Part shown: positions 1 through 64,000 of the stretch, piece after piece
How positions within the stretch are numbered: position 1 is the stretch's first letter
How the letters are laid out: each line of letters starts with the position of its first letter
Assembly: GCA_021780675.1 (NCBI GenBank)
Contig: JAJXYH010000004.1
Span: 5,668 to 69,667 of the forward strand
Source: a bacterium
GTDB taxonomy: Bacteria > Patescibacteriota > Microgenomatia > Levybacterales > UBA12049
Reading direction: 5' to 3'
DNA length: 64,000 nucleotides
Translations under genes and position numbers: made by a program
Notes under the pieces: model-generated
What the model saw: only the letters and a program-made list of their open reading frames with translations
The model's database searches: none
What the model was told of the DNA's origin: nothing

Positions 1-107
1 AGCCCACCACTTTATAACATGATCTGGGTCTATCCAGGCTTCAAAAACCAAATCTCTTGGTGCATTAAATTCCCTTGTTAAAACAACTTCTTTTATTACC
101 TCCATGC
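1..107 (-). CDS. SRPBCC/AHSA1 (activator of Hsp90 ATPase-like) domain protein, N-terminal part only (gene runs off window start)
   Basis: Reverse translation from the ATG at 105-107 gives MEVIKEVVLTREFNAPRDLVFEAWIDPDHVIKWWA, the typical AHSA1/SRPBCC N-terminus. A GGAGG RBS lies upstream at 113-120. Confidence 0.55.
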
Positions 108-152
108 AAATTCACCTCCTCCTATGAGATAGAGAAAACGCATCTCATTGGA

Positions 153-181
153 TCCCGTTAGATATGAAACTGTCTAACGGG
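153..181. other. 9-bp stem hairpin (cccgttaga...tctaacggg) between two minus-strand genes; possible terminator but no U-tract
   Basis: Perfect inverted repeat seen in the sequence. No flanking T-run on either strand. Confidence 0.3.
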
Positions 182-200
182 ACTACTACGCTATAAATTT

Positions 201-617
201 TTAACTCACCGCTTTTTTAATAAGCCTTACGATTTCCGCTTCCTCTTTTGCCGTTATTTTTAAAAGCGCAAAACCGGTCGGCCACATATTGCCATCGTCT
301 AAATTCGCATCGTGCTGAAACCCTAAGGTTGCGTACCTAACTTTAAATTTAACCGCATCCTGAAAAAAACAAACCACTTTACCCTGCGAGTTAGTATACG
401 CAGGCATTCCGTACCAGGTTCTTACTCCCAGTTCCGGTGCGTTTTTCCTAACCAATTCATGAATTTTTGTGGCCAAAACCTTGTCTGAACCCTTCATGGT
501 GGCAATTTTTGCTAAAACCGCTTCTTCACCGTTTCCCTTATTTGCCATAAGCTCCAAAGCACGCTGTTTCATGGCTGTTTGCTCTTCTTTTGAAAATCCT
601 TTTGCTTTTGTTGTCAT
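201..617 (-). CDS. DUF1801 (YdhG-like) domain protein
   Basis: 138 aa. Its start overlaps the upstream ArsR gene stop as ATGA. Conserved C-terminal KITAKEEAEIVRLIKKA is reminiscent of DUF1801 proteins that commonly sit beside ArsR/SRPBCC genes. Confidence 0.45.
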   Translation of the reverse strand: MTTKAKGFSKEEQTAMKQRALELMANKGNGEEAVLAKIATMKGSDKVLATKIHELVRKNAPELGVRTWYGMPAYTNSQGKVVCFFQDAVKFKVRYATLGFQHDANLDDGNMWPTGFALLKITAKEEAEIVRLIKKAVS

Positions 618-931
618 TATTTTTTCACCTCCTTTTTAACATGCTTTTCTAATCTGTCCAGTTGCGCTTCCCAAAGCCTGCGGAAATTTGCTATCCAGGT
701 ATCGATTTCTTCAAATTTCTCCGCGTTAAGCGAATAAATGCGCTGTTGAGCATCCTTTTCTACCTCCACTACCCCATAATCTGCCAAAACCTTTAAGTGT
801 TTGGAAGTTTGGGGTTGGCTCATATGGAGTTTATGCGAAATTTCACCTACGGGCGAAGGGCCACCTAAAAGGTATTCAACAATATTAAACCTGTTAACTT
901 CCGATATTATAGCCAGAGTTGAGGGGTTCAT
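617..931 (-). CDS. ArsR/SmtB family HTH transcriptional regulator
   Basis: 104 aa. Motif SHKLHMSQPQTSKHLKVLADYGVV is a classic ArsR-type winged HTH. Confidence 0.7.
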   Translation of the reverse strand: MNPSTLAIISEVNRFNIVEYLLGGPSPVGEISHKLHMSQPQTSKHLKVLADYGVVEVEKDAQQRIYSLNAEKFEEIDTWIANFRRLWEAQLDRLEKHVKKEVKK

Positions 932-1051
932 GCGGATATATTACCACACGCGTATATTCCTGTCAAGGCATATACAATTTATTCCTATAGTTTGCTGCTT
1001 TTTGTTTTTATTTATCAATAAGATTGACATACTGTGCTAAACTAATAGTTA

Positions 1052-1561
1052 ATGAGTGGAGATAGGTTTTTTGCAATTTTTGGTAAATTAGCTGTTGTTT
1101 TAATTCTGGTTGGTATTATTGCCGGCGGGGCTTACTATTTGGGAGCTAAAAACCAACCCCAAAAGGAAACCCAAACGAAAAACACTGTTAAAACTACAGT
1201 TACTCCGACAATCACCCCTCAAGTTACAACTGCGGCAAATATAACTCCAGAGCCAACCGTTGATGAAACTGCTGCTTTAAGCTTAGCCATTAAAAATGCT
1301 CTAGTTACAGAACATGGAAGCGTTGCAAACGACTTAAACATTACCGTATCTAAAATTAAAGGCGATTATGCCTCCGGCGCTGCATCGCAGCAAGGCGGAG
1401 GCGGTATATGGTATGCGGCTAAGGTAAACGGTGTTTGGAAACTGGTATGGGACGGAAATGGATTTATCTCCTGCTCTAACTTAACTAATTATCCAAACTT
1501 TCCTACCAGCATGATTCCCCAGTGCTACAACGATCAAGCTAAAGCAATCGTAAATAGATAA
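1052..1561 (+). CDS. hypothetical membrane-anchored/secreted protein with Thr/Pro-rich linker
   Basis: N-terminal hydrophobic segment, then TVKTTVTPTITPQVTT low-complexity linker, then a Cys-containing C-terminal domain. Confidence 0.4.
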   Translation: MSGDRFFAIFGKLAVVLILVGIIAGGAYYLGAKNQPQKETQTKNTVKTTVTPTITPQVTTAANITPEPTVDETAALSLAIKNALVTEHGSVANDLNITVSKIKGDYASGAASQQGGGGIWYAAKVNGVWKLVWDGNGFISCSNLTNYPNFPTSMIPQCYNDQAKAIVNR

Positions 1562-1927
1562 TTATTTAGAAGTTTTAGAAGACTTTACAAACCAAACCGC
1601 AAGAGGCAACAGAAATGTTAATCCGTAGTAAATAATCACATCTAATTTATAATAATCTACAGGGTGTAAAAGTTTTACCAAGAAAACATAATCAAACGTT
1701 ACGGCGACAACCAGCCAAACAATTGCAATGGATAAATAATATTCCAAGTCTTTTTCTTTAATTTTTTTAAACAAAATCCAAAGCGTTAATGCTATGCCAA
1801 ACGGCATAATTGCCAAACCTAAGTAATTTTGGGGCAAGAAGGTAAAAAAGATAATACCGAGGATGTAACCAAACAGCCAAAGCAAGAATCCGTAGCCAAA
1901 TGCATGGAATAAGAATTTCTTGTCCAT
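1562..1927 (-). CDS. small polytopic membrane protein, unknown function
   Basis: 121 aa with 4 predicted hydrophobic helices. Confidence 0.4.
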   Translation of the reverse strand: MDKKFLFHAFGYGFLLWLFGYILGIIFFTFLPQNYLGLAIMPFGIALTLWILFKKIKEKDLEYYLSIAIVWLVVAVTFDYVFLVKLLHPVDYYKLDVIIYYGLTFLLPLAVWFVKSSKTSK

Positions 1928-1973
1928 AAAGCTAAGATCTATTATAACAAATTAAATATGATAAGATAGTTGC

Positions 1974-2483
1974 ATGAAATTTTGGCTAACGTACGTATTA
2001 ATAATTGGTGTGTTAGTTATAAGCTCAACGTCTTTATACATTGATTCCCAAAAAAAGCCTCAAATTGCCTCACCTTTAATTATAAATGTAAATTCGTTCC
2101 CCCCAACCCTTACCCCAACGCCTACACCCACTCCTACGCCAACACCAACGCCTACACCCACTCCTACGCCAACACCAACGCCGATTCCCATCACGTCTTC
2201 CGATCTTGATTCGCTTTTTACTAAATATGGAAACTACTATAGTGTTGATGTAAATTTACTTAAGAAAATTGCTGCCTGTGAATCAGGCTTTAATCCAAAT
2301 GCTATATATGGCGATTATCTGGGGATGTTCCAATTTTCTTCGGGCGCCTGGATAAACAGCCGCGCTTTAATGGGACAGGATTCAAATTTAGATTTAAGAA
2401 GAAATCCCGAAGAATCAATTAAAACCGCTGCTTTTAAAATCTCGAGGGGCGAAGCATCAGCCTGGCCGGTGTGCGGAAAATAG
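1974..2483 (+). CDS. Rpf/transglycosylase-like domain protein (membrane-anchored, (TP)n linker)
   Basis: Motif AACESGFNPNAIYGDYLGMFQFSSGAW resembles the resuscitation-promoting-factor/lysozyme-like transglycosylase domain (CESGG...GLFQFS...W). N-terminal TM plus TPTPTP repeat linker. Confidence 0.6.
   Translation: MKFWLTYVLIIGVLVISSTSLYIDSQKKPQIASPLIINVNSFPPTLTPTPTPTPTPTPTPTPTPTPTPTPIPITSSDLDSLFTKYGNYYSVDVNLLKKIAACESGFNPNAIYGDYLGMFQFSSGAWINSRALMGQDSNLDLRRNPEESIKTAAFKISRGEASAWPVCGK
2113..2180 (+). repeat. tandem 30-nt coding repeat encoding the (TP)n linker
   Basis: aacgcctacacccactcctacgccaacacc repeated twice in tandem inside the Rpf-like CDS. Confidence 0.6.
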
Positions 2484-2505
2484 GCCTTAAGCAGTTTTTC
2501 CCATA

Positions 2506-3266
2506 CTACGTGCTATAGCAAATCTGGTTAATTAATGTTACATTATTTGTAGTAATAATAATTCTCCCGCCTTTCTTAATTACGCTTAATGCATCTTTTG
2601 GTCTGTTTATTGTCCACACATTTATAGGAAAATCTACACCTTTAGAACTGTTAAAACTAAGAATTTCATCCGTTACGTTGTTTCCAATTTCTACTGTTGC
2701 TCCGCGTCCAACTACACCCCCTCTAATCCAGTTTTCCGCCCTTTGAAAATAATCTTCAATATTGGATTCATCTACGTTAAAAACGACTAATTTTTGAGGA
2801 GAACTTTCAATTTCATCCAAAAAAGAAAATGTTCCGCCCGAATATGTAACTAAACTGTCTTTGGGCATAAGAAGATCTACTTGTTGTTTAAATAATTTAA
2901 ATCCCTTCTGGTCGTTTCCGCCTATTTTAATATCCAAAGCTATGCCCTTGCCAGAACCGAGAACTTTTTCCAAAACTGTTTTGAAAGCCTGTTCTTTTTT
3001 TGCAACTTACTTAAGGCGTTAAAATCACCCAATGTGTGCACAACATATAATCCATTACTATTCCCCACATCTACCTCAATTAACCCTGATTTATCATCAA
3101 GGGCTGTATTCAGTAACTCCAGATTATCGGCTGCGTTATGAGCAGAGGTATAAACATTTGGATTTTGTTTTAATGCTTCATAAAATTGCTCTAAACTAAC
3201 CGTCTCGTAATCTTGCGAACCCTTAAGAAAAAAGAGCAGCGAGACAGCTGCTACACCTAGCAGCAA
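2506..3266 (-). pseudogene. glycerophosphodiester phosphodiesterase (GDPD) family gene disrupted by a frameshift in an A7 homopolymer
   Basis: Two overlapping ORFs (2940-3266 and 2506-2973) in different frames. The N-terminal part has HNAADNLELLNTALDDKSGLIEVDV...VVHTLGD (GDPD-like). The C-terminal part has VDFPINVWTINRPKDA...GGRIIITTN (GDPD C-terminal WTVN...GVDGIITD-like). The frames join at the run of 7 A at 2995-3001 (minus strand); one extra A would restore a ~253 aa protein. Confidence 0.55.
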
Positions 3267-3340
3267 TGCTTTCCTTCTTGAAATAGGTAAATTTAAAGCA
3301 TTAAAAAGTGCTTATGAATAATTTGTAGGCTTTTCGTTCA

Positions 3341-4477
3341 TTAAGCTTTGTTATTAATTATTTTACTAAGCGGTTCCAATGTTATCAGAAAAAAAGTAAT
3401 TAAGGTTGCTAAAAACTGCGAGCTATCCAGAAAATTTTTAATTAATCCTCCGCCCGAAAGCAAATTGCCGTTAAAACTAATAAGAAGAAGCGGCAAAATA
3501 AATATCCATCTTTTTTGCCCTAATTTAATGATTAAAAATGGTAAAATCACGGCAAAATAATATTGCCAGGGAGTCGGGAAAATTAACAACAAAAGGCAAA
3601 GTAAAGCAATTGCAATTTCAACTTGATTATTGCTCTTTATTTTTTTCACTTGATATAAAAAAATCAGCAGTAAACTAAATATACCAAGCGCAAATGCAAT
3701 ATACCCGAATGATAAAAATTTAATTTCTATACCAAGCCTTGCAAAAGAAGATGAAAAAGATTGGTTAACAATAGCAGGATCAACCGCAGTCGAAACTCTT
3801 GAAGTTACTCCCTGAATTTCTTTTAAATAATAACTCCAGATGTTTAATGGCAAAATAATTATGCTTATTACCAAACCCAATACCAAACTTGCCAGCGGCA
3901 TTAAAATATCTTTAAGTTTTGTTTTACCAAAAAGAAGTCCCGGTATTACCACAGCCGGATAAATTTTTAATAGCACCGAAACTGTAAAAAAGAATTGTCT
4001 TAAATACTTATTTTTAAAAATCCAAAGACTGTAAATCCCTAAGGTAACCAAACCCATCGGATTTCCCCCACCCAACGAATAAGTTAGAGGAAATGAAAAT
4101 GAAATTAATGAAAGTAAAATCCAAAACAACGGTGTGATTTTTTTTAAAAAATGTTTCCAAAGTAAATAGAAAACAATAAAGAAACTTGCCAAATTAACAA
4201 AAGTAATAAGCACTTCTGCAATTTTTAAAGAAAAAATGGTAAAGGGAAGAAATGGCAATAATACAAATGGCGGACCGAAAGAATTATGAACTATGTAGGA
4301 AAGATCGGGACTAACACTAAATAAATTATGAATTACGCGGTAATAACCGTAGAAATCAGGCAAAATGCCAATCTTGAAAATTATTTCAATTAGTTTGTAT
4401 AAACGTATACTCCAAAAAACCAGGAAGATAAAAAATGAAATTTTAATTAATACTTCTTGGTTAAATTTTGCTTTCAC
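3341..4477 (-). CDS. polytopic membrane protein, possibly GT-C type glycosyltransferase (DUF2029/PMT-like)
   Basis: 378 aa with >10 hydrophobic helices. No catalytic motif could be verified by eye. Confidence 0.35.
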   Translation of the reverse strand: MKAKFNQEVLIKISFFIFLVFWSIRLYKLIEIIFKIGILPDFYGYYRVIHNLFSVSPDLSYIVHNSFGPPFVLLPFLPFTIFSLKIAEVLITFVNLASFFIVFYLLWKHFLKKITPLFWILLSLISFSFPLTYSLGGGNPMGLVTLGIYSLWIFKNKYLRQFFFTVSVLLKIYPAVVIPGLLFGKTKLKDILMPLASLVLGLVISIIILPLNIWSYYLKEIQGVTSRVSTAVDPAIVNQSFSSSFARLGIEIKFLSFGYIAFALGIFSLLLIFLYQVKKIKSNNQVEIAIALLCLLLLIFPTPWQYYFAVILPFLIIKLGQKRWIFILPLLLISFNGNLLSGGGLIKNFLDSSQFLATLITFFLITLEPLSKIINNKA

Positions 4478-4512
4478 TTCCCAAATTATAGCACGGGAAG
4501 AATTTTACTGTA

Positions 4513-4767
4513 CTAACTTAAATCTTTTTTTAATTGTTCAAACTCTTTTTTATTTATTTCCCCCTTTGCGTAACGTACTTTTATTATGTCTATATATGAA
4601 TATTCCTCAATAAGATCGTTTTCTTCCTTTCTTTCCCCTTTATGAGAAAAGAAGAAAGAAAAAAATAAAATTGCAAGAATAATAAAAATTACAAATATAA
4701 ATACTCCTGGAAGAAAAGATGAATATTGCGGGTAAGCATATTGTGGGTAAGTGTAATAATGCATCAT
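4513..4767 (-). CDS. SHOCT domain membrane protein
   Basis: C-terminal IDIIKVRYAKGEINKKEFEQLKKDL matches the SHOCT short C-terminal motif. N-terminal TM. Confidence 0.6.
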   Translation of the reverse strand: MMHYYTYPQYAYPQYSSFLPGVFIFVIFIILAILFFSFFFSHKGERKEENDLIEEYSYIDIIKVRYAKGEINKKEFEQLKKDLS

Positions 4768-4850
4768 TTTTGTTTCACCTCCTTTAAACTCAAAATAGCT
4801 TAACTTTCTGAGAAAACGCTGAACATGAAATTAAAAATAGTATTAAATCT

Positions 4851-5021
4851 TTAGAGGTTATGAAAAAACCTTAAGTAAAAAGCTATAAACACCAATACGA
4901 TTCCAACATTTACTATTAGCCGTTCCCAAAAGTGATTTCTAAAAAATAATAAATCCACAGAAACTATAACAACTATTATCAGCAAAATTACTACTGAAAC
5001 AATTGGTTTAACCGAACCCAT
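4851..5021 (-). CDS. unannotated small membrane protein (56 aa), hypothetical
   Basis: ORF below the 60-aa track cutoff: MGSVKPIVSVVILLIIVVIVSVDLLFFRNHFWERLIVNVGIVLVFIAFYLRFFHNL. Two hydrophobic helices. Confidence 0.3.
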   Translation of the reverse strand: MGSVKPIVSVVILLIIVVIVSVDLLFFRNHFWERLIVNVGIVLVFIAFYLRFFHNL

Positions 5022-5372
5022 ACAGATAATTTATATCTAAAACGTGGTACTGTCAACAATAATGCTCCCACTCCTACCCCAAGTCCAATACCTACGCCTA
5101 TTACCTCAAACGATCTGGATTCACTTTTTACAAAATATGGTAACTTTTATAGCGTTGATGTAAATTTACTTAAGAAAATTGCTGCCTGTGAATCAGGCTT
5201 TAATCCAAATGCTATATATGGCGATTATCTGGGAATGTTTCAATTTTCATCAGGAGCATGGATAAACAGCCGCGCTTTAATGGGACAGGATTCAAATTTA
5301 GATTTAAGAAGAAATCCGAAGGAATCAATAAAAACCGCTGGTTTTAATTGCATCAAGAGTATTCATAAATAA
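4998..5372 (+). pseudogene. 5'-truncated duplicate of the Rpf/transglycosylase-like gene (no start codon or signal peptide)
   Basis: 5060-5345 is ~95% identical at nucleotide level to 2170-2440. The reading frame is open from the TGA at 4995 to the TAA at 5370-5372, with no in-frame ATG/GTG/TTG before the domain. The C-terminal end diverges from the first copy. Confidence 0.6.
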
Positions 5373-5457
5373 GTAATTAATAGAGAATAATCGTTAACGG
5401 GGGAAAGTGTAAGTGATTTTAAAAGTCTATTGCTCTTAAAGGCACATTGGGGCAAGG

Positions 5458-5889
5458 TTAAAATTTATCTGTTTTAGGTTCAGAAATTCCTTCTATCCAT
5501 AGCGGTATTTTGTCTTTTGGGTCTCCATTATTATAGTTAAATGTTATTTCGTCATTTTTTTTAATATTATTTAATGCAATAAAATCAATTGTTTTGTTTT
5601 TTTGTCTAATCCTGTATTTTGCATTTGGTTTATATGTATGGTTATATATTGACCCAAAACCCAAAGCAATTGCCAGACGTTCTTTATTTTTACCAAAATA
5701 GAAAAAATAAGTAACCAAAATACTTTCATTTAGATTAGCCATGTCAAATTTTGGCAGTTCAATAATTGGGCATCTTTCGATAATTTCATCTTTCTTTATA
5801 TCACGTCTGGCAAAAACCCCCAGCCCCGCATTAAGAATTTTTGATTTATCTACATAAACCTTATCCGATGCTGCAATTTTATTCATCAT
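5458..5889 (-). CDS. SET domain protein (lysine methyltransferase-like)
   Basis: Motifs GLGVFARRDIKKDEII, NHTYKPNAKY (NHSCxPN-like) and DEITFNY are typical of the SET domain. Confidence 0.65.
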   Translation of the reverse strand: MMNKIAASDKVYVDKSKILNAGLGVFARRDIKKDEIIERCPIIELPKFDMANLNESILVTYFFYFGKNKERLAIALGFGSIYNHTYKPNAKYRIRQKNKTIDFIALNNIKKNDEITFNYNNGDPKDKIPLWIEGISEPKTDKF

Positions 5890-5917
5890 AAGATTATAAC
5901 AGAAGTTGAATTAAGGC

Positions 5918-6050
5918 TAATTTGCTCCGTGACTAGGGCTTCCTTCGCGCAAGGCACTCAGGATTGCTTCTTGGAAGTTTACTTCTCGTCCTAGTCAAAA
6001 TCACAAAAATAGCCACCACATGGATTGAGCTCTGCGATCCTAGAATTATT
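5918..6050 (+). repeat. repeat element A: begins with a 14-nt exact copy of the tRNA-Asn 3' end (gctccgtgactagg at 5924-5937); homologous to element B at 7048-7200
   Basis: Shared scaffold with element B: taa-ttgctccg-gactagg, ..., tcctag-aaa-cacaaaaa-ag-cacc, ..., gagctc-g-g. GACTAGG/CCTAGTC form a long-range inverted repeat. Confidence 0.5.
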
Positions 6051-6150
6051 ATAACTGCAAAAGTAATAGAATCCTTCCAGAATCTAAGCTATATCGGGGA
6101 ATTGAGGCAGAGGTGGAAGGAGATTAAAAAGCTACAATTAAACCCTGCTT

Positions 6151-6981
6151 TTATTGCGCGAATTTGAAAGTAGAAAGAATTTCTTGAAATTTAGCAAGAT
6201 TACTAGGGTCATTACTTAAAACCTCAATTAAATATGTCTTCCCATCTTTATAGACCACTACGACTTTACCTTCTAATTTAATTAGACCATCAGTTCCACC
6301 AAGATTTTCAATAACAGCTGGTATTCCGCCTACAGTTATCTGGTTTGGTTGTGATACTGTTTTAGGGTTTTGTTTACTAAGAGCATCATTTAAGGATTTA
6401 TCGCCTGTATTTACACTAATAGAACCAATGCCAAGGTCATTTAAGAAAGTTTCACCAAAAATTATGTCACTTTTTGAATAAGAACTTATTTTTGCTTTCC
6501 ATGGGCTTGGTAGTATAAAACTATAACCTCCATCGTTATTAATAATTCTATTTCCCTCAATAATAACAGGGGTTGTAGGTTTTGGCGAAACTTCATATAC
6601 ACCAGGGGTGACACTAGTTGATTTAGAAATATTTCGTGAACCTATAAGCGCAGCGGAAAATATTACAACTATTCCTACTATTATCAAAATAACTGGCAAC
6701 AAAGTTAATAATAACTTAACCCATCTAGGCCATTTTGTTGCAAACCACATAACAATTAATCCCATTGGATATATAGACAAAAGCAAAAATATAGCTATTA
6801 AGGTTCCAAAAATGTTATTTTGGTGGGATTCAGGAACGGAAGGGGTACTAGGGCTTGGAGGTTGACCATTTAGTGCCTGCGTACCTTGAGGCGGAATAGT
6901 TTCATTTTCAACAATAATAGGGTTTGGCACTTGAGTTGTAGCTTGAACAGAATTTTCTTCCATAAGGTAATCATCAAACAA
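6151..6981 (-). CDS. membrane-anchored protein with extracytoplasmic domain, hypothetical
   Basis: 276 aa. Pro/Ser-rich N-terminus, one long hydrophobic region, then a soluble C-terminal domain. Confidence 0.4.
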   Translation of the reverse strand: MFDDYLMEENSVQATTQVPNPIIVENETIPPQGTQALNGQPPSPSTPSVPESHQNNIFGTLIAIFLLLSIYPMGLIVMWFATKWPRWVKLLLTLLPVILIIVGIVVIFSAALIGSRNISKSTSVTPGVYEVSPKPTTPVIIEGNRIINNDGGYSFILPSPWKAKISSYSKSDIIFGETFLNDLGIGSISVNTGDKSLNDALSKQNPKTVSQPNQITVGGIPAVIENLGGTDGLIKLEGKVVVVYKDGKTYLIEVLSNDPSNLAKFQEILSTFKFAQ

Positions 6982-7047
6982 TTTTATTAATAAATCAAGC
7001 TCGAAGTTATAATAAAGGGCTGATAGTTACCCTTAAGGGTGGTAAAT

Positions 7048-7200
7048 ATAACTTGCTCCGCGACTAAGTTCTTAGGAGAATCTTCATTCGCTACGCTCAT
7101 TTCGAGACTCGGTCTTGCGATAATTCCTATCCTAGAAACCACAAAAAAAGTCACCGAAATGGTGACTTGTTTTGTGAGCTCCGAGGGATAGACGACGTTA
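7048..7200 (+). repeat. repeat element B: starts with a degenerate copy of the tRNA-Asn 3' end (gctccgcgactaag at 7055-7068); homologous to element A
   Basis: See element A. It contains the terminator hairpin at 7143-7175. Confidence 0.45.
7143..7175 (-). terminator. rho-independent terminator downstream of the Nudix gene (bidirectional hairpin)
   Basis: gtcacc-gaaat-ggtgac stem-loop flanked by a T-run on the minus strand (aaaaaaa on plus just upstream) and by ttgttttgt on plus. Confidence 0.5.
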
Positions 7201-7204
7201 GAAC

Positions 7205-7588
7205 CTATTTAAACAATTCAGGAAACCAGTCTCTGTTATCAGCAAACATTTGATTATAGGGAATCTTGTCAAAGTCAAACCATTTAAGTTCCTTTATACT
7301 TATTTCTTTGGGTTTAATTTCTCCATCCCATGTACTTGTTTTAAAGATAATCAATTTAATGTCTGAATTTAGTTCTTTAACTTTTGTTAAATCTTCCCTG
7401 TTTATTTTAATAAATGTTTCTTCGTTAAACTCTCTTGCCACTGCATCTTCAAGAGATTCCCCCTTATTAACAAATCCGCCAATGCCATTCCATTTCTGGT
7501 CATTTGAAGAATAATGAATTTTAGCAAGAAGAATTTTTTTATCTTTAACAATAAAACATACAACACCAATTCTTTTATCCATAAACAA
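7205..7588 (-). CDS. Nudix hydrolase
   Basis: Nudix box GGFVNKGESLEDAVAREFNEETFI (GX5EX7REUXEEXGU). Confidence 0.75.
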   Translation of the reverse strand: MFMDKRIGVVCFIVKDKKILLAKIHYSSNDQKWNGIGGFVNKGESLEDAVAREFNEETFIKINREDLTKVKELNSDIKLIIFKTSTWDGEIKPKEISIKELKWFDFDKIPYNQMFADNRDWFPELFK

Positions 7589-7627
7589 ATTATATCAGAG
7601 GTTCTAATATACTACTCGGGGTGAACC

Positions 7628-7702
7628 TGGCTCCGTGACTAGGACTCGAACCTAGAACCTTGTCGTTAACAGCGACCTGCTCTACCATTGAGCTATCACG
7701 GA
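7628..7702 (-). tRNA. tRNA-Asn (anticodon GTT), CCA encoded
   Basis: Manual fold: acceptor TCCGTGA/TCACGGA, D-arm GCTC-AATGGTA-GAGC, anticodon loop CTGTTAA, T-arm CTAGG-TTCGAGT-CCTAG, 3' GCCA. Confidence 0.8.
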
Positions 7703-7754
7703 ATGTATTAAGATTTTATCAATTATAAGTTTTAAAATCTAGTATTTTAATGTT

Positions 7755-8327
7755 TTATCTTTCAACTACTGAAAACCTTACTTTAAAAGGGAGTCTTCCA
7801 TCTGGAATAGGGTCTCTTGGATATGGACTTACAAATCTAACAATAATGATTTGGTTAATCGGAATGTGGATTCTTGGGAATTCATGATCCTCAACGCCTG
7901 AATCTAACAAAACATCATTAAGAAGACCAGGTAGTAAATCCGGGTCTTCCCTAAATCTTTCTAAAAGAGATACGAATCCTTCTACTTTTCTATGCAATCC
8001 ATTACTTCTGCCGGATTTAAATTCTACCATTTCCATTAAACAAAAATTTCTGCTTAAAAGAAGTGCATCTGGTCTAGCTTCTGCTGAAAGATGACGCCTT
8101 CCCAAAGCCTCGTCAAGCATATGTGGACCCACACCAATAAAACGCTGGTTTCTTTTCATTATTTCAACAAACCCCTCTTCTTCATATGAATCTCCGTTGG
8201 AATGCGTTCTTTTACCAATTAGATCTATTCCTTTTGAAACAATAATTAATTTGGGGCAAATAGTTTCCGCAGTTTGATATGCAGTTCTATGCTGTGGCAG
8301 GCCGATATCTTGTTCTCTTTCCGACAC
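7755..8327 (-). CDS. hypothetical protein (no recognisable family)
   Basis: 190 aa ORF adjacent to tRNA-Asn. Composition looks less AT-rich than neighbours. Confidence 0.35.
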   Translation of the reverse strand: MSEREQDIGLPQHRTAYQTAETICPKLIIVSKGIDLIGKRTHSNGDSYEEEGFVEIMKRNQRFIGVGPHMLDEALGRRHLSAEARPDALLLSRNFCLMEMVEFKSGRSNGLHRKVEGFVSLLERFREDPDLLPGLLNDVLLDSGVEDHEFPRIHIPINQIIIVRFVSPYPRDPIPDGRLPFKVRFSVVER

Positions 8328-8415
8328 TTACAATAAAAATATAAATAAATAGAGTGAGTTTGACAAGGGGCAAAATCAACTTGACAAACATATAAAAAGA
8401 TATCAATATTTAAAT

Positions 8416-8991
8416 ATGGAGTCTTCCAGACGAATTGAGGCGGGAAATGATGGTTTTCACCCGAAGCCTGAATTAACTACTGTGCCCAAGCAACCAGCAA
8501 AAATAACCATATTCAAAGCTCCCAGACCAATATTAACAGACACTGCAACACATGAGCCAATATATGCCGGATTAATTACACCGGAGGGGTTTAATAGTTT
8601 AGAGGGAAATATGCAAGAAGCGGTTTTACTAAATTTAATGGAAACCGATAATAAAGATCAAATCAGAAAATTAAGGCCGGATTTTGAAATAGATAGACCA
8701 TTAACTTACGATGAAAAAAGACTTTCCGAATGGACAGCAAGCATTACTTCGCATGAAGAACCGATTCTTGCCCCACGGATAGAAATAGAGGATGGATTAT
8801 TCGCTCAAATTCATCATACAGTTTATTATGATTTTGAAAAAAGAGAAGATTTAGCGGTAGTCTTAGAAAGAGAAAGACAAAGAAGAATACAGTTTACGCC
8901 GGGACAATTTGCACCATCTGAAAATTTAGGTAAATACTCCGCAGCAATTCGTTATCGCGGAAACCTTGAAAGACAAATTCAAAATAAATAA
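8416..8991 (+). CDS. hypothetical protein
   Basis: 191 aa ORF divergent from 7755-8327. Confidence 0.35.
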   Translation: MESSRRIEAGNDGFHPKPELTTVPKQPAKITIFKAPRPILTDTATHEPIYAGLITPEGFNSLEGNMQEAVLLNLMETDNKDQIRKLRPDFEIDRPLTYDEKRLSEWTASITSHEEPILAPRIEIEDGLFAQIHHTVYYDFEKREDLAVVLERERQRRIQFTPGQFAPSENLGKYSAAIRYRGNLERQIQNK

Positions 8992-9043
8992 TAGACAGGT
9001 AGAACTTCAAAAAGCTGCTTAAGCATAGTCTTTACACAAAAGT

Positions 9044-10501
9044 TTGTTTGGCATACAATATTCTTTTATGAAAAAGTTAACTAAGATTGTGGCAACTATT
9101 GGTCCATCCTCCGACTCCCCCGAGAAAATCGAAAAATTAATAAATCTTGGTGTTAATATTTTTAGATTCAATTATAAACATGCAGATACTAATTGGCACC
9201 GGGAAAGACTTAAGCTATTAAAAAAAGTTTGCAAGGAAAAAAATCTTAGAACTGCAACGCTTTTAGATTTACAGGGTCCTGAGGTAAGACTTAAAATGCC
9301 CTTTGATAGTATTGAGCTTGATGAGGGCGAAAAAATCTTCCTTTCGCAAGAAGTATTTAAAAATAAAGAAAAAGGCTTTAGCTTATCTGTCCCCGAAATT
9401 ATCGAAAATTTAGACGAAGATCAACAAATATCAGCTGATGACGGGTTATTCGAGTTTACAGTAAAAAAAGAGGATGGCAAAACTTACCTTTTATCTTATT
9501 CTTCGGGAACTCTTTTAAATAATAAGGCTGTTTCTATTGTTGATCTTGATTATGACTTTCCAACCATCCATGAAAAGGATAGAGAGGGTTTACATTTGGC
9601 AAAGGCGGAAGGAATTGATTTTATCGCCCTTTCTTTTGTTAGGAATGCAAAGGATTTAGAAAACCTAAAAAATGAGATGGGTAAAATCGGCTTAAACGCA
9701 AAAATTGTTGCCAAAATCGAAACTGCAAAGGCCACGCAAAATATAGATGAAATTATTGATGCAACCGATGCAGTTATGGTGGCAAGAGGCGATTTGGGTG
9801 TTGAGATGCCCATGGAACAGGTGCCATTCTGGCAAAAGGAAATTATTAGAAAGTGCTTGCAAAAAGGCGTTCCTGTAATAACAGCAACGCAAATGCTTGA
9901 GTCAATGACACATAACTCTATTCCAACACGTGCAGAGGTTTCGGATGTTTCCAATGCTGTTTATGATTTTACGGATGCAGTTATGCTTTCGGGAGAAACC
10001 GCGAATGGGAAATACCCGGAAGAGGCAGTAGATGTTATGGCAAAAATTATCAAATTCTCCGAAGAAAAAACTCACGTGCCGGATATCAGAACCCTTTTTA
10101 AATATGAACTTAATGATATATCGGAAATGATTTGCGATAGTGCTTTTAATTTATACAAGGCTTTAAAATCTAAAGAGCAAAAAATTAAAGGATTTTTAGT
10201 ATTTACCGAGTCAGGAAAAACTGCCCGAATGCTATCCAGATACCGACCGCATGTTGCAATTTATTCATTTTGCCCAAATGAAGAACTCGTTAATAAACTT
10301 GCTATTAATTACGCCGTAAAACCTATTTTCCAAAAATCCCTTAAAAGCAAAAACGAAATTGTAAAAGATGATATTAGAGAGGCTCTTGAGATTTTAAAAA
10401 ATGCAGGGTCTTGCCAAGACGGAGACAGGTTTATAGTTCTTCATGGAGATTATTGGACCTCTGAATCGGGGACTTCAACAATAAGAGTGATAAGCGCTTA
10501 A
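9044..10501 (+). CDS. pyk: pyruvate kinase
   Basis: [20 protein letters not shown] and the C-terminal regulatory domain are present. The true start may be the ATG at 9068 (MKKLTKIV...). Confidence 0.9.
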
Positions 10502-11574
10502 CCTAAATAATCTTTAAGTTTATTGCCTCTAGACGGATGTCTTAATTTGCGAAGTGCTTTTGCTTCGATTTGCCTGATTCTTTCTCTGGTTACCGCAAAC
10601 ATTTTACCAACTTCCTCTAAAGTTTTTGATCTACCGTCTTTTAGACCAAACCTTTCAACCAAAACTCTTTTTTCCCTATCGGAAAGCGTTGATAAAACCT
10701 GGTCTATTTGTTCTTTTAAAAGTTCTCTAGATGCCGTATCAAAAAGCGTTGGTGCCGATGAATCGTGGATAAAGTCTCCAAGCCTTGAGTCTTCTTCGTC
10801 TCCAACCGGAGATTCCAAACTTGCAGGCTCCTGAGAAATTTTAATTATTTCCAAAGCCTTATCCGGTTCAATACCCAATGCTTTAGCAACTTCTTCTGGA
10901 GTTGGCTCCCTACCTAATTCCTGCATTAATTTTCTTGAAGCTCTTAAAAATCTGTTGATATTTTCAACCATGTGAACAGGAATTCTAATTGTTCTTGCCT
11001 GGTCGGCAATTGCACGGGTAATAGATTGTCTTATCCACCAAGTGGCATAGGTTGAGAACTTATATCCTCTTCTCCAATCGTATTTTTCTACAGCTCTAAT
11101 TAAACCCTGGTTTCCTTCCTGGATTAAATCTAAAAGTGTAAGTCCTCTTCCCACATATTTTTTGGCAATAGAAACAACTAATCTTAAATTAGAATTAATT
11201 AGTTTTTGCTTGGCATGTTTATCCCCTTTTTCCACCTTTTTAGCCAAAGTTATTTCTTGGTCAAAAGTTAAAAGCGGAATTCTACCTATTTCTTTTAAAT
11301 ACATCCTTACAGGATCTGAAACTGTTCCTTCTGTTAGAACTGTTAAGGCTTCTAGTTCTTTTTCTAAAACCTCAATTGGTTTTTCTTCGTCGGATTCTGC
11401 TGCTACGGATTCAAATACATCGATTTCAGAACGCATCAGCTTATCGTAAAGCTTATCTAATTCCGAAATGTGTTCTTCAGGGTGCGGAAAGATAGAAAGA
11501 ATTTCTTCCTGGGTTATGTAACCTCTTTTTTTAGCACCAGAAACAATTTCTGTAAGTAAGTTGGGCTGTTTCAT
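10498..11574 (-). CDS. rpoD: RNA polymerase sigma-70 factor RpoD
   Basis: Regions 2-4 are conserved ([24 protein letters not shown], region 4 [31 protein letters not shown]). It lies downstream of dnaG. Confidence 0.9.
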
Positions 11575-11626
11575 ATAGTAATTTTAACAGAAAATGGGTA
11601 TAAATAAAACCAGAGCCTTAAATTTA

Positions 11627-13327
11627 TTAAGTTTTACGCTTAATTTTGTCTTTTAAGTGATATTCTTTAAGCCTATTAACTCTTTTTACAATCTCCTGAT
11701 TATATTTTGAATCCTTGGGATTTTCAAGCCCATATTTTGATAACGGATAAAGTAAACATACATCAAGAGATGATATTAATTCCTTAGGTAAATTCTGAGA
11801 AAATTTAGTTTCATCGAATTTTTTATTTATATCAATAAAATCAAATAAAAGGTTTATTATTTTACCCAAAGCCTGTGTTTCAAATTCATATACTTTAAAA
11901 AAACTTTTGTAACTTTCAAGCAAACTACTAACATCTCCGCTTTGCAAAATTAATGACAGAAGAAACTCTTCTGCCAATTCCCGCTCGCTTCTTTTGTTTT
12001 TAGGCTTAACAACTACTACTTGATCTTCAATCTTTTTCATAGTTTTATGCTTTTGCAATTCTTTTTCCAGACTATCCATTGATACGTCCAAAAGATTGCT
12101 TAAATTTTTTAAATAATGTTCTTTTATTATTTCATTTGAGATATTTGCAAATAATGGAAGCAAATTGTCTGTAATTTCCTTTTTACCTTCAGCTGTCTCT
12201 AACTTGTTTTCCGATGAAAATTTATTAATCATAAAATCATAGATACCAACCTTTTCTTTAAGTGCTTTTTTAAAAGAAATTGGATTCTGTTTTATTGCCT
12301 CATCGGGGTCTTTTGCATCTTTTAATATAATCGTGTCTGTTGTTAATCCCTTTTTCTCGATAACCTCTAAGCTTCTTTTTGTTGCTTCAAATCCTGCGGA
12401 GTCTTGATCTAAACATAGGGTTACACGTGGAGTAAACCTAGATAGCAAACTAACCTGGCTTTCGGTTAATGCTGTTCCTTTGATAGCAACTACATTTTTA
12501 ATGTTCTCTTCAAAAAGCGATATTACATCAAATTCCCCCTCTACAATAATTGCATCCTGTTTTTGTTTTATTTCTTCCTTTGCAACATTAAGGCCAAAAA
12601 ACATGCTTCCCTTGTGGTAGACTGAGGTTTCTTTTGTGTTAATGTATTTAGGCATATCCGTTTCATTTAAAGCCCTTCCTGAAAAACCGGTCACATTTCC
12701 CCGATGATCAAATAATGGAAACATGAGTCTGCCTCTAAAAAAATCGACTGTCTCACCATTTTTTTCTATTGCTACACCTGCTAAAAATAAATCGTTTTTA
12801 GTAAATTTTTTCTTCTTTATTAAAAATTCTGAAAGCGAAGATTTTGAATTTGGAGAAAATCCCAACTCAAAAGTTAAAATTGATGCTTTGGTAATTTTTC
12901 TTTTATCGGTTAAATATTTTAGTGCGTTTTTTCCCGCATTATGCTCTGCAAGTAAATAATGATAAAACTTTAACGTTAAATTATTTATTTCAAAAATTTT
13001 TTCTTTTTCCGAATACTGATTCTGCCTATATGAGCTTTCTCTTAAGGTCACTCCCGCCCTTTTTGCCAAGGCTCTTAGACTTTCAGGAAATTCCATGTTC
13101 TCATATTCCATTAAGAAAGTAAAAATATCTCCGCCTTTTCCGCAACCGAAACAATGCCAAATTTGTCGCTCGGGCGAAACTATAAAAGACGGCGTGCTTT
13201 CGTTATGAAATGGACAATTTGCCTTAAAATTTCTGCCCATTTTTTTAAGCGGGAGGTACTCCGATATAAAGGCGACAATATCTAATTTTTCTCTAATTTC
13301 CTGCGCTTGGTCCATAGCTTCTCGCAT
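11627..13327 (-). CDS. dnaG: DNA primase DnaG
   Basis: Zinc finger CPFHNESTPSFIVSPERQIWHCFGCGKGGD plus a Toprim domain. Classic dnaG-rpoD arrangement. Confidence 0.9.
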   Translation of the reverse strand: MREAMDQAQEIREKLDIVAFISEYLPLKKMGRNFKANCPFHNESTPSFIVSPERQIWHCFGCGKGGDIFTFLMEYENMEFPESLRALAKRAGVTLRESSYRQNQYSEKEKIFEINNLTLKFYHYLLAEHNAGKNALKYLTDKRKITKASILTFELGFSPNSKSSLSEFLIKKKKFTKNDLFLAGVAIEKNGETVDFFRGRLMFPLFDHRGNVTGFSGRALNETDMPKYINTKETSVYHKGSMFFGLNVAKEEIKQKQDAIIVEGEFDVISLFEENIKNVVAIKGTALTESQVSLLSRFTPRVTLCLDQDSAGFEATKRSLEVIEKKGLTTDTIILKDAKDPDEAIKQNPISFKKALKEKVGIYDFMINKFSSENKLETAEGKKEITDNLLPLFANISNEIIKEHYLKNLSNLLDVSMDSLEKELQKHKTMKKIEDQVVVVKPKNKRSERELAEEFLLSLILQSGDVSSLLESYKSFFKVYEFETQALGKIINLLFDFIDINKKFDETKFSQNLPKELISSLDVCLLYPLSKYGLENPKDSKYNQEIVKRVNRLKEYHLKDKIKRKT

Positions 13328-13373
13328 ATTGTATCACTTTTGCTTCTTGCTTTTACTATAGAATTTTGTTTAA

Positions 13374-14660
<1,287 letters not shown>

Positions 14661-14715
14661 GTTTAACAATATTTGTTGTACGTTCTTCAAAAAATACACG
14701 AAACGGAAAAAGAAA

Positions 14716-15831
14716 TTATTTTCTATTGGTTTTTTTATATTTTCTGGATGACGGCACTACTTTACTTTTTTCCAACTCATGATACAAAGATAAAAACAAA
14801 TCATATCCCATACTTGTTCCTGAAATTTCATAAAGTTTTCTAACGCTTACTCTTCCATTATATTTGTGTAAATTTTCATAACCTAATTTAGAAATTAAAC
14901 CTGTCAACTCATTTTTATACTTTTCTCTTCCCCACCTTGTCCTTAGCGCATCCGATTTACTGATAGGATCAATTAGTCCTACCCAAAGTAAAAACTTAGC
15001 GGCATCTTCAACTTTAAATAATGTAATGTTTAGTTTCTGGGCAATAGCCTGGTTACCTAATCCTTCTGATCTTAAATGTAATACTTTTCTAATAAAATCG
15101 TTTTGCCCCACAGTTTCCTTTGCTCTTAATTTATGCGGTGGTAGTATATCGAAAAATACAAATGCTCTGGTTAGATTATCAACGTCATGAATACTCTCTC
15201 CAACTCTTTGAACAATTTGTCTGTTATTTAAACCCTCCTTTTTAAACTCTAAAATATCTACGGAATGAACATGTTTTTCCAACAGTAAAGACAGTAGCAA
15301 GTCTTGGGCATCGGAATTATTAATATTTGCTGTCTCAACCGCTTGAAAACGCGAAATTCCTCTTTTTATTTCTGCTATGAATAATTCATACGAAGTTTGC
15401 GTATCAATCTTTTGCGCAAGGAACTGATCAATTTCCGCTTCAGCAGCTGCATCTTCAATGGTCATTCCACTTCTTCTTAATCTTTTAAATTCCGGAATTC
15501 TTTCATTACTGGTGCGTTTTAAAAATTCTGAATGAAATACGGCATATTTTTCCGTTAATAAATTATTGCCTTCAACTCTTACTAAAACCCTGTCAACCTC
15601 ATCCTCCCTAATTTCACCAACTAAATATTTAATCTTTTGAAGAGCGCTACCTCTATCCTGATGCCATAAATGGTAAAAGTATAAATCCCTCATTTGTGGA
15701 ATATGTAACCCTTCTAATCCGTTTATTACATCCATCGCAGTTTCTTCTCTTGCAGGTATTTCTCTTTGCCCAAAACTATCTCTCAAGTTTTGTGGGACAT
15801 ATGGTTTTTGTCTTTCGGATATTACTGTCAT
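14716..15831 (-). CDS. hypothetical protein with C-terminal HTH-like segments
   Basis: 371 aa. LRSEGLGNQAIAQKLNITLFKVEDA resembles a sigma-70 region 4/LuxR-type HTH. Confidence 0.3.
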   Translation of the reverse strand: MTVISERQKPYVPQNLRDSFGQREIPAREETAMDVINGLEGLHIPQMRDLYFYHLWHQDRGSALQKIKYLVGEIREDEVDRVLVRVEGNNLLTEKYAVFHSEFLKRTSNERIPEFKRLRRSGMTIEDAAAEAEIDQFLAQKIDTQTSYELFIAEIKRGISRFQAVETANINNSDAQDLLLSLLLEKHVHSVDILEFKKEGLNNRQIVQRVGESIHDVDNLTRAFVFFDILPPHKLRAKETVGQNDFIRKVLHLRSEGLGNQAIAQKLNITLFKVEDAAKFLLWVGLIDPISKSDALRTRWGREKYKNELTGLISKLGYENLHKYNGRVSVRKLYEISGTSMGYDLFLSLYHELEKSKVVPSSRKYKKTNRK

Positions 15832-15878
15832 TACGCCACCGATTATACCATTTGAATTAAAAATGTTATTACATTTTT

Positions 15879-16109
15879 ATGCTTTCAAAATTTTTTTCAG
15901 CGGCAATTGTAGGCTTAGAGGGATTACCCGTTGAAGTTGAAGTTGACATCCAAAACCAAGGGCTACCGTCATTTACAATTGTTGGACTTCCAAACAAGGC
16001 GGTTGAAGAAGCAAGAACCATTGCAGATTTGGAAGGTTTTTTAGAAATAAAACCAAATCATATTACAGAAAGTCTTCAATACCGGCCAAAAACAGAAAAT
16101 GCTTATTGA
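15879..16109 (+). pseudogene. truncated remnant of comM/yifB (Mg-chelatase-like competence protein), N-terminal ~50 aa only
   Basis: MLSKFFSAAIVGLEGLPVEVEVDIQNQGLPSFTIVGLPNKAVEEAR matches the ComM/YifB N-terminus (…VEVDIS.GLPSFTIVGLPDTAVKESRERV…). Similarity is then lost, and the ORF stops after 76 aa with no AAA domain. Confidence 0.5.
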
Positions 16110-16144
16110 CAGTTAATTGACCTTTAAATAAACTGAAAATATAA

Positions 16145-16594
16145 ATGTCGTTACCCCTAGAAGCACGAGAAGATCTGCCAGAAGCAAAACGAGATTTTAC
16201 TGCGCAAATAACCCCCATCGAAATTATTGATTCTCTGGCTAGTGATGCGCCACGCGAGCTCATATTGTTTGAACAGGCAGAAACTGATAGAAAATTTTTA
16301 ATTCCCGGCCACTCGATTGAACAAAGAGTAGATACAAGATTAAATCCCTGGTCCCACCTACCAAAAGAGGCGTTTTATATAGAAAATGGAATTGTAGTTA
16401 ATGCTTCAGAACCTGAACCTATAAACAGACGAGCAAGAGAAGATGCTACAGCATCACAGGATACAGACAATCTTGTGTTTACAAGCAGTAAAAGACAAGC
16501 CGCTACTCACCGAGCAAAAACAAATACAAGACGCGGTTCGGGACTTTCTAAGCGACGCGAGCGTCCAAGACCCCAGCAAAGTAGAAGACAATAG
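16145..16594 (+). CDS. hypothetical protein with basic C-terminal tail
   Basis: 149 aa ORF. Arg/Lys-rich C-terminus. Confidence 0.3.
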   Translation: MSLPLEAREDLPEAKRDFTAQITPIEIIDSLASDAPRELILFEQAETDRKFLIPGHSIEQRVDTRLNPWSHLPKEAFYIENGIVVNASEPEPINRRAREDATASQDTDNLVFTSSKRQAATHRAKTNTRRGSGLSKRRERPRPQQSRRQ

Positions 16595-16640
16595 TAAAAA
16601 ACATCACATACTTTAAAAAACTAAGTGTTATAATGCATAC

Positions 16641-17300
16641 ATGGAAAACATAAATTGGTTCGGACATGCTTCATTTTACTTTATTGATGAAAACGGCAAT
16701 AATATTTATTTTGTTGACCCTTTTCAACTTAATAACCGTACAAAAGAAAAAGCAGATATTATTTTTATAACCCACACCCATCCCGATCATTTTTCCCAAA
16801 GTGATATCGACCAAATCATAAAAGAAACTACTATAATTGTTGCTCCACCTGATATTTTGGAAAAAATTGATATTGAAAACGAAAGAAAAATATCTGTAAG
16901 ACCAAATGAAAAATTTAATATTAAAGATTTTAAATTCCAAACTATTCCGGCCTACAACACTCATCCCGACAAATTGAATTTTCACCCTAAATCAAATAAC
17001 TGGGTTGGATATATTTTTGAGTTAAATGGACAAAAAGTTTATCACGCAGGGGACACGGATTTTACTGTGGAAATGAAGAAGTTAAAAAATTTGAATTTAG
17101 ATATTGCGCTTCTTCCTATGGATGGTATTTATTGTATGGGGTCGGAAGAAGCTGCTGATGCTGCAAACACAATTGCTGCCAAAGTTACTATTCCAATGCA
17201 CTACCGAAACCAAAATCCCGGCAATTATCAAGAACTTGAAGAAAAATTTAAAAACCTGGTGAAAAATTCAAAGGTAGTTATTCTTGAGGAGTTAAAGTAA
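16641..17300 (+). CDS. metallo-beta-lactamase fold hydrolase
   Basis: HTHPDH (HxHxDH) motif plus downstream His/Asp ligands (HAGDTD). Confidence 0.7.
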   Translation: MENINWFGHASFYFIDENGNNIYFVDPFQLNNRTKEKADIIFITHTHPDHFSQSDIDQIIKETTIIVAPPDILEKIDIENERKISVRPNEKFNIKDFKFQTIPAYNTHPDKLNFHPKSNNWVGYIFELNGQKVYHAGDTDFTVEMKKLKNLNLDIALLPMDGIYCMGSEEAADAANTIAAKVTIPMHYRNQNPGNYQELEEKFKNLVKNSKVVILEELK

Positions 17301-17679
17301 TATTTTCGGGATGATCTTCCCATGTTAAACTTTCTTTTTCCAACCAATCAATCTCCTCTCTGTGTTTTCTCACATTTCTCGCCGAGAATACAACTCCGGC
17401 AGCAGGAATGGCAGAGATTACAACAAGTTTTTTAGATCTTTCTCTTATCGCTTCAGCAAAAAGTATCGCTGCTGTTGCTATATTTAACCCCAAATTAATC
17501 TTACTCTCTCTTAAAGATTCGTACGCTCTTTGCGACCTTTCGCTAATAATTTTATCAACAGACTCTAAAGGATGGCTTTCATGAGAAATTGATGAATTTC
17601 CTTCTCCAATTCTCCAAATATCCAGCACCTCTCCCCTTGTTTGCAAGTATACTCGTGACTCACTAGTATTTAATGCCAT
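17278..17679 (-). CDS. hypothetical protein
   Basis: 133 aa ORF. Confidence 0.3.
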   Translation of the reverse strand: MALNTSESRVYLQTRGEVLDIWRIGEGNSSISHESHPLESVDKIISERSQRAYESLRESKINLGLNIATAAILFAEAIRERSKKLVVISAIPAAGVVFSARNVRKHREEIDWLEKESLTWEDHPENITLTPQE

Positions 17680-17718
17680 AATCGAAAAAGTTTATCATGG
17701 AGAAAATCCCGTGTCAAT

Positions 17719-18753
17719 CTAAAGTAACTTAGATTGCCCTTCTTTTGAGGATTTAGGAAGCTCTATGCCTAGATGATGATATACAGACTCTGTTGCCACA
17801 CGGCCTCTTGTAGTTTTTTTTATAAATCCTATTTGCATTAGATATGGCTCAATTACTTCTTCAACTGTTCCAATATCTTCGGATATTGTTGAAGCTATAG
17901 TTTCTATTCCAACCGGACCGCCGTTATGTTTTTCAATAATTGAGCGAAGATATCTTATATCTGATGAGTCTAGTCCTACTTCGTCAACTTCCAGCAAATT
18001 TAGCGCTTGTTTTATATTTCCTTTCTCAAGCTTTCCCTCGGCTTTTACCTGAACAAAATCCCTAGCCCTTTTTAATATTTTAAGTGCAATCCTGGGTGTT
18101 CCTCTTGCTCTTTTGGCAATCTCCGCAATTGATGCATTATCAACCGGCACTTTAAGTTTTTTTGCTGCCTTTTCAATAATTTCCTCTAACTCCTTAGGGT
18201 CGTAAAATGAAAGCCTATGAATTACTCCAAACCTGTCCCGAAGGGGTGCCGACATTAAACCAATTCTGGTTGTTGCCCCAATAATTGTAAACGGTGGCAA
18301 ATCCAAACGCACTGTTCTTGCACTTGGACCCTTACCTATTACAATATCTAGAGCATAATCTTCCATCGCGGGATACAAAGTCTCCTCAACTGTTTTTTGA
18401 AGCCTATGGATTTCATCAATAAATAAAACGTCTCCTTTTTCCAAGTTTGTTAAAATCGACGCCAAATCTCCGGCTCTTTCTATCGCAGGACCTGAAGTTA
18501 TACGAATATTAACACCCATTTCTTTAGCTACCAAATGCGAAAGAGTTGTTTTACCAAGACCGGGCGGACCATATAAAAGTATGTGTTCAATCGGCTCTTT
18601 TCGTTTTTTAGCAGCGGCTATTGCAATCTTTAAAGACTCTTTTACGTTTTTTTGTCCGTAAAACTCACCCCAATCACCTGCTCTTAATGAGGTAAATAAA
18701 ATTTCTTCTTCCGGTTCGATTTCTTCTACTGGTTGTTTTTTATTTTTTACCAT
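17719..18753 (-). CDS. ruvB: Holliday junction helicase RuvB
   Basis: Walker [12 protein letters not shown] plus the sensor and winged-helix regions of RuvB. Confidence 0.9.
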
Positions 18754-19332
18754 TTATTTCCTTCCCAAGTATTTTAACGATAGTCTTATTTTTTCTTCCA
18801 TTGATAAATCTCCCTGTTTAATTTCTCTAAGTGCCTTTTGCGATTCTGAAATAGAAAAACCAAAAGTCTTTAAAGCATCTATTACATCTTTATTTTGTTC
18901 ATGGTCTTTTCCTGAAAGATCAATGTCCGATACTCCTCCCATTTTATTTTTAAGCTCAATTATAATCCTTTGTGCATTTTTAGTACCAAGTCTTGGTACC
19001 GATGTAAAAAAGGAGGTGTCTGCTCTAATGATTGCGTTTTCAATATCTTTTTTTGTTCCAAATGAGAAAATATTTAATGCGGTTTTGGGACCAATTCCAG
19101 AAACTCCAATCAATTGTTCAAATAATTTAAGGTCCTCAGGGTTTAAAAAGCCAAAAAGAGAAATTTCATCTTCTCTTACATGGGTGTGAATAAAAAACTT
19201 TATATTATCCCCTTGTTTTAGCTCTGAATAAGTTTTATCTGACACTAAAACTTTGTAACCAACCCCTGAAACATCAACATAAACATGAGGGTTTAGGAGC
19301 AGTTCTATTTTTCCGTTTAAGGAGCCAATCAT
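18754..19332 (-). CDS. ruvA: Holliday junction DNA-binding protein RuvA
   Basis: MIGSLNGKI...GVGYKV start plus HhH motifs (GIGPKTA). Confidence 0.85.
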   Translation of the reverse strand: MIGSLNGKIELLLNPHVYVDVSGVGYKVLVSDKTYSELKQGDNIKFFIHTHVREDEISLFGFLNPEDLKLFEQLIGVSGIGPKTALNIFSFGTKKDIENAIIRADTSFFTSVPRLGTKNAQRIIIELKNKMGGVSDIDLSGKDHEQNKDVIDALKTFGFSISESQKALREIKQGDLSMEEKIRLSLKYLGRK

Positions 19333-19388
19333 AAAAATTACTTATCCTGAGAAAATCGTAAGGATAATTTAACTGATTATAACATAAG

Positions 19389-19877
19389 CTATCTGGAAGA
19401 ATTAATGAACTTGCTGGAAAACGCATGAGTAAGCGATACAGCCAGAGCATCGGCAGTATCATCGGGTTTTGGAATTTCGCTTAAACTAAGTAACACCTTT
19501 ACCATTTTGCCTACTTGATCTTTCTCAGCCCTTCCATATCCAGTTAAAGCAATTTTAACCTGTAAAGGAGTATAAATTGAAATTGTCATCTTATTTTGCG
19601 ATGCTGCCAGTAGTATTACACCCCTTGCCTGTCCAACCATAAAAGCTGTTTTTGCATTTGTGTTAAAGAATAACTCCTCTATCGCCAAGGCATCCGGTGA
19701 GTAAATCTTAATTATCTTAATAATTTCTTTATAAATTATTTCAAGACGCTTGGGAACTTCTAAATCTGAGGATGTTTCAATGCAGCCAAATTTTAATGCT
19801 TTATGTCTTGAACCCTGTACATCAACGACCCCCCATCCACATCTACCAATTCCCGGGTCTATACCTAAAATTTTCAT
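19389..19877 (-). CDS. ruvC: crossover junction endodeoxyribonuclease RuvC
   Basis: MKILGIDPGIGRCGWGVVD RNase H-like fold start. Operon order ruvC-ruvA-ruvB. Confidence 0.85.
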   Translation of the reverse strand: MKILGIDPGIGRCGWGVVDVQGSRHKALKFGCIETSSDLEVPKRLEIIYKEIIKIIKIYSPDALAIEELFFNTNAKTAFMVGQARGVILLAASQNKMTISIYTPLQVKIALTGYGRAEKDQVGKMVKVLLSLSEIPKPDDTADALAVSLTHAFSSKFINSSR

Positions 19878-19932
19878 ACACCAATAATATCATACTTGTG
19901 TTTATAACCAGTTTCATATAAAATATCTTCTT

Positions 19933-20640
19933 ATGAAGCACACAAAGCTATTGGCAGAAAAAAGAAAAGTTTTAGGGAAAAAAGTTAAAAAACTCCGAAG
20001 AGAAGGTATTACCCCGGCTAACGTTTATGGAAAGCACATTAAATCACAATCCGTACAGGTTAAAACCGATGAATTTTTAAAAGTCTATGATGAGGTTGGC
20101 GAAACCGGGATTGTAGATTTAACAATTGGAGAAGATGTAACTCCTGTTCTTATTCAAAATGTTAACACGAACTTTAGAAATGTAATACTTCACGCTGATT
20201 TTTACGCGGTAAATCTTAAAGAGAAAGTTAAAGCAGAAGTCCCACTTGAGGTAGTTGGTGAACCTAAGGCTGTTGCAGACAAAATTGGACTTTTAATGAA
20301 TATTATTTCGGAAGTTGAGGTTCAAGCTCTTCCTGAAGAGCTACCTGAAAATATTGAAGTTGATGTTACACATCTTGCAAATATTGACGATCAAATAACT
20401 GTAGGTGAGCTTAAAGTTCCAGTAGGGATAGAAATCTTAACCGACAAAGAGCAGGTTATTGCTAAGATTGAAGAGTTGGTTACCAAAGAAGCTCAGGAAG
20501 AAGCAGCCCAAGAAGCAGCAGAAGCTGAAGCCGCCAAAGCAGAAGGATCAGAAGCGGGTGGAGAAGCTGCGGCTCAGGGCGAAGAAGCTGTATCCACAGA
20601 AGAAGCAAAATCCGAAACTCCAAAAGAATCTACAGAATAA
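19933..20640 (+). CDS. rplY: 50S ribosomal protein L25/general stress protein Ctc with long acidic Ala/Glu-rich C-terminal tail
   Basis: N-terminal L25 domain (EKRKVLGKKVKKLRREGITPANVYG) and beta-barrel domain, followed by a ~60 aa EAAQEAAEAEAAKAEG tail. Confidence 0.8.
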   Translation: MKHTKLLAEKRKVLGKKVKKLRREGITPANVYGKHIKSQSVQVKTDEFLKVYDEVGETGIVDLTIGEDVTPVLIQNVNTNFRNVILHADFYAVNLKEKVKAEVPLEVVGEPKAVADKIGLLMNIISEVEVQALPEELPENIEVDVTHLANIDDQITVGELKVPVGIEILTDKEQVIAKIEELVTKEAQEEAAQEAAEAEAAKAEGSEAGGEAAAQGEEAVSTEEAKSETPKESTE

Positions 20641-21081
20641 CTACTTATTTAGTAAGCCTTGTAACTTTTTAGCATCATTATAATTCGGATCTAAAAATAA
20701 AGCCTTATTGTCATATATCTTTGCTTGGGCTAAGTCCCCAAGCTGGTACTCTAAAACCGCAATTTGAAAGTACGCATCTTTGTAGCCGTCATAATGTTGA
20801 GTAACCGATTTCCAGAAATTAATTTTTGAATTAATAATATTCCTTTCATTATAAATTTTTGCCAATTTATTGGAGTTATTATACAAGCTGGCTATTAAAA
20901 TTATTATTAAAACAATAAATAATGCACTTAAAAATATAGAGCTTGCTGCAAACAAGTAAAAAAGTGGCTTGGATTTTATGATTTTTTTAAAGATTTTCGC
21001 TTCGGGAATAAATCGGAATATATTCGGGAATTGTTCAATGTAATTATTTAGTGCTTTCTTCATAAGGCCATTTGCTGACAA
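20641..21081 (-). CDS. membrane protein with C-terminal TPR-like repeat, hypothetical
   Basis: One hydrophobic helix. A YFQIAVLEYQLGDLAQAKIYDNKALFLDPNY TPR-like segment. Confidence 0.35.
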   Translation of the reverse strand: MSANGLMKKALNNYIEQFPNIFRFIPEAKIFKKIIKSKPLFYLFAASSIFLSALFIVLIIILIASLYNNSNKLAKIYNERNIINSKINFWKSVTQHYDGYKDAYFQIAVLEYQLGDLAQAKIYDNKALFLDPNYNDAKKLQGLLNK

Positions 21082-23155
21082 TTAAATAATCGCCTGTTCC
21101 CCACAATTTTTTGTAAATTTCTTCTGTAATAAACGGCATAAAGGGGTGAAGTAGTTTTAAAAAAATAAGGTAATTATCAAGTAGATTTGTGTATGTTTTT
21201 GTATTTATTCTTTGTTTGACATCCTCTATGTACTTATCTGCAAATTCATGCCAAATATACTCATATAAATTTTGGGCTGCATGATTAAAATCATATAAAT
21301 TAAGAAGTCTGGTAATATCTTTTGCCAATGCTTTTGTTTTTTCGGAAACTTCCTTATCGCCAGCCGACAAATCACCATCTTTTTTACTTTCTTTCCTTTT
21401 CATTTCAATAAATCTTGCCATATTCCAAAGTTTATTGGTGAATTTTCTGGCTGCATCAAGTTTGGGATAAGAAAGTGATTGATCATTACCAAGTGCGGTT
21501 CCATAAACTAAGGAAAACCTAACAGCATCTGCTCCGTACTGATCTACCAATTCTAATGGATCAACAACGTTTCCCTTTGATTTGCTCATTTTTTTACCAA
21601 GTGGGTCGTTAACCAAACCATGCAAAACCACGTTTTGAAATGGGATTTGCTTACTTTCGTTTTCCACTTCGAGTTTTTTTTGCACATACAACCCTAAAAC
21701 TACCATGCGTGCAACCCACCAACGTAAAATATCATATCCTGTTTCCATTACTGTTGTTGGATAATATTCTTGGTTGTTCGTGGTTTTTAAAGTTGCATAC
21801 GGCCATTGTCCTGATGAAAACCATGTATCAAATGTGTCTTCGTCTTGTATTAAATTTTTGGATGAGCAATTCGTGCATTTTTCAGGTGCATCACCCTCTG
21901 TTACTACCCAACTCTTACAATCTTTACATTGCCATGCAGGAATTCTAATCCCCCAAACAATTTGACGTGAAATATTCCAATCCTTAATATTTTCCAGAAA
22001 CTGAAAATACATTTTTTCCATGTCTTTAGGATATATTTTTATAGCACCTTTCTTTACTGCTTTTATTGCCGGCTCTGCCAGCGGCTTCATCTTTATAAAC
22101 CACTGTTCAAGTGGTAATGGTTCAATCGGATTTTTACATTTATAGCAAAGGCCAATTCTATGTTTGTAATTTTCATCTATGTGGTCTATTAGCCCTTTTT
22201 CCTGCATTTCTTCAACAATAGCTTTTCTTGCTTGCCTTACATACATGCCTGAAAATTTTCCTGCCCTTTCACCCATTGTTCCGTCGTAATTAATTACTTG
22301 AACCATTGGTAGATTATGTCTTAACGAAACTTCATAATCATTAAAGTCATGTGCTGGTGTTATTTTTACAACTCCTGTTCCAAATTCCATATCAACCATT
22401 TCATCGGCCACGACCTTAATTTTTGATTTTCCCAAAACAGTTTCTATTTCCAGTTCTTTGCCGATATATTTTTGGTATCTTTTATCTTTGGGGTTAACCG
22501 CAACTGCCGTATCACCAAATTTAGTCTCAGGCCTTGTGGTAGCTAAAACCAACGGGCCATATTTAATATAATAAAGCGGGTTTTGGCGCTCTTCATAAAT
22601 TACTTCAAGGTCTGAAAAGGAGGTTCCATCAAAAGTACAATAATTTACCAATCTTTTTGCTCTATATAAAAGTCCATCGTCATAGAGATTCTTAAAGGTT
22701 TTATAAACAATTTTTACAATATCATCATCCAAAGTAAATTTTCTATTAGACCAGTCAAGTGAAAAGCCTAATCTTTTTAGTTGTCCTTCCATAACCGGTC
22801 TATTTCCCTGTACAAAATCCCAAATCATTTTATATAAAGTTTCCCTATCGTAATCAAAGCGTGACTTTCCGTCTTGCTGTAACTTTTTTTCAAATACAAA
22901 TTGTGTTTCAAACCCTGCATGATCTGCACCGGGTAACCAAAGCGCCCTCCGGCCCTGCATTCTTTTAAATCTAATTAAAATATCCTCAATCACATACATT
23001 GCATGCCCAAAATGTAAAGGAGCGTTAGCGTTTGGTGGTGGTAAAATTATTGAGTATTCTTTCCCTTTATTAACTTCCGGTGAAAAAAATCCTTTTTCTT
23101 CCCATGTTTTGTAAATTTTCTCTTCAATACCCTGCTGATTATAAACTTTATCCAT
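21044..23155 (-). CDS. valS: valyl-tRNA synthetase (compact, no long C-terminal coiled coil)
   Basis: HIGH-type motif PNANAPLHFGHA and KMSKSKGN. The TRPETKFGDTAVAVNPKDKRY segment is typical of ValRS. Confidence 0.8.
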   Translation of the reverse strand: MDKVYNQQGIEEKIYKTWEEKGFFSPEVNKGKEYSIILPPPNANAPLHFGHAMYVIEDILIRFKRMQGRRALWLPGADHAGFETQFVFEKKLQQDGKSRFDYDRETLYKMIWDFVQGNRPVMEGQLKRLGFSLDWSNRKFTLDDDIVKIVYKTFKNLYDDGLLYRAKRLVNYCTFDGTSFSDLEVIYEERQNPLYYIKYGPLVLATTRPETKFGDTAVAVNPKDKRYQKYIGKELEIETVLGKSKIKVVADEMVDMEFGTGVVKITPAHDFNDYEVSLRHNLPMVQVINYDGTMGERAGKFSGMYVRQARKAIVEEMQEKGLIDHIDENYKHRIGLCYKCKNPIEPLPLEQWFIKMKPLAEPAIKAVKKGAIKIYPKDMEKMYFQFLENIKDWNISRQIVWGIRIPAWQCKDCKSWVVTEGDAPEKCTNCSSKNLIQDEDTFDTWFSSGQWPYATLKTTNNQEYYPTTVMETGYDILRWWVARMVVLGLYVQKKLEVENESKQIPFQNVVLHGLVNDPLGKKMSKSKGNVVDPLELVDQYGADAVRFSLVYGTALGNDQSLSYPKLDAARKFTNKLWNMARFIEMKRKESKKDGDLSAGDKEVSEKTKALAKDITRLLNLYDFNHAAQNLYEYIWHEFADKYIEDVKQRINTKTYTNLLDNYLIFLKLLHPFMPFITEEIYKKLWGTGDYLIVSKWPYEESTK

Positions 23156-23190
23156 TAAGCAATTTTAACACAAGGCTATGTAAGCTTCAA

Positions 23191-24492
23191 TTAAGGTTTA
23201 ATTAATTTGAATCCTCTTGTTTTTACTGTCTGTAGTTCAAAATTACTTTTTTGCAGTTTTAATTTTGTCCTTACTCTTCCCGCCAACTTATCAATTGCCC
23301 AGTCTGAAATTCCAAGCTCTGTTGCCTCCGGCCAAACAGTTTCTACAATTTTGTCCCTTTCACAGATTTGATTTTCATTTTCTTTTAAGTAATCAAAAAA
23401 TAGAAGTTCTTTTTTACTGAACTCTGCTCCGCTGTCTTTTGCCTCTTCCGTTACTCTTTCTTTAACAAAATATGAAAATAATGGGCTAAATATGTTATTT
23501 ATACCTGATCTTTGTATTACCATACCAACGTCCCAAAGATATGAAGCTTTATCTTTTTCCTGTTTTGAAACTCTATTGCCAGAGGAAATTTTAACCAATA
23601 TTTTTTGCTCATTCGTTGTTAAACTTTCCCAAATTTCTTCCGATTGAAGTCTAATTCTTTCATCACCAAGAAGAATTCGCTTTATGTCTTCTTGTTTTGA
23701 TATTTTAATCTCAGGATTGTGAAGTGCAATTAATCCAAGCTGGGCGTACTGAAAGTGACCATCAACAAGTTTTAAAAAGAATTTTTCAAGATCATCTGTT
23801 AATTTAACTTCATATCTTTTTTTATAAAGCCTTAATAAAATTAAACTATCGTCTTCTGCTGAAGGTTTAAAATAAATATTTTTGTAAAGAATTGATAAAG
23901 AAGAATTTTTATTAAGCTCGGGAGACAGATCGTTAAATGGAAGAAAACTGGTAAAAACATAGGTAAGCTGATAATGGGTAAATTCTCTAAGCCCTTCAAG
24001 GTTTGCAAATAATTGTGGTGTTAAAGCATTTTTTAACCTGTCAAACTTAATAAAAAATATTGTAGGAAGAAATCCTTCTTCTATAATTTTTTTAATAGAA
24101 AGCCTTACCGAGTCAATCGTAAAGAATAAATCTTGCAGCTGTATGCTTTCTAAAAAAAGTCCTCTAATTTCATTTTTTACACCCTCGTTAATATTTGAAT
24201 TTTCAATTGAGTCTACAACCCTTTTTAATGTAAGTGTCCAAAAGGGAGCTATGTCGCATTCTATTAAATCGTTTAAATTAACCGGTATAAAAAGGTGTTT
24301 GTCAGAATCTTGGAAATAGTTCTGAACTACATCCTTTCGGTTAATAAAAAAACTTAAAAAATTACCAATCCCAACTCTGGTAATGCCGATTAAAACAATT
24401 GATCTCCTGTTTGAAATATGTCCTGCCAAATCTTTAGCATCTTGGTATCTAAATATTAACGGTTGTTTATAGAGTACAGATGTCTTATCCAT
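23191..24492 (-). CDS. transcriptional regulator: N-terminal AAA-like NTPase domain (degenerate Walker A) fused to C-terminal OmpR/PhoB-type winged helix; paralog of 40480-41913
   Basis: C-terminal DKIVETVWPE...DWAIDKLAGRVRTKL...LQTVKTRGFKL is a trans_reg_C-like wHTH. N-terminal GITRVGIGNFL and FFIKFDRL resemble Walker A/B. Confidence 0.5.
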   Translation of the reverse strand: MDKTSVLYKQPLIFRYQDAKDLAGHISNRRSIVLIGITRVGIGNFLSFFINRKDVVQNYFQDSDKHLFIPVNLNDLIECDIAPFWTLTLKRVVDSIENSNINEGVKNEIRGLFLESIQLQDLFFTIDSVRLSIKKIIEEGFLPTIFFIKFDRLKNALTPQLFANLEGLREFTHYQLTYVFTSFLPFNDLSPELNKNSSLSILYKNIYFKPSAEDDSLILLRLYKKRYEVKLTDDLEKFFLKLVDGHFQYAQLGLIALHNPEIKISKQEDIKRILLGDERIRLQSEEIWESLTTNEQKILVKISSGNRVSKQEKDKASYLWDVGMVIQRSGINNIFSPLFSYFVKERVTEEAKDSGAEFSKKELLFFDYLKENENQICERDKIVETVWPEATELGISDWAIDKLAGRVRTKLKLQKSNFELQTVKTRGFKLIKP

Positions 24493-24931
24493 AATCCGTA
24501 TATTTTAAATGTATCTTCAAATATAATCAACTTTGTCAGGTTTTTGTCAAAAAGGAGTCCCTTAATAGTCAAGCTATAATATCTCTGTGTTTATAAAATA
24601 ACTTAAACATGAATACTGTAGAAACAAGAAAATATTATCTTCAAATGAACAATCTCATTGCCCGCACAGAGGCAAGAAGAAAGGCTGAAAAGGAAAAGGC
24701 CACCGCAACAGAAGGTCACGTAAAAAGTTCTTTGTCTATCGCCGAGACACCACCCCACATGAATACATCTTTAAACGGGCCTGTATTTGAAGCTTAATTT
24801 ATTTAGAATATTTATCCTCCAATACTTAAAAATTATTAGAATGTTTTTCAAATAACTTAATTATTTGTGATTTCTGTTTTAACCCTTAATAAACTATTAA
24901 ATTTATTTTTGTAAATAATCAAATAAAATCC

Positions 24932-25098
24932 TTGACAAAAGTTTTAAATATTAATCAAGAAACCTGGACAAAGTGTTTTAAATGTTGGACAAATTATTTT
25001 TTAGCTTCGGGGTTTTTATTAAAGTTTTTCGAGCCATCAAGCTTCTAAAATGATTTAAACAAAAAATATTCGAAACGGAAACTTAAAACTTAAGGACA
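24932..25098 (+). promoter_or_regulatory. direct repeats T(T/G)GACA...TTTTAAAT upstream of the regulator gene; possible OmpR-family binding sites
   Basis: TTGACA at 24932, TGGACA at 24965 and 24986, GGACA at 25094. Spacings of 33, 21 and ~107 bp approximate integral helical turns. Confidence 0.3.
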
Positions 25099-25120
25099 TT
25101 TGTTAAACAAGATTTTAAAT

Positions 25121-26833
25121 TTATAATCCAATTAGGTTAAAAATAGCTTGTTCGTTTTTGTTGTTAAAAATAATTATCATGTTTTTTTCTTTTATCTGAT
25201 TAATAACATAATTTACAAGTTCTAAACTTAAATATTTTTTAGGGCTAGCGTTTTGTTTTGTCAAAATTTTATTAAACTGATTTTGGAAATCCTTGTTAAC
25301 AATAATTAAACCTTGAATTTTATCTTGCGGGTTTAAATTTGTTAAAACTGCTGATAGACTTGCTTTGTTTGATAAATTATTGGGGTTAAAATTTTCTATT
25401 TTACCATTTTTCATATCAAACGTTGCATATGATGACAAAATGCTATTTCGAGAAAAAGATTTTGGATTTTCTGTAACAAGCAGTAGGTAGCTACTGCTTG
25501 TGTTATAAGCGATATTGTCTGCCCAAAAATCCGTTGTGGGGGTTAGTGAATATAAATTAGTTAAACTTGTTGTTCTATTTGTATTTCCTAATAAATACAA
25601 ATTGTAGTGTGCATTCTTGTAAAGTAGCATCGAACTCGCCAGATCTCTACCTACGTTTTTAGACTGTCCTGTTAATATATTCGAAAATGTAATTAAGAAA
25701 TTTGAGGTTTGACCGTACACATCTTCCAAAGCGGTATAATTATTAAAATTATTTTCTAGGTTTTTAAAGGTATTACCATTGTTAAAAAAACCAAACTCTG
25801 TTTTTAAAATATTATCGGAAACTATAAAAACAGGTTGTAAAAATTTTGTACTTTGATAAATAATGCTTGTGTATTCTAAATTTCCGTTGTCAAGTTGTGT
25901 TTTTGTATATCCAGTAATTATTTTTTGAGTGAAGCTTAATAAGGCAACAAAAATAAGCGGTAGAATAACCAAACTAAACAAAAATACGGTAGTTAAAAAA
26001 ATTGAGTTTTTATTTTTTATTTTTTTTACTTGTGGTTTTAATTGAATTTGATCCGTGGGGTCAAGATCTATTTTTTTTATCTTGTCTATTAGACTGTAAT
26101 TTTCTCCCAAAATGTACCTGCCGGTTAATTGTGGAAGTCCTTTCTTTTGGCGTTTTGCTTCTTCTACAAAATTTAATCTTATTTCTGGATGAATTTTTTT
26201 AAATGCTGCGGCAAAGGTCAGTAATGTAATCTTGTTTTGAGGATAAATTAGAAACAGTTTCTCTTTATTCTCAGAAAAACTAATTTCCAGGATTGCGTCT
26301 ATTAAATCGTCAATTAAAACAGGGTAAACCTCTCCTGTTCCGTCTCCCGGAATATTAATTTTCCATTCCCTTTTTATTCCCTCCAGTATTGTATTTATGG
26401 TGTTATTAAAACCTATTACGCTTTTCGTGCCAAAAACATCCCCATAAACACCGATTTTGAATTGCTCCTGCTCAAAAGCAGAAGCTAAATACGTTTTACT
26501 ATTTAATTGTTCATAATCAACGATAAAAAGCAAAAGAGAATTATCTTTTTTTGCTCTCTTTATAAAAAAATCTACTGTCTTTTTGTCGTATTCGATTTTT
26601 TCATCTATAACAATTATGTGGGAGAATACATTATCAGGAATCTGATGTAAATTATTTTTATATGGAATATGTATTATTTTATTTAGAGATGGTTTTTTAG
26701 GGCTTACTAAAATAACTTCTATTTCTTGCTGTATTTTAGCTGCCAGGTTTTCACCAATTAATCCTTTTGTGTCAACGATTAATATTGGGTTATTTTTATT
26801 GTCAACTGTAGTAAAAAAGGCGGAGCGGCTCAT
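25121..26833 (-). CDS. membrane protein: N-terminal cytoplasmic Rossmann-like domain, one TM, large extracytoplasmic domain; hypothetical
   Basis: 570 aa. ILIVDTKGLIGENLAAKI GxxGxxG-like start. TM at about residue 275. Confidence 0.35.
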   Translation of the reverse strand: MSRSAFFTTVDNKNNPILIVDTKGLIGENLAAKIQQEIEVILVSPKKPSLNKIIHIPYKNNLHQIPDNVFSHIIVIDEKIEYDKKTVDFFIKRAKKDNSLLLFIVDYEQLNSKTYLASAFEQEQFKIGVYGDVFGTKSVIGFNNTINTILEGIKREWKINIPGDGTGEVYPVLIDDLIDAILEISFSENKEKLFLIYPQNKITLLTFAAAFKKIHPEIRLNFVEEAKRQKKGLPQLTGRYILGENYSLIDKIKKIDLDPTDQIQLKPQVKKIKNKNSIFLTTVFLFSLVILPLIFVALLSFTQKIITGYTKTQLDNGNLEYTSIIYQSTKFLQPVFIVSDNILKTEFGFFNNGNTFKNLENNFNNYTALEDVYGQTSNFLITFSNILTGQSKNVGRDLASSMLLYKNAHYNLYLLGNTNRTTSLTNLYSLTPTTDFWADNIAYNTSSSYLLLVTENPKSFSRNSILSSYATFDMKNGKIENFNPNNLSNKASLSAVLTNLNPQDKIQGLIIVNKDFQNQFNKILTKQNASPKKYLSLELVNYVINQIKEKNMIIIFNNKNEQAIFNLIGL

Positions 26834-26843
26834 TTACCTTATT

Positions 26844-27272
26844 TTAGGGATTATTTAATTTATTGTCTAGCGCAATATTAACAAGGGCATCTGCTTGTTT
26901 ATTTTTTTCTCTTGGAATGTGGTTATAAAAAATTGGGACGGAAAGTATATTCTCAAGTGTTTTTACTTCAAAAACCAAACTTCTAATTGATTCATTTTTG
27001 ACCTTATAAAGACCTGTAAGCTGAGAGTAGGCGAGTTGGGAATCCATATAAAAAGTAATCTTGTTTATATTTTCTTTTTGTTTATTTTCTACAGCCCAAT
27101 CAAGTCCGCTAATTATCGCCTGATATTCGGCAGTATTATTTGTAGTTTCGCCAATATATTTGGCAATTTTGGCAAGTGGTATACCCTCCGAATTAGTTAT
27201 ATATGCTCCGAGCGCAGCAGGACCCGGGTTTCCTCTTGATCCTCCGTCTGTGTAAATTATAATATCGGCCAT
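26844..27272 (-). CDS. rnhA: ribonuclease HI
   Basis: IYTDGGSRGNPGPAALG, TNNTAEYQAII and YMDSQL catalytic DEDD motifs. Confidence 0.8.
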   Translation of the reverse strand: MADIIIYTDGGSRGNPGPAALGAYITNSEGIPLAKIAKYIGETTNNTAEYQAIISGLDWAVENKQKENINKITFYMDSQLAYSQLTGLYKVKNESIRSLVFEVKTLENILSVPIFYNHIPREKNKQADALVNIALDNKLNNP

Positions 27273-27311
27273 ATTGCAGTTTATTAAATTAAGCTCAAAA
27301 TATAAATGAGG

Positions 27312-27755
27312 CTATTTAGGCTTTACAATTAAAACCCTGTTTTTTCCTTCTCCGCTGGATTCCGTTAAAACTTCATCGTCATTTTGCAAAACCATATGAA
27401 CAACTCTTCTTTCCCAGGCTTTTAAATCTGTTAAGTAAACTTCTTTTTGACCAAATAGGGCTTTTTCTTTTGCATCCAGTGCTAATTTCTCAAGCCACTC
27501 TTCGCGGTTTTTTTTATAATCTCCAACTTCTATTGAAACTCTCTTAAAAACTCCTGTTTCTTTTGCCAAAATTAAAGCTAAAATAATTTGTAAAGCTTCT
27601 AGGGTTTCTCCGTGGTAACCAATTATTATCCCCGAGTCTTCGGTTTCTAAATTTACAAATATTGTTTCATCTTCTTCTTTTACTTCGGTTTTTGCATTCA
27701 GTCCTAAAAGTTCAAGAAATTTCTTTATTGTATTTTCTGGTTTATTTTTTGCCAT
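27312..27755 (-). CDS. jag: Jag/KhpB-type RNA-binding protein (KH + R3H domains)
   Basis: GIIIGYHGETLEALQ (KH) and a C-terminal R3H-like segment. Conserved position downstream of yidC. Confidence 0.65.
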   Translation of the reverse strand: MAKNKPENTIKKFLELLGLNAKTEVKEEDETIFVNLETEDSGIIIGYHGETLEALQIILALILAKETGVFKRVSIEVGDYKKNREEWLEKLALDAKEKALFGQKEVYLTDLKAWERRVVHMVLQNDDEVLTESSGEGKNRVLIVKPK

Positions 27756-28572
27756 ATATTTTATCTATCCATTCTTTAAGCCCACCCAGGCCTGAAACTT
27801 TATACTGCTGTATGATACCAAAAATAGTGAAAGTATTCCAGTATAGCGATAGACCAATAGGGAAGTTGTAGGAAAAAAATCCAATCATTACAGGCATAAG
27901 ATAAGTCATTTGCGTTTGCATGGCGGATGTGAAATCCTCACTTCCTTTTTCTCCCTTTTTAGCAAGTTTGTTTTTTTCTTCTGCAGTTTTTGGAGCTGCC
28001 GTAATCATCATTTTTGACTGAATTAACTGAAAAACGCCGGTAAGTATTGGAACCAATAAGACCATCCAACCCATTGTTAAAATAAGGTGTGATGGGTTTT
28101 GACCAAGCGGAAGTCCAAAAAAAGTTAAATCCCAAGCCTTTGTGAGCTTAAGCTGTTCAGAATATAAAACTTTATTTACCGATGCTATATTGTATTTAAC
28201 AACATCTTGTAAAACATTATATAAAGCGTATATGAGCGGAAGCTGTATAAGAAGAGGTAGACACCCTGCCATTGGATTAACACCAAATTCTTTGTAAAGC
28301 TTCATTGTTTCTGCCTGTAGTGTTTTAGCGTCATCTTTATGTTTTTCTTTAAGTTTTGCAAGGTGAGGATTTAATTCCTGCATTTTTTTTGTTGCCTTAA
28401 GCTGAGATGTGGTAAGGGGATACAAAACTAATCTAATTACAATTGTTAACACTATTATGGAAAATCCCAGGGCAAACGGAATGTGTAGAAAATTTAAAGA
28501 TTGATAAATTACTACTATTACGTTTATTAATGGGTGAGACAGATAAAGAAAATTTGAAATATCTCCGTTCAT
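27742..28572 (-). CDS. yidC: membrane protein insertase YidC
   Basis: 276 aa. Conserved GCLPLLIQLPLIYALY and a C-terminal basic tail. Confidence 0.85.
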   Translation of the reverse strand: MNGDISNFLYLSHPLINVIVVIYQSLNFLHIPFALGFSIIVLTIVIRLVLYPLTTSQLKATKKMQELNPHLAKLKEKHKDDAKTLQAETMKLYKEFGVNPMAGCLPLLIQLPLIYALYNVLQDVVKYNIASVNKVLYSEQLKLTKAWDLTFFGLPLGQNPSHLILTMGWMVLLVPILTGVFQLIQSKMMITAAPKTAEEKNKLAKKGEKGSEDFTSAMQTQMTYLMPVMIGFFSYNFPIGLSLYWNTFTIFGIIQQYKVSGLGGLKEWIDKIYGKK

Positions 28573-28574
28573 AA

Positions 28575-28787
28575 TTAATATCCTTTATAAAATGGTTGGC
28601 ATTTTAAAAGCCTTAAAACCGATAAATAAGATCCTTTAATCGTACCATGCTTGCTAATTGAGGTTTTTGCATATTCGGAGCATGTTACTGAAAACCTACA
28701 GCCACTATTTACCCCAAAAAGCTGCACAAACGCTGGTGAGATAAGTTTTTGATACAAATTTATTGTTTTAATAATTAATGTTTTCAT
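28575..28787 (-). CDS. yidD: membrane protein insertion efficiency factor YidD
   Basis: YQKLISP...CRFSVTCSEYA motif. Confidence 0.8.
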   Translation of the reverse strand: MKTLIIKTINLYQKLISPAFVQLFGVNSGCRFSVTCSEYAKTSISKHGTIKGSYLSVLRLLKCQPFYKGY

Positions 28788-29112
28788 TCAAAATTCCTGC
28801 TTTTTTAAAAATCTTTCCCATTTGTAAAAGAATATCTTCCTCGTCTTTAAATTCAAGAATTGTTTTTGCAATAACAATTATACTTATTCCCGGTTTAAAG
28901 TTTTTAATAAAGCTTTTAATCGCTTTTTTTAAAACCCTTTTTGTCTTGTTTCTATCAACTGCCCTTTGGGCTGTTTTTTTAGAAATGACAAACATGTGAT
29001 CTTTATTACCTTCTTTATTTAGATAAATTTTTATCCTAAATAGGGAAGTGTCAAAAATTTCCGCTTTTTCTTTATTATTTAAATAAAACGGGCGGTTTGT
29101 TTTTTTAAGCAT
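28768..29112 (-). CDS. rnpA: ribonuclease P protein component
   Basis: 114 aa basic protein with KTAQRAVDRNKTKRVLKKA. Position between rpmH and yidD. Confidence 0.8.
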   Translation of the reverse strand: MLKKTNRPFYLNNKEKAEIFDTSLFRIKIYLNKEGNKDHMFVISKKTAQRAVDRNKTKRVLKKAIKSFIKNFKPGISIIVIAKTILEFKDEEDILLQMGKIFKKAGILNENINY

Positions 29113-29247
29113 TTAAACTGTTAGTTTTTTTCTGTTTGCCGATTTTCTTCTTTTTAAAAGCTTTTTTCCCGAGTGTGTTTTTGATCTTTGCAAAAACCCG
29201 TGTTTTTTTGCTCTTTTTCCTTTCTTTAAAGTTATAAATTTTTCCAT
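29113..29247 (-). CDS. rpmH: 50S ribosomal protein L34 (not in ORF track, 44 aa)
   Basis: Reverse translation gives MEKFITLKKGKRAKKHGFLQRSKTHSGKKLLKRRKSANRKKLTV, the L34 signature (...THGF..R......G...L..RR.KGR..LTV). Confidence 0.85.
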   Translation of the reverse strand: MEKFITLKKGKRAKKHGFLQRSKTHSGKKLLKRRKSANRKKLTV

Positions 29248-29370
29248 TCTCAAAGTATACCAGAACTTAACATTGTTTTAAAGACGCTGTGTATTTTGAA
29301 AACGATATAGTTTTATCCACTTTTGTTATCTTGACAAAAAGTTATCCACATTATTAAACTGCATAACACA
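29248..29370. promoter_or_regulatory. oriC-type region: DnaA boxes between rpmH and dnaA
   Basis: TTATCCACt at 29313-29321 and a perfect TTATCCACA at 29342-29350. Confidence 0.6.
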
Positions 29371-30729
29371 ATGCAAGACTATAAAGATACTTGGAATAAG
29401 ATTCTAGCAGAGGTTGAACTGGAGGTATCCAGAGCTAACTTTCTTACGCTTTTTAAAAGAACGCAAATCCTGTCTATTGAAGACGGGGTAGTGACAATTG
29501 CCGCACCGTCCGCAATGATTGTCGATCTTTTGCAACGAAGGTTTTATGAAGTAATTAAAAAATCAACCGATAAGCATGTTGGGGAAAACTCAAAGCTTGT
29601 TTTTGTTCCAAAAACAATCGCTGAAAATATTGAAAAAGTACATGATGATCCCAATACTCTTTTTGCCAACAGTGGTGTTCAAAAGACAAGTTCTGTGGCA
29701 AGACCCCCAAGAGTAAGAGTAGATTATACTTTTGAAAACATGGCAGTTTCTTCGAGTAATCAACTCGCTTTTGTTAGTGCCTCAACTGTTGCAAAAAAAC
29801 CGGGCGATACCTATAACCCCTTGTTTATTTATGGCCCAACAGGGGTTGGAAAAACCCACCTTATGCAGGCAATTGCAAATGAAGTTTTTAAAAATAAACC
29901 AAATGGTAAGATTTTGTATACGACCAGCGAAGAGTTTACCAACGAAGTTGTTGAGGCCATAAGAACCAACAATACACAAAACATGAAGAAAAAATTTAGA
30001 GATTTGGATTTACTTATTATCGATGACATTCAGTTTGTAGCCGGCAAAGAGAGGGTTCAAGAAGAGCTATTTCACACCTTTAACACGCTCGTTGATAAAA
30101 ATTCACAGATTGTTCTTTCATCCGATAGAAGGCCTGAAGAAATTAAACAGGTTGAAAAAAGGCTTATTTCTCGGTTTTCCGGAGGTTTAACTGTTGACGT
30201 TGATATTCCGGATTTTGAACTTCGAACTGCAATACTTTTAATAAAGGCTAAAAAATATGATTGTGAGTTAAGCATAGATGCTGCAAAACTTATTGCACAA
30301 AAAGCCTCTGATGCAAGGGGATTAGAAGGACTTTTATTAAGAATAATTACCCAGGCACAAGCGCTTAATAAAGATATCGACGAAAGTTTAATCTCTTCTG
30401 TTTTGTCTCTTAGTAGGGACGAAAAAATTAACTCTTTTCATCCCGATGAATTAATTAAAAACATTTGTAATTACTACAATGTTAAACCAACACAGCTTAA
30501 AAGCCCCAAGAGGGATGCTTTTTTGGTTAGACCAAGACAAATTGCAATGTATTTATTAAAAAAAGAGGTTGGCTTAACATTTGTTGAAATTGGTAACCTT
30601 TTGGGGGGGAGAGACCACACAACTGTTATGCACGGAGTTGAAAAGGTGGAAAACCTTTTGGAAAACCCCTTAGTTTCAGAGGATATCATGAGGATAAGTA
30701 AAAATATTGTTGATAAAAATGTGGATTAA
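29371..30729 (+). CDS. dnaA: chromosomal replication initiator DnaA
   Basis: Walker A GPTGVGKTHL, Walker B LLIIDDIQF, C-terminal DNA-binding domain (GGRDHTTVMHG). Confidence 0.9.
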   Translation: MQDYKDTWNKILAEVELEVSRANFLTLFKRTQILSIEDGVVTIAAPSAMIVDLLQRRFYEVIKKSTDKHVGENSKLVFVPKTIAENIEKVHDDPNTLFANSGVQKTSSVARPPRVRVDYTFENMAVSSSNQLAFVSASTVAKKPGDTYNPLFIYGPTGVGKTHLMQAIANEVFKNKPNGKILYTTSEEFTNEVVEAIRTNNTQNMKKKFRDLDLLIIDDIQFVAGKERVQEELFHTFNTLVDKNSQIVLSSDRRPEEIKQVEKRLISRFSGGLTVDVDIPDFELRTAILLIKAKKYDCELSIDAAKLIAQKASDARGLEGLLLRIITQAQALNKDIDESLISSVLSLSRDEKINSFHPDELIKNICNYYNVKPTQLKSPKRDAFLVRPRQIAMYLLKKEVGLTFVEIGNLLGGRDHTTVMHGVEKVENLLENPLVSEDIMRISKNIVDKNVD

Positions 30730-30857
30730 TAGAATTGTCTTTTAACCCCCTTTTTTTACACATTCTTATCAACTCTTTATCCACATTTTTTTGAGGTTGC
30801 CTTCTTGCTTTTTTCCACTTTTCAATATAAACTACTACAACTACAAATAGTAAATAT
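30730..30857. promoter_or_regulatory. dnaA-dnaN intergenic DnaA-box/AT-rich region (second part of origin)
   Basis: TTATCAACT at 30766-30774, a perfect TTATCCACA at 30777-30785, then an AT-rich stretch at 30800-30857. Confidence 0.55.
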
Positions 30858-31964
30858 ATGAAAGTATCTTTTCTTTCAGATAAACTTCAAGAGAAGCTTG
30901 CCTTTTTAAACCATGCTGTTTCCATAAGAGGACAGCTTCCAATCCTTTCTTGTTTTTTAATAGAAGCAGGTAAAGGAAAACTTCATATAAGCTCAACGGA
31001 CCTAGAAATAGGAATAACTTCAAGCATAGCCGCAAATGTTGAAAAAGAGGGAAAGGTTGCAATACCAGCAAAAAATTTTACAGATCTTTTATCTAATCTG
31101 GAAAATAAAAAAATAACTCTGGTTCAGGAAGGAGAGGTTTTAAATTTGACAGGAGAAAAAGTTAAAGCGTCGTTTCAGATTATGAATAACGAAGAATTCC
31201 CCAAGCTATACGAAGACGAAGGAGAAATGATAGTATCGTTAAAACCTGAAGAAATAATGAAATACTTTCAAAGAGTAGGGTTTGCTGCATCTTCTGTTGA
31301 GACCTCTCGCCCGGCACTATCGGGGGTTCTTTTCGACAAGGAGAAAGAAGGGGTAGTTGTGGTAGCAACGGACAGTTACAGGCTTTCTTTACAGAAAAAC
31401 GTTTTCAAGACAACACAAAGCCTTAAAAAGCCACTTGTAATACCGTCTAGAGTAATTAGAGAATTAATGTCGATAAAAACAGATGGAACAATAAAAGTAC
31501 ATGTTTCCGAAAAGAATAATCAAGTTTTGTTTTTAACTCAGGAAACAGTTTTGGTGGGAAGACTCATAGAAGCGGAATACCCCGAATATCAGAAAATAAT
31601 TCCAAACGAATTTTCAACAAAAACAGAAGTAGGAAGAGAGGATCTTCTTAAAGCAGTTAGAATTGCATCTGTTTTTGCAAGAGAGACAGCAAACATCGTG
31701 AGGTTAATAATTGAAAAGTCAAAAATTACTGTTTCTGCAAATTCACCGTCGGTTGGGGAGGATGCCGTAGAAATTGAAGCTAAAACTACGGGGGAAAACA
31801 ATGAAATTGCATTTAACGCAAAATACCTTTTAGATATACTTTCAATTCTTGACGTAGAAGAAGTTGTATTTGAAATGAATAATCCTTTAAGCTCGGGGGT
31901 TTTTAAAATTAAAGGAGACAACTCCTTTCTACATCTTATAATGCCGATTAGGGTACAGGGGTAG
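30858..31964 (+). CDS. dnaN: DNA polymerase III beta sliding clamp
   Basis: 368 aa, three-domain clamp. Conserved LSGVLF, ATDSYRL and IMPIR motifs. Confidence 0.9.
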   Translation: MKVSFLSDKLQEKLAFLNHAVSIRGQLPILSCFLIEAGKGKLHISSTDLEIGITSSIAANVEKEGKVAIPAKNFTDLLSNLENKKITLVQEGEVLNLTGEKVKASFQIMNNEEFPKLYEDEGEMIVSLKPEEIMKYFQRVGFAASSVETSRPALSGVLFDKEKEGVVVVATDSYRLSLQKNVFKTTQSLKKPLVIPSRVIRELMSIKTDGTIKVHVSEKNNQVLFLTQETVLVGRLIEAEYPEYQKIIPNEFSTKTEVGREDLLKAVRIASVFARETANIVRLIIEKSKITVSANSPSVGEDAVEIEAKTTGENNEIAFNAKYLLDILSILDVEEVVFEMNNPLSSGVFKIKGDNSFLHLIMPIRVQG

Positions 31965-31965
31965 T

Positions 31966-32361
31966 TTACTGAGTGTTTATGAGTGGAGGGGTTTTATATA
32001 TTGTTATTAAATTATTGAACCAATTTCTAGTTAAACCACCGTTAGAAGTTAAAAATTCCTCAAACTCTTTGTTTCCGGCATCTTTGTTTGATGGATTAAT
32101 ATATAAAGTAAATTCATTTTTTGCATAACTATAATATAGAGAAAAGTTTTTTCCACGATAAGGAAGTTTATTTAAAAGATTACCGGCGCTTACTCCCTTG
32201 TCTTGTTGAGATTGCTGCCCTTTTGTAATTGGGTTATTGTTTACAGGTTTAGCTGTGACGGGAGGCTTAGGACCAGAGTTTAGATACAAAACAATTCCAA
32301 TCAAGCAAATAATTAAAACAACTGACATCGCAAAGAGTGCGTATAAAGCTTTATTACTCAT
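31966..32361 (-). CDS. membrane-anchored hypothetical protein (last gene of T4SS-like operon)
   Basis: 131 aa, one N-terminal TM. Confidence 0.35.
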   Translation of the reverse strand: MSNKALYALFAMSVVLIICLIGIVLYLNSGPKPPVTAKPVNNNPITKGQQSQQDKGVSAGNLLNKLPYRGKNFSLYYSYAKNEFTLYINPSNKDAGNKEFEEFLTSNGGLTRNWFNNLITIYKTPPLINTQ

Positions 32362-32370
32362 ATTTACATT

Positions 32371-33510
32371 TTACTGTATCGGCCTAACCGGTACAAGCCA
32401 GTACCAACCAGTACCACCTAGGTATGCAGAATACCATTTAAATTCATTAGACAAAGACGTACAGCCATTTGGATCTCTCACGTGTATATCCACACCTCCT
32501 GAGGAATTAATTCTAACATCATCAACAACAAAAGAATGACCTCCATTAATTGGGGGCCAATAAGCACCAGCAAACAATAGATATCCATTGCTCAAATAAC
32601 TTTTAGCTTGTGTGTAATTTATTGATTGAGAACCAGACTTTAGATTTACGTGTGGATCTTCATATCCAAGAGACTTAAACCAGTTATCTTTTTGGGTAGA
32701 AAATGTCCAAAAACTTGTTCCCGTACGACCGCTTCCCGGTAGGTTGGACCACCCGTTTGTGTCAAAATCAGCCGCAATTTCTGCAGGTCCATGCGTGTCG
32801 CAATAGCTACTCATAATCATTGCCAAGCTGGTTGGGCCACAACCGGTACTAGCAATTGTTCCCGAATCAAAACGCCTACTTGAATAACTTTGCCCCCACT
32901 GACAATAAAATTTATTTGTTGGAGAAGCTTTGCAACCCGAACCTGGTGGTGTGGATGAGGACCCCGAACCGGGAGGCAGGCAACAGATTAAACCCTGCCC
33001 ACAAACTAACCCTCCGGTATCTTGTACCATTGGGGGAGTCAAGGTTGTGCAATCAGTGCCGGCAGGCTTACATAAAGAACCTGTAACGGATGAGCATTGT
33101 GTTGATTGGTTATTAGCTGTTGTTGTTGGTTGACCAGTAATAACAGTTATGATTGCAGTAAAAATGATTACCACCAGTATAACTACTACCACAATTAAAA
33201 CAGGAATAATCCAGGCAGGTGCAGAAGAGACAATTACCGTAGCAATTCGTCTTTTAACCTCTTTTTTTACCCTATCTTCCAGTTTGTTTTTTGCAGCACC
33301 ACCGATATTTCTTAACGTTCCTCCTCCTGGAATGTTGCCACCACTCTGTCTTCCAGACGCTTCGTCGTTGGTGTTACCGCTCCCTATATTTCCCGTAAGA
33401 TTTCTGGACAACCTATTAATTTTAACACCCTGTTTTAAAGTGTTTGGTTTATTTACGCCCTGTTTTAAGGTGTTAGGTGTAGGTTTTCCCGAACTACTAC
33501 TGTCTGCCAT
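32371..33510 (-). CDS. membrane-anchored C39-like/CHAP-like cysteine peptidase domain protein (candidate cell-wall hydrolase of the T4SS-like locus)
   Basis: CQWGQSY...STGCGPTSLAMIMSSY (Cys nucleophile in a C39/CHAP-like context) and a downstream GGHSFVVDDV His. N-terminal tandem repeat KPNTLKQGV x2, one TM, Cys-rich linker. Confidence 0.5.
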   Translation of the reverse strand: MADSSSSGKPTPNTLKQGVNKPNTLKQGVKINRLSRNLTGNIGSGNTNDEASGRQSGGNIPGGGTLRNIGGAAKNKLEDRVKKEVKRRIATVIVSSAPAWIIPVLIVVVVILVVIIFTAIITVITGQPTTTANNQSTQCSSVTGSLCKPAGTDCTTLTPPMVQDTGGLVCGQGLICCLPPGSGSSSTPPGSGCKASPTNKFYCQWGQSYSSRRFDSGTIASTGCGPTSLAMIMSSYCDTHGPAEIAADFDTNGWSNLPGSGRTGTSFWTFSTQKDNWFKSLGYEDPHVNLKSGSQSINYTQAKSYLSNGYLLFAGAYWPPINGGHSFVVDDVRINSSGGVDIHVRDPNGCTSLSNEFKWYSAYLGGTGWYWLVPVRPIQ

Positions 33511-33529
33511 AAATTAATAATACCAGATT

Positions 33530-35392
33530 TTAATCATTTACAATGTTTGGATGTGGTGAAGACGCAGGCATTGGGTCCGGAAGCTCAATGGGTTCTTCTT
33601 GCGGATTTTCTTCAACAACATCCTCAACCTCTTGCGGCTTCTTATCCTTATCTTGCGGATTAGTAGAAATCATATCATGTTCAAAAGGCGCTGCAACTAC
33701 TTGCATTGCAACGTGATTTTGCCCTGCGAAAAACAAACCCTCACCAATATTTGCAGACAGGAGTAGTTGCTTTTCTCCAACAGTTAAATAAAAAATATCA
33801 GCAATCATATCAACCTCTGCAGGACTTTGTTTTAAAAGCATTTGGATAGAAGAGTTGGAAAGCACAGCTTTTCCATAGTCGGTTGATAAAAAATCTTCGG
33901 CATCTTGAGTTGCTGTAGTTAATGCAAGATAGTATTTTCTTGCTCTTTTAGCAACACCATACACAAATGAGGCGGAATCTTCATGCTTCATCATATACCA
34001 GGCTTCATCAAGAATTAATAAGCGTTTTTTTAGGGTTTTTCTTACCTTTGTCCAAACAAAATCTAAAATTATATGCATTGCAATTGGTCTTAATTCATCC
34101 TCCAAAGCCTTAATATTAAAAACCGTAAAAGGATTGGTAATATCAAAGTTCGACTGTTGGTTAAAAAGGCCGCTTAGGCTTCCTTTAATAAATCTTTCCA
34201 GGCGTAAAGCAAGGTCTTTAGCCGCGTTATCTTCCATTCCCAAAAGAACTTTATAAAGATCTTCCATTAGTGGTGGGGTTTTCTTTTGTGTTTCAGGGTC
34301 GGTGGTAATTCCTTTTAATCTGTATGTTTCAACGAGTGCCCTATCTAAAATTGCATCATGTTGAGCATCAAGCTCACCAAGGACTATTTTTAAAAGTCCG
34401 TGTAGGGATAAGATTTTTAAACCAAGTTCATTTTCATCTTTTTCATAAAGTCCGGAAAGATCAAATGGGTTGATTTTTATATTTGAGCTTGATGCAAAAG
34501 TTACCTCCTCGCCACCCACAAGCTCTGATAATTTAGAATATTCACCTTCAGGATCTATGATTATGATTTCTGCACCAAACATAAAATTTCTTAATGCCTC
34601 AAGCTTAATTAAATATGATTTTCCCGCCCCCGATTTTCCAAACACAACTTCATTCGCGTTTTCCAAACTGAATCTATCAAAAATGATTAATGAACCGTTT
34701 TGTTGGTTTATCCCATACATGATTCCTTTATCTTGGGCCAAAATGGCTGAGGTAAAAGGAAAGGTTGAAGCAAGCGATGTGGTATCCATATTCCTGGTTA
34801 TAAAAAGCTTATCTTGACCAAGTGGGATGGTAGACTTAAACCCTTCTTCCATTTGAAGGGTTGCGGGTTTTGGAACCATAAGGATTGAGCTTAGTGTGGT
34901 TGTAAGTTTTTTAGAAGCTTCGTTTAAGTCCTCCAATTTTTCGGAAAAAAGCGTAATATAAAGACTAAATTGGAAAAATCTTTCCATGCCTTTAGCAAGT
35001 TCTTCTTGAACCGCAAGAGCATCTTCTAAAGAGGCGGAAACCTTTGGGTCTACCTGAAGACCTTCTTCTTCCTGAGAATAGATAGTCGCCTCCATTTCGG
35101 TAATTTTTCTTCTAAGATCTGATAAAACATCTGCAGAAGAAGTTGGATATAAGAACATAGAGACATTCATTGAATGATCAAAATTAATTAATGGCTCGAG
35201 CCAGTTTGCGGAAACAAACCTCGGATACCCAACAACAAACAAAGTTTTGTAATATTTTTCTCCTACGCGAATATGGTTAAAGTCTACTTCAACAGAAGGA
35301 GGCGCGATAACATCAGGAATAGAAACCAAATCTCGCTTGATATCTGGTTGTGCATCGTCGTTTTTTACAGTATTTTTTTTGCCGAAAGTCAT
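33530..35392 (-). CDS. virB4: VirB4/TrbE/CagE-family type IV secretion ATPase (ATPase part)
   Basis: IRVGEKYYKTLFVVGYPRFVSANWLEPL motif, Walker A FGKSGAGKSY, Walker B LLILDEAWYMM (DEAW). Confidence 0.75.
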   Translation of the reverse strand: MTFGKKNTVKNDDAQPDIKRDLVSIPDVIAPPSVEVDFNHIRVGEKYYKTLFVVGYPRFVSANWLEPLINFDHSMNVSMFLYPTSSADVLSDLRRKITEMEATIYSQEEEGLQVDPKVSASLEDALAVQEELAKGMERFFQFSLYITLFSEKLEDLNEASKKLTTTLSSILMVPKPATLQMEEGFKSTIPLGQDKLFITRNMDTTSLASTFPFTSAILAQDKGIMYGINQQNGSLIIFDRFSLENANEVVFGKSGAGKSYLIKLEALRNFMFGAEIIIIDPEGEYSKLSELVGGEEVTFASSSNIKINPFDLSGLYEKDENELGLKILSLHGLLKIVLGELDAQHDAILDRALVETYRLKGITTDPETQKKTPPLMEDLYKVLLGMEDNAAKDLALRLERFIKGSLSGLFNQQSNFDITNPFTVFNIKALEDELRPIAMHIILDFVWTKVRKTLKKRLLILDEAWYMMKHEDSASFVYGVAKRARKYYLALTTATQDAEDFLSTDYGKAVLSNSSIQMLLKQSPAEVDMIADIFYLTVGEKQLLLSANIGEGLFFAGQNHVAMQVVAAPFEHDMISTNPQDKDKKPQEVEDVVEENPQEEPIELPDPMPASSPHPNIVND

Positions 35393-36051
35393 TTTTCCAA
35401 TACCTCCTGCTCTGATGGCTTAACTAAATTTTCCGCCTGCTCAAAGTTAATATTGGCATCGTTAAATATTTCATAAAAAAGTTTTACTAATTTTTCCTTT
35501 CCCAGTATTTCAGCTCTTAAATTAACTCTTCCTATTTGGTTTAATAATCCTTCTGCTTTTGAGTGTAGGGCAGATTTTGCGCCAACCGCAAATAAATTTT
35601 GCTCAGAATTGACTCCCATTTGTTGAGAAACTCCACCGATACCGCTTTCCAAAGAAGAATAATAAATCACAATATAGAATTTTTTGTCAAGAATGGTATT
35701 AACCTTCACAAGTTCGGAGATAAAATCTTTATACATTGAGATATATTTTGAGAATAATGGATTTTTTGATTGTTGTGCCTCGTCTGCTAAGAGCTTTATA
35801 TACGATGAAATATTTACCCTTTTACTTCTTATGATTATTTGTACAGGGTAGGATATTGAATTCAAAAGCGCAGCATAAGCATAAATTTTAGCATCCTGTT
35901 CGTCAGGTGAAAGAAGTGCAAAGTTCGTGGCACTTATTTCAAGGACAATACATGCATAACCACCATTTAAAATTACCACATCATCAACAATATCCTGGAT
36001 TTCGGTAAATTTTTGGGTTGAGTTAGATAATTTTTGGGCAGAGCCTTTCAT
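35389..36051 (-). CDS. VirB4 N-terminal-domain-like protein (probable split N-terminal part of VirB4)
   Basis: The pattern VDDVVILNGGYACIVLEISATNFALLSPDEQDAKIYAYAALLNSISYPVQIIIRSKRV follows the CagE_TrbE_VirB N-domain logic. ATGA overlap with the downstream ATPase ORF. Combined length ~840 aa, close to canonical VirB4. Confidence 0.4.
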   Translation of the reverse strand: MKGSAQKLSNSTQKFTEIQDIVDDVVILNGGYACIVLEISATNFALLSPDEQDAKIYAYAALLNSISYPVQIIIRSKRVNISSYIKLLADEAQQSKNPLFSKYISMYKDFISELVKVNTILDKKFYIVIYYSSLESGIGGVSQQMGVNSEQNLFAVGAKSALHSKAEGLLNQIGRVNLRAEILGKEKLVKLFYEIFNDANINFEQAENLVKPSEQEVLEK

Positions 36052-37382
36052 TAATTAAAAAGAGACCTCCTTAATTCTTCTCTTGTATCTATTGATATAA
36101 TTTCAAGCGGCATAATTATTTCACCGGACGCTTTAAATCCTACCGTTTCAAACTTATTTTGTCCTCTTGGATCTTCAAATTCTATACTATAGTCACCGTC
36201 TGTAAGAGCAGTTGCAGAAGCAAATTGTCCCAAAGCGTTTGTTTTAAATGCCCTGACGGCATTTCCCTGTAAATCTTTTACCTCAACCAATATATTTGGT
36301 AGGGGGTTTCCTCTTGGATCTTTAACGATACCAGAAATAACATTTGGAAATTCAGGGGCAGCAACTAAACCAACACTTTTGGTTAAGTTTTGCGGAATAC
36401 TTCTCACTAATTTTGCTTCCTGTGGTTGTAGTTGTGCAATTTGTGGTATAGCAATATTTTGATTTTGCGAAGTCATTTGCTTTTGAATTTGTACTAATTT
36501 ATCTTCAAGTTGTTGTTTTTGAAGCTGCATATCGCTTAAGCTTTGCTGAAGTTCTAAAACTTTTTGATGGGCTTCTAAAAATTGTTTTTCATCTTGCTGC
36601 GAAACTGTTTGTAATGGCGCAGGTTGCGGCGGAGCGGGTAGTGGAGTAGTGGCTGTATCCGGTTTAGGCTTTAACTGCTGTGAGACGTCTTGAATTATTT
36701 CCGGAGTTTTTATTGTGGTGTCTATGGTATTTATAGCTGCTGCTGGTTTAACAGGGCTTGTAATATTGGGTAAAGTTGCCAGCTGTTCCACCGCTTCAGG
36801 TTGCGGAGCTTGATTTGAGTATGCGTGCTGCGGAATATAGCTCGGTAGGTTAACAGGCGTTCCACTTTTTTGATAATGATCAACATTTTGTAAAAACACC
36901 ATTTCTTTTTGGTCAAGCTTGCTGGCTGATTTGGGAAGTGTTTTCAAAAAACTTTGAAGCTGCTGATCGGACATATCAGAAATAGTTTGACGTTTTTTTG
37001 CAAAGTCACTAATTTTTTTTACCTCTTGTTCTTGTAACCCCTCCGAACCCTGTTGATAAATATATTGAGTAGGCTTAGTTAGGGCTTTTATTAAATGCGT
37101 TATCATTACATCAAGCGGCCTTCCGTCTATTGGTAAAAATGCCAAAGAGGCTCCCATAGCGGCAGAAAGAACAGCAAGGGGTATTTTAAGTAGAAAAAAA
37201 AGCGGAGAAATGTAAAAAACCCAAGCAACTATAAATCCCGCAGTAAGGTAGCCGAATTGTTTTATGGTCATACTCCCAATTAGTTTAAACTGGAATCCCG
37301 TAATGTCTTGTGGTATCGGATGGTTTTCGATGTCCATATAAAAAAGCATATAACGTGAAAAATCTGGTTTCAAGAGAATCAA
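36051..37382 (-). CDS. PrgI/VirB3-like membrane protein fused to Q/P-rich coiled region and a C-terminal carboxypeptidase-regulatory-like (transthyretin-fold) domain
   Basis: N-terminal IPQDITGFQFKLIGSMTIKQFGYLTAGFIVAWVF resembles the PrgI family. C-terminal GIVKDPRGNPLPNILVEVKDLQGNAVRAFKTNALGQFASATALTDGDYSIEFEDPRG resembles the CarboxypepD_reg fold. ATGA/ATG overlap with the next gene. Confidence 0.45.
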   Translation of the reverse strand: MILLKPDFSRYMLFYMDIENHPIPQDITGFQFKLIGSMTIKQFGYLTAGFIVAWVFYISPLFFLLKIPLAVLSAAMGASLAFLPIDGRPLDVMITHLIKALTKPTQYIYQQGSEGLQEQEVKKISDFAKKRQTISDMSDQQLQSFLKTLPKSASKLDQKEMVFLQNVDHYQKSGTPVNLPSYIPQHAYSNQAPQPEAVEQLATLPNITSPVKPAAAINTIDTTIKTPEIIQDVSQQLKPKPDTATTPLPAPPQPAPLQTVSQQDEKQFLEAHQKVLELQQSLSDMQLQKQQLEDKLVQIQKQMTSQNQNIAIPQIAQLQPQEAKLVRSIPQNLTKSVGLVAAPEFPNVISGIVKDPRGNPLPNILVEVKDLQGNAVRAFKTNALGQFASATALTDGDYSIEFEDPRGQNKFETVGFKASGEIIMPLEIISIDTREELRRSLFN

Positions 37383-37431
37383 AGTGGGTCAAAAGTCTTT
37401 GAAAGTATATCTAAATTTCCGTGAAAAATTC

Positions 37432-37752
37432 TTATCCGCAAGTTCTGAATGAGAATTCAAATGAAGTGGTGTCAATACACCCAACCCCTGTTACACTTCC
37501 TATAAATTTAATGATGAAAAATGACAGCATTACTAAAACTAACCCTAACACGGCAAAGGCAATTGTTTTTCTGGCTTGGTCAAGTTTCTTGGGATCACCC
37601 CCCGAAACTAAAAACCGTATTCCACCTATGATAATAACAATTACGGCAATAGATCCGGACAGTAAAATTCCCCAGTAAATAAAATTTAATATTATTATTG
37701 GTATACAACTAATTGTTGCAACCCCATTAGAACTACACGTTCTCCAGTCCAT
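37432..37752 (-). CDS. VirB2/TrbC-type T4SS pilin-like protein (short paralog)
   Basis: Shared C-terminal module: TM...SGGDPKKLDQARKTIAFAVLGLVLVML. Confidence 0.55.
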   Translation of the reverse strand: MDWRTCSSNGVATISCIPIIILNFIYWGILLSGSIAVIVIIIGGIRFLVSGGDPKKLDQARKTIAFAVLGLVLVMLSFFIIKFIGSVTGVGCIDTTSFEFSFRTCG

Positions 37753-37803
37753 GATTTAAGCTTAAAAGAAATAAAAACAAATTGCAAGTAGGTTTAGTTA
37801 TGT

Positions 37804-38202
37804 TTAGAAAGCTGTGGAGCCATTAATGTTTGGAATGACGACATTAGACAATGTATTAAGTCCAAAGAACTGGAGTATTAAGTTCAAAACCAAGTATGAA
37901 AGGAATATGATTACCAAACCAACGATTGCTGCAACAATATGTTCTCTAGCCGAAGCAACAGCTTGTTTGTCTCCGCCGGATGTTAACCATTTAAATCCTC
38001 CCCAAACAAGATAGAGAAGTGCAACTAAAATTGCTACTGCAAAAATTAAAGCAATCACAGTACCAACGATTGAACCGATATTATTGGAGCTTAAAGCACA
38101 AAGATGATTATATGGTCCTGCACATGCATCAACAGCAAAAGCAGGAACTGTAACTGTAAGAAATACTGCTGCGGGGGTAACCAGTGCGATTGCTTTTTTC
38201 AT
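37804..38202 (-). CDS. VirB2/TrbC-type T4SS pilin-like protein
   Basis: Signal peptide (AFA-VD). C-terminal LYLVWGGFKWLTSGGDKQAVASAREHIVAAIVGLVIIFLSY. Confidence 0.6.
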   Translation of the reverse strand: MKKAIALVTPAAVFLTVTVPAFAVDACAGPYNHLCALSSNNIGSIVGTVIALIFAVAILVALLYLVWGGFKWLTSGGDKQAVASAREHIVAAIVGLVIIFLSYLVLNLILQFFGLNTLSNVVIPNINGSTAF

Positions 38203-38271
38203 GTATATATTTATACTAATAAAGTTTTGATTTGTTTGTCAAGTACCAATTTAGCTTCAATTTAACATTAA

Positions 38272-39003
38272 TTAAAGAGTCGGTACGTTAAAAAACTGTA
38301 AGATAAGATTTACAATCAAAGCAGCAAGAAATACTATAATCAAACCAACGATTGCAAAAATAACTTTTTGTCTGGCAGAGGTTAAAGTCTGTTTGTTTCC
38401 ACCGGACATTAACCAGTCAAATCCTCCCCAGACCAGGTAAAAAAGCGCAAGAAGAATTGCAATTACAAACAAAATGTTTATTCCGAAGGCAAGAGCAGTA
38501 TTGTATTTTACAATAGGTACTCCGCCCGGCTGTCGCGCTTTAAAGAAATTTGCCAAAGTATCTAAAGCAACTGCGGGATTAACTTCGCCCCAATTCCCCC
38601 AACTGTTACCGGTTTGAGTACCATTATTATTTGAAATACATCCTGCAGAATGATCACATTTGTCTCCGGTTGAGCAGGTTAATGTTATTATATTGCAGGT
38701 TGTTCCTTGTGGGGCACCACTGCTTGGAAAGCAATTCTGAGTGGTTCCTTCCCAGTTGCAGTTTTGTGGACAGGTTTTACAATTCCCGCCAGAAGCAACA
38801 CAACAAACTCCCAATCCACCCTGACCACCTAATGAACAGACCCTAGTACTATCAACATATTGATTCGCTTGGCCACAAGTTGTTACACCGTTTGCTACGC
38901 AATCCAGGCATCCTGGAGGAAGGAGCGCTCCTTGGGCAACAGGGGTTTTAATCACGAAAATAAATAATAATAAAAAACTAAAAAAATAAAATAATTTTTT
39001 CAT
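38272..39003 (-). CDS. VirB2/TrbC-type pilin-like protein with Cys-rich N-terminal ectodomain
   Basis: Signal peptide, ~25 Cys in the ectodomain. C-terminal FYLVWGGFDWLMSGGNKQTLTSARQKVIFAIVGLIIVFLAAL. Confidence 0.6.
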   Translation of the reverse strand: MKKLFYFFSFLLLFIFVIKTPVAQGALLPPGCLDCVANGVTTCGQANQYVDSTRVCSLGGQGGLGVCCVASGGNCKTCPQNCNWEGTTQNCFPSSGAPQGTTCNIITLTCSTGDKCDHSAGCISNNNGTQTGNSWGNWGEVNPAVALDTLANFFKARQPGGVPIVKYNTALAFGINILFVIAILLALFYLVWGGFDWLMSGGNKQTLTSARQKVIFAIVGLIIVFLAALIVNLILQFFNVPTL

Positions 39004-39005
39004 AA

Positions 39006-40454
39006 TTATTGATTAAAAATATTTAATATATCAACTCCAATGAAATTCATAAGGGTAAATGTAAAAATTATTAGAACCAGTCCTACAATTGCTGCAGTTA
39101 ATTGCTCCTGCGCATCTTTAGTTTTTTCGGGGTTTCCTTGTGAAACTATTAATTTATAAGCGGAGTAAATTATTAAAAGTGTTGCGATTCCGCCTGCAAT
39201 AGATAAAATAATTGAAAAGATTTTTGAAACTAACCCCTGAGAATCAGTGCTAAAATTACCAAATGCTGTTGGGCAAGTTGTTATATATTTCCCGTTCACA
39301 AGGGTTGTCGTGCAGGGAAGTTGACCGTTGGTAAATCCAGAACCAAGCCCCCCTCCACAACCAACCCCTTCAACGCACTGACTGGAGCTACAGCTTTGGT
39401 AAGTTGGAGAAGTAGTCAAAGCGGGTATATCTGGATGACTTTGTCTAGTACATTTTTGATTTTCCTGATTGGCAAGACTATTAAAAGTATAACCGCTAGG
39501 GCAGACAGCACAGTCTGTTCCTCCTCCTCTGCAGTGTGTTGCAGTACAGTCTGAAGCGCTGGTATAAGCCCCTGTCCCCGTACCTGTATGCACTACGCAT
39601 CCATATTGTGTGCAGTCATACCCGCCGCGGTTTGCATCAGCAGACCAAGTGCAACAGGTTTGAGTTGCGGCGCTTTGGCTTTTGCAGTAGGCGTTTCCAC
39701 TTGAGGTTATAATTCCCCCTGCTTGATGGCAGACGTTATTATTAGCTACACACTCTCCATCTCCTCCAGCGGGTGCAAAAGACTGGCAGGTTGGCGGTTC
39801 ACACTTGTTGGTTTTTAAATTACAGGTGTAACCTGTGTTTGCCCCACTACAGCTTCCATCAGCATTAGCGCTACAGGAGACTGTTAAATTGCAGTTCTTA
39901 TTGTAAACTAATCCACAATTTTTTGTGCCGCAAATTGCTGCTTGAGTGCAGCTTGGTGAAACGCATTTGCCGCTTCCCTGGTCCCATGAATAACCAGAAC
40001 TGCAAAGGCATTCTAAAATCGGTACCGCACCCGATTGGTTTGAATCTATACAGTTTAAACCAAGATTTGGTTTACATTGATACGTTCCATCGCAAGATTG
40101 ACCATAAGTTTTGTAATATGTGCAAACTCCAGTAGTTTTATTGGTATAAGCGAGAATAGAATTGCACGTACACATGCCATTTGGAGTGTAATATGTGGTG
40201 CAAGTTTGTTTACCTGTTGTGGGGTCGGTGACACATGTTTCATGTGAAGTATCTGTAGGGTTACTACAATACGTTGGGTAGCAACAAATACCAGGTGTTG
40301 CACCGCACGGCGCATTGGTGTTGGGCGTGCAATCTACCGCGGCAGCTGCCCAGGCATTATTTTTTAAAGGGGCTAAAGTAAAAAATAATATAAATAATAA
40401 AATTGCAGGAAACAAAAACTTAAGCAAACGCTTCATAAAATTATAGTAGAACAA
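39006..40454 (-). CDS. VirB2/TrbC-type pilin-like protein with large (~400 aa) Cys-rich ectodomain
   Basis: Signal peptide, about 60 Cys. C-terminal AYKLIVSQGNPEKTKDAQEQLTAAIVGLVLIIFTF pilin module. Confidence 0.55.
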   Translation of the reverse strand: MFYYNFMKRLLKFLFPAILLFILFFTLAPLKNNAWAAAAVDCTPNTNAPCGATPGICCYPTYCSNPTDTSHETCVTDPTTGKQTCTTYYTPNGMCTCNSILAYTNKTTGVCTYYKTYGQSCDGTYQCKPNLGLNCIDSNQSGAVPILECLCSSGYSWDQGSGKCVSPSCTQAAICGTKNCGLVYNKNCNLTVSCSANADGSCSGANTGYTCNLKTNKCEPPTCQSFAPAGGDGECVANNNVCHQAGGIITSSGNAYCKSQSAATQTCCTWSADANRGGYDCTQYGCVVHTGTGTGAYTSASDCTATHCRGGGTDCAVCPSGYTFNSLANQENQKCTRQSHPDIPALTTSPTYQSCSSSQCVEGVGCGGGLGSGFTNGQLPCTTTLVNGKYITTCPTAFGNFSTDSQGLVSKIFSIILSIAGGIATLLIIYSAYKLIVSQGNPEKTKDAQEQLTAAIVGLVLIIFTFTLMNFIGVDILNIFNQ

Positions 40455-40479
40455 AACTTAAATAAAATGCAAGTATAGT

Positions 40480-41913
40480 TTAGTCTACGAATTTAAAACC
40501 ACGCCCTTTAACAGTTAAAATATGAATTGGGCTGTTAGGGTTATTTTCAATTTTTTTTCTCAACCTAAAAATTAATTGATCTAAAGCCTGGTCGGTTACA
40601 CCCAACGTGGTTTTTTGGTTTCCCCAAACAGCGTTAATGATGTCTTCTTTTTCTAAAATCTTTTCTTTCTGAGAGATTAAAAATTTTAATAACTTAAATT
40701 CGGAAGAAGTTAAATTATCGGAAATTACACCTTCGCCCAGTTTAATTTCATTAGTGTTTTCATCAACAGTTAATTTAAGACCGGTTTTTACAGTTTGGGA
40801 TTTAATAATTGCGTTTTTAATAAATTCTCCAAATAGCGGAATTGTTACTTTTCCACCGGAAACAAGGAAGATTTTTTCTAAAAAAGGTTGTTGTTCTTTG
40901 TTGTCGATAAAATATTGCTGCTCTGAAGGGTTTAAACTGTTCCAGATAGAGAAAAGCGAGCTTCTTACCGGGCGCTGTGAAAGCAAATAAGTTATTAATT
41001 GGTTGTTTTCGGAAATTAATTTTTTTTCGGCGGTAAGTGCCGATTCAAGCGAAAGAATGGTTAGTCTTCCGTGTCCTGCAGTTAATTTTGATATTTCATC
41101 AAGCATTTTTTTATCGACTTTTTTATTGATTATTTTTTCAAGATATGAAATTCTAAAATCAAGACCCGGCTTGTCTAAGATGGGCAAATAGATAATTTTT
41201 TCCGCCAAATATTCAAAAAAATCGGCAAAAAGCATTGGTTCAGTTACATCTTCGAGGGGTTTATTTAAAGAAAATACAGCAGAAAAATAATATTTTGCCC
41301 TGTTTCTTAAAACTCTAAGGTTGGCAAAAAATTCGTTTGTGAGCATCGGAATATATTCTTCGAATCTATCAAAAAGGAGAATCAGTTTTAAATTTCTTTC
41401 AACACATAAATAGTCAATTGTTTTTTTAAGGCCTGCAAAAAGCACCATTTCATCGTTGAACCCGATACTCTCTTTAAAATAGTTATTAATTACTTCGTAC
41501 TCTTTTTTTAAACCTCTTTCGCGCAAGGAATCTAAAATTCCCAAGAAGATAAATTTATTTGCATCAAATAACGGTCTTTTTCTAATTTCGGAAAAGTTTA
41601 AAAGGACAAAATGAAAATTTTTCTGATTTTCCCCAAGATGAATAAGTCTTACTTTTTTATTGTAAGAAAGGAGCCCCAAAAGATTAGATCTGCCAACACC
41701 CGGAATAGATACGACTTGACAGGAATTGCCCTCTTTTATAAATTTGAGAATTTTTTCAATTTCTTCAAATCTTGAATTTTGCGGGTATAAACTTTCGAAA
41801 TGTTCTGTTTCCATAAAGATATTGTAATTTTTTTGTAATACAAATATCAAGCTAAAAAATTCCCGCGGATTTAAAATTTTGGCATATGAAAGAACGCGGA
41901 GATGAATTGACAA
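40480..41913 (-). CDS. transcriptional regulator: AAA-like NTPase domain (GVGRSN Walker A variant) + C-terminal OmpR/PhoB-type winged helix; immediately upstream of pilin operon
   Basis: VVSIPGVGRSNLLGLL, LILLFDRFEE. C-terminal INAVWGNQKTTLGVTDQALDQLIFRLRKKI...ILTVKGRGFKF. The true start is probably the internal METEHF. Confidence 0.5.
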   Translation of the reverse strand: MSIHLRVLSYAKILNPREFFSLIFVLQKNYNIFMETEHFESLYPQNSRFEEIEKILKFIKEGNSCQVVSIPGVGRSNLLGLLSYNKKVRLIHLGENQKNFHFVLLNFSEIRKRPLFDANKFIFLGILDSLRERGLKKEYEVINNYFKESIGFNDEMVLFAGLKKTIDYLCVERNLKLILLFDRFEEYIPMLTNEFFANLRVLRNRAKYYFSAVFSLNKPLEDVTEPMLFADFFEYLAEKIIYLPILDKPGLDFRISYLEKIINKKVDKKMLDEISKLTAGHGRLTILSLESALTAEKKLISENNQLITYLLSQRPVRSSLFSIWNSLNPSEQQYFIDNKEQQPFLEKIFLVSGGKVTIPLFGEFIKNAIIKSQTVKTGLKLTVDENTNEIKLGEGVISDNLTSSEFKLLKFLISQKEKILEKEDIINAVWGNQKTTLGVTDQALDQLIFRLRKKIENNPNSPIHILTVKGRGFKFVD

Positions 41914-44282
41914 ACCAGGCTAATTCCTTTAGTCTTGAAGGAAGAGGAGGTATTATGCCGGACGGAGGAACACCAGAACAACCAGAGCCAAATTTAAGTC
42001 CAGAAATAAGCGGAGATGCGTTAGCGTCGTCAAATAATTCTGTTGCAAGACTTGAAGAGTTAGCGGGAGAAGGCTCCGGAGAGAGAATTAGAGAAGAGCA
42101 AAAAAAATCCCAAAGAAAATTTTTGGAAAGTCAAGAATCCGATAGGCTGCCAAGATCATTTGAAGACTTGGTCGGGAAAATAATGAATTCGGCAGAAGCG
42201 CAGTGGAAAGAAGATGGAGATCAGGCATTAATAGATAAAGAGGGAAATATTAATAAAGAAAATTTTTTAGCCTGGGTAAGAGATAGGATGATGTGGCTTC
42301 ATGATTTTAATTCGGTTACTGAGACCAGCTTTTTTTCCGACGTTAACATAACTGTTGGTTATGCCAAAATTACCCTTTACGATATGATTTTTACCGGTAA
42401 ATACTTTTTACACGAAGTAAAGGGTAATGATGGAAATATTTCTTACCATAAAAGTGATGATCTTGAAAAACTTAAAGATCAGCTTATAAACGAAGCATTT
42501 CTTTTTGGAAATTCCAGAAATAATGATGTTAAGTATAAGTCGATGATGCCTAATGAAGCAGAACTTCCAAAACTCTTGCAACAAATATATTTTGCTAACC
42601 CGTTTTTAAGAGGCAGCAACTTTCAGGATATTTTAACACTTAATTCTGTTGATAAAAATAGAATTCAACAGCTAAGAGATGAATCCGGCAATGTTGCAGA
42701 GTTTGATAAAAACAGGATTAAAAATCTGGTTGAAAAAGATTCAAGTGTTGGAGAAGGGGTAAGAAGAGCACTCCTTGCCTATTACCACATACGTGATATT
42801 GAGATGCTTAAAAAAATATTTGAGGTGGAGGAAGGTAAAAAAATTCAGAATTTAGCTCTTTTTATGGAAGGATACGATGATTATGATTCAAAAACTTTAA
42901 GACTTGCAGTTGATGAAAATGGCGCAAATAAACCTAAGAAAAAGGGTGAAGCAAATCAGGATTTAAAAGACACAGAAGCAGCGGAAAATATCCCCGATGG
43001 GGAAAAAACTTCAGTTGAATACGATAGCGATGGGAAAGTTAAGTTAGATACTAAAGCCCAAATCAAACGATTTACGGATTATATGAATCCATTTAATTTG
43101 GCCAGAAAAGAGGAAAGACAAGAAGGTGAAATTCGGGAAAGAATTAGGCAATCAATAATGCAGGTAACAGGACTTACTTATTCGGAAGCAAAATATGCAG
43201 AGTCATGGGCGTATTCAATGGCCAGATGGACGGGAATTGGCGCAAGAAACGATACGGGAGCCGCTGCATTTGATGCATGGAGTAAACCGCAAAATTTACT
43301 TCCATACAGACTTAAGCAGCTGGAAGATAAAAGACTGGGTGTATTTGGGAATAAGTTTAATCTGGCAGGAATTAAAAGAGCAGGACTTACGATGTTTGAG
43401 GGGATTTCCGATATCCATGGCAGAAATATTATAGAGGCAATTCAGGGAGGACAAGGAATGGAATTTAACGCAGATAATCCGTTTAAAACCACAGATGCAA
43501 AAACAAATCTTGCTTTTGGAAAAGATACAGGAAGCTTTTTTGTTAGTAATCATGTGATGAACTCATTTAAGATCTACGATTTTATAATTAACCATACAGA
43601 CTTTAATATCGAAGATATGATTACATATGATACTTTTGGAAGGCCGATAATCGACCATGAAAAAGCGGATAAAATAATTGATGGTATTCAAAAGGCTATC
43701 AGGTACGCGTATTGCACATGGGATGGGATAAACTACAACAAATCTATAAGAGTTATGGAAAAAGATGTGGATGGAAACGATGAAATAAAAGAAATGCCAC
43801 TTATTGCAGCGATGTTTGGACCCGATATTTTAAAAATGATCCAAAACGATATTAGTGAGAGGGAAGCAAGGCTTAAGCCAGGAGAGTCTTTAACACGGGG
43901 CGTAAGAACTAATATTTGGACAATTGCTCCTGATCACGATAATTTCCAGATGGATATGGAAAAAGTACAATCGAAAGCTGTTAGGGAAGTGCTTTGGAAA
44001 AGTATATTACAGTACTTAATCGCAGAAGAAGTACATTCACATAGAAGCAGGGCCAGTGAAGAAACAAGGTATGGCTATGATATGGTAGAAAAGGTGTACG
44101 ACTTCTTAAGAAGAAAAGGCATTGCCGATAAAGCGGAAATTGATGAGATGCGAAAACTTAGTAATTCTACTCTTAGGGTATTAAATATAGAAGATTTTGT
44201 AATGGAGGCAGGTAAAGGAACACTTAAAGGTTTTTGGAGTATGATGAGAATAATAATGAGCGGTCTTATGACAGGGAAGTAA
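41886..44282 (+). CDS. large soluble hypothetical protein (798 aa), divergent from the regulator
   Basis: No TM and no recognisable catalytic motifs. Acidic N-terminus. The start may be the downstream MPDGGTPEQ. Confidence 0.4.
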   Translation: MKERGDELTNQANSFSLEGRGGIMPDGGTPEQPEPNLSPEISGDALASSNNSVARLEELAGEGSGERIREEQKKSQRKFLESQESDRLPRSFEDLVGKIMNSAEAQWKEDGDQALIDKEGNINKENFLAWVRDRMMWLHDFNSVTETSFFSDVNITVGYAKITLYDMIFTGKYFLHEVKGNDGNISYHKSDDLEKLKDQLINEAFLFGNSRNNDVKYKSMMPNEAELPKLLQQIYFANPFLRGSNFQDILTLNSVDKNRIQQLRDESGNVAEFDKNRIKNLVEKDSSVGEGVRRALLAYYHIRDIEMLKKIFEVEEGKKIQNLALFMEGYDDYDSKTLRLAVDENGANKPKKKGEANQDLKDTEAAENIPDGEKTSVEYDSDGKVKLDTKAQIKRFTDYMNPFNLARKEERQEGEIRERIRQSIMQVTGLTYSEAKYAESWAYSMARWTGIGARNDTGAAAFDAWSKPQNLLPYRLKQLEDKRLGVFGNKFNLAGIKRAGLTMFEGISDIHGRNIIEAIQGGQGMEFNADNPFKTTDAKTNLAFGKDTGSFFVSNHVMNSFKIYDFIINHTDFNIEDMITYDTFGRPIIDHEKADKIIDGIQKAIRYAYCTWDGINYNKSIRVMEKDVDGNDEIKEMPLIAAMFGPDILKMIQNDISEREARLKPGESLTRGVRTNIWTIAPDHDNFQMDMEKVQSKAVREVLWKSILQYLIAEEVHSHRSRASEETRYGYDMVEKVYDFLRRKGIADKAEIDEMRKLSNSTLRVLNIEDFVMEAGKGTLKGFWSMMRIIMSGLMTGK

Positions 44283-44286
44283 TTAT

Positions 44287-46071
44287 TTAAGATCTAATTA
44301 TCGGTTTTCCATTTCGATCAACTAGCCCCGTCCCGCCCGTGTCTGTTCCCCCTGTAATATTAGATTCATTAGGTTTTTTTCCAGTAATTTCTTCATGCAC
44401 CGCTTTTAATTGGTCATGTCTGCCGGAAGCTGTTGCGACTTCTTGCGAGGACGGAGTTCTGGCTACAAAACCGGTTGCTCTTTGCAGTGCATTCCTTTGG
44501 ACTGTTTTAGATGACTCATTATAGTTTCCGGCTGTATATCTTTGTAGCCTGCTTCCAACAAAACCTCTCATTTGATTTGTTCTTGGATCTCTATAGTACA
44601 TTCTGGATGCAACACCCCCGGCAAATCCTGCAACAGCTGCTTGTCCTGTGCCAACGCCGCCCATACTAAGCCCACTACCTCCTGCGCCAAAGGTTTTTCT
44701 AACCTTTTCGACAATGCTGGGTGATGCGAGAATAAAACCAACTGCAATTAAAGCTCCATACATTGTCTGATTCCCTCCACCTGTTACATTTCCAATTATG
44801 GGGGGGTTAAACATTGTACCGGCATTTGACTGCGACAGCGCGTCCATGATAGTTCTTGCGACAATAAATACAAATAAGGTTGCAGGAAATGGCGCAAGAT
44901 TCCCGGCCATATTTTTTATCCAGGAGGTAAAACCTAAGCTCCCACTAGCCCCGGGTATAAGACCACCCAGAATCCATAAAGGAGCCAAGATTGTTCCAAG
45001 CAAAACATTGATAAAACATTTAAGAAGCGCAAACCAAAGCCTAAACAGGGCAACAATAACGGCAATTACAAAAATAAGAAATACAATAATCCCGGCAATA
45101 AAACCAATAAGACTTGCAATTAAATGCCAGAAAGCATCCATAATCGTATTAACCCAACAGCCTAAGAAAAAGCATCCCTGACTAGAATTATTATCGGTCA
45201 TTGCTCCAGAAACTTGGTTGGATGCCAGAACATTATGTACTAGGCTTCCAACACTCGAAGCAGCTGAGGCAGAAAGACCTAAAATTCCACCATCTTTTCC
45301 GCCAAACATATCATTAGTAAATCCAATACTTGACTCCGTTGCCCACTTAGATATATCTACGTGTTGTGCATTAGGAGTTAGCGTATCAATTACCAAAAAA
45401 TTAGTAACCCACATGGCATCTATTAAAAGTCCGGCAATTGCATAGGAAAAAGTGATCATTACAAGCCCGATAATAAGTTTTGGAATTTGGTTTTGGATTG
45501 TCATAACAGTTCGGGGGTCAATTCTTAAGCGTAGCATTATTGCAATCCCTACAATTATAAAAATCACCATCATTAGAAGGTATGCAAGATTTCTAAAAAT
45601 TGTAAACAAACCAAGAACAGGTGATAGTCCTACAAAACCAATACTATTGTCCGCTGCATTTGCAGTTTTTACAATACCGAAATTATTTGCAGCATAGGCA
45701 ATATAATCGGAAGTATGTACGGGTATTAAATAAGTTGCGGTAAGTAAATTTCCCATCATGCCTATTGCTCCTCCACCACTTTCTTTAACAAAGCCGATTC
45801 TTCCGGTATTTTTATCTATTCCGAGACATGATTGTTTTGAATTTATAGGATCAATGCCTGTAAGTTGGCAAATCATAGAAGACATGGTTTCAATCATTAC
45901 ATTTTGAGTCCAGGTATGTAAATTGACCGGAACATTAGGATCCATATTGGATGAAAGCGTTTGCTTAAGTTGAGTGGAAGAGCTCTGAGCAAACGACTTG
46001 TGGGGGCTGATAATAAAAACCAATAAAATAAAGGCAAAAAACAAACCTAAGACCTTGGCAGCAAACCTCAT
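44287..46071 (-). CDS. VirB6/TrbL-like polytopic membrane protein
   Basis: Signal peptide (SFA-QS), at least 7 hydrophobic helices, Gly-rich C-terminal tail. The assignment rests on architecture and context only. Confidence 0.4.
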   Translation of the reverse strand: MRFAAKVLGLFFAFILLVFIISPHKSFAQSSSTQLKQTLSSNMDPNVPVNLHTWTQNVMIETMSSMICQLTGIDPINSKQSCLGIDKNTGRIGFVKESGGGAIGMMGNLLTATYLIPVHTSDYIAYAANNFGIVKTANAADNSIGFVGLSPVLGLFTIFRNLAYLLMMVIFIIVGIAIMLRLRIDPRTVMTIQNQIPKLIIGLVMITFSYAIAGLLIDAMWVTNFLVIDTLTPNAQHVDISKWATESSIGFTNDMFGGKDGGILGLSASAASSVGSLVHNVLASNQVSGAMTDNNSSQGCFFLGCWVNTIMDAFWHLIASLIGFIAGIIVFLIFVIAVIVALFRLWFALLKCFINVLLGTILAPLWILGGLIPGASGSLGFTSWIKNMAGNLAPFPATLFVFIVARTIMDALSQSNAGTMFNPPIIGNVTGGGNQTMYGALIAVGFILASPSIVEKVRKTFGAGGSGLSMGGVGTGQAAVAGFAGGVASRMYYRDPRTNQMRGFVGSRLQRYTAGNYNESSKTVQRNALQRATGFVARTPSSQEVATASGRHDQLKAVHEEITGKKPNESNITGGTDTGGTGLVDRNGKPIIRS

Positions 46072-46305
46072 ATTAATTACAGTTTGTATGATTTTTATTT
46101 GCTTGTCAAGTTTAAGATGAAGAGTAGTATAAATTATTTTATATGCATGCGCGGGATAATTCCTTTCCCAAATAGTATAAGGCAGGATTTAAATACTCTG
46201 TCAAATAGGTTTAAAAAATTATTATATTGCAGAATTTCTGCGGATATTCTGCATAATTTAAGCAACTTATTAAATTTAACAAATAAAAGATAAGGCTTAA
46301 ATTAG

Positions 46306-46392
46306 CGGAGAGGGCGAGATTCGAACTCGCGAAGAGCTTGCACTCTTAGCGGTTTTCAAGACCGCCGCACTAGTCCACTATGCGACCTCTCC
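46306..46392 (-). tRNA. tRNA-Ser (anticodon TGA), class II long variable arm
   Basis: Manual fold: acceptor GGAGAGG/CCTCTCC, anticodon stem GCGGT/ACCGC, loop CTTGAAA, T-arm GCGAG-TTCGAAT-CTCGC. Confidence 0.8.
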
Positions 46393-46525
46393 AAGTGTAT
46401 CGAGGAGATTAGTACCTGCATGAAATGCATGGTACGACCTCTCCGTAATGCTAATTATAATTTAACTTGATGGTTTATGCCAGTATTTACTTGACTATTA
46501 GTTTCTTATCTACTACATTAAATTT

Positions 46526-47056
46526 ATGCCAAGTAAAAAGGATTCAGCCCCAAAAGAAGAAATTAATGAAGCTCAAGATACTACGCTTCTAGAATGGGAG
46601 TCACCTGGAAGACCATTTAAAAAAAGAACAAAACAATATTATTTAACAGCACTTTTAATTACTCTTCTGGTTGAAACCATTCTATTTTTATTCTCAGAAT
46701 ATTTACTAATGTTTGTGGCGGCCTCGCTTTTGTTTGTAACCTTTGCTCTTGCGAGCGTTCCTCCCAAAACTTTCAAATACCGCATATCTACTCAAGGCAT
46801 TCAAATTGAAGACAGGTTTTTTATTTGGCAGGAGTTTTATGATTTCTATTTTTTAAAACGCGAAGACACGGAAACATTGCATATAAGAACCGAAGCCTTT
46901 TTCCCCGGTGAGTTAGTTTTAACTTTCAATGTGGAAAATAAAGAAAAAATTAAAAAAGCATTGATTGACTATATTCCCTTTAGGGAGTACGTTAAATTAA
47001 CTTTTATGGAAAGGTCAGCCGATTGGCTTGCCAGAAATTTTCCCCTGGAAAGTTAA
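46526..47056 (+). CDS. membrane protein, hypothetical
   Basis: 176 aa, two hydrophobic helices after a basic N-terminus. Confidence 0.35.
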   Translation: MPSKKDSAPKEEINEAQDTTLLEWESPGRPFKKRTKQYYLTALLITLLVETILFLFSEYLLMFVAASLLFVTFALASVPPKTFKYRISTQGIQIEDRFFIWQEFYDFYFLKREDTETLHIRTEAFFPGELVLTFNVENKEKIKKALIDYIPFREYVKLTFMERSADWLARNFPLES

Positions 47057-47101
47057 CAATTTGCCCCAAACTATTATATAAAGTAAAATACGAGTATCTT
47101 T

Positions 47102-47174
47102 GTGCCCGTAGTTCAACGGATAGAACACCTGGTTGCGGTCCAGGCGGTTGGAGGTTCGATTCCTCTCGGGCACG
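47102..47174 (+). tRNA. tRNA-Arg (anticodon read as GCG)
   Basis: Acceptor GTGCCCG/CGGGCAC, D-arm GTTC-AACGGATA-GAAC, anticodon stem CCTGG/CCAGG with loop TTGCGGT, T-arm GGAGG-TTCGATT-CCTCT. The isotype is inferred from the anticodon only. Confidence 0.65.
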
Positions 47175-47179
47175 CAAAA

Positions 47180-48901
47180 TCAATTACAATTCCCACCGGA
47201 AACTTTAATATTTTTCAACTGATTATAGAAATTCTGGTAAATATATCCATAATTTTTTATCGTGCAATCGTTCGGGTCATTTTTGTGTAATATAAAGTAG
47301 ACTTGTTTTTCTAAATTTACCCAATTTGCCCGGTCAAAAAAATATAAATAATTAATTAGCGAGTTTGTATCTAAATTTGTACCGATTTTAAACGTGTTTT
47401 TGTCAATTAAATATTTACTAATTAACTTTTTATTCTCGTTATTATTTTTAATTAAAATTAATGAAAAGTCATCCAAATAAATAGGCTTGAAGTCTGAACT
47501 ATTTAAGTAAAATTGAATATTCTTTGAAGATTCATAAGTATAGAACACAAAAATAATATTAACTTTGTATTTTATAAAAATCGGTTTTAATAAGTTGGGG
47601 TTTTGAGTAGCCGGGTAATAAACATTAAGACCGAATTCTTTTGGGTAAGCTTCCGGACGGGCGTCAATAAATACTTTTTCTTTGGGGAACAAAGAGTACG
47701 CCAAATATTGTCCGCTGTCAAAATTATTATAAATTGGTCCATGCAGTTTATTATCCAAATAAAAAGTAATGGAGTTTTTGCCGGGATTATTTGCGCCAAG
47801 GCCTAACATTTGTTGGGAAACGTGTTTAAAAAGAAAAAGAACCAAGCACATACAGATAAAAAATAAGATAAGATTTTCAAAATTAACAATCCTTTTATTG
47901 GATAATGTTTTTTTTGCAAAAATTAACAGATTATTTATAACCAAGCTTAAAATTTTTACCGATGGAATAAAAATTGCATATGCAAAAAAGGCAATGTTCC
48001 GGTTTGCGTAAACCACGCCGAATGTAAAAGTAAAAATCAATAAAAAATCGGATAAAAATAATTTTTTCCGGTAGCGTAAGCCCAACAAAAACATAAAAAT
48101 TCCATAACAAATTGCAGTTAAAAACGGTTGGTAATACATACCGTTTCTAATCATGTAAATTATATTTTGGTTTTCGGCAATTGACACGGAATATCCAAGG
48201 TTAAAACTTAACGGGAATAGTGCGCCATTAATAAAATTTGGGTTTAAAAAAGTAGCTATTATTGATAAGAGAAAAACTTTTGATAAAGTTTTAAATTTTT
48301 GTGAACGGATGGTTTTGCCTGAAAAAAATTCATCAATAGCAAAAATAAAAATTAAAACAAGTCCTAGGACAAAAAAGATATGCAGGTTTACCCATAAGGC
48401 TTCCATTGGGATTAATAGATATATTAGTAAGGTCTTTTTCTCTTTAAATTTATAAAGAATAAGCAAAAACAAAGTGAGTAAAAAATAGCTGAAGATTTCC
48501 GGACGTATTTCGTTTCTCAAGAAGACTAAATTTAAAATTATAAGTGAAGTTAATAATATAGAAATTGGATGGAATCTTTTAATGGAATAAATAATTAAGC
48601 TTAAAAAAGTAAGCAGTGATATTATTTCAATAAAAATAACTAAGCCATTAAACCCCGTAAAGTTTACAATTAAATATAATATGATTTCCGAAAGCCAATG
48701 GGAATTTACATAATGATAATTGGTGTTTGTATAAGAGATTAAATTGGTTTTTATAATCTCGTGTGTTTGTACCATGTACTTACCAAACAAAAGATGTCTT
48801 CCCAGGTCAAGATTAAGCGATGCGGGATGGAAGAAAGCAATAAAAATAAACAGGAAACAAAAAAAATAGGCACAAACTAATAAGATTTTCTTTAATCCCA
48901 T
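47180..48901 (-). CDS. large polytopic membrane protein, possibly GT-C family glycosyltransferase
   Basis: 573 aa with >12 hydrophobic helices. No verifiable motif. Confidence 0.35.
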   Translation of the reverse strand: MGLKKILLVCAYFFCFLFIFIAFFHPASLNLDLGRHLLFGKYMVQTHEIIKTNLISYTNTNYHYVNSHWLSEIILYLIVNFTGFNGLVIFIEIISLLTFLSLIIYSIKRFHPISILLTSLIILNLVFLRNEIRPEIFSYFLLTLFLLILYKFKEKKTLLIYLLIPMEALWVNLHIFFVLGLVLIFIFAIDEFFSGKTIRSQKFKTLSKVFLLSIIATFLNPNFINGALFPLSFNLGYSVSIAENQNIIYMIRNGMYYQPFLTAICYGIFMFLLGLRYRKKLFLSDFLLIFTFTFGVVYANRNIAFFAYAIFIPSVKILSLVINNLLIFAKKTLSNKRIVNFENLILFFICMCLVLFLFKHVSQQMLGLGANNPGKNSITFYLDNKLHGPIYNNFDSGQYLAYSLFPKEKVFIDARPEAYPKEFGLNVYYPATQNPNLLKPIFIKYKVNIIFVFYTYESSKNIQFYLNSSDFKPIYLDDFSLILIKNNNENKKLISKYLIDKNTFKIGTNLDTNSLINYLYFFDRANWVNLEKQVYFILHKNDPNDCTIKNYGYIYQNFYNQLKNIKVSGGNCN

Positions 48902-49000
48902 AAGTTGATAATAGCAAATTTTATTTTAACCGTTTGTCTGTTAAAATATAAAGACCCGGAGGGGTCTTCCTACAAGAGGACTATTCTCCTTGGTAAACCC

Positions 49001-49087
49001 GGAGGGGTCGCATAGTGGACTAGTGCGGCGGTTTCGAAAACCGCTATAGCCGAAAGGTTATCGTGAGTTCGAATCTCACCCTCTCCG
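49001..49087 (+). tRNA. tRNA-Ser (anticodon CGA)
   Basis: Same scaffold as the other Ser tRNAs (GGAGGGGTCGCATAGTGGACTAGTGCGGCGGT). Anticodon loop TTCGAAA. Confidence 0.8.
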
Positions 49088-49193
49088 CACGTCGCAATAA
49101 GACTTTCGCTTTTCACTCCAACATGGTTGGAGCTTAAAATTTTAAGTCTTTTGCCCCTTTTAAAATTATTGCGTAATTTTATAGAATGTTTTT

Positions 49194-49991
49194 ATGGATA
49201 AAATAATTGAAGTTAAAAATCTTATTAAGAAGTTTAAAGATTTTAAAGCGGTAGACGATGTTACTTTTGAAGTTGAAAAAGGAGACATTTTTGCCTTTTT
49301 AGGACCTAATGGTGCAGGTAAAACAACCACCATAAAAATGCTAACCACGCTTTTAAAACCAACAGCAGGAGAAATTTTATTAGATAATATTAATGTAATT
49401 AAACATCCTGAAAACGCAAGAAAAAACTTCGGCATCGTATTTCAAGACCAAAGTTTGGATGATGAATTAACGGCATTAGAAAACATGGAATTCCACGCCG
49501 TTCTTTATGGAGTTGGTAAGAATCTTAGAGAAAAAAGAATTGAAGAACTTTTAAATTACGTTGAACTTTGGGACAGGAGAAAGTCTTTGGTTAAAACATT
49601 TTCCGGTGGGATGAAAAGGCGTTTGGAAATTGCACGCGGACTTTTGCATCATCCCAAAATTCTGTTTTTAGATGAACCGACTTCGGGTTTAGACCCGCAG
49701 ACCAGGAATTATATTTGGGACTATATTGCCAAATTAAACAAAAAAGAGGATATAACGGTGTTTTTTACAACACATTACATTGAAGAGGCGGAAAAATATT
49801 CTAAAACAATTGCCATAATGGATCATGGAAAAATAATTGCCAAGGAGTCCCCGCAGAAGTTAAAAGAGCAGACGAAAACAGACAGTTTGGAAGCAGCATT
49901 TCTGGCATTAACCGGAAATAACATTAGAGATGAAGATGCCAACGGGATAGATCAGCTTAGAAATCATAGAAAAATGTGGAGGGGGCATTAA
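49194..49991 (+). CDS. ABC transporter ATP-binding protein
   Basis: Walker A GPNGAGKTT, signature FSGGMKRRLEIA, Walker B LFLDEPTSGLD. Confidence 0.85.
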   Translation: MDKIIEVKNLIKKFKDFKAVDDVTFEVEKGDIFAFLGPNGAGKTTTIKMLTTLLKPTAGEILLDNINVIKHPENARKNFGIVFQDQSLDDELTALENMEFHAVLYGVGKNLREKRIEELLNYVELWDRRKSLVKTFSGGMKRRLEIARGLLHHPKILFLDEPTSGLDPQTRNYIWDYIAKLNKKEDITVFFTTHYIEEAEKYSKTIAIMDHGKIIAKESPQKLKEQTKTDSLEAAFLALTGNNIRDEDANGIDQLRNHRKMWRGH

Positions 49992-49992
49992 T

Positions 49993-50739
49993 ATGAATGC
50001 AGTTTATATTTTGTGGAAAAGAGAATTGTTAAGATATTTTAGATCACGTGCAAGACTTGCCGGTTCTTTAGGTCAGCCGCTTTTATTTTTAGTAGCTCTG
50101 GGGTTTGGTTTGGGTCCTGTTTTTCAAAAAGCGGGGCAAGGGAATTATTTTGAGTTTTTAGCGCCTGGTGTTGTTTCCATGGGAATATTATTTACGGGAA
50201 TTTTTGCCGGAATTCAGGTTATTTGGGACAGACAATTCGGTTTTTTAAAGGAAACTTTAGTTGCGCCAGTTACCAGGTTTGAAATTGTATTGGGAAAAAC
50301 ACTGGGGGGAGCAACAGTTGCATTTTTACAAGGGCTGATAGTTTTGATTTTAACGCTTCTAATCGGAGTAAAAGTTCATTCCTGGACTTTGTTTCCGTTT
50401 GCGCTTGTAGCAATGTTTTTAATTGCGGTATTTTTTACAGCTTTAGGAATAACTATTGCTTCTCTTTTTGAAGACATGCAGGGATTTCAGCTGGTAATGA
50501 ATTTTGTAGTTCAGCCGACATTCTTTTTGTCCGGAGCTTTATTTCCTCTTACAGGGCTCCCAAACTTTTTAAAAATAATTACCGAAGTTGATCCCCTAAC
50601 TTATGGCGTGGATGCGGTGAGGGGTGCATTAATAAACCAGGGACATTTTCCTCTGTCTACAGATATTGGCGTAATGTTTATTTTAAGCATTGTTGTTTTG
50701 GTAATCGGAAGTTATTTGTTCTCCAAAGTTGAGGTTTAA
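49993..50739 (+). CDS. ABC-2 family transporter permease
   Basis: 248 aa with 6 hydrophobic helices. Immediately follows the ABC ATPase. Confidence 0.7.
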   Translation: MNAVYILWKRELLRYFRSRARLAGSLGQPLLFLVALGFGLGPVFQKAGQGNYFEFLAPGVVSMGILFTGIFAGIQVIWDRQFGFLKETLVAPVTRFEIVLGKTLGGATVAFLQGLIVLILTLLIGVKVHSWTLFPFALVAMFLIAVFFTALGITIASLFEDMQGFQLVMNFVVQPTFFLSGALFPLTGLPNFLKIITEVDPLTYGVDAVRGALINQGHFPLSTDIGVMFILSIVVLVIGSYLFSKVEV

Positions 50740-50742
50740 TTT

Positions 50743-51159
50743 ATGAAATTTGAATTTTCCGCAGGAGGAATAGTTTATAAAAAAGAAAATGGAAAAGTTT
50801 TTATAATTGTTGCAAAACATTCATCGCATCACGGATGGGTTTTTCCAAAAGGATTAATCGGCGATCATATTAAAAACGAAGGAAAAGAAGAAACCGCCGT
50901 TAGAGAGGCGGAAGAGGAAACAGGCGCTAAAGGAAAAATTATTCAGGAGCTTTCCCCCGTGACATTTTGGTATGAATGGGAAGGGGAAAAGCGTAAAAAA
51001 ACAGTTTATTACTTCTTAATGGAATTTATTCGAGGAGATATAAAAAAACACGACTGGGAAATGGAAGAGGTTGAGTGGTTGCCAAAGGATAAAGTTTTAG
51101 ATAGGTTAACTTATGAATCGGATAAAAAAGTCTTCCAAGAAGCACAAAAACTGATATAA
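50743..51159 (+). CDS. Nudix hydrolase
   Basis: Nudix box GLIGDHIKNEGKEETAVREAEEETG. Confidence 0.75.
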   Translation: MKFEFSAGGIVYKKENGKVFIIVAKHSSHHGWVFPKGLIGDHIKNEGKEETAVREAEEETGAKGKIIQELSPVTFWYEWEGEKRKKTVYYFLMEFIRGDIKKHDWEMEEVEWLPKDKVLDRLTYESDKKVFQEAQKLI

Positions 51160-51172
51160 TTACGAATGTCTT

Positions 51173-51262
51173 GGAGGGGTCGCATAGTGGACTAGTGCGC
51201 TTGCTTGGAAAGCAGGTATATCCGCAAGGGTATCGAGGGTTCGAATCCCTCCTCCTCCGCCA
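51173..51262 (+). tRNA. tRNA-Ser (anticodon GGA), CCA encoded
   Basis: Acceptor GGAGGGG/CTCCTCC, anticodon stem CTTGC/GCAGG with loop TTGGAAA, long variable arm, T-arm GAGGG-TTCGAAT-CCCTC. Confidence 0.8.
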
Positions 51263-51264
51263 AG

Positions 51265-52635
51265 CTATTTAATCTTTTCAGAGGCTAGTGTTGTCGCAAC
51301 CACAACAAGAAGTGCCAGAAGACCTAGTCCTTTAGCTCCATTTTTTAATTTACCCAGCGCATCTAATTTTTTGCGTTTTTCCTCCGCCTCCGGGGAGGTA
51401 TCATCTTTTAATTTTTCTTCAGCATCGGCAATAACTGCTTCAATAACCGGTTTAACATCTCCGCTTCTAATTGCATCAGTAATTTTTTTTGCAGTTTCTG
51501 CGGGAATTTCACCGCTTTGTATTTTATTGCCAAAATCTGCAATTAAATCATGTGCGCTTTGTCCACCGTTTGCTTCTAAAACCGTACCCCAATTTTGAAG
51601 CATTGAAGCTTCGTTTTGCAAAGACAATATTTGCTGGCTTATTTGCGCTTTTTGCGCCTCAGTCGTTGCTGTCTCCAATCGTTTACTAAGTTGACTTAAT
51701 TCATTTGGAATTTCTGTGCTTCTTGTTGAAATATCATCGGGAGTAAGATTTGCTCCCATCAGTACGATTTCGGCAAGTGTATTACCTGAAATAATCACTT
51801 CATCGCCCATTGCTTGTCTTGCAGCTTCTATTTGATCAGCAGAAATAGATGATTTTTGAGAATCCAGATAAGTATCAATATCGGATCTTGTAATAAGGTT
51901 TGCTTCTCTTGCTTCTTGTTCAAGTAGATCCCGGGTTCTAGCGATATTTTCATCACTAAACATCTCTTGCGCTAATGCCTGGGCTTTGTTAGGATCTTGC
52001 ATTGTGGCAATATAATAATCTATAAACTGAGCGTCATCTCCTGTAAACATTGCTGTCAATTCCTGCTGTTCGGCAACAATTTGCGCATCAATTAAATCAT
52101 CCCAGGGAACTATTTGAGTTCCTTGTGGTTTTGAACCGGTTGGAAGTTCATAAGCATCCTCGTCTTGTGTATTTTCAAGAATTGCCATAGCTTTTCCGTT
52201 GTCATTTACCACCCCGCTTATTTTTAAGACTCTGACGACCTTTTGTTCTCCATTAAGTGTGATCGTTACATAAATTGGTTTTTCACCTCCTGAATGGTCG
52301 GTAGTTATATCAACGGGTTCTTCTTTTCCATCTTGAGCATTCGTTAACATCACTTTTTCGCCATTTGAATGAGTTAGGGTATCATTTTTTAAGCCCATTA
52401 AGCCCTTAAGTAAATGTCCTGTTTCTCCTCTTTGGAGTGGGGGATCTTTAGTTAGTTTTCTGGCAAGCAAAACTTTTCCAAGTCTAATTGCGTCTTTTTT
52501 TGCAGTATCTCTTATTTCATCTGTTATTACGGGCGCTTCATGATTTTCTGCATCAGGTTGGGCAGTATCATCTGGCAATTCTGGTGCGGCAGTGTCTGGT
52601 TGTGGTTGTGGAGCTTCGGCTCCGGTTTCGCTCAT
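51265..52635 (-). CDS. tail-anchored hypothetical protein (acidic Pro-rich N-terminus, single C-terminal TM)
   Basis: 456 aa. C-terminal GLGLLALLVVVATTLASEKIK. Confidence 0.4.
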   Translation of the reverse strand: MSETGAEAPQPQPDTAAPELPDDTAQPDAENHEAPVITDEIRDTAKKDAIRLGKVLLARKLTKDPPLQRGETGHLLKGLMGLKNDTLTHSNGEKVMLTNAQDGKEEPVDITTDHSGGEKPIYVTITLNGEQKVVRVLKISGVVNDNGKAMAILENTQDEDAYELPTGSKPQGTQIVPWDDLIDAQIVAEQQELTAMFTGDDAQFIDYYIATMQDPNKAQALAQEMFSDENIARTRDLLEQEAREANLITRSDIDTYLDSQKSSISADQIEAARQAMGDEVIISGNTLAEIVLMGANLTPDDISTRSTEIPNELSQLSKRLETATTEAQKAQISQQILSLQNEASMLQNWGTVLEANGGQSAHDLIADFGNKIQSGEIPAETAKKITDAIRSGDVKPVIEAVIADAEEKLKDDTSPEAEEKRKKLDALGKLKNGAKGLGLLALLVVVATTLASEKIK

Positions 52636-52648
52636 AAATTTATATTAG

Positions 52649-55627
52649 TTGATTTTTATTGTCAAATCAATTAATAATAAAGATAGTATGGCTATAGACA
52701 ATATAGACAATGTGTCAACGCGTGGGCCAGATGCTGCAGGTGATAAAAAAAGTAATCAGCCACCAAAAAGAATTGTTCCTTTTTCTCCAACCAGCGATAA
52801 AACCGCAATAGATGCAAATGGAGCGGCTGTTAAGGTTAGAGCATCTGAGTTTTTAACTAGAGTATCTGGATTAGAAACAACAGATAGAGACAGGGTTTTA
52901 ACTGGAAAAGTTGAAAGAGACGAACTTCCGATTAGTGCAGAAGTAGTGACGGGTTTAAGAAATTTTACAGAAAGTTATGTCCGAAAACTTGTCCTACTTA
53001 GAAAAGACGGTGTGTATGACCAAATGAAAAGGCAGCAAGAAAGAGGTAGCGACCAGGCGGATTATTTGGAAGACAAGTATATGCTGGAGCTTTTTACCGA
53101 CAAACAAACTGGTGAAGCTAAAAAATTCGGGGAAATAGAAAATTTAATAACTGAACATCCTCTGATTTTGCAAAATGTAATGCTGGTTGCTGAAAGATAT
53201 GCAAGAGATACGCTGGCAGCTTATGGGTTAAGGGCAGAGATGTATAGGCCTGGGAAAAGAACAGAGCTAACAGATCCAAGACTTGAGCGAACAATTGATC
53301 TTCCGGTTGATCAAGGAGCGTTAAGATCAACTTATAACCGAGTACGAGATTGGACGCAAAGAAGACACGAAGTGGGTGGAAGGCCCGATCCAAACGATCC
53401 CGATTCCAATTTAGATTATTTTTTAAACCATGCCGGTATACCGGTTGGAGCTGGAGCAATTGGTGTTGGAACGATAGGTGGGGTAGTCGGAGCGGTCGGA
53501 GCTTTGTTTGGTGCGGGACCAGGAGAAGTGGGGGGTGCTATTGCCGGTGCTGCAGTTGGCGCGGGTGCTGTTTTGGGTGGGTTAGCGGTCGGTAGATCAT
53601 TCCGGGAGGGTCCAAGATTAAGGTTAGTTGTAGATAATGAAGTTAGAGCGCAGTCTCAAAGAGGAGCAGAAAGACTTAGAATGGAGAGGTTAATTGGTGT
53701 TAACCCGACAAACTTAACAGAATCAACCGACAGCCCTGCTGCAAATGATGCGATTAAAATAATATATCTAAGGCAAATGTATTTAAGGAATTTAGATAAT
53801 TCAGGTGAAGTATTTGATGCCTTTAGCGATCAATTTATAACTAACGGAGGTACGGCAAACCGGTTTGAGGAAACGCGAACGGTTATGGGGTCTAGGGTAA
53901 ATGCGGAATTTCAAAGTTTAAGAGATGCTTATTTAAGAAATCATCCTGATGCAACCCCTACACAACTTAGAGATTTTTACAGAAGAGCGCAGGAAACAGT
54001 TTTATTTAGAAATTTTGAGGAAGTTTCCGAAAAGGTAAGGCCCGAAGAAAACATAGCAGGAAAGTTGCAAACTGCTATTGATGCAAGAAAACCCGAAGGG
54101 TCAGCTCATGTGGAAAGAACAAGAGTTGCAAGTGAAGAAAAAGGCCGTTTGACTACCGAAAAACAAACTCTTGCTGCATCAAGAGAAGCCTTAACAGGAT
54201 ATGAGGGGAAATTACTAACAATAGAAAAAGCGCGTCAGGACCTACAGAGGGAACTTGCAAAAATTAATGGGGGCGGATTGGATTACGCTCATGCATTACA
54301 AGAGCTGCGAATAGCTCAAAGCGCAACCGGAACAACGATTACAATTACAACAGATACGGGTATAGAAACAATTACAGATTTACATAGCGATATATTAGCT
54401 CATAGTCAGGGTCTTGCTAATGATCTTGGGAATATTAGAATTCCAAATCCTGGTGAGGATACAGATGCATATCGAGATTTCCGTAGTGCAGAGGCTGCAA
54501 AGATTCGTTTAGCTCATAAACCCGAAACAGACGAAGACAACAGGAAAACACAACTTATAATAAGTAGAATAACAGAATTAACAAGACTCCAGGGGGTAAT
54601 TGATGAAGCATCAAGGAATTTACTTCAGGCAGAAGAAATAAAAGCCGGTGGGCAAGAATTTGTAAAATTTCAAGAAGCATTTCAGCGTGTTGATTCCCTT
54701 GGTCTTCCAGGGGCATTATTGTTTACCCAAACGCTTGAGCAAAATCTAGCTGATGCAAATAATTTGTTCGATATGGATCCTAATTTCGGCTGGCCTGAAA
54801 GCGAAAACAACCAGATGCGGGAAGTTTTAAGAAGAGCAACTATTCAAGCAAGGGCAAACGATGCAGAAAGGGCAGATCCTATTCTTGCTCCTTTTGAGAA
54901 TAATTTTGATGAATTTAGGGGACTTGGTTTATCTACGGAACAAATTGCCTTAATGAGCCTAGACGACTTAAGAGCAAGATATGTTCGCACACATCCTGCG
55001 GCAACCGGAACCGAAGCAGATAATGCTCAAAGATGGGCTTTGGGACAATTAAGGTTTTTACAAGCGTCTGTTAACCAAGAAGCAACAGTAGTAGATAATT
55101 CTCTTAGGGTACAGGAGAGGTTTATAAACGGAGTTGATCTGACTCAAGAGAGAGAGCAACTGGAAGTTGTAAAAGATATGTGGGATAAAAGAAAAGGCAT
55201 TAGAGCAAGAGCAGTTGATGGGGTGCTTAATAATCGCGCTGGCCTTGAAAATACAGACCACGTTCAAGCAAATACGGAAGGTTTTACTCAGGCAGAGGCA
55301 GATTCACAGCTACCAAGAAATGTTTTGGAGGTTTTAAATATGATTACCGGTTATCAAGACGTAGATAATGCAGACGGTAGAGCTGAAGCTTTTGCTAAAA
55401 TATGGAGAAATTTTGGGCAAAATCCACCAACAGCTGATACACTGTTGTTAGTAAGATTAAGAGATGCGTTTGAGGTTCCGCAAGCTCACGCAAACAGCTT
55501 TAACGAGCTAGCAGCCTATCTTAGGACAAGGTTTAGAAACAATAGGATTAATTCTGGTAACATTGCGCAATACGTAGGAAGAAACGCTGTTTCACAATTT
55601 ACTGAGTGGGGAAGGAGCTTAGGATGA
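52649..55627 (+). CDS. large hypothetical protein (992 aa) with ~55-aa glycine-zipper hydrophobic segment
   Basis: GIPVGAGAIGVGTIGGVVGAVGALFGAGPGEVGGAIAGAAVGAGAVLGGLAVG at about residues 255-310. The rest is soluble, helical and acidic. Locally GC-richer DNA. Confidence 0.45.
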   Translation: MIFIVKSINNKDSMAIDNIDNVSTRGPDAAGDKKSNQPPKRIVPFSPTSDKTAIDANGAAVKVRASEFLTRVSGLETTDRDRVLTGKVERDELPISAEVVTGLRNFTESYVRKLVLLRKDGVYDQMKRQQERGSDQADYLEDKYMLELFTDKQTGEAKKFGEIENLITEHPLILQNVMLVAERYARDTLAAYGLRAEMYRPGKRTELTDPRLERTIDLPVDQGALRSTYNRVRDWTQRRHEVGGRPDPNDPDSNLDYFLNHAGIPVGAGAIGVGTIGGVVGAVGALFGAGPGEVGGAIAGAAVGAGAVLGGLAVGRSFREGPRLRLVVDNEVRAQSQRGAERLRMERLIGVNPTNLTESTDSPAANDAIKIIYLRQMYLRNLDNSGEVFDAFSDQFITNGGTANRFEETRTVMGSRVNAEFQSLRDAYLRNHPDATPTQLRDFYRRAQETVLFRNFEEVSEKVRPEENIAGKLQTAIDARKPEGSAHVERTRVASEEKGRLTTEKQTLAASREALTGYEGKLLTIEKARQDLQRELAKINGGGLDYAHALQELRIAQSATGTTITITTDTGIETITDLHSDILAHSQGLANDLGNIRIPNPGEDTDAYRDFRSAEAAKIRLAHKPETDEDNRKTQLIISRITELTRLQGVIDEASRNLLQAEEIKAGGQEFVKFQEAFQRVDSLGLPGALLFTQTLEQNLADANNLFDMDPNFGWPESENNQMREVLRRATIQARANDAERADPILAPFENNFDEFRGLGLSTEQIALMSLDDLRARYVRTHPAATGTEADNAQRWALGQLRFLQASVNQEATVVDNSLRVQERFINGVDLTQEREQLEVVKDMWDKRKGIRARAVDGVLNNRAGLENTDHVQANTEGFTQAEADSQLPRNVLEVLNMITGYQDVDNADGRAEAFAKIWRNFGQNPPTADTLLLVRLRDAFEVPQAHANSFNELAAYLRTRFRNNRINSGNIAQYVGRNAVSQFTEWGRSLG

Positions 55628-56007
55628 CAACTAAAATTAATACTAAAACAATGATAAATTATTTGCCTTTTCCAAACGAGGTTAAATTAGAATTGTTGGG
55701 TAAATTCGATAATTTATCAAATGATGATCAAACTAAAATTACGGATTTGGTTTGGGATGCATTTGAAATTGTTTACAACAACAAAGTTCAAGAAAATTTA
55801 GATAAATTAATTGCGGAGGCCGATGAGAATGGACAAAAAACAGATGATACATTTTACGGAAAAGCAGTTGATATGACAGACCAGGAAGTTAGAGAAGGTT
55901 TAACATCAACAACAGATGTTGCCGATCTTACCAATGTTAGAAAAAGCATGGAATTAATTGTAAACGAAATAAAAGCCGCACAAAATGAAGGAACGCTGAA
56001 AAAGTAA
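55624..56007 (+). CDS. small acidic hypothetical protein, translationally coupled to the 992-aa gene
   Basis: Start ATG at 55624 overlaps the upstream TGA (ATGA). GGAAGGAG SD at 55611-55618. Confidence 0.4.
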   Translation: MTTKINTKTMINYLPFPNEVKLELLGKFDNLSNDDQTKITDLVWDAFEIVYNNKVQENLDKLIAEADENGQKTDDTFYGKAVDMTDQEVREGLTSTTDVADLTNVRKSMELIVNEIKAAQNEGTLKK

Positions 56008-56009
56008 TT

Positions 56010-57800
56010 TTACCTACTGGTTCTTAATGCATTAATTATTACCGCTACGTCGATTGCTTCTTGTAAAAATGCTCCCATAATTGGTGGAATAAAACCAAAG
56101 GAGGCAAAACCCATTCCCACAATACTAATTCCAATTCCAACAAATATGCTTTGTTTGGCAATTGCAATTGTTCGCCTGGCAATATTTAAACATTCCAATA
56201 CAAGCGAAAAATCTCCTCCCAAAAATACAATGTCCGCAGCCTCGCTGGCAGCAGTTTGCTCTTCGTTACTAAACACCATGCCAACATCTGCCATTGCAAG
56301 AGCAGGTGCGTCATTAATACCATCTCCCACCATAGCGGTTACTTTACCTGCCTTTTTAAGTTTTGTTATTCCTTCCTGTTTATCTTGCGGGGTACTTTCA
56401 GCCATAATATCGATATTTACCCCCAGCATTTCTATTACTTTTTCAGCCGCTTGTTTTTTATCTCCGGTAAAGATTTTAATATCAAATCCCTGGGCAATTA
56501 AATCCTTAATGATTGTTTTTGATTCAATTTTGATTTCATCTTCAAAATGGAACTGGGCAATTTGTTTACCGCCGGTAAACAGTCCGATTTCCATACCATT
56601 ATGACTATTAAGTTTTGATAAAGTAAATTGCTTATTATCAACCGTACCGGTTATCCCAACCCCGATTTTTTCTTCAATTTTTTCTGCACTTTTAAGGTGC
56701 GCCTTTTTAGCGGATGCATACTCAACAATAGCTTTTGCCAAAGGGTGCAAAGAATTTCTTTCGATGCTTTTAGAAATTGCCAAAAGTTCTATTTCACCAA
56801 ATGATTTATCCATAATTTTAAATTCGGTAACATGGGGTCTTCCCAAAGTTATGGTTCCGGTTTTATCAAAAATAATCGCGTTTGCTCTGGATAATACTTC
56901 AAGTCCCGAAAGTTTTTTAACAATCATACGTTTTTTGGAAGCTAAATTTACTCCTCCTAAAAGTGCTATCGGCGTTGCAATAATCAAAGGGCAGGGTGTA
57001 GCGATAGCAAGTACCGAGAGAGCCCGGGTTAAATCAAAACCTGAGTAAGTATAAGCAAAAGCGGTAATTATAAGTGTTATAACCGTAAAATATCCGGAGT
57101 ATTTATCAGCTAGGCGTATAAATGGAGTTTTTTCTTCCTGTGCATTTTTAACCATGGTAACGATTTTGTTGTAAGTTGAATTCTTTTGCTCACTGGTTAC
57201 TTTAATAACAATCGGGTTTCCAATATTTATAGTTCCACTTCTTATCGGGTCGCCTTTTATTTTTTCAATGGTGTAAGGCTCACCCGTTAGCGAAGATTCA
57301 TCGGTCAGTCCGCTGTCGGAAATTAGAATTCCATCAAGACCGATTACTTCACCTTTTCTAACATAGATTTCTTCGCTCTTTTTAACTTTTTCAATTTTTG
57401 TTTTTTCTCCAATTTCATTATTTTTCCAATACAGCACTTCATCGGGGATTCTTTCGGCAAGTTTTGTTAAAGATTTTTTCGCTTGGGACACGCCATAATC
57501 TTCTAAAGTCCTACCCGATGCAATCATTAAAGCTAAAATTGTCGATACCAGATATTCCTGTGTTATAAGTGCAACTACAATTGCCAGGATGGCAATATAA
57601 TCAAGCGCAAATTGTTTTTTAAGAATTGAAGTTACTGTTTCATAAAACAAGCGGTAACTTCCAAGAAGAGTTGCCAAAACCCCAATAATTCCAGCTGGAG
57701 TATTTAATTTAAGAAGAAGTAGGATAACATAAAGAATAATTCCAAAGGTTACAATAAGCGGAACTAAGAATGTTTTAAGCAAATTAATTTTTAGGTTCAT
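56010..57800 (-). CDS. P-type cation-transporting ATPase, P1B-like (CPx motif, no N-terminal metal-binding domain)
   Basis: DKTGTIT phosphorylation motif, GDGINDAPAL hinge, TPCPL in a TM helix. Confidence 0.75.
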   Translation of the reverse strand: MNLKINLLKTFLVPLIVTFGIILYVILLLLKLNTPAGIIGVLATLLGSYRLFYETVTSILKKQFALDYIAILAIVVALITQEYLVSTILALMIASGRTLEDYGVSQAKKSLTKLAERIPDEVLYWKNNEIGEKTKIEKVKKSEEIYVRKGEVIGLDGILISDSGLTDESSLTGEPYTIEKIKGDPIRSGTINIGNPIVIKVTSEQKNSTYNKIVTMVKNAQEEKTPFIRLADKYSGYFTVITLIITAFAYTYSGFDLTRALSVLAIATPCPLIIATPIALLGGVNLASKKRMIVKKLSGLEVLSRANAIIFDKTGTITLGRPHVTEFKIMDKSFGEIELLAISKSIERNSLHPLAKAIVEYASAKKAHLKSAEKIEEKIGVGITGTVDNKQFTLSKLNSHNGMEIGLFTGGKQIAQFHFEDEIKIESKTIIKDLIAQGFDIKIFTGDKKQAAEKVIEMLGVNIDIMAESTPQDKQEGITKLKKAGKVTAMVGDGINDAPALAMADVGMVFSNEEQTAASEAADIVFLGGDFSLVLECLNIARRTIAIAKQSIFVGIGISIVGMGFASFGFIPPIMGAFLQEAIDVAVIINALRTSR

Positions 57801-57853
57801 AAGCTTGTCTAGATTATATCAAGTTTTAAATGGTATAATTGAGTGTAATTCAA

Positions 57854-57942
57854 GGAGGAGTCGCATAGCTAGGTCCATTGCGAGGGTTTGCTAAACCCTT
57901 GAGCTGAATAAGCTCGCGTGAGTTCGAATCTCACCTCCTCCG
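57854..57942 (+). tRNA. tRNA-Ser (anticodon GCT)
   Basis: Acceptor GGAGGAG/CTCCTCC, anticodon stem AGGGT/ACCCT with loop TTGCTAA, long variable arm, T-arm GTGAG-TTCGAAT-CTCAC. Confidence 0.75.
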
Positions 57943-57958
57943 CTACCGCCCGGGGATA

Positions 57959-59125
57959 ATGAGGAAAATATTTTATAGTTTAATTTTTGTTTCTATTTTA
58001 GCCGCTCTTATTGTCAGCATTTTCTTTATTGAAAATCACCATTTATCTTCTAAAGTAAATTTATCAAACACACCAACTCTTAAAAAAGTTGTTTCTAAAA
58101 TCTGTCCGCAGGGATTTATTTTGGTTCCAGGAGATAAGCCATATGGCACCTCTGACTTTTGTGTGATGAAATATGATGCAAAATGTGCGGATATTTCAAA
58201 TCCAAATTTGGGGCTTACTCCACCTGCGGGAAATGTTTGTTCGGGACTTAGTGTTGATGGAGGGTATGGTGGGGTTTATAAAAATAATGGAAAAAATTGT
58301 GCGTGCATGCCGGAAAATAAGCGGGAAATTGTTTCAATAAAAAGTGGTTTTCCGATAACTTATATCGCCATGTCGGACAACACATCTAATAATGCAAAGA
58401 CGTATTGTGAAAGCCGCGGTTGGCATCTGATTAATAATAATGAATGGATGACTATTGCGCGAAATGTTGAGCAAGTTAAGGCAAATTGGTGCGACAAAAA
58501 CGGTACTAACTGTGGTTTTTTGCCGGGAACAAAAGGAAAGATATTGGCAAATGGTCACAACGATAATCTTAATGAACCGGGTGCAAGCGCCGGCGGAATA
58601 GGAGCACTCATAGCAACCGATGATGGTAAGCCTTGTTTTGGGACAACAACAGACGGTTCTAATACATGCGGCGGAAAAAATTCGCAAAAAAGAACACTCA
58701 CTTTAAATAACGGCAATGTTATTTGGGATTTTGCAGGAAATGTATGGCAGTGGGTTGATGCCCAGGTAATGAGAAAAAACGAACCTGAATCTGCGACCAA
58801 CGGAGTAACGGATATTGGTTGGGTTATACGAAGCGAATTTGCTCCCGGTGCCATGTCTAGTGTGCTTACGAATAACGGTTCGGGTACAAATTTAGGATAC
58901 GACCAAATTCGTCCGTCGAACCCTGCATGGAATTCAAATAATGGTGTTGGCCGTGTATATCATTACAGCGATCCAAATGATGCCAGCACAGCGCTGTATG
59001 CCTTTATTCGTGGCGGAAACTGGAGACATTTTGATGATGACGGGGCATTTACGGTTCATATGAGTCCGCCTGCAAACAGGGAAAATATTGATGATGTAGG
59101 GTTTAGGTGCGTTTCTAATTTGTAA
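57959..59125 (+). CDS. secreted/membrane-anchored FGE-sulfatase (SUMF1-like) domain protein
   Basis: GNVWQWVD, FIRGGNW and DVGFRCV hallmarks of the formylglycine-generating-enzyme fold. N-terminal signal anchor. Confidence 0.65.
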   Translation: MRKIFYSLIFVSILAALIVSIFFIENHHLSSKVNLSNTPTLKKVVSKICPQGFILVPGDKPYGTSDFCVMKYDAKCADISNPNLGLTPPAGNVCSGLSVDGGYGGVYKNNGKNCACMPENKREIVSIKSGFPITYIAMSDNTSNNAKTYCESRGWHLINNNEWMTIARNVEQVKANWCDKNGTNCGFLPGTKGKILANGHNDNLNEPGASAGGIGALIATDDGKPCFGTTTDGSNTCGGKNSQKRTLTLNNGNVIWDFAGNVWQWVDAQVMRKNEPESATNGVTDIGWVIRSEFAPGAMSSVLTNNGSGTNLGYDQIRPSNPAWNSNNGVGRVYHYSDPNDASTALYAFIRGGNWRHFDDDGAFTVHMSPPANRENIDDVGFRCVSNL

Positions 59126-59206
59126 CAGTTTCAGACGAAATAGATATTTGAAGCTTGTTATAATTTATTCATCTTTAATAATTTTTGAAACAATTTATTT
59201 TGTCCT

Positions 59207-59767
59207 TTATATTTCGTATTCGTAGATTTTGCCGCGGATATTTTCGTAAGTAGACATATCTTCGTTAGAAAGATGCTCAAAGTGTTTGCGCATTGGTCTA
59301 ATTGAATTGCCGTGTGCCGAGATAAATATTATCTCATCAGGTTTTATACTTGGCAACAGTTCGTCTAAAAAAGACATTACCCTTTTTTCCACCATTTGAA
59401 TGCTTTCTCCATTTGGGGGTGGAACATCGTAGGAGCGATGCCACAATTTATACTGCTGTGGGTTTTCTTTTTCAATCTCGTCTTTATTCTTCCCGGTTAA
59501 ATCACCATAGTCACGCTCCTTAATTCTTGGGTCTGTAAATATGGGAGTGTTGGGGTGATATTTTTCTAACACCAGGCTTAAGGTGTGTTGCGAACGGATT
59601 AAGTCTGACTGATATGCTCTAGTAACTTTTTGGTCTTTTAATTCTTCACCGATTTTTTTTGCTTCTTCAATACCGCTTTCGGTTAAATCCGACTGTCTAA
59701 ACCCCGAGAAGGTGTGGTTAAAATTATCAACTGTTTGACCATGACGAAATATAAAAATTTTAGCCAT
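59207..59767 (-). CDS. histidine phosphatase family protein (phosphoglycerate mutase-like)
   Basis: N-terminal IFRHGQT catalytic His motif. C-terminal SAHGNS. Confidence 0.7.
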   Translation of the reverse strand: MAKIFIFRHGQTVDNFNHTFSGFRQSDLTESGIEEAKKIGEELKDQKVTRAYQSDLIRSQHTLSLVLEKYHPNTPIFTDPRIKERDYGDLTGKNKDEIEKENPQQYKLWHRSYDVPPPNGESIQMVEKRVMSFLDELLPSIKPDEIIFISAHGNSIRPMRKHFEHLSNEDMSTYENIRGKIYEYEI

Positions 59768-59811
59768 ATTGTAAGATATAAGTATAAAGCAAAAAGTTAA
59801 GTGCGTAAACC

Positions 59812-60504
59812 ATGAATTTTTTGGATTTCGTTTTTCCTAAAAGATGTGTTGTTTGCAAAAGAGCGGGAAGTTATCTTTGTGGAAATTGTTTCGTAACCCT
59901 TTCATTTGATGTAAAAAACTTGTGCCTTGTCTATAATAAGCCAACATTTAATAATTTAACTCATCCGGTTTGCAAATCTAAATATGCAATAGACGGGTGT
60001 TTTTCCGCCGTTTCTTACAATAAGACCACTAAAAAATTAGTATCCAGTTTTAAATACAACCCATACTTTACAGATTTTCAATTCTTATTGACAGACCTTT
60101 TTTACGAAAGCCTTATTTAAAATGAATATTTTCAAAAATTAATTTCAAACGGTAACTGGACTTTTGTTCCCATTCCGCTTTTTCCATCAAAGCATAGAAC
60201 GCGGGGTTATAACCAAGCGGAAATTTTGGCAAAAAACTTATCAAAAGTATTTAAAATGCCAGCGGGGAATTTACTTATACGAATAAAAGATACAAAAACA
60301 CAAGTTGGAAAGGGCAATATCGACAGAAAATTAAATATTAAAGGAGCATTCAAAATATCAGACAGTAAATTTTCAATAGCAAATAAAAATATATTTCTGG
60401 TGGACGATGTTATTACAACAGGATCAACTTTAAACGAAGCGGCAAATGTCTTAAAAAGGGAAGGGGCGAGAAAAGTAATAGGAATAACTTTTGCAAGAGA
60501 TTAA
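59812..60504 (+). pseudogene. comFC: comFC-like (ComF family phosphoribosyltransferase) gene interrupted by an in-frame TAA at 60118-60120
   Basis: N-terminal zinc finger CVVCKRAGSYLCGNC...C. The region after the stop reads NWTFVPIPLFPSKHRTRGYNQAEILAK (the ComF signature), then the PRTase motif IFLVDDVITTGSTL. Both ORF-track pieces (59812-60120, 60226-60504) are in the same frame. Confidence 0.6.
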
Positions 60505-60505
60505 T

Positions 60506-60534
60506 AAAAAACCACCTTCAAAAAGGTGGTTTTA
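60506..60534 (+). terminator. rho-independent terminator after comFC (bidirectional)
   Basis: aaaaaccacctt-caaaa-aggtggtttt hairpin with a U-tract on plus and an A-tract upstream. Confidence 0.6.
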
Positions 60535-60660
60535 TGTGGACACAATCCAAATAAATTGGAATCAAATAGAAGACTATGTTTTTAAGTGGTATCCAATATT
60601 GCAGAGAAGAAGCCTAGCTTCGCTTTAAATAATTTTAGGAGATATCACAAGGTGTTATTT
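60535..60660 (+). repeat. direct repeat R1 (~125 bp), near-identical to R2 at 61636-61765
   Basis: tgtggacacaatccaaataaattggaatcaaatagaagactatgtttttaagtggtatccaatattg(c/t)agagaagaagcctagcttcgctttaa is shared; ~95% identical over the first ~100 bp. Confidence 0.7.
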
Positions 60661-60669
60661 GAACTTAAT

Positions 60670-60909
60670 TTAAATTAATCTGCTAACAAAAAGAACAATT
60701 AATGCTCCGCCAATTGCAACCGCAAAGGAAACTAAATTAAACCCCGTTACTCCAACATTTAAAAACATTTCTCCTAAATATCCACCAACTACAGCACCTA
60801 TCACGCCCAATATAATTGACCCTATTATTCCACCTCTAAATCCAGGAGAAATAAAATTTGCTATGGTTCCAGTAATTAATCCAAAAATTAACCAATAAAT
60901 TATACTCAT
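60670..60909 (-). CDS. GlsB/YeaQ/YmgE family transglycosylase-associated small membrane protein
   Basis: 79 aa, Gly-rich TM helices (ITGTIANFI...GGIIGSIILGVIGAVVGGYLG). Confidence 0.65.
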   Translation of the reverse strand: MSIIYWLIFGLITGTIANFISPGFRGGIIGSIILGVIGAVVGGYLGEMFLNVGVTGFNLVSFAVAIGGALIVLFVSRLI

Positions 60910-60958
60910 ATTCTTTTCACATCCTTTCTAAAACCTAATTTTAAAAACAACAAGCTAC

Positions 60959-61348
60959 TTAAGCCTGTTGTTTTTTACCTGAAAGTATTCTTAATAACTT
61001 TACAATCCCTACTGCTAATACTGCATATACAACTACTGCAACTATTGTCGCTGGCTCTAAGACTGCTGTTGTGACCGCACCTTGTCCTGTGGCTTGTTGA
61101 AATATTCCCTGAAAGGGAACTACAAAAATACTCGTAATACCATAAATAAAACCTACAAAAACGCTATATCCATTGGCTCCTGTTAGTCTTAATATTAACC
61201 TAAAAATTAATAGTATTTCTAATGCACCAAATATAAAATAAATTAAATATTCTATTGTTTGATAGCTTGTTGCTTGTTCACTACTCGTTGAAACCGCAAC
61301 TGGAGTATTATTCTGTGTGTTTACTGTCTCTTTTACTAATTCTGCCAT
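60959..61348 (-). CDS. YggT-like small membrane protein
   Basis: ILLIFRLILRL and a second TM repeat. Assignment tentative. Confidence 0.4.
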   Translation of the reverse strand: MAELVKETVNTQNNTPVAVSTSSEQATSYQTIEYLIYFIFGALEILLIFRLILRLTGANGYSVFVGFIYGITSIFVVPFQGIFQQATGQGAVTTAVLEPATIVAVVVYAVLAVGIVKLLRILSGKKQQA

Positions 61349-61592
61349 TCTTTTTCACATCCTCTCTTATATCAACTTTTTTGATAATTGTTTCTTTTGG
61401 TAAATACTGAATTAATGCTTTTTCTACAAGGCCGGTAAGCGTCAAGTCTTCAATGATTGCTTGAGCCTTAGCCTGCTTTGCGATTGAGGAATTAATAAAA
61501 AGAGTTACTCTTTGGATGTTGTTAGTTGTCATACTTGATATATTACAACTAATTGAAGTACTTGTCAATGTATCAATACTGCCTTTTGCCAA
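61308..61592 (-). CDS. small hypothetical protein, possibly ribbon-helix-helix; true start probably the internal Met (~61532)
   Basis: MTTNNIQRVTLFINSSIAKQAKAQAIIEDLTLTGLVEKALIQYL resembles a CopG/RHH fold. The N-terminal 20 aa overlap the upstream gene. Confidence 0.3.
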   Translation of the reverse strand: MAKGSIDTLTSTSISCNISSMTTNNIQRVTLFINSSIAKQAKAQAIIEDLTLTGLVEKALIQYLPKETIIKKVDIREDVKKNGRISKRDSKHTE

Positions 61593-61641
61593 ATAAAAAA
61601 GGATTAGATTGTATTATCAACCTAATCCTTTAATTTGTGGA
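61591..61641 (+). repeat. 51-bp copy of the tmRNA terminator hairpin plus the last 10 nt of the tmRNA 3' end (direct repeat of 62575-62625)
   Basis: aaataaaaaaggattagattgtattatcaacctaatcctttaatttgtgga is identical at both sites. Confidence 0.75.
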
Positions 61642-61765
61642 CACAATCCAAATAAATTGGAATCAAATAGAAGACTATGTTTTTAAGTGGTATCCAATAT
61701 TGTAGAGAAGAAGCCTAGCTTCGCTTTAAGTTATTTAAGTTGTTATCACAGGGTGGTGTTGGAAC
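61636..61765 (+). repeat. direct repeat R2 (see R1)
   Basis: See R1. Confidence 0.7.
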
Positions 61766-61805
61766 TGTTGATAAAGATAGTTAATTTATTTATACTCGTA
61801 GTATT

Positions 61806-62576
61806 ATGACCGATGGACAAGAAATACCACAATATCTTCCTCTCCCAGAGTTTATGAAGCAAATTGAAAGTGGTGATTTTGACCTTGCTCAACTTAGAAC
61901 AACAGTAGGTCAGTTAAGCGAGACGACATTTGGACAAAATTTAAATAAATACCTTGATTTTGTAACCAGCAATACTGGGGCACACGCTATATTAAGAGGA
62001 GAGCTGCATCCACGAGGCGTAGAGTCAGAGTTTGCCCACGGCAACTTACCTATTAGACAAGAAGTTGCAAGACGCATTGAGCAGAGCACTGGTTTTCATT
62101 TTGACCCTGCAGTATCAACACCTGAGCAAAGAGAAGAAATTTGGGGAGCACTTCAAGAATTTACAGGAGTTCAAGTTGATGGTGCAACAAGAGAAAAAAT
62201 AAATTTAGGAATACCAGATAAGTTTCCACCAAGTGTTTATAGAATACCTTGGATAGGGGAAGACGAGGTTATTATTAGACAAGATGAGATTTATGCAATT
62301 GATAGAGATGTTAAGCCTGGTCATATTCTTAATGCATCAGAACATACATACACTGTGTTTAAGGGCGGAGCCTTGAAAGGTGTTCTCTCTATGACAGAAT
62401 TAAGTGATTATGAAAAAGAGAAGGGTAAGAGTACTGTCTATGCAAGAGTTTCGCCTAAACCTCTTTCTCAAACTTATTTTACTGATAAAATCTCTGGTAA
62501 AGCGAGAAATGAATTTGTTTATCTAAATTCTAGTTCACCTTATTTGCAGCCAGCAAGACCTCATACAGGCGCTTAA
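61806..62576 (+). CDS. hypothetical protein carried between the two 51-bp direct repeats at the tmRNA 3' end
   Basis: 256 aa, no recognisable motifs. Composition less AT-rich than the flanks. Confidence 0.4.
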   Translation: MTDGQEIPQYLPLPEFMKQIESGDFDLAQLRTTVGQLSETTFGQNLNKYLDFVTSNTGAHAILRGELHPRGVESEFAHGNLPIRQEVARRIEQSTGFHFDPAVSTPEQREEIWGALQEFTGVQVDGATREKINLGIPDKFPPSVYRIPWIGEDEVIIRQDEIYAIDRDVKPGHILNASEHTYTVFKGGALKGVLSMTELSDYEKEKGKSTVYARVSPKPLSQTYFTDKISGKARNEFVYLNSSSPYLQPARPHTGA

Positions 62577-62625
62577 ATAAAAAAGGATTAGATTGTATTA
62601 TCAACCTAATCCTTTAATTTGTGGA
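62575..62625 (+). repeat. 51-bp direct repeat copy 2: tmRNA terminator hairpin (62581-62617) plus tmRNA 3' end
   Basis: See 61591-61641. Confidence 0.75.
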
Positions 62626-63032
62626 GATGTCGGGAAGTGATCCCGAGTCCAAGAATGTAATGTAAAAAAATCTACAAGCTTATTCTACTTTTAAAAGTCG
62701 CAATATTTTTTTCCAGTAGAAGGGAATAAATACTGCCAAGATTATAAATTCGATAAGGACTCAATCAAATTCCTTATTAATTCTTAGGCTAAGTTTATGC
62801 CCAAAATTTTCCACCTAAGCGAGAAAATAAAGGACATCTCAAAGCTTACTTAAGCAGCTAGTGCTAAAGCAGGTCGAGAACCATAAAGTTCGGCGAGAAT
62901 TGCGTCTCTTTCCGCCTTTAAGGCTGAAATGCTATTTTTAGCATTTATTGTTTGATTATTCTTTAGCGTCTATTAATCAAAGACGGCTTGCGTTTTTTAA
63001 AGTGCGAATCTTGTCGATGCAATTGCATCCCC
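62622..63032 (-). ncRNA. ssrA: tmRNA (ssrA)
   Basis: On the minus strand: 5' GGGGATG pairs with 3' CATCTCC-A (tRNA-like acceptor), T-arm-like CGGG-ATCACTT-CCCG. An internal tag reading frame ends ...GCT TTA GCA CTA GCT GCT TAA = ...ALALAA*. Adjacent to smpB. Confidence 0.7.
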
Positions 63033-63093
63033 GTAACAAGTATTATAGCTTATAATACGCTTTATTGTCAAGTTTTCTAGCCTCAAATTAGCC

Positions 63094-63525
63094 TCAAGAT
63101 AATTCCTGGTCTAGTCGGCGTTTTATGTCCCGTTTTTTAATGCTTTCCCGCTTTTCGTATTTTTTCTTGCCCTTCCCAAGCGCAAGCTCAAGTTTTACAA
63201 ATCCGTGTTTAAGATATAAAGACACCGGCACAACCGAAAGGTTTGCGCCGTCGGTTTTTGTTTTTAAAGCAATTATTTCTTTCTTATGAAGCAGTAATTT
63301 TCTGGTCCGCCTATCGTCATATCCTTCTATTTGTCCGGGCTGGTAGGCAAAAATCTTGGCATTTACCAAATATGCTTCGCTTCCGATAACACGGACAAAG
63401 CTTCCGTTTAAATCCGCCTTGCCAAGTCTTACGGATTTTACTTCGTGTCCAAATAAATTAATTCCGGCTTCAAACCGGTCTTGCAATTGATAGTCAAAAA
63501 ACGCTTTTCGGTTGGTAATTTTCAT
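63094..63525 (-). CDS. smpB: SsrA-binding protein SmpB
   Basis: FDYQLQDRFEAGINLFGHEVKS...C-terminal basic tail KKRDIKRRL. Confidence 0.85.
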   Translation of the reverse strand: MKITNRKAFFDYQLQDRFEAGINLFGHEVKSVRLGKADLNGSFVRVIGSEAYLVNAKIFAYQPGQIEGYDDRRTRKLLLHKKEIIALKTKTDGANLSVVPVSLYLKHGFVKLELALGKGKKKYEKRESIKKRDIKRRLDQELS

Positions 63526-63564
63526 AACTTCATGATACTTTATAAATTGTAAAATGTAAATTTG

Positions 63565-64000
63565 ATGAATAGATTCAGCAAATATCTTAATTTTTTAATC
63601 TTATTAATCTTCGCGGCAACTGTTTTTTTTAGAGGTGTGGTAATTATCGACCCCGATCTTGGTTGGCATTTAAGAGAAGGGCAGTTGATTTTACAAAGCG
63701 GAATTCCGGCAACCGACCCCTTTTCTTATACAATGTCAAGCTACGCTTTTATTGACCACGAGTGGATGCAAAATGTAATAATGTACTCGGTTTTTAATAG
63801 TTTCGGAATGTTTGGTTTAGCGTTTTTTTATGCGGTTATTTTTGCAGGAATCTTCTTCGTAATTTCAACCAATAAATTTAATAACTTTACACCCATTCCG
63901 CTGCTTTTAACAGGGCTGATAATGCTGGATTTTACAGGAGTAAGGACACAAGAAGTAACCTGGCTTTTTTTGGCAATTCTTTTAAGGATAATTTTAGATA
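63565..64000 (+). CDS. polytopic membrane protein, N-terminal part (runs off window end)
   Basis: ATG at 63565, then MNRFSKYLNFLILLIFAATVFF... with several hydrophobic helices. No stop before 64000. Confidence 0.4.
   Translation, partial: MNRFSKYLNFLILLIFAATVFFRGVVIIDPDLGWHLREGQLILQSGIPATDPFSYTMSSYAFIDHEWMQNVIMYSVFNSFGMFGLAFFYAVIFAGIFFVISTNKFNNFTPIPLLLTGLIMLDFTGVRTQEVTWLFLAILLRIILD

Follow-up and report, generated by a model that had tools for sequence, protein, structure and literature searches.

A probable two-gene VirB4 ATPase in an origin-proximal type IV secretion cluster of a Levybacteria-like bacterium

The coupled gene pair and its surroundings

The window analyzed here is a stretch of 64,000 nucleotides of bacterial DNA, and all positions given below are counted from its first letter. 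Two overlapping genes of the minus strand, here called ORF-A and ORF-B, form the subject of this analysis. ORF-A (35389..36051, minus strand) codes for a stand-alone TrsD-like or “TraC-like” (PF26593) protein of 220 amino acids, while ORF-B (33530..35392, minus strand) codes for a VirB4 core of 620 amino acids, in which a second N-terminal module is followed by a C-terminal RecA-like/HerA-type ATPase domain. The two genes share the four nucleotides ATGA (35389..35392, minus strand), so that the ORF-B start codon overlaps the ORF-A stop codon in a translational-coupling junction. The junction reads GAA AAA TGA, such that the ATG of ORF-B (35392..35390) is composed of the last A of the AAA codon and the following TG; it contains a run of five A residues and places ORF-B in the -1 frame relative to ORF-A. 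A perfect Shine-Dalgarno sequence for ORF-B, AGGAGG, is located within the 3′ end of ORF-A (35408..35403, minus strand), 10 nt before the ATG. A consensus scan of the cluster for promoters and terminators gave counts at the level of shuffled sequence, and none was found between ORF-A and ORF-B.

Within ORF-B, the Walker A motif GKSGAGKS occupies residues 252-259 (34616..34639, minus strand), or residues 251-259 (34616..34642) when the preceding phenylalanine is included as FGKSGAGKS, and the Walker B motif DEAW occupies residues 462-465 (33998..34009, minus strand), both within a P-loop domain of the HerA/FtsK type. The coordinates, the ATGA overlap and the two motifs (FGKSGAGKS and DEAW) had been reported in the preliminary description of the locus and are accurate in every detail. 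ORF-B scores above the cutoff of the NCBIfam model for CD1110-family VirB4 proteins, NF045971 (E-value 1.5e-115, 387.2 bits, cutoff 325), with a match that spans profile positions 180-734 of 752; positions 1-180, which a full-length member carries on the same chain, have no counterpart in ORF-B. Since the match begins at position 180 of 752, ORF-B is short of approximately 180-200 N-terminal residues, in agreement with the earlier remark that the 620-residue protein lacks the usual N-terminal part. Pfam matches in ORF-B are P-loop_TraG, DUF87 and AAA_10, residues 221-574 match the C-terminal ATPase domain of Thermoanaerobacter VirB4 (PDB 4AG5, E-value 6.6e-43), and positions 282-893 of the NCBIfam model VirB4_plasma are matched as well.

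The pair is embedded in a cluster of genes that all point in the same direction. The cluster starts with a gene for a Trans_reg_C protein of 477 amino acids with a C-terminal winged helix (40480..41913, minus strand), which is conserved in two of the related loci (L001 and L004), followed by four consecutive T4SS_pilin (VirB2-like, Pfam PF18895) genes coding for 106, 132, 243 and 482 amino acids (37432..40454, minus strand). Directly upstream of ORF-A lies the gene for a PrgI/VirB3-like membrane protein with a C-terminal CarboxypepD_reg Ig-like domain (36051..37382, minus strand; Pfam PrgI 1.4e-08, CarboxypepD_reg 2.7e-08), for which gene callers prefer a start giving 428 amino acids. Its stop codon overlaps with the start codon of ORF-A in the sequence TAATG (36053..36049), with AAGGAGG upstream. 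On the other side, 19 nt downstream of ORF-B, a Peptidase_C39_2-like protein of 379 amino acids is encoded (32371..33510, minus strand; Pfam PF13529, 9.1e-06). It contains a hydrophobic stretch that looks membrane-spanning and is a candidate for the cell-wall hydrolase of the system; in L004, too, a gene is present at this place. A gene for a 131-residue protein follows, after which the cluster ends against dnaN (30858..31964, plus strand) and dnaA (29371..30729, plus strand; with DnaA domains), both convergent with the T4SS genes. Since dnaA and dnaN adjoin, the cluster is placed at the chromosomal origin region. The same gene order, with rnpA, yidD and yidC on the far side of dnaA, occurs in a relative with an ORF-A homologue of 62% identity, and the placement next to dnaA and dnaN recurs in L001, L004 and L060. 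A Pfam scan of the genes at 29.4-46 kb identified neither a relaxase nor a VirD4 coupling protein. The locus shows the composition of a Patescibacteria-type cluster, that is, virB4 together with adjacent genes for TrsD, a PrgI/VirB3-like protein and VirB2-like pilins, as well as the corresponding location on the chromosome near dnaA.

ORF-A and the N-terminal domain of VirB4

ORF-A has a large number of relatives. A search of one database at E≤1e-3 gave 1240 homologues, of which the best 120 are all 206-226 amino acids long, and a second database contributed 1564 cluster representatives. Judged by these homologues, ORF-A is a real, conserved gene. Its assignment to a family is less direct. A precomputed match to PF26593 (“TraC-like”) is recorded for a database protein that is 100% identical to ORF-A (P0001), where the score itself is not displayed, and for nearly all of the 120 best homologues. 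A local Pfam scan of ORF-A gave noise only, and across 48 members of the family the sole recurrent weak Pfam match was TraC_F_IV (14 of 48, best 3e-4). Against NF041427, the model for the TrsD/TraD family of conjugative transfer proteins, ORF-A reaches an E-value of 1.5e-4 and 21.6 bits (cutoff 200) over positions 12-142 of 201; by this score it is a remote relative of NF041427, outside the family as curated. Furthermore, ORF-A matches positions 98-238 of VirB4_plasma (E-value 1.7e-11), colinear with the match of ORF-B to the same profile.

ORF-A was modelled with AlphaFold2 on the basis of 48 homologues; the model has a mean pLDDT of 80 and is confident over residues 9-199, whereas the last 21 residues are disordered (pLDDT <50); a C-terminus predicted in this way is consistent with the role of a linker. 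When the model was compared with the PDB using Foldseek, the top 14 matches were all TrwK/VirB4 chains of R388 (E-value ~1e-3, probability 1.00, TM 0.41-0.44). PDB chains searched with the ORF-A sequence and with a profile of 48 sequences yielded no match at E≤10, so that the tie of ORF-A to the solved VirB4 structures is provided by the comparison of folds only.

The relationship is made explicit by orthologues in which the two parts are fused. In three of these (L051, 761 amino acids; L048, 772 amino acids; P0165, 787 amino acids) ORF-A aligns to residues ~1-203 and ORF-B to residues ~209-760, with nothing overlapping, duplicated or missing, and the fused proteins differ only by a shorter linker, which corresponds to the disordered C-terminus of ORF-A and the first ~25 residues of ORF-B. 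These fused relatives show that ORF-A corresponds to the first module within the N-terminal domain of VirB4. The preliminary description had taken the upstream 220-residue ORF for the missing N-terminal domain, a proposal that is borne out by the colinear VirB4_plasma matches, the fused orthologues and the TrwK/VirB4 fold. It is very unlikely that ORF-A is instead a separate accessory factor, for example a chaperone or an adaptor, which is merely encoded beside virB4 and is neither derived from nor equivalent to the N-terminal module: besides the colinearity of the profile matches, the fused orthologues, which are 40-50% identical, carry the ORF-A module as the N-terminus of VirB4, and the model of a fused orthologue superposes on TrwK over 649 residues, a length that necessarily includes this module. 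The support that fold and fused orthologues lend to a TrsD-like protein as the first N-terminal module of VirB4 is a small addition to the literature.

Within the model of the fused protein, the order of secondary structure elements of residues 18-175 recurs in residues 218-360. An ancient internal duplication of the VirB4 N-terminal domain was considered but is not supported, as the profiles of ORF-A and of the N-terminal module of ORF-B, when compared with each other, revealed no similarity (E-value 0.29).

A database search seeded with a fused protein returned, among the best 120 matches, ~27 fused clusters of 746-891 amino acids with both PF26593 and P-loop_TraG, the remainder being split cores of ~590-740 amino acids. 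Fused and split forms are intermixed in a neighbor-joining tree of the core region, for which the sampling is biased by the fused query and which carries no support values. For two split cores nested among the fused proteins (P0301 and P0306), a separate TraC-like gene of 218 or 220 codons was found 1 nt upstream. These sequences suggest repeated changes between the fused and the split state. The intermixing of both forms among close relatives, with the split confirmed for the two nested cores, likewise goes beyond what has been published.

A further feature of the family is the occurrence of long tails. Among the 150 best cluster representatives, 103 bear a tail rich in Q, P, S and T, with a length of 52-500 residues, which is also an observation beyond the literature. 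Disordered tails of 57-500 residues on many stand-alone TrsD-like proteins of other Patescibacteria are hints of roles other than the completion of VirB4.

Distribution of the split and its possible origins

An identical ORF-A protein is encoded on nine contigs, and the three of these that were displayed, which stem from three ENA samples, all carry the 220-residue and 620-residue genes with the same overlap of 4 nt. A scan of relatives, with one genome taken per species, added 51 further loci, nearly all of them labelled Levybacteria, Microgenomates or Patescibacteria, and all close homologues come from Levybacteria/Patescibacteria MAGs. In 55 of the 55 loci examined a VirB4 core is encoded directly downstream of the ORF-A homologue. 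Junctions were counted at the 52 loci that differ from the window, where the genes are split in 50 and fused into one ORF in two (L048 and L051, with the lengths given above). The most frequent junctions are the ATGA overlap (23 of 52 loci) and the TAATG overlap (nine loci), followed by gaps of 2 nt (six loci) and 0 nt (four loci) and by apparent longer overlaps (four loci), while gaps of 1, 5, 6 and 70 nt were each seen once. Both the sequence and the frame of the junctions vary, and most of them retain a GGAGG-like motif, which is found at the same place in many loci. Since junction sequences and frames differ between loci, and independent assemblies share the identical junction, the two-gene arrangement is, on the evidence of these sequences, one that has long been maintained with translational coupling and not an indel in the genome of the window. 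The preliminary description had left a genuine split gene and a frameshift side by side, of which the split stands, given 50 of 52 loci and the independent assemblies, and the frameshift falls. It had also pointed to orthologues as a place to look for a fused form; such forms do exist (L048, L051 and the ~27 fused clusters), yet 50 of the 52 loci are split.

The junction could also be read as the site of a programmed -1 ribosomal frameshift, by which GAA AAA TGA would give rise to some fused full-length VirB4 besides the two separate products, and therefore to two isoforms. Indeed, ORF-B is in the -1 frame and a slip of tRNA-Lys on A-AAA-A at the stop codon would read into ATG ACT; moreover, the core is in the -1 frame at 39 of the 50 split loci (all junctions of -4, -1, +2 and +5). 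This excess follows trivially, however, from the fact that ATGA and TAATG are the usual coupling overlaps, and at other loci the core lies in frame 0 or +1. Among the 23 ATGA junctions of other loci, only ~5 have a slippery run of at least four A residues before the stop codon, so that the run is not conserved, and the programmed frameshift was rejected on this ground. The strong Shine-Dalgarno sequence and the ATG of ORF-B argue for ordinary re-initiation, and frameshifting here is accordingly held to be highly improbable. Least probable of all, to the point of being negligible, is a sequencing or assembly indel near 35390, or a recent pseudogenizing frameshift, in a normally single virB4 gene: fused orthologues exist and a run of five A residues is prone to homopolymer errors, but the junction is identical in three different samples, the junctions of the 50 other split loci vary in sequence and frame, ORF-B is equipped with an AGGAGG and an ATG of its own, and stand-alone homologues of ~220 amino acids occur in hundreds to thousands (including those in PMC12102498).

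Taken together, ORF-A and ORF-B are very probably the two genes for the VirB4 ATPase of a Patescibacteria-type T4SS, derived from MPF-FATA, which is chromosomal and close to the origin in an ultra-small, Levybacteria/Microgenomatia-like organism, with the split lying within the N-terminal domain. Weak points of this reading are that ORF-A resembles the N-terminal domains of canonical VirB4 proteins only faintly in sequence, that it scores far below the NF041427 cutoff, that the Foldseek E-values and TM-scores are modest, and that many relatives carry the long tails described above. The split point would correspond to a disordered linker inside the VirB4 N-terminal domain, so that ORF-A would supply the first alpha/beta module (TrsD/PF26593) and ORF-B would contribute the second module of this domain together with the hexameric ATPase domain. 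The coupling of three genes in a row, from the PrgI/VirB3-like gene (TAATG) via ORF-A (ATGA) to ORF-B, suggests that their products are co-translated in a fixed proportion, and we infer that the polypeptides of ORF-A and ORF-B could re-associate non-covalently into a VirB4-like protomer. In R388, the N-terminal domain of VirB4 comprises residues 15-400, VirB3 wraps around this domain in the central subunits, and the N-terminal domain alone mediates the dimerization of VirB4 (PMC9259494). By analogy with both the wrapping and the dimerization, ORF-A would be likely to connect the PrgI/VirB3-like membrane protein, whose gene directly precedes ORF-A and is coupled with it, to the ring of ATPase subunits. 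A more far-reaching proposal is that the free N-terminal module evolves independently as an adaptor subunit, and that its separation is exploited, either by production in an amount different from that of the ATPase or by contacts with partners via the disordered tails, with fused and split states interconverting and a minor -1 fused isoform being made at the present locus; this we regard as improbable.

Following from the two-gene reading, the split marks a natural domain boundary within the VirB4 N-terminal domain, and ORF-A represents a naturally separable piece for interaction studies. For annotation, the name “TrsD-like N-terminal module of VirB4” suits the 220-residue gene, and a pseudogene flag would be wrong for either of the two. 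The domain boundary and the separable piece extend published work, and they open no new question.

Relation to described systems

The closest described system is the TrsD and VirB4 pair of Patescibacteria. TrsD, published in 2025 (Microb Genom), is the most abundant T4SS component of this group and usually adjoins virB4, with 2,272 homologues of which 1,664 lie next to virB4; its remote homology to the VirB4 N-terminus was noted, and it was treated as a separate component without an assigned function (Quinonero-Coronel et al., 2025; PMC12102498). The same study reported that Patescibacteria T4SS clusters often adjoin dnaA, that their VirB4 proteins form a clade nested in MPF-FATA, and that a TrsD homologue is essential in Southlakia epibionticum ML1 (PMC12102498), in which a homologous T4SS was found to be essential for epibiotic growth (Wang et al., 2023; PMC10633639). 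The interaction studies mentioned above would concern a system whose homologue is indispensable in the one Patescibacterium amenable to genetics. As in the described pair, virB4 in the window is directly preceded by a small TrsD-like gene, the cluster includes genes for a PrgI/VirB3-like protein and for several VirB2-like pilins, it is chromosomal and adjoins dnaA and dnaN, and the lineage is Patescibacteria (Levybacteria/Microgenomatia). There is no essential difference, and the locus is one more instance of this pair; where the published account speaks of remote homology (PMC12102498), equivalence is backed here by fused orthologues and fold matches. That the split arrangement and the TrsD/PF26593 family are the norm in Patescibacteria was not known to the author of the preliminary description.

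A tblastn search of plasmids with ORF-A gave matches on 76 plasmids of Bacillota, some of which carry related trios. On pCBG of C. botulinum (NZ_CP006909) the genes for a PrgI protein of 93 amino acids, a “TraC family protein” of 257 amino acids and an ATP-binding protein of 620 amino acids overlap, and on a Pontibacillus plasmid (NZ_CP062975) a protein of 274 amino acids is followed by a CD1110-family VirB4 of 621 amino acids. The order and sizes of the genes (257-274 and then 620-621 amino acids) and the overlapping stop and start codons are the same as in the window, and the small protein is 23-30% identical to ORF-A. By contrast, these trios are plasmid-borne, their overlap is 11 nt and not ATGA, and their PrgI is a plain protein of 93 amino acids without an Ig-like domain. 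On the basis of the Bacillota plasmids, the split trio also occurs in conjugation systems of monoderms.

The TrsD/TrsE pair of Staphylococcus pGO1, which we take to belong to the MPF-FATA subclass, presumably has the same layout, with a relative of the VirB4 N-terminus of ~200 amino acids encoded just before a shortened VirB4-type ATPase. We also take pGO1 to be a conjugative plasmid with a relaxase and a coupling protein, whereas the window contains a chromosomal cluster, and ORF-A stays below the NF041427 cutoff (21.6 vs. 200). Single-chain VirB4 proteins, such as R388 TrwK (PDB 7O42 and 8RTB), the CD1110 family and the product of the fused gene on Carboxydocella pCCELLA01 (754 amino acids), have the same overall fold and order of domains, but in the window the first ~200 residues form a separate polypeptide. 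Since the models PF26593 and NF041427 and a published account (PMC12102498) exist, the pair in the window is an instance of a described arrangement. The two-gene layout is already known, being normal in this lineage and present on some Gram-positive plasmids, and thus represents neither an error of sequencing nor a new finding.

VirB4 architecture and the ORF-A family

The VirB4 proteins are encoded either as one fused gene or as a TraC-like gene followed by a separate core gene, and the two states do not sort cleanly on the tree of the core. Among the VirB4 cores placed together with fused genes, some are split, as in the related Levybacteria-type loci L059 (2343-4869) and L060 (2337-4803), in which a 1-nt gap separates the TraC-like gene from the VirB4 core gene; the fused gene of L051 (4001-6286) served as the comparison. 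Therefore, the fused and split states appear to flip across short evolutionary distances. In the model of this fused VirB4 (P0271, L051:4001-6283) the secondary-structure order of residues 18-175 recurs in residues 218-360, the second N-terminal module, which would suggest an ancient tandem duplication within the VirB4 N-terminal domain. Profile-profile comparison detected no sequence similarity between the two modules (E 0.29).

C-terminal tails rich in Q, P, S and T, 52-500 residues long and probably disordered, are present on 103 of the 150 best cluster representatives of the family of ORF-A, the window's TraC-like protein. The tailed proteins, all of them stand-alone, were drawn from representatives P0136-P0266, and a conserved 'YTTPLVQA'-like motif frequently marks the start of the tail. 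No such tail is present on the Levybacteria members of the family, including ORF-A itself.

Genomic setting of the T4SS cluster

The T4SS cluster adjoins dnaN and dnaA (window 29371-31964, +), and going outward from the cluster the order is dnaN, dnaA, then rnpA, yidD and yidC, a synteny that is kept among relatives (L001, L004 and L060). The cluster is therefore located in the replication-origin region. Many public MAG records with a Levybacteria-type locus (L009, L010, L020, L023, L025, L026 and others) are titled 'uncultured Gammaproteobacteria bacterium', very likely a mislabel.

The first gene of the cluster (40480-41913, -) encodes a 477-aa protein whose sole recognisable part is a C-terminal OmpR/PhoB-type winged helix (Trans_reg_C). 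In L001 and L004 the gene is conserved at this position, and its product may be a dedicated regulator. Located 19 nt downstream of the VirB4 core gene, another gene (32371-33510, -) encodes a 379-aa protein with a hydrophobic stretch resembling a membrane span, a region rich in Cys and a Peptidase_C39_2-like domain. This protein is a candidate functional analogue of the cell-wall hydrolase VirB1; a survey of Patescibacteria found VirB1 much more rarely than VirB4 or TrsD (Quinonero-Coronel et al., 2025; PMC12102498).

Pilin-domain and PrgI/VirB3-like proteins

Four consecutive genes (37432-40454, -) encode products that end in a VirB2-like T4SS_pilin domain. Two of these proteins, of 243 and 482 aa, carry long N-terminal extensions, visibly Cys-rich in the 243-aa protein, which is unusual for pilins. 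The neighboring gene (36051-37382, -) encodes a PrgI/VirB3-like membrane protein with a CarboxypepD_reg (Ig-like) domain fused to its C-terminus by way of a long linker rich in Q and P, a fusion kept in related Levybacteria loci (L004 6765-8000, L059 1192-2340 and L060 1209-2330). Plasmid PrgI proteins comprise only ~93 aa.

Follow-up and report, generated by a model that had tools for sequence, protein, structure and literature searches.

A predicted VirB3/PrgI-family T4SS subunit with a conserved C-terminal beta-sandwich in a Levybacteria-like member of the Microgenomatia

Among T4SS subunits, VirB3 is ordinarily the smallest and the one that reveals least. In the 64,000-nucleotide stretch of DNA analysed here (the window), which comes from an ultrasmall bacterium of the candidate phyla radiation, a Levybacteria-like member of the class Microgenomatia, it carries a C-terminal extension of some 330 residues, ending in a module that across Microgenomatia is as conserved as the ATPase of the system. 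The gene lies on the reverse strand, at 36051-37382, as an unbroken open reading frame of 443 amino acids counted from a TTG at 37382. Since the first residue of homologues corresponds to M16 (MENHPIPQD...), the ATG at 37337 is likely to be the true start. The coding sequence would thus span 36051..37337 and specify a protein of 428 aa (plus stop), about 47 kDa, and there are homologues of the same length with both Pfam domains. A promoter and terminator scan around the gene gave sites that did not exceed the count in shuffled sequences; one weak site ends 8 nt before the ATG. We propose that this VirB3 bears, on a tether, an adaptor that works in the cytoplasm at the TrsD/VirB4 ATPase, a reading to which we would give an even chance.

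The identity of the N-terminus, already proposed by a sequence-only reading of this DNA, is borne out. The PrgI profile PF12666 matches over its whole length (model positions 1-91 of 91, aa 22-109, E 1.4e-8), with 35.6 bits for a cut-off of 27. The module (residues 1-94; 37056..37337, reverse strand) consists of an N-motif, a TM hairpin and a post-TM helix. The N-motif, ENHPIPQDITGFxFKLIG, is invariant, with a mean pairwise identity of 88% in 72 genomes. The hairpin (37140..37265, reverse strand) is made of two helices, residues 25-43 and 48-66, separated by a loop of about four residues that holds a near-invariant Lys. It belongs to the single hydrophobic block of the protein, residues 28-70. 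AF2 models helices at 25-43, 48-66 and 74-87, with a pLDDT above 90 for the hairpin, which is the VirB3 arrangement of a TM hairpin followed by a short helix. What sets the protein apart is its size. The canonical VirB3 has 10-15 kDa (PMC12857230) and short cytoplasmic termini, against 428 aa here and 238-537 aa among relatives, and the architecture is, in line with the earlier claim, foreign to canonical VirB3.

The neighbourhood is that of a VirB3. Immediately downstream, on the same strand, a TrsD-like protein resembling the N-terminal domain of VirB4 (35389..36051; NF045975 positions 98-238, E 1.7e-11; TrsD NF041427, E 1.5e-4) starts within the stop codon of the elongated PrgI (TAATG), a position kept in 71 loci. 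Its own stop codon overlaps (ATGA) the start of a VirB4 ATPase of the CD1110/MPF-FATA type (33530..35392, reverse strand; NF045971, 387 bits for a cut-off of 325), which has a TraG P-loop domain. Further downstream lies a membrane-anchored, Cys-rich protein resembling Peptidase_C39_2 (32371..33510, reverse strand; PF13529, 26.7 bits), a candidate wall-remodelling, VirB1-like component; essential peptidase and lysozyme genes occur downstream of virB4 in Southlakia (PMC12102498). On the other side, also on the reverse strand, four pilin genes (37432..40454; 106, 132, 243 and 482 aa) all have a C-terminal VirB2-like T4SS_pilin domain (PF18895), the larger proteins displaying Cys-rich N-terminal ectodomains (Cys 1.5-8.7% in the array). 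At 44287..46071, again on the reverse strand, is the gene for a 594-aa polytopic membrane protein that has a signal peptide, matched no family and might possibly be a divergent VirB6. The order pilin, elongated PrgI, TrsD, VirB4, with its start/stop overlaps, recurs in 71 of 77 loci. The cluster adjoins dnaA (29371-30729) and dnaN (30858-31964). No coupling protein (T4CP) or relaxase family was found among the window ORFs scanned with Pfam and NCBIfam, of which several large ones matched nothing; the other matches were to housekeeping genes. With its MPF-FATA-like VirB4, its TrsD, its PrgI and its VirB2-like pilin array, this chromosomal, origin-proximal and relaxase-less locus reads as a Patescibacteria T4SS, in agreement with the published one (PMC12102498, PMC10633639; Wang 2023, Quinonero-Coronel 2025).

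The region between hairpin and C-terminus had been described as a low-complexity Q/P spacer. It has in fact three parts, all encoded on the reverse strand. The first is a K/R-rich helical region (residues 103-157; 36867..37031) with a conserved LDKKEMVFFQSL motif and a pLDDT of 55-68. The second is a variable, disordered tether (residues 158-245; 36603..36866), rich in P, Q, A, E, K and T, with a pLDDT below 50. It comprises 46-102 residues in a set of 72 members of the Levybacteria type, and between about 45 and over 300 among wider relatives. The third is a conserved heptad coiled coil (residues 248-290; 36468..36596), AHQKVLELQ...QKQQLExKL, modelled as a single helix at pLDDT 86-90. Its a/d positions are 260/263/267/270/277/281/284/288, and hydrophobicity peaks in power at a period of 3.5 residues; one core position is polar (Q-K). 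Hence the earlier description holds for the P/Q/A/E/K-rich residues at about 158-245, and fails for the very string quoted in its support, QQLEDKLVQIQKQ, which sits within this conserved 43-residue helix. Such a coiled coil should pair or bundle neighbouring copies of the protein.

The C-terminal head is a seven-stranded Greek-key beta-sandwich of the prealbumin/CnaB/CarboxypepD_reg type (residues 311-414; 36096..36407, reverse strand). The CarboxypepD_reg profile PF13620 matches aa 349-405 with 34.5 bits (cut-off 32.3, E 2.7e-8), over model positions 2-57 of 82 only, and both the AF2 model (pLDDT about 90) and fold matches concur, which upholds the carboxypeptidase-regulatory or transthyretin-like assignment made from the sequence. 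The two motifs GIVKDPRGNPLPNILVEVKD and DGDYSIEFEDP are both present, and the sandwich bears two near-invariant surface motifs, KDPRGNPL and VRAFKTNxLGQFASAT. A PDB sequence profile search gave weak matches only, to the SdrD B domain and a carboxypeptidase M domain, with no T4SS chain among them; PHROGs gave no match. The protein ends in an amphipathic helix (residues 415-428; 36054..36095, reverse strand), D-x-RE(E/D)LR(R/K/Q)xLF, which AF2 places at 418-427. In the window its AGG AGG codons double as the Shine-Dalgarno sequence of trsD, which follows. Conservation of the tail as a mere Shine-Dalgarno effect was considered and rejected: the motif is kept with other codons, and with trsD 100-500 nt away.

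Could the long frame be an artefact, in which a frameshift from sequencing or assembly has merged a short prgI with an adjacent, independent gene for a beta-sandwich? The probability of this is next to nil. More than 2,000 independent proteins, drawn from assemblies of JGI, ENA, NCBI and Logan, have the same continuous fused frame, and it is intact in all 77 fetched loci. Nor did phmmer reveal, in any library, a convincing stand-alone C-terminal module, which was placed at the C-terminus of proteins of 133-535 aa or in 11 giant repeat proteins; the short matches are N-truncated fragments. Nothing was found in favour of such an artefact, which we regard as refuted. The fusion seen by the sequence-only reading is real and, judging from the sequences collected, widespread within the class Microgenomatia. 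Among 2,166 homologues, the best 120 have 392-432 aa, and 119 of these 120 have both domains. The architecture extends to Gottesmanbacteria, Shapirobacteria and other Microgenomates, and 115 loci were confirmed in GTDB species genomes; those with a name are mostly Levybacteria. A tblastn search of 72,556 plasmids gave no match. The conservation pattern is uneven: mean pairwise identity is 68% for the sandwich, 72% for the tail, 71% for VirB4, 52% for TrsD and 24% for the tether. Sandwich and tail are thus as conserved as VirB4, and more so than TrsD, which is how parts of the core machine behave.

On which side of the membrane does this module reside? The sequence-only reading had imagined a strut spanning periplasm or wall. 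The hairpin would then be oriented N-out/C-out, tether and coiled coil would run through the wall, and the sandwich would stand at or beyond the peptidoglycan or S-layer, either replacing a missing VirB8/VirB10-type stalk or anchoring the pilus. We hold this to be doubtful, while granting that an extracellular sandwich is conceivable and that the idea has arguments of some weight. Most known examples of the fold are in surface proteins: structural neighbours in the fold search are nearly all surface pilins, adhesins or secreted enzymes, and outside the family the sequences closest to the sandwich are repeats of the 11 giant (1,000-5,000 aa), surface-protein-like proteins found by phmmer. VirB8-like PrgL/TraM, VirB10 and TonB run from a membrane anchor through a Pro-rich spacer and a coiled coil to a globular C-terminal domain, and the elongated PrgI shares this order of parts with these envelope spanners. 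Their anchor, however, is a single N-in/C-out TM helix and their head NTF2-like or a beta-barrel, whereas the present protein has a hairpin and a prealbumin-like head, and neither sequence nor fold searches (Pfam, PDB profile, fold) matched it to VirB8 or VirB10. Moreover Microgenomatia have few VirB8 and VirB6 homologues (PMC12102498), which leaves a function outside the membrane to be filled, and the net acidic N-tail could in principle be translocated.

Several observations nevertheless point the other way, and the extension probably lies on the cytoplasmic side. There being only one two-helix hairpin, both termini must share one side of the membrane, and an outward orientation would put the conserved VirB3 N-terminus outside. 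This contradicts what is known of VirB3. In R388 it wraps the cytoplasmic VirB4 N-domain and matches the central VirB4 hexamer one to one (PMC9259494); VirB3 is found naturally fused to VirB4 (PMC4643968); and a review depicts the N and C extensions of VirB3 as cytoplasmic (PMC12857230). By analogy, the elongated PrgI would bind a VirB4 N-terminal domain 1:1 with both termini in the cytoplasm. K/R counts (2 in the N flank, 1 in the loop, about 5 after TM2) favour the in/in topology; this charge argument is modest, because the N-tail is net acidic. We counted a single Cys in 22,881 residues of extension; VirB4 is similarly poor in it (0.09%), whereas the exposed pilins and peptidase encoded at the locus have 2.9-8.7%. 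The extension is also as conserved as a cytoplasmic ATPase. Finally, a strut of fixed length is disfavoured because linker length ranges between about 45 and over 300 residues, and because a minimal but complete member of 238 aa (P0339) keeps the PrgI hairpin, the sandwich and the tail without any coiled coil.

If the extension is cytoplasmic, a division of labour may be suggested. Residues 1 to about 95 would do the canonical job of VirB3, the flanks of the hairpin binding the VirB4 N-terminal domain, here represented by the separate TrsD-like protein. The other 330 residues or so would be a lineage-specific addition on the same side as these flanks. Since VirB3 is 1:1 with the VirB4 hexamer in R388 (PMC9259494), about six tethered sandwiches might hang around the TrsD/VirB4 motor. 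There they could act as an adaptor, clamping or regulating the ATPase, or capturing a substrate or partner and bringing it to the entrance of the channel. This would fill a gap, as no coupling protein that could hand over substrate was found among the ORFs scanned at the locus. A purely structural role in the cytoplasm is distinctly unlikely. Coiled coil and sandwich would then only oligomerize VirB3 (for example as three dimers per hexamer), templating or stabilizing the ATPase ring, with no substrate or regulatory function. The conserved heptads with their polar Q-K core position, the hexameric VirB3 of R388 (PMC9259494) and the high conservation of the terminal module would fit such a scaffold. 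It would, however, need no long variable tether, and because P0339 lacks the coiled coil yet keeps sandwich and tail, it is these two, not oligomerization, that appear to be indispensable.

The adaptor reading can be pushed further, into a proposal that we consider unlikely though worth stating. Sandwich and terminal helix would form a built-in cytoplasmic substrate receptor or gate that replaces the coupling protein at the VirB4/TrsD motor in Microgenomatia, the alternative being a VirB3 of inverted topology that serves as a stalk through the wall in the pilus-bearing T4SS of a monoderm. Were the receptor or gate real, the sandwich would mark what the essential and functionally unexplained T4SS of Patescibacteria transports. 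In the one species tested this system is essential for epibiotic growth, and it operates without a relaxase or a dedicated coupling protein. The C-terminus of VirB3 thus offers a handle: binding partners of the sandwich or tail could reveal substrates or regulators. Domain tables in databases do show the module, but the elongated VirB3 fusion is undescribed in the T4SS literature that we searched, where no paper pairs the name of the sandwich domain with T4SS or VirB3; PMC12102498 has no occurrence of carboxypeptidase or transthyretin terms.

Comparison with known systems places the protein as follows. Like PrgI of pCF10 and VirB3 (TrwM of R388, VirB3 of A. tumefaciens), it matches the full PrgI model, has a hairpin and a short helix, and is encoded immediately upstream of a VirB4 module to which it is translationally coupled, in a T4SS context with VirB2-like pilins. 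These canonical proteins have about 100-130 aa (117 for PrgI) and short termini, whereas here we have 428 aa with tether, coiled coil, sandwich and C-terminal helix, and a separate TrsD-like protein stands between the elongated PrgI and VirB4. A parallel in gene order (PrgI, TrsD-like, VirB4) is offered by the essential PrgI SEML1_0010 of Ca. Southlakia epibionticum ML1, a member of Saccharimonadia (Wang et al. 2023). It too is extended (a 903-bp gene, 300 aa, PrgI at aa 5-90), but its extension is helical, with ECOD TFIIS/KIX-like matches and no beta-sandwich reported; different extensions on the same subunit suggest that extension of VirB3 is a general trend. Natural fusions of VirB3 to VirB4, as in H. 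pylori CagE and on Campylobacter plasmids, likewise have a large domain on the VirB3 C-terminus, and because they exist this terminus can be said to face the cytoplasm and to tolerate fusion. In those fusions the added domain is the VirB4 ATPase itself, while here VirB4 is a separate gene and the unrelated tether, coiled coil and sandwich take that place. As for the sandwich, typical CarboxypepD_reg, transthyretin-like or CnaB domains belong to secreted enzymes, TonB-dependent receptors and Gram-positive surface proteins; the present one, by contrast, forms the C-terminal head of an inner-membrane T4SS subunit, with a helix appended.

An unbroken open reading frame of 443 codons, counted from a TTG, occupies 36051-37382 on the minus strand. 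The starts of its homologues align with codon 16 (MENHPIPQD...), so that the likely coding sequence is 36051-37337 (minus strand), 428 residues long; we term its product PrgI-long. Residue numbers refer to this shorter form, except for Pfam match positions, which follow the 443-residue frame. PrgI (PF12666) matches with its full model (1-91) at residues 22-109 (35.6 bits for a cut-off of 27, E 1.4e-8), and CarboxypepD_reg (PF13620) at residues 349-405 (34.5 bits for a cut-off of 32.3, E 2.7e-8). Both scores exceed the curated cut-offs, which bears out the sequence-only reading of a PrgI/VirB3 protein ending in a carboxypeptidase-regulatory-like domain. Nor has a frameshift joined two genes: the frame is uninterrupted, and both domains are present in 119 of the 120 best homologues (392-432 aa) among the 2,166 found in a search of 5.8 billion proteins. 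No Shine-Dalgarno sequence occurs in the 94-nt gap (37338-37431, minus strand) between the last pilin gene and the PrgI-long start. The gap does hold a weak promoter-like site, TTGAAA-17-TATGCT, whose end lies 8 nt 5' of the ATG, a hint that the transcript has a short leader or none; such sites are not more numerous than in shuffled sequence.

An AlphaFold2 model from a 43-sequence alignment (mean pLDDT 68.7) begins with a two-helix membrane hairpin (residues 25-43 and 48-66, pLDDT >90), then a short helix (74-87) and three helices of lower confidence (103-157). A disordered tether (about 158-245) leads to a single long helix (248-290, pLDDT 86-90), a beta-sandwich (311-414, pLDDT about 90) and a terminal helix (418-427). 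A heptad pattern runs cleanly through the long helix in the 72 family members compared, with LIVMF at 260/263/267/270/277/281/284/288, and its periodicity has a power maximum at 3.5 residues. The Gln/Pro-rich spacer proposed earlier is therefore real only in part: a P/Q/A/E/K-rich stretch does precede the long helix, but the Q-rich string quoted for it belongs to a conserved coiled coil.

The fusion is widespread. A scan in which a single genome stood for each GTDB species verified 115 loci, and nearly all informative titles among them are Candidatus Levybacteria/Levyibacteriota; some homologues are labelled 'PrgI family protein [Patescibacteria group bacterium]' at NCBI. Many public MAG records with a Levybacteria-type locus (L005, L007, L011 and others) are titled 'uncultured Gammaproteobacteria bacterium', probably placeholders or mislabels on bulk submissions. 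Starting from L077, the locus that diverges most (28% identity), a further search reached Gottesmanbacteria, Shapirobacteria and other Microgenomates, whose proteins (273-537 aa) are built in the same way. The last 133 residues, sandwich and terminal helix, used as phmmer query against the full library, matched 170 representatives at E<=1e-30 and gave no convincing stand-alone copy. In about 139 of the best 150 matches this module sits at the extreme C-terminus of proteins of 133-535 aa, the short ones being N-truncated fragments; a complete 238-aa member links hairpin to sandwich by a tether of about 45 residues and lacks the coiled coil. The remaining 11 are giant repeat proteins, the nearest relatives of the C-domain outside the family. 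Such giants (P0241-P0247 and others; 1,000-5,200 aa) carry 8-27 tandem sandwiches, 31-46% identical to the PrgI-long C-domain, and may be its evolutionary source.

On which side of the membrane does the extension lie? Hydropathy reveals no second hydrophobic segment beyond the hairpin; with one hairpin only, both termini share one side. That side is probably the cytoplasm. The R388 structure has VirB3 in a 1:1 ratio to the central VirB4 hexamer, wrapped round the N-terminal domain of this cytoplasmic ATPase (PMC9259494); VirB3-VirB4 fusions occur naturally, as in CagE and Campylobacter plasmids (PMC4643968); and VirB3 extensions at either end are short and cytoplasmic, the PrgI-PrgJ complex being predicted as 1:1 (PMC12857230). 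Against these known systems, an external extension, of the kind implied by the periplasm- or wall-spanning strut first imagined, seems the less likely, even though the sandwich fold is known mostly from extracellular proteins, its nearest outside relatives are the giant repeat proteins, and Microgenomatia have few homologues of VirB8 and VirB6, which leaves an outside role vacant. The sequences themselves also speak for the cytoplasm. Mean K/R counts in 43 homologues (2.0 on the N-terminal side of TM1, 1.0 for the loop, 4.9 for the 40 residues that follow TM2) are a modest fit to an in/in topology, with an N-tail that is net acidic. Cysteine is nearly absent from the extension (1 in 22,881 residues, 72 members), unlike the Cys-rich exposed proteins of the locus: its share is 0.09% in VirB4 and 2.9-8.7% in the window's exposed pilin and peptidase proteins. 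Judged by mean pairwise identity (N-motif 88%, tail 72%, VirB4 71%, sandwich 68%, TrsD 52%, tether 24%), both ends of PrgI-long behave as core machine parts, unlike host-facing surfaces. Tether length varies from about 45 to >300 residues among relatives, which is more in keeping with a flexible leash than with a strut of fixed length. Hairpin, VirB3 analogy, charge, cysteine scarcity, VirB4-like conservation and variable tether together disfavour the strut.

The last 14 residues are conserved as D-x-RE(E/D)LR(R/K/Q)xLF. In the window the Arg-Arg codons AGG AGG (36054-36070, minus strand) form a perfect Shine-Dalgarno sequence, AAGGAGG, 12-17 nt 5' of the trsD start. Could this embedded signal alone explain the conservation? 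Related loci encode the same residues by CGA AAA, AGA AGA, CGC AGG and others, and keep the motif where trsD starts 100-500 nt downstream, which rules this out: the constraint acts on the protein, and the ribosome-binding site is a local by-product.

Neighbouring T4SS genes all share the strand of PrgI-long (minus): four with a C-terminal T4SS_pilin domain (37432-40454), then, just after PrgI-long, a 220-aa TrsD-like protein (VirB4 model positions 98-238, E 1.7e-11; TrsD, E 1.5e-4), a 620-aa VirB4 of CD1110/MPF-FATA type (387 bits for a cut-off of 325) and a membrane-anchored C39-like peptidase. Stop and start codons overlap as TAATG (PrgI-long/TrsD-like) and ATGA (TrsD-like/VirB4), and 71 of the 77 loci retrieved keep the gene order pilin, PrgI-long, TrsD, VirB4. 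VirB4 comes in two pieces (33530-36051, minus strand), the TrsD-like protein matching the N-terminal part of the model and the 620-aa protein beginning at about position 180-280; the latter ends in a low-complexity Pro/Glu-rich tail (about aa 575-620). Of the four genes for VirB2-like pilins, two (38272-40454, minus strand) place a large, very Cys-rich N-terminal region before the pilin domain (42 Cys in the 482-aa protein, 14 in the 243-aa one); such 'decorated' pilins are unusual. Proteins with a C-terminal OmpR/PhoB-type winged-helix domain and no receiver domain are encoded at 40480-41913 and 23191-24492 (both minus); the former, beside the pilin array and weakly AAA-like in its N-terminal region, is a possible T4SS regulator. 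The large frames 41886-44282 (plus), 44287-46071 (minus), 47180-48901 (minus) and 52649-55627 (plus) have no Pfam/NCBIfam match; the second encodes a 594-residue protein, rich in hydrophobic helices and headed by a signal peptide, that could be a far-diverged VirB6. With dnaA and dnaN (29371-31964, plus strand) about 400 bp past its end, the cluster is origin-proximal, as reported in many Patescibacteria (PMC12102498). Scanned frames of the window gave no relaxase or coupling-protein match, their other matches being housekeeping genes, and tblastn found no match among 72,556 plasmids; six tRNA genes and a tmRNA gene (62619-63032, minus strand, 102.8 bits) identify the DNA as ordinary chromosome.

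In the mechanism we propose, residues 1-95 would be the canonical VirB3 anchor for TrsD/VirB4, and the extension would set tethered sandwiches, paired by the coiled coil, round the ATPase at the cytoplasmic face, where clamping or regulating the TrsD/VirB4 motor would be one conceivable task and, in a cluster that encodes no coupling protein of its own, capturing substrate or partner another.

The cluster is the Patescibacteria T4SS of Wang et al. 2023 (PMC10633639) and Quinonero-Coronel et al. 2025 (PMC12102498), made of VirB4, TrsD, PrgI/VirB3 and VirB2-like pilins without relaxase, often near dnaA, and essential in Southlakia ML1. PrgI-long is a class-wide conserved elaboration of its VirB3. 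Already visible in database domain annotations, the fusion is yet undiscussed in the literature searched: neither these papers nor the 2025 nomenclature review (PMC12857230) mentions a beta-sandwich on PrgI, carboxypeptidase or transthyretin terms have 0 occurrences in PMC12102498, and we found no paper pairing 'carboxypeptidase regulatory-like' with T4SS or VirB3. The extension gives a testable way into the substrate and mechanism of this T4SS. The essential Southlakia gene SEML1_0010 (903 bp, PrgI at aa 5-90; PMC10633639, supplementary table) likewise extends PrgI past its domain, but with a helical C-terminal region where PrgI-long ends in a beta-sandwich; elongation of VirB3 thus looks like a general trait of Patescibacteria, the C-terminal module differing by class.

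Follow-up and report, generated by a model that had tools for sequence, protein, structure and literature searches.

[quoted passage not shown] The genes lie on the minus strand of the window (the whole 64,000-nucleotide stretch of DNA that was analysed), in a chromosomal T4SS operon that adjoins dnaN/dnaA. The organism is Levybacteria-like, an assignment that is provisional in that it follows the nearest loci only, which are Levybacteria MAGs with a 79% identical VirB4. The operon runs from a regulator through the four pilins to PrgI/VirB3, TrsD and VirB4, an order that is kept across Levybacteria loci, and we call the pilins classes 1 to 4 in this direction. Directly downstream of the pilins on the same strand are a PrgI/VirB3-like membrane protein fused to a C-terminal Ig-like CarboxypepD_reg domain (36051..37382; PF12666, E=1.4e-8; PF13620, E=2.7e-8), a TrsD-like protein that is the counterpart of the N-terminal part of VirB4 (35389..36051; NCBIfam TrsD and VirB4_plasma N-terminal matches, the public gene call matching PF26593 TraC-like) and a VirB4-like T4SS ATPase (33530..35392; NF045971 conju_CD1110 at 387 bits, cut-off 325; PF19044, E=8e-28). 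The array thus has the adjacency to VirB3 and VirB4 that is used to recognise VirB2-type pilins. VirB4 is 2 kb downstream of the array, and dnaN and dnaA follow 1.6-4 kb farther on. At the distal end of the operon is the gene for a papain-like Peptidase_C39_2 protein (32371..33510, minus strand; 379 aa, 11 Cys; PF13529, 26.7 bits, cut-off 24). The other side of the array is flanked by a putative operon regulator of 477 aa (40480..41913, minus strand), whose ORF stops 25 bp short of the first pilin ORF. It has a C-terminal winged-helix domain of the OmpR/PhoB type (Trans_reg_C, PF00486, E=2e-19) and a weakly AAA-like N-terminal region, and its orthologue directly precedes the pilin array in L004, L006, L007, L009 and L010 (50-71% identity). 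No relaxase or coupling protein was seen near the array within this window. A promoter and terminator scan gave counts not above those of shuffled sequence; the motif TACTTGCA occurs upstream of pil1 and pil4, yet it is not enriched across the window.

A Patescibacteria pilin array has been defined as 2-11 tandem VirB2-like genes with a Patescibacteria-clade virB4, TrsD, PrgI and often dnaA/dnaN (PMC12102498), and the four genes described here, with their TrsD, PrgI, VirB4 and dnaA/dnaN, fall within this definition. Publications of 2023 and 2025 already describe tandem VirB2-like arrays from T4SS loci of Patescibacteria (PMC10633639, PMC12102498, PMC12857230), 441 of them in the survey of Quinonero-Coronel et al. 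2025 (PMC12102498), so the array itself is not new. The published description, in which divergent paralogs with PF18895/PF04956 matches stand in tandem by PrgI/VirB3, TrsD and VirB4, often near dnaA (Southlakia ML1 SEML1_0014-0019; PMC12102498), fully fits this locus. The Southlakia ML1 pilins are, unlike class 1, small (PF18895 at residues 56-116, 115-180 and 38-99; genes of ~380-420 bp). The searched text of the array papers contains no mention of 200-650-aa pilins, of a fixed class order or of ectodomain cassettes. The first-pass annotation had called such fusions barely characterised, which seems fair as far as the searched text goes, since it is silent on them and the one array studied by experiment, that of Southlakia ML1, has small pilins only.

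Do all four proteins belong to one pilin family? The ORFs of 106, 132, 243 and 482 aa scored 33.0, 38.5, 28.2 and 39.4 bits, respectively, against PF18895 (T4SS_pilin), all above the gathering cut-off of 26.6 bits, and thus they are VirB2-like T4SS pilins as first proposed. All 118 aligned homologues also match PF18895, and 36 of the 118 additionally match PF04956 (TrbC/VirB2) at E<=0.01 (best 7.6e-6). Among the four pilins, the 132-aa protein alone matched PF04956, at 18.2 bits (E=0.003), below the gathering cut-off of 27.9 bits. The pilins are therefore related to TrbC/VirB2, with a similarity that is weak but recurrent, and are not members by that family's own criterion. An alignable module of two hydrophobic helices ends all four proteins, with the invariant residues A, S.G, A, A..GL and I in the four-protein alignment. 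The S-G-G-(D/N) turn that had been ascribed to every one of them is found in three (SGGD, SGGD and SGGN), while the 482-aa protein reads SQGN; the turn of its module is not clearly basic. Hydropathy windows and AF2 both gave the VirB2-type architecture of two hydrophobic helices and a short turn, and a heuristic script detected a leader in three of the four pilins, the 106-aa protein being leaderless. The signal peptides of the 132-, 243- and 482-aa proteins have the typical n-h-c layout, as judged by eye and with this crude script, and the predicted ends are AFA|V (132 aa), VAQG|A (243 aa) and AWA|A (482 aa). The family resembles the conjugative VirB2/TrbC/TraA pilins of Gram-negative T4SSs (PF04956) in its Sec-type leader, its two helices and turn with the ends outside and its gene position upstream of virB3/virB4, but differs in scoring below the PF04956 threshold and in its monoderm host. 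A search of PDB sequences with the pilin-module profile returned chance membrane-helix matches only and no solved pilin. We also considered type IV pilins and T2SS pseudopilins. Direct reading of the four sequences revealed no class III leader (G|F..xE), and the hydrophobic module is C-terminal with two helices, not a single N-terminal helix.

The two small pilins consist of little more than this module. The class-3 pilin (132 aa; 37804..38202, minus strand), a canonical small pilin, starts with a signal peptide (residues 1-23); a conserved Cys pair (C27 and C35; C27 is conserved at >=90%) lies in the short loop that follows, and then comes a helical hairpin, which AF2 modelled as helices 39-73 and 79-112 with pLDDT >90. 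The class-3 profile had 787 matches, and the best 120 of the 787 were 71-163 aa long. The class-3 pilin is the best candidate for a shaft subunit. The leaderless class-4 pilin (106 aa; 37432..37752, minus strand) has a 16-residue N-tail with two Cys, the hairpin and a C-tail with two Cys (positions 6, 16, 92 and 105). It matches best the pilins that stand last in the arrays of other loci (47-75% identity).

The first pilin of the array is very different in size. The class-1 ORF of 482 aa (39006..40454, minus strand; PF18895 at residues 404-472) likely starts at the ATG at 40436 (M7), which gives 476 aa, as in the public annotation. Its parts are a signal peptide (~40347-40436), an ectodomain (~39267-40346), the module (39009-39266) and the stop codon (39006-39008). 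Compared with classical pilins, it carries ~360 extra residues and 42 Cys ahead of the module; classical conjugative pilins have ~70-120 residues when mature and no extra domain. In the 476-aa numbering, AF2 placed the module helices at 399-431 and 436-470. The Cys/Thr/Gly-rich ectodomain was modelled with pLDDT <50 (8-sequence alignment), with no readable disulfide pairing or fold, and thus no fold search was made on it. A phmmer search of 1.84 billion representatives with the 363-residue ectodomain returned three marginal matches besides the query itself, and word-indexed searches of both large pilins returned module-level relatives only. Pfam recognised no domain in either window ectodomain at E<=10, and at E<=0.01 only PF18895 and weak TrbC matches in 10 large pilins of other loci (nine first-position pilins and the 432-aa second-position pilin of L004). 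No internal repeats were found in the class-1 ectodomain, and its similarity to the ectodomain of the 243-aa protein was no greater than in shuffled controls. At the junction of ectodomain and module there is a linker with a conserved Cys...C.TA.G.

The class-2 pilin (243 aa; 38272..39003, minus strand) begins 2 bp past the class-1 stop and comprises a signal peptide (~38929-39003), an ectodomain (~38521-38928) with 14 Cys at residues 32-122, and the module (38275-38520). The homologues found were itself and a 149-aa pilin that matched the module only. Its orthologue in L004 is 432 aa long, also with 14 Cys, and has a 67% identical module. The class-2 pilin is enlarged in this lineage.

Both ectodomains are rich in cysteine, although the first-pass counts of ~25 and ~60 were too high: the 243- and 482-aa proteins contain 14 and 42 Cys. 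Their location in the N-terminal extensions was correct, as all of them (14/14 and 42/42, the latter at residues 42-394) fall within the stretch that separates the signal peptide from the first module helix. Cysteine makes up 11.7% and 10.4% of the two ectodomains (243 and 482 aa, respectively) compared to 0.50% in the other 61 ORFs of the window. We counted ectodomain cysteines in 45 large pilins whose N-terminus is complete (243-644 aa, the two from the window included), and the number was even in 42 of them (p ~4e-10). The signal peptides and the even parity together predict that the Cys-rich part is outside and not in the cytoplasm, and we infer extracellular disulfides with 21 (class 1) and 7 (class 2) possible pairs. 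The enrichment of MdbA-like oxidoreductases and VKOR in CPR genomes (bioRxiv 10.1101/335083) supports such disulfides. Neither of the two outcomes that the first-pass annotation had named as refuting, a C-terminal module that fails to align with known pilins and a cytoplasmic Cys-rich part, was observed.

We then compared 58 related loci that had been fetched (the genome scan used the 4-sequence alignment as query). Nearly all of their arrays open with a large pilin, 196-644 aa long where complete. Among the genome loci this was true of all 10 that hold an array (246-503 aa), and the eleventh, L014, had no pilin match; among the metagenome loci nearly all were large-first, and L061 and L062 hold small pilins only. 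The class-1 module of the window is 53-67% identical to that of first-position pilins of other loci. Class 1 is a conserved, seemingly undescribed class of pilin with a large disulfide-rich surface domain.

Can the ectodomain be exchanged while the module is kept? There were 15 distinct pairs of large pilins with modules 85-100% identical, and in 13 of these the ectodomains were unalignable (~19-25% identity); in the remaining two they were 71% and 34% identical. At the DNA level, blastn homology breaks off near the start of the gene and restarts at the module, for example between L006 and L007, L022 and L024, L019 and L021, and L056 and L057, the last pair being 99.5% identical in nucleotides from the module onward. 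Between close relatives, therefore, the class-1 ectodomain is replaced wholesale, like a cassette, while the signal-peptide end and the module are conserved. Because it is exchanged in this way, the ectodomain may be a part that recognises the host; wholesale replacement is what one would expect of a host-specificity determinant. This diversification applies between lineages. At the level of strains, the other public copies of the locus are 99.96-100% identical, and the two large genes are free of SNPs, which leaves no variation for a dN/dS estimate.

The reading that we favour, with a probability of about 0.5, is that the four proteins are the pilin set of a monoderm-type T4SS and that class 1 occurs in few copies, either at the tip or scattered, each with a variable host-binding domain. 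The VirB2-like module would sit in the membrane as two transmembrane helices and a short turn, its two ends lying outside. For classical VirB2 pilins, it is a VirB4-driven machine that pulls the module into a filament. If a pilus forms here, classes 3 and 4 would be the plain subunits that probably build its shaft, while the ectodomains of classes 1 and 2 would be exported by their Sec signal peptides and locked by disulfides. The binding domain that class 1 would then offer to the surface of the host cell would be variable and protease-resistant. The tip or minor position of class 1 is suggested by analogy and by a rough steric estimate. The analogy is with the VirB5/TraC tip adhesins and the minor pilins with large domains of T2SS and type IV pili (GspK, PilY1-associated sets), where binding is likewise the task of a low-copy tip subunit whose gene stands next to that of the major subunit. 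There is no sequence relation to these sets, and the putative adhesin of this array is a VirB2-type subunit in its own right, not a separate fold. Membership of the VirB5/TraC family was rejected, as the ectodomains have no Pfam or NCBIfam match even at E<=10; the resemblance is functional only. The idea of an adhesin-like or host-contact tip, raised in the first-pass annotation, is plausible and is strengthened by the cassette-like turnover. More tentatively, class 1 might be the modular host-recognition subunit of the Patescibacteria T4SS, in which a conserved VirB2-type polymerisation module would display a disulfide-knotted or beta-rich cassette; recombination would swap this cassette between lineages, and it would decide to which host cell the epibiont can attach or which it can tap.

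Patescibacteria account for a large part of bacterial diversity, and their cells are attached to other microbes. A class-1 pilin with an exchangeable surface domain is a concrete, testable candidate for a specificity determinant. The position-specific classes, the large pilin that opens nearly all arrays and the class-1 ectodomain cassette look new. If the host-recognition reading is true, class 1 would be the first case in any T4SS of an adhesin fused to a pilin, and its cassette could serve as a genomic marker of host range for uncultured CPR bacteria. The VirB2-type repertoire, so far one of bare ~7-12 kDa subunits, would widen to subunits with ~15-60 kDa domains.

Alternatively, the C-terminal hairpin could serve only to hold the protein in the membrane by its two helices or to dock it to the T4SS, with no pilus being formed and the large proteins acting as surface adhesins or wall-spanning spacers near the channel. 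We consider this unlikely, but it carries real weight, as no pilus has been reported for any Patescibacteria T4SS and monoderm T4SSs are normally pilus-less (PMC12102498, PMC12857230). Moreover, NCBIfam models from Mycoplasma ICEs (MMCAP2_0566 and Mbov_0396; 306-322 aa) hold a similar module in larger proteins. These monoderm conjugation systems with VirB2-like hairpins provide the best NCBIfam matches of the 132-aa (E=9e-6) and 482-aa (E=6e-9) proteins (NF045849 Mbov_0395; NF045848/NF045889), below the curated cut-offs (25-35 vs 40 bits), but the hairpin of the larger Mycoplasma proteins is N-terminal whereas that of the window proteins is C-terminal. An anchor would hardly explain four conserved, ordered classes, two of them minimal (~105-135 aa, no other domain), nor the tie of the family by sequence to TrbC/VirB2 pilins. 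In Southlakia epibionticum, the one species open to genetics, the pilin array together with the T4SS is essential for epibiotic growth (PMC10633639), which also speaks against a mere anchor.

Class 1 could instead be the shaft subunit of a fully decorated filament, with the variable domain on every copy. Flagellin has conserved polymerising ends and a hypervariable outer domain, and class 1 similarly joins a conserved polymerisation module to a hypervariable exposed domain. Flagellin and phage receptor-binding proteins, in which recombination exchanges a hypervariable exposed part next to a conserved assembly part, share with class 1 the conserved flanks around a central or distal region that is dissimilar between close relatives, with sharp DNA breakpoints in our case; their folds and machines are unrelated, so only the evolutionary pattern is compared. 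Two or three large pilins stand in tandem in L033 and L054, which also favours this view. However, a 359-residue domain on each subunit would surround a VirB2-type shaft with a solid, void-free protein shell ~42-48 Å thick (with assumed pilus dimensions), and classes 3 and 4, the small ones, are always kept beside class 1. We therefore regard a decorated filament as improbable.

Could the ectodomain be cargo? The hairpin would then target the protein to the T4SS, and the ectodomain, once cut off, for example by the C39-like peptidase of the operon, would be released or would reach the host as an effector or a knotted, toxin-like protein. Secreted effectors and toxins typically have orphan sequences that are hypervariable and rich in disulfides, and the operon does encode the Peptidase_C39_2 protein. 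Yet this protein, which could be a processing peptidase, may simply be a VirB1-like wall hydrolase. With a Sec signal peptide of its own, the ectodomain can do without the T4SS in crossing the membrane, and apart from the Cys...C.TA.G linker nothing conserved that resembles a cleavage motif was noticed where it joins the module. Export as cargo is thus very unlikely.

Finally, we asked whether the four genes are interchangeable copies, that is, alternative major pilins that arose by tandem amplification and serve antigenic or host-range variation. Variation by interchangeable paralogs has been proposed for the VirB2 arrays of Bartonella and Anaplasma. Antigenic or host-range variation has also been suggested for the Patescibacteria arrays (PMC12102498). 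Within the window, modules of classes 1, 2/3 and 4 are 21-32% identical to each other and those of the second and third pilins 54%, whereas the first, third and fourth modules are 47-75% identical to modules at the same position in other genomes. Each position forms its own orthologue group, with its own leader or lack of one, Cys pattern and size, and the order is kept across genomes. By sequence, the four genes are thus ancient position-specific classes in a fixed order; the first-pass term paralogs holds in that they form one family (PF18895), but they are not simple recent paralogs. Although divergence within arrays is high (~25% average identity has been reported, 21-54% here), interchangeability is the least probable reading, as orthologue groups with the same order and class features in many genomes indicate subfunctionalisation and not recent amplification, and variation is concentrated in the class-1 ectodomain and not in the presence of paralogs. 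The position-specific classes therefore argue against the published suggestion of antigenic variation by interchangeable paralogs.

The four pilin genes are arranged in tandem on the minus strand with spacers of 2, 69 and 51 bp, and we refer to them in array order as classes 1 to 4: class 1 (39006-40454, 482 aa from a TTG start; the public gene call uses an ATG six codons later and gives 476 aa), class 2 (38272-39003, 243 aa), class 3 (37804-38202, 132 aa) and class 4 (37432-37752, 106 aa). The first-pass annotation had proposed a profile search against PF18895 ('T4SS_pilin'), and all four proteins passed the curated Pfam cut-off of 26.6 bits (39.4, 28.2, 38.5 and 33.0 bits for classes 1 to 4, respectively). 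Their last 85-95 residues, the module, are readily alignable and share two hydrophobic helices separated by a turn and A(R/Q), the second helix containing ..A(I/V)(V/L)GL. The earlier description of this module was therefore essentially right in its overall pattern, except that the S-G-G-D/N turn, which it had assigned to all four proteins, is present in three and is replaced by S-Q-G-N in the 482-aa protein.

To which family does the module belong? Among 118 homologues, PF18895 was found in all 118 and PF04956, by far the second commonest family, in 36. The TrbC/VirB2 match of the 132-aa pilin was sub-threshold (E = 0.003), and PF04956 membership of the window pilins was rejected by that family's own threshold. 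AF2 with the 118-sequence alignment predicted a confident hairpin in the 132-aa pilin (helices 39-73 and 79-112, pLDDT >90), and a search by sequence with a profile of the modules found no solved pilin. We therefore file the four proteins under PF18895 and not PF04956; they are members of this family that are VirB2-like in architecture and context.

The surrounding operon is that of a T4SS. Next 3' of the pilins is a gene for a PrgI/VirB3-like protein with a fused CarboxypepD_reg domain (minus strand), followed by a TrsD-like gene (35389-36051, minus) that corresponds to the N-terminal part of VirB4 and by the VirB4 ATPase gene (33530-35392, minus; NF045971, 387 bits). The stop and start codons of the two VirB4 genes overlap, and such a split agrees with the arrangement reported as typical for Patescibacteria. 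The distal end of the operon encodes a 379-aa Peptidase_C39_2 protein with 11 Cys (32371-33510, minus), which has a repetitive N-terminus (KPNTLKQGV twice) and a weak orthologue in one related locus (L009), and which might be a VirB1-like wall hydrolase or a pilin-processing peptidase. Beyond VirB4, this gene is followed by a small ORF, then by dnaN and dnaA on the opposite strand, then by rnpA and yidC. The system belongs to the chromosomal, origin-proximal, monoderm-type T4SS of Patescibacteria, for which 441 arrays of 2-11 VirB2-like pilin genes have been described, chiefly in Microgenomatia and Saccharimonadia (Quinonero-Coronel et al. 2025, PMC12102498). Epibiotic growth of Southlakia epibionticum requires an array of this kind (Wang et al. 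2023, PMC10633639), and a 2025 review singled it out as the only pilin-bearing monoderm T4SS (PMC12857230). Tandem arrays were thus already known from Patescibacteria, and the first-pass reading of four tandem VirB2-like pilin paralogs was correct but not new. What does appear to be undescribed, within the open-access text that we searched, is the large pilin conserved at the first position, whose ectodomain (the region between signal peptide and module) is disulfide-rich and behaves like a cassette.

We scanned the class-1 module against species-representative genomes (11 loci fetched) and JGI/ENA metagenomes (48 loci fetched), and searched all ORFs of these loci with an HMM built from the modules. 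The window itself corresponds to contig JAKBEW010000009.1 of GCA_021833605.1. The closest relatives among the species-representative genomes were Levybacteria/Levyibacteriota MAGs (VirB4 79% identical); the labels of the MAGs behind these loci cannot be relied on, and several contigs that are Levybacteria-like carry the name 'uncultured Gammaproteobacteria'. In nearly all loci the SQGNPE...LTAAI(V/I)GL module formed the C-terminus of a large protein encoded by gene 1 of an array of 3-6 pilins, and first-position pilins measured 196-644 aa where the N-terminus was complete. The exceptions were L014, in which the HMM detected no pilin ORF, and two loci with small pilins only (L061 and L062; 101-130 aa); some loci (L033, L054) carried two or three large pilin genes in tandem. 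Modules of the window and of other loci at the same position were 53-67% (first), 54-71% (third) and 47-75% (fourth) identical, compared to only 21-32% between these three window modules and their paralogs of other classes; the window modules at positions 2 and 3 were closer to each other (54%). Class 3 (∼132-140 aa, leader-bearing, with a single Cys pair) and class 4 (∼100-115 aa, no leader, Cys in the N-tail and the C-tail) also conserved their features. The array positions are old, subfunctionalised classes rather than recent duplicates.

Can the ectodomain of class 1 change independently of its module? We compared 15 pairs of class-1 proteins with modules 85-100% identical, two duplicate pairs being set aside. 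In 13 of the 15 the ectodomains were only ∼19-25% identical, which is the background for unrelated sequences of such composition; in the remaining two they were 71% (L010/L007) and 34% (L032/L021) identical. At the DNA level, homology extended from the upstream regulator to about the gene start, was interrupted for ∼1 kb and returned at the module (e.g. L006/L007, L022/L024 and L019/L021), and L056 and L057 were 99.5% identical from the module onward with nothing in common before it. Between the window and L004, identity was 79% for VirB4, 64% for the class-1 module plus linker and ∼32% for the ectodomain in a forced alignment. Ectodomain type varied between lineages, some being Cys-rich with as many as 50 Cys and others beta-rich and poor in Cys; no Pfam domain was found in those searched, and the window class-1 ectodomain had no homologue among 1.84 billion representatives. 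It was left unmodelled in the AF2 prediction of the class-1 protein. These comparisons, which are between species since the further copies of this locus in public records hardly differ from it, show that the class-1 ectodomain has been replaced and has not merely diverged. In L004, the nearest relative, the second-position pilin (10316-11614, 432 aa) combines a Cys-rich, membrane-proximal part homologous to the window 243-aa protein with an extra beta-rich region at the N-terminus, so class 2 is also growing by domain accretion in this clade.

The 482-, 243-, 132- and 106-aa proteins contain 42, 14, 2 and 4 Cys, respectively; the first-pass figures of about 60 and about 25 for the two large proteins were too high, while its signal peptides on both hold as typical Sec-type leaders, the leader and topology calls on all window pilins being heuristic. 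All 42 and all 14 Cys lie between the leader and the first module helix. Cys makes up 11.7% and 10.4% of the two ectodomains versus 0.50% of the other 61 window ORFs, so this enrichment is real. Furthermore, among 45 large pilins with a complete N-terminus (243-644 aa, including the window 482- and 243-aa proteins, the L004 432-aa second-position pilin and tandem extra copies), the ectodomain Cys number was even in 42 (p ∼4e-10), which is what complete extracellular disulfide pairing predicts. MdbA-like oxidoreductases and VKOR are enriched in CPR genomes (10.1101/335083); no genes for them were seen within the window. The 106-aa pilin has no leader; its 16-residue N-tail and its C-tail contain two Cys each, and these four recur in many class-4 orthologues (L004, L008, L017, L023 and others). 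As both tails are expected outside the cell, disulfides between them are conceivable. Head-to-tail cyclisation is known for TrbC, VirB2 and TrhA; that such disulfides mimic it is pure speculation. Some last-position pilins have a C-terminal extension of at least ∼85 residues past the module, with 12-18 Cys per protein (L006:11275-11871, L007:8477-9082, L010:4987-5526, L052:3596-4372). The hairpin can therefore carry Cys-rich decorations on its N-terminal or its C-terminal side, in keeping with an extracellular position of both ends. The window also encodes a secreted 388-aa protein (57959-59125, plus) with 12 Cys and a sub-threshold FGE-sulfatase-like match, another Cys-rich export amid ∼0.5% Cys elsewhere.

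How might the classes work together? We propose that the ectodomains are extracellular and disulfide-locked, that the small classes would assemble into a VirB4-driven filament or stalk of the VirB2 type, that class 1 would enter it in few copies, the simplest position being the tip, and that class 1 would bind host surface structures. VirB2 pili grow by addition of subunits at the base, and the first-incorporated subunits are therefore distal. Alternatively, the large pilins could be plain membrane anchors with no pilus, or their ectodomains could be cargo that is cleaved and released. A flagellin-like, fully decorated filament is unlikely but not impossible, because a 359-residue domain on every T/F-like subunit would need a void-free shell of ∼42-48 Å, according to a rough volume calculation with assumed pilus dimensions. 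The class structure speaks against the pilins being interchangeable antigenic variants. The large first pilin makes a good candidate for the part that determines host specificity.

Immediately upstream of the array lies the gene for a 477-aa OmpR-type winged-helix protein (40480-41913, minus). It and a paralogous large protein (23191-24492, minus) carry the winged helix (Trans_reg_C) at the C-terminus and no receiver domain. The first and last pilin genes each have the octamer TACTTGCA ∼30-35 nt ahead of their start codon (40468-40475 and 37783-37790, minus), and the similar ACTTGACA and ACTTTCA precede the 132-aa pilin gene and prgI. With 8 exact copies in the window versus 6 expected, the octamer shows no enrichment there and may be no more than the local -35 consensus. 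Two large ORFs, of 798 aa (41886-44282, plus) and 594 aa (44287-46071, minus; signal peptide present), lack any Pfam match. In Levybacteria relatives they keep their synteny with the T4SS locus, at 36-53% identity, and they may be additional components of the system. Near the locus, four tRNA-Ser genes (tga, cga, gga, gct) and one tRNA-Arg cluster within 12 kb (46305-51262, 57854-57943), and a tmRNA lies at 62619-63032.

Follow-up and report, generated by a model that had tools for sequence, protein, structure and literature searches.

A conserved three-gene module of Patescibacteria with a very probable link to type IV secretion and a candidate membrane-inserting protein

Introduction

Patescibacteria (CPR) carry a type IV secretion system (T4SS) gene cluster which two papers relate to the MPF-FATA conjugation apparatus of monoderms (Quinonero-Coronel et al. 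2025, PMC12102498; Wang et al. 2023, PMC10633639). Three papers (PMC12102498, PMC10633639, PMC12857230) place the cluster beside dnaA/dnaN in Microgenomatia and report it to be without relaxases, so that it probably does not transfer DNA. They describe it as essential in one cultivated species, no other T4SS being reported as essential to its owner's growth, and as a machine whose exported substrates have not been identified. VirB6 is scarce in Microgenomatia, VirB8 homologues are few and T4CP homologues are rarely found near virB4, according to one of these papers (PMC12102498). Published T4SS catalogues hold only those components that known profiles recognise.

In Legionella, the pore-forming Dot/Icm protein IcmQ has a small chaperone, IcmR, and the chlamydial Inc proteins carry a bilobed hydrophobic hairpin. 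[quoted passage not shown] 2018, PMC6110835; Trenz et al. 2026, PMC12981334), and shielding by chaperones has been demonstrated for the type III substrates (PMC6110835, PMC12981334). Glycine zippers are found in the Pfam Gly-zipper families, in the SlyB and YiaD lipoproteins and in the toxin TelE (PMC10434224).

The window, by which we mean the whole stretch of 64,000 nucleotides analysed here, shares the CPR T4SS layout as given in the papers cited above: VirB4-like, TraC/TrsD-like and PrgI/VirB3-like genes, a divergent array of VirB2-like pilin genes, dnaA/dnaN and no relaxase. It also holds three genes, A, B and C, which, unlike the catalogued CPR T4SS components, match no component profile. 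They are not mentioned in passages of the published component catalogue or of the 2025 review, and would be additional lineage-specific parts or substrates of the T4SS.

Results

The three genes lie between tRNA-Ser(GGA) (51173-51262) and a P-type ATPase gene (56010-57800), where the original prediction had placed them; the coordinates of its three reading frames were borne out and all three are real genes. Gene A (51265..52635, minus strand) encodes 456 amino acids and is divergent from gene B (52688..55627, plus strand). Protein B had been taken as 992 residues long. The large reading frame stands, but the length does not: the most likely start is the ATG at 52688, giving 979 residues, and not the TTG at 52649, since the homologues begin with MA and the gene calls of four public assemblies likewise give 979 residues. 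Gene C (55624..56007, plus strand) encodes 127 amino acids from the ATG at 55624 rather than the GTG at 55606. None of the three proteins has an N-terminal signal peptide or an N-terminal transmembrane segment.

Homologues of A, B and C co-occur in identical arrangement in 10 of 10 complete related loci, with one match for each profile per complete locus; two of the loci came from scans, L006 from genomes and L008 from a metagenome. The linkage of the trio has been kept over deep divergence, with a divergent spacer of fixed length between A and B and with B and C coupled or tightly linked. The proposal that the three genes form one functional unit is supported.

The T4SS-like cluster of the window adjoins dnaA/dnaN (32371..40454, minus strand) and contains, by Pfam matches, genes for a C39-like peptidase, a VirB4-like ATPase, TraC-like and PrgI/VirB3-like proteins and four VirB2-like pilins. 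In loci L009, L011 and L014 the gene order is dnaN, VirB4-like, TraC-like, PrgI, A, B, C and four pilins, which is the order of the window with the trio placed between PrgI and the pilins. At L008 the trio adjoins three PF18895 pilin genes. The link to the T4SS locus, at first only tentatively suggested, is upheld by these four loci, in which the trio is located in or beside the virB4/virB3/pilin cluster. In the window, some 11 kb separate the trio from the pilin array (10-11 kb when L010 is considered as well), and the DNA fetched for L005 and L006 reaches no Pfam-confirmed T4SS gene. In L012 and L013, no T4SS gene lies within 10 kb of the trio, which is surrounded by glycosyltransferase and Pth genes. 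The lack of T4SS genes within 10 kb in these two loci and the distance of about 11 kb in the window are observations that speak against the reading favoured below, of a T4SS-linked module with an exported B. A, B and C showed no sequence or fold homology to the core components VirB3, VirB4, VirB6, VirB8, VirD4, VirB1 and VirB2, and no match to a VirD4-like coupling protein was obtained among the scanned window ORFs of at least 100 residues, which likewise counts against that reading.

The trio diverges rapidly. Between the window and L009, L011 and L014, identity is 70-76% for the VirB4-like protein, 52-56% for DnaN and 46-51% for the pilin, compared to 32-46% for C, 22-30% for B and about 21-24% for A. 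A and B diverge far faster than the VirB4-, TraC- and PrgI-like proteins, DnaN and even the pilins, and the rate of the trio is far above that of its housekeeping neighbours. pN is well below pS, indicating purifying selection on the trio genes; as dS is saturated between species pairs, only pN << pS can be stated. No SNP in the trio separates the near-identical strains L001-L004, so that variation within the species is uninformative.

A, B and C have no match in Pfam, NCBIfam, PHROGs or PADLOC, so the statement that none belongs to a recognisable family holds for the curated libraries. For B it fails, as about 100 uncharacterised relatives exist. A word-indexed search with B returned the protein itself and one relative of 37% identity, and a profile of 59 sequences again returned two proteins, probably because low-complexity Gly/Ala words swamp the candidate filter. 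The family was revealed by exhaustive profile search, with 103 cluster representatives at E<=1e-3 and 78 at <=1e-10; nearly all are 900-1100 residues long and matched over their full length, and none is annotated. B is therefore no orphan but a member of an unannotated family of proteins of about 1000 residues. In eight longer relatives, Pfam showed no fused domain. The single copy, constant length and full-length homology of B resemble a machine part more than a typical effector, an observation that weighs against export.

B is Arg-rich and Lys-poor, and all-alpha in the AF2 model (pLDDT 85.3; an earlier run from two sequences had given 35.8). A sequence profile search of the PDB with B gave nothing below E=0.02, and Foldseek, run with the model on PDB and BFVD, returned no match at E<=0.001; the best-ranked structures (Umb1, JetA, SipD/IpaD, AhlB/SmhB, colicin Ia and tape-measure proteins) had TM scores <0.2 and were rejected. 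Remote homology and structure thus yielded no significant PDB match. B has no NTPase motif and its fold matches no T4SS part in the PDB. Viral contigs searched held no relative of B or C, and none of the other large unknown proteins of the cluster proved to be a paralogue of B. The B protein of the window has an Arg-rich C-terminus, ending in RTRFRNNR and following residues. Over the family, the last 40 residues have a mean net charge of +0.6 (-0.5 for all windows), with +3 or more in 23% of members as against 11% of all windows; a positively charged C-terminus acting as T4SS signal is therefore probably not a trait of the family. That the Arg-rich end of the window protein is probably not shared by the family is a point against export.

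The Gly/Ala/Val stretch foreseen in B is present at residues 249-303 (53432..53596, plus strand), as a pair of glycine-zipper segments of marginal hydrophobicity with a PGE turn between them. A span of 61 residues here includes 20 Gly and ten GxxxG motifs, against one such motif in the remaining 918 residues, and its 21 small-xxx-small motifs are those of a glycine zipper in the general sense. In 71 of 95 family members a run of 30 or more residues at this position is almost free of charge, its composition being conserved and its sequence not, and the hairpin is weak or absent in some relatives (e.g., P0047, P0048 and P0056). The model has pLDDT <50 here. The Pfam glycine-zipper models (Gly-zipper_2TM, _Omp, _YMGG and YiaD) gave no match to B at E<=0.1; weak sub-threshold matches are to YiaD_Gzip and SlyB, and the sole match to a family model, that of NF053611 to the L005 homologue, reached E=0.035 and 13.8 bits, the cutoff being 175.

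Crude sums on the Hessa scale, calculated without position dependence or length correction, are +2.6 and +2.7 kcal/mol for the two hairpin segments (family median +4.2, none <0), in contrast to -1 to -5.8 for genuine transmembrane segments of the window. [quoted passage not shown] On either side of the hairpin the flank carries a weak positive charge (+1.6 and +0.4), which would also suit N-in/C-in anchoring in the membrane of the producer itself. These flanks, and the weak or missing hairpin of some relatives, are further observations that speak against export.

The description of A as acidic and tail-anchored was found to be correct (pI 4.52, net charge -33). Its lone hydrophobic segment is at the extreme C-terminus, residues 433-451 (GAKGLGLLALLVVVATTLA; 51283..51339, minus strand), and has a crude Hessa-scale sum of +2.2 kcal/mol, which is marginal. 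The homologues of A are 404-484 residues long, every one with a hydrophobic tail, and the gene occupies the same position in L005, L006 and L008-L014. A word-indexed search returned only A itself; the profile of gene A matches loci left out of its building with E values of 1e-13 to 8e-8.

Gene C is small, acidic and translationally coupled, as had been proposed: its ATG overlaps the TGA of B (ATGA), and AAGGAG, read from the sequence as its ribosome-binding site (55612..55617, plus strand), lies within the 3' end of B, 6 nt upstream of the ATG. The overlap of 4 bp is kept in L005, L006, L008, L010 and L011, and a gap of 4-27 bp is found in L009 and L012-L014. Profile matches of C, only weak and Rop-like (E 0.03-0.1), suggest a helical protein. 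C is the best conserved of the trio, with 32-53% identity in loci where B shows only 22-35%.

The region had also been described as a GC-richer island next to a tRNA gene. Its GC content, 0.400 against 0.356 for the window, lies 1.1-1.5 SD above that of other ORFs. The GC3 values of A, B and C (0.245, 0.270 and 0.242) do not exceed the background of 0.288 +/- 0.038, and the RSCU of the trio correlates with the background at r = 0.94 (0.70-0.90 for control ORFs). The surplus GC of the trio is due to Gly/Ala/Arg codons and the peak of 0.61 at 53432-53596 (GC1 0.82, GC2 0.67, GC3 0.33) to Gly/Ala/Val codons. Profiling of GC and codon usage thus did away with the compositional island, and the trio is an example of how such an "island" can arise as an artefact of amino acid content. 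No integrase or recombinase was found: A, B and C are the only non-nested ORFs of at least 60 residues and have no recombinase domain by Pfam. There is no att-like repeat, the only tRNA-like repeat being a second tRNA-Ser gene itself. Presence/absence polymorphism was not seen, since the trio is present in 11 of 11 related loci and no empty site was found; in L005, L006 and L010 it is flanked by the same ATPase and His_Phos neighbours. The adjacency of the tRNA is incidental, as four tRNA-Ser genes lie in the area and the flanking one is GGA here and TGA in L005 and L006. Native GC3 and codon usage, the lack of integrase and att repeat and the general presence of the trio together mean that the idea of a foreign island beside a tRNA gene fails.

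Judged from its sequences, the trio also fits poorly with an effector/immunity arrangement, because the genes are single-copy, homology of B extends over its full length and a variable toxin tip is lacking. The architectures of polymorphic toxin/immunity systems (LXG, Rhs, CDI) were not recognised, Pfam and PADLOC showing neither a trafficking nor a toxin domain. In contrast to such pairs, B is homologous end to end, and C is soluble and better conserved than B.

Discussion

The trio is very probably a native, conserved module linked to the T4SS. A fast-evolving native trio that lies inside the T4SS cluster of relatives makes B a candidate for the membrane-inserted product of this machine, and the best reading of the sequence features is that the module encodes a T4SS-linked, putatively membrane-inserting protein and a chaperone-like partner. 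Export of B as a membrane-inserting substrate is, taken by itself, a tentative proposal. To the reading as a whole, a native, vertically inherited T4SS module from which B would be exported with a chaperone-like partner, we assign a probability of about 0.45.

In the mechanism that we propose, B would be synthesised in the cytoplasm without a Sec signal, and its hairpin may be too weakly hydrophobic for normal co-translational insertion. C, made in stoichiometric amounts by way of the ATGA overlap, would serve as chaperone or adaptor of B. B would then be passed to the T4SS and its glycine-zipper hairpin would enter a membrane, most likely that of the epibiont's host cell, where B could act as translocator or pore, or as membrane-anchored effector. 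A, anchored by its tail, would be a partner on the cytoplasmic side of the producer membrane, with a role in docking or regulation. The very fast divergence of A and B might reflect adaptation to the host interface.

Parallels exist among known systems. [quoted passage not shown] It differs in that it shows no sequence or fold homology to them, its partner gene is downstream and overlapping, and it is made by a monoderm epibiont whose target is presumed to be another bacterium. In concept, a membrane-active protein of a secretion system that is restrained by a small helical partner resembles IcmQ-IcmR, and a hairpin of about 50 residues with both termini on the same side of the membrane resembles Inc proteins. 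The dense GxxxG motifs and the uncharged Gly/Ala/Val stretch are like those of glycine-zipper proteins and of toxins such as TelE (PMC10434224), but the zipper is internal to a protein of 979 residues and not in a short lipoprotein or at a C-terminal tip.

In a rather unlikely alternative, A, B and C would belong to the T4SS itself, as structural or assembly subunits located on the cytoplasmic side of the producer membrane. B would be held by a re-entrant or oligomerising zipper hairpin that leaves its two large domains cytoplasmic, A would be held by its tail, C would be a soluble adaptor, and the trio would stand in for VirB6 and VirB8, which profile searches hardly detect in Patescibacteria, or for the T4CP, which is rarely seen beside virB4. 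The placement of the trio among machine genes in L009, L011 and L014 agrees with this, as do its single copy, constant size and fixed order across deep divergence, the lack of Sec signals, which by default leaves the bulk of the three proteins in the cytoplasm, the non-negative flanks of the hairpin and, as reported in PMC12102498, the scarcity of VirB6 in Microgenomatia, the small number of VirB8 homologues and the rarity of T4CP genes near virB4. However, A and B evolve far faster than the VirB4-, TraC- and PrgI-like proteins and the pilins, and the hairpin is less hydrophobic than true transmembrane segments of the same genome. B has neither an NTPase motif nor a fold match to T4SS parts in the PDB, and a conserved polytopic protein of 594 residues at 44287-46071 is a better VirB6-like candidate.

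Less likely still, the trio could have a membrane-associated job unrelated to secretion, such as membrane shaping, cell division or envelope scaffolding, with its proximity to the T4SS reflecting only conserved gene order near the replication origin. The surroundings of the trio in L012 and L013 and the P-type ATPase gene that adjoins it in the window, L005, L006 and L010 would suit such a role. Placement between PrgI and pilins in three independently assembled, divergent loci, with the adjacency to pilin genes in L008, is unlikely to be due to chance, and the trio evolves at a rate far exceeding that of housekeeping neighbours.

An acquired, tRNA-targeted island with B as a pore-forming toxin, C as immunity protein or partner and A as membrane-anchored accessory is very improbable and in its island part already largely refuted: glycine zippers are indeed present in pore-forming toxins, the T7SS effector TelE among them (PMC10434224), a tRNA gene abuts A and GC is 4 points over the window mean, but GC3 and codon usage are native, integrase and att repeats are absent, every relative examined has the trio with conserved flanks and a varying tRNA, B is homologous over its whole length without a variable toxin tip, C lacks the transmembrane segment typical of immunity proteins against pore formers, and PADLOC, Pfam toxin domains and viral contigs gave no match.

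The trio, with its B of about 1000 residues, offers a definite candidate either for a membrane-active substrate of the machine or for one of its lineage-specific parts, and the A, B and C profiles and the confident B model are ready material for testing. A bolder version, which we consider improbable, is that the host-membrane translocator still missing from the Patescibacteria T4SS is B. Delivered through the pilus-bearing machine, B would oligomerise in the membrane of the host bacterium and open a conduit there, with C as export chaperone and A as membrane dock. If true, the metabolically dependent epibiont would act on its host, or draw material from it, through the B conduit, and the trio would be a new and structurally unprecedented class of T4SS component.

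The divergent spacer between A and B, AT-rich and 52 bp long in the window (52636..52687), measures 45-54 bp in 10 of 10 complete loci, with recurring TTGA...TCAA elements. In the window it has a TTGATTT...AAATCAA symmetry and -10-like boxes near both ATGs, and is a putative compact bidirectional promoter that would yield near-leaderless mRNAs.

Organization and conservation of the A, B and C genes

The open reading frames of the trio A, B and C (51265-56007) were found where the original prediction had placed them, with tRNA-Ser(GGA) abutting A and a P-type ATPase gene abutting C. A (51265-52635, minus strand) encodes an acidic protein of 456 aa (pI 4.5), whose sole hydrophobic segment is its final ~20 residues. 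B had been listed as 992 aa from TTG 52649; the ORF is real but likely starts at ATG 52688 (979 aa, MAIDN...), because homologues open with MA... and, in four public assemblies of this organism, gene callers picked 979 aa. B is rich in Arg (9.4%), poor in Lys (3.3%) and lacks Cys. The predicted coupling of a small acidic protein to B was confirmed: the ATG of C (55624; 127 aa) overlaps the TGA of B as ATGA, with AAGGAG 6 nt upstream. No significant match to A, B, C or their homologues was obtained in Pfam, NCBIfam, PHROGs or PADLOC.

Eleven related loci were compared (L001-L004, near-identical strains, counted with the window as one; L005; L006; L007-L014). Wherever the flanks were long enough, the three genes form one unit: the A homologue, tail-anchored and 404-484 aa long, is read away from B, and downstream of B comes a C homologue of 115-131 aa. 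Profiles of A and C built from seven loci and tested on three held-out loci gave one match per locus each, at E 1e-38 to 1e-25 for C and 1e-13 to 8e-8 for A. B and C overlap by 4 bp in six lineages and are separated by 4-27 bp in four. All ten complete loci have an A-B spacer of 45-54 bp (52636-52687 in the window), which is AT-rich and shows a recurring TTGA...TCAA symmetry and -10-like boxes a few bases from the start codons of both genes; we infer a compact bidirectional promoter with near-leaderless mRNAs. Spacer length and symmetry persist where B is only about 20% identical, so that the geometry of this putative promoter is conserved unusually strongly.

Location of the trio relative to the T4SS cluster

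The T4SS cluster of the window adjoins dnaA-dnaN (29371-31964). Its genes encode a C39-like peptidase, a VirB4-like ATPase matching P-loop_TraG/AAA_10, a 220-aa product whose counterparts in relatives are TraC-like, a PrgI/VirB3-like protein, four pilins (T4SS_pilin) and a regulator of the winged-helix type. It is the Patescibacteria T4SS that has been described as origin-adjacent in Microgenomatia; this system has arrays of VirB2-like pilins and lacks a relaxase (PMC12102498). At L014 the order is dnaN, a 1046-aa gene, VirB4-like, TraC-like, PrgI, A, B, C, four pilins, regulator, a 1255-aa and a 490-aa gene; L009 and L011 share this core order, interrupted by small 23S_rRNA_IVP genes. The order at these three loci is that of the window with the trio placed between PrgI and the pilins, and at L008 the trio has three PF18895 pilin genes next to it. 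The T4SS link, raised earlier as a possibility, was thus substantiated, and we consider it highly probable (about 85%) that the trio is a native module of three conserved genes with a functional tie to the T4SS.

In the window, L005, L006 and L010 the trio neighbours the P-type ATPase; its distance to the pilin genes is about 10-11 kb in the window and in L010, and the DNA fetched for L005 and L006 reaches no confirmed T4SS gene. In this lineage the trio is embedded in a tract bearing four tRNA-Ser genes, which L006 has in another order and orientation than the window. As this tract is reshuffled and the trio lies in the T4SS cluster of several relatives, local rearrangement, and not acquisition, explains its position.

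The B family and its glycine-rich hairpin

Apart from B itself, a word-indexed search with B returned a single 37% relative. When the profile of these two sequences was run exhaustively with HMMER against 1.84 billion representatives, 103 proteins passed E<=1e-3 and 78 passed E<=1e-10; almost all are 900-1100 aa long and matched full-length. The statement that B lacks a recognisable family holds for curated libraries, but relatives exist and B is not an orphan. These are named only 'hypothetical protein' across sources; one, RJQ38428.1, is from a Candidatus Microgenomates MAG. The AF2 model of B, built on a 59-sequence alignment (mean pLDDT 85.3, pTM 0.61), consists almost wholly of long helices (up to 56 residues) with a few short beta elements, low confidence being confined to residues 1-35 and 252-300, the latter being the hairpin. 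Foldseek against 350,000 PDB chains gave nothing at E<=0.001 (best E=0.05, TM 0.13), BFVD no significant match and a PDB sequence-profile search was empty; B therefore matched no solved relative.

The Gly/Ala/Val stretch noted originally corresponds to B residues 249-303, here called the hairpin. It has 20 Gly in 61 residues and 10 GxxxG motifs, against 1 in the other 918 residues. In most family members, residues ~220-300 include a stretch that is rich in Gly and has almost no charged residues, conserved in composition and not in sequence. With Hessa biological-scale values summed over 19-residue segments, a crude measure that lacks position terms, the two hairpin segments come to +2.7 and +2.6 kcal/mol, the best segment in the B family has a median of +4.2 (below 0 in 0/95 members), the A tail anchor +2.2, and the window's genuine TM segments (ATPase, ABC permease, YidC, pilins, a 594-aa polytopic protein) -1 to -5.8. 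Marginal hydrophobicity is also reported for the membrane proteins that type III and IV systems secrete: their TM segments lie just under the inner-membrane targeting threshold (PMC6110835; T4SS review PMC12981334); mistargeting of type III substrates is also countered with the help of chaperones (PMC6110835).

Evolutionary rates and possible roles

Against L005, the ATPase and His_Phos neighbours are 68-70% identical, A 30%, B 38% and C 48%. Against L009, L011 and L014, identities are 70-76% for VirB4-like, 50-56% for TraC-like, 52-56% for DnaN and 46-51% for pilins; C gives 32-46%, B 22-30% and A about 21-24%. pN is far under pS (B, L005 vs L006: 0.19 and 0.69). The trio genes are thus constrained, yet faster-evolving than the machine and its pilins.

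The mechanism that we tentatively prefer is that B may be a T4SS substrate, a translocator or membrane effector that inserts into a membrane independently of Sec; C, co-translated with it, would serve as its chaperone or adaptor, A would be a tail-anchored partner, and the fast divergence of the trio would come from an interface with the host. The main rival, that all three are instead T4SS subunits on the cytoplasmic face, seems less likely: their presence in one copy, their uniform size and the weakly positive flanks of the hairpin agree with such a placement, against which the evolutionary rates and weak hairpin hydrophobicity speak. A membrane role independent of the T4SS, which we regard as improbable, is kept alive by L012 and L013, where no T4SS gene lies within 10 kb of the trio.

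The closest known system to the trio is the Patescibacteria T4SS, and the closest functional analogies are the chaperoned hydrophobic translocators and membrane effectors of type III/IV secretion and glycine-zipper pore formers such as TelE. By sequence and fold, the trio was not assignable to Patescibacteria T4SS parts, type III/IV translocators or TelE-type families. It is absent from the examined passages of a 2025 component catalogue and a 2025 review, and the literature searched yielded nothing on it. We rate the trio as new parts or a new substrate class within a known kind of system.

Nucleotide composition

GC in the trio region is 0.400 against 0.356 in the window, ~1-1.5 SD over the other 34 ORFs, and the excess sits at the first two codon positions. 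For A, B and C, GC3 (0.245, 0.270 and 0.242) is at or below background (0.288 +/- 0.038), and RSCU correlates with background at r = 0.94, eight long control ORFs all being lower (0.70-0.90). The GC peak singled out earlier is the hairpin-coding stretch 53432-53596 (GC 0.61; GC1 0.82, GC2 0.67, GC3 0.33). The proposed GC-richer island did not survive this profiling; it is an effect of amino-acid content. The trio region has no integrase, and the sole candidate for att-like repeats is the similarity of two tRNA-Ser genes to each other. We regard an acquired toxin/immunity island as very improbable.

Neighbouring genes

Presence/absence polymorphism was seen beside the trio and not in it: the trio is kept in all well-flanked loci, but a 388-aa gene (57959-59125, plus strand; weak FGE-sulfatase-like domain, Pfam E=3.4e-4; N-terminal hydrophobic segment), between tRNA-Ser(GCT) and His_Phos, is missing at that site in L005, L006 and L010 and is therefore the real tRNA-adjacent presence/absence gene of the neighbourhood. 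A segment of ~970 bp (60666-61635, including ORF 60959-61348) with TGTGGACACAATCCA at both edges is missing from the otherwise 99.9% identical L001. Just upstream, a comF-like gene looks split (DZR_2 59812-60120 plus a phosphoribosyltransferase piece); in L010 it is intact (235 aa). tRNA-Ser TGA, CGA, GGA and GCT and tRNA-Arg(GCG) lie within 12 kb (46305-57943), and the same set at L006 (6904-15097) has another order and orientation, which suggests rearrangements around tRNA genes.

Beside the T4SS cluster lies a pair encoding a large protein (798-1130 aa) and a polytopic membrane protein (521-594 aa), at 41886-46071 in the window, 2600-6790 in L006, 17498-22677 in L009 and 2462-6832 in L010. 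The polytopic proteins have a signal peptide and 41-61% mutual identity in best BLAST segments, and are candidate VirB6 analogues; the large ones end in a hydrophobic tail and have no BLAST similarity among them. Small 23S_rRNA_IVP/bAvd-like four-helix-bundle genes occur among the T4SS/pilin genes of relatives (L009 8023-8451, 13653-14057 and 15525-15893; L010 1894-2289; L011 1808-2191 and 9088-9465) and not in the window. Since bAvd serves diversity-generating retroelements as an accessory protein, a part in diversifying pilins is conceivable. Two minus-strand genes (23191-24492 and 40480-41913) encode proteins of 433 and 477 aa whose only domain is a C-terminal winged-helix Trans_reg_C, without a receiver domain. 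One of them ends the pilin array, with a counterpart at the same place in L010 and L014, and may be a regulator of the T4SS cluster.
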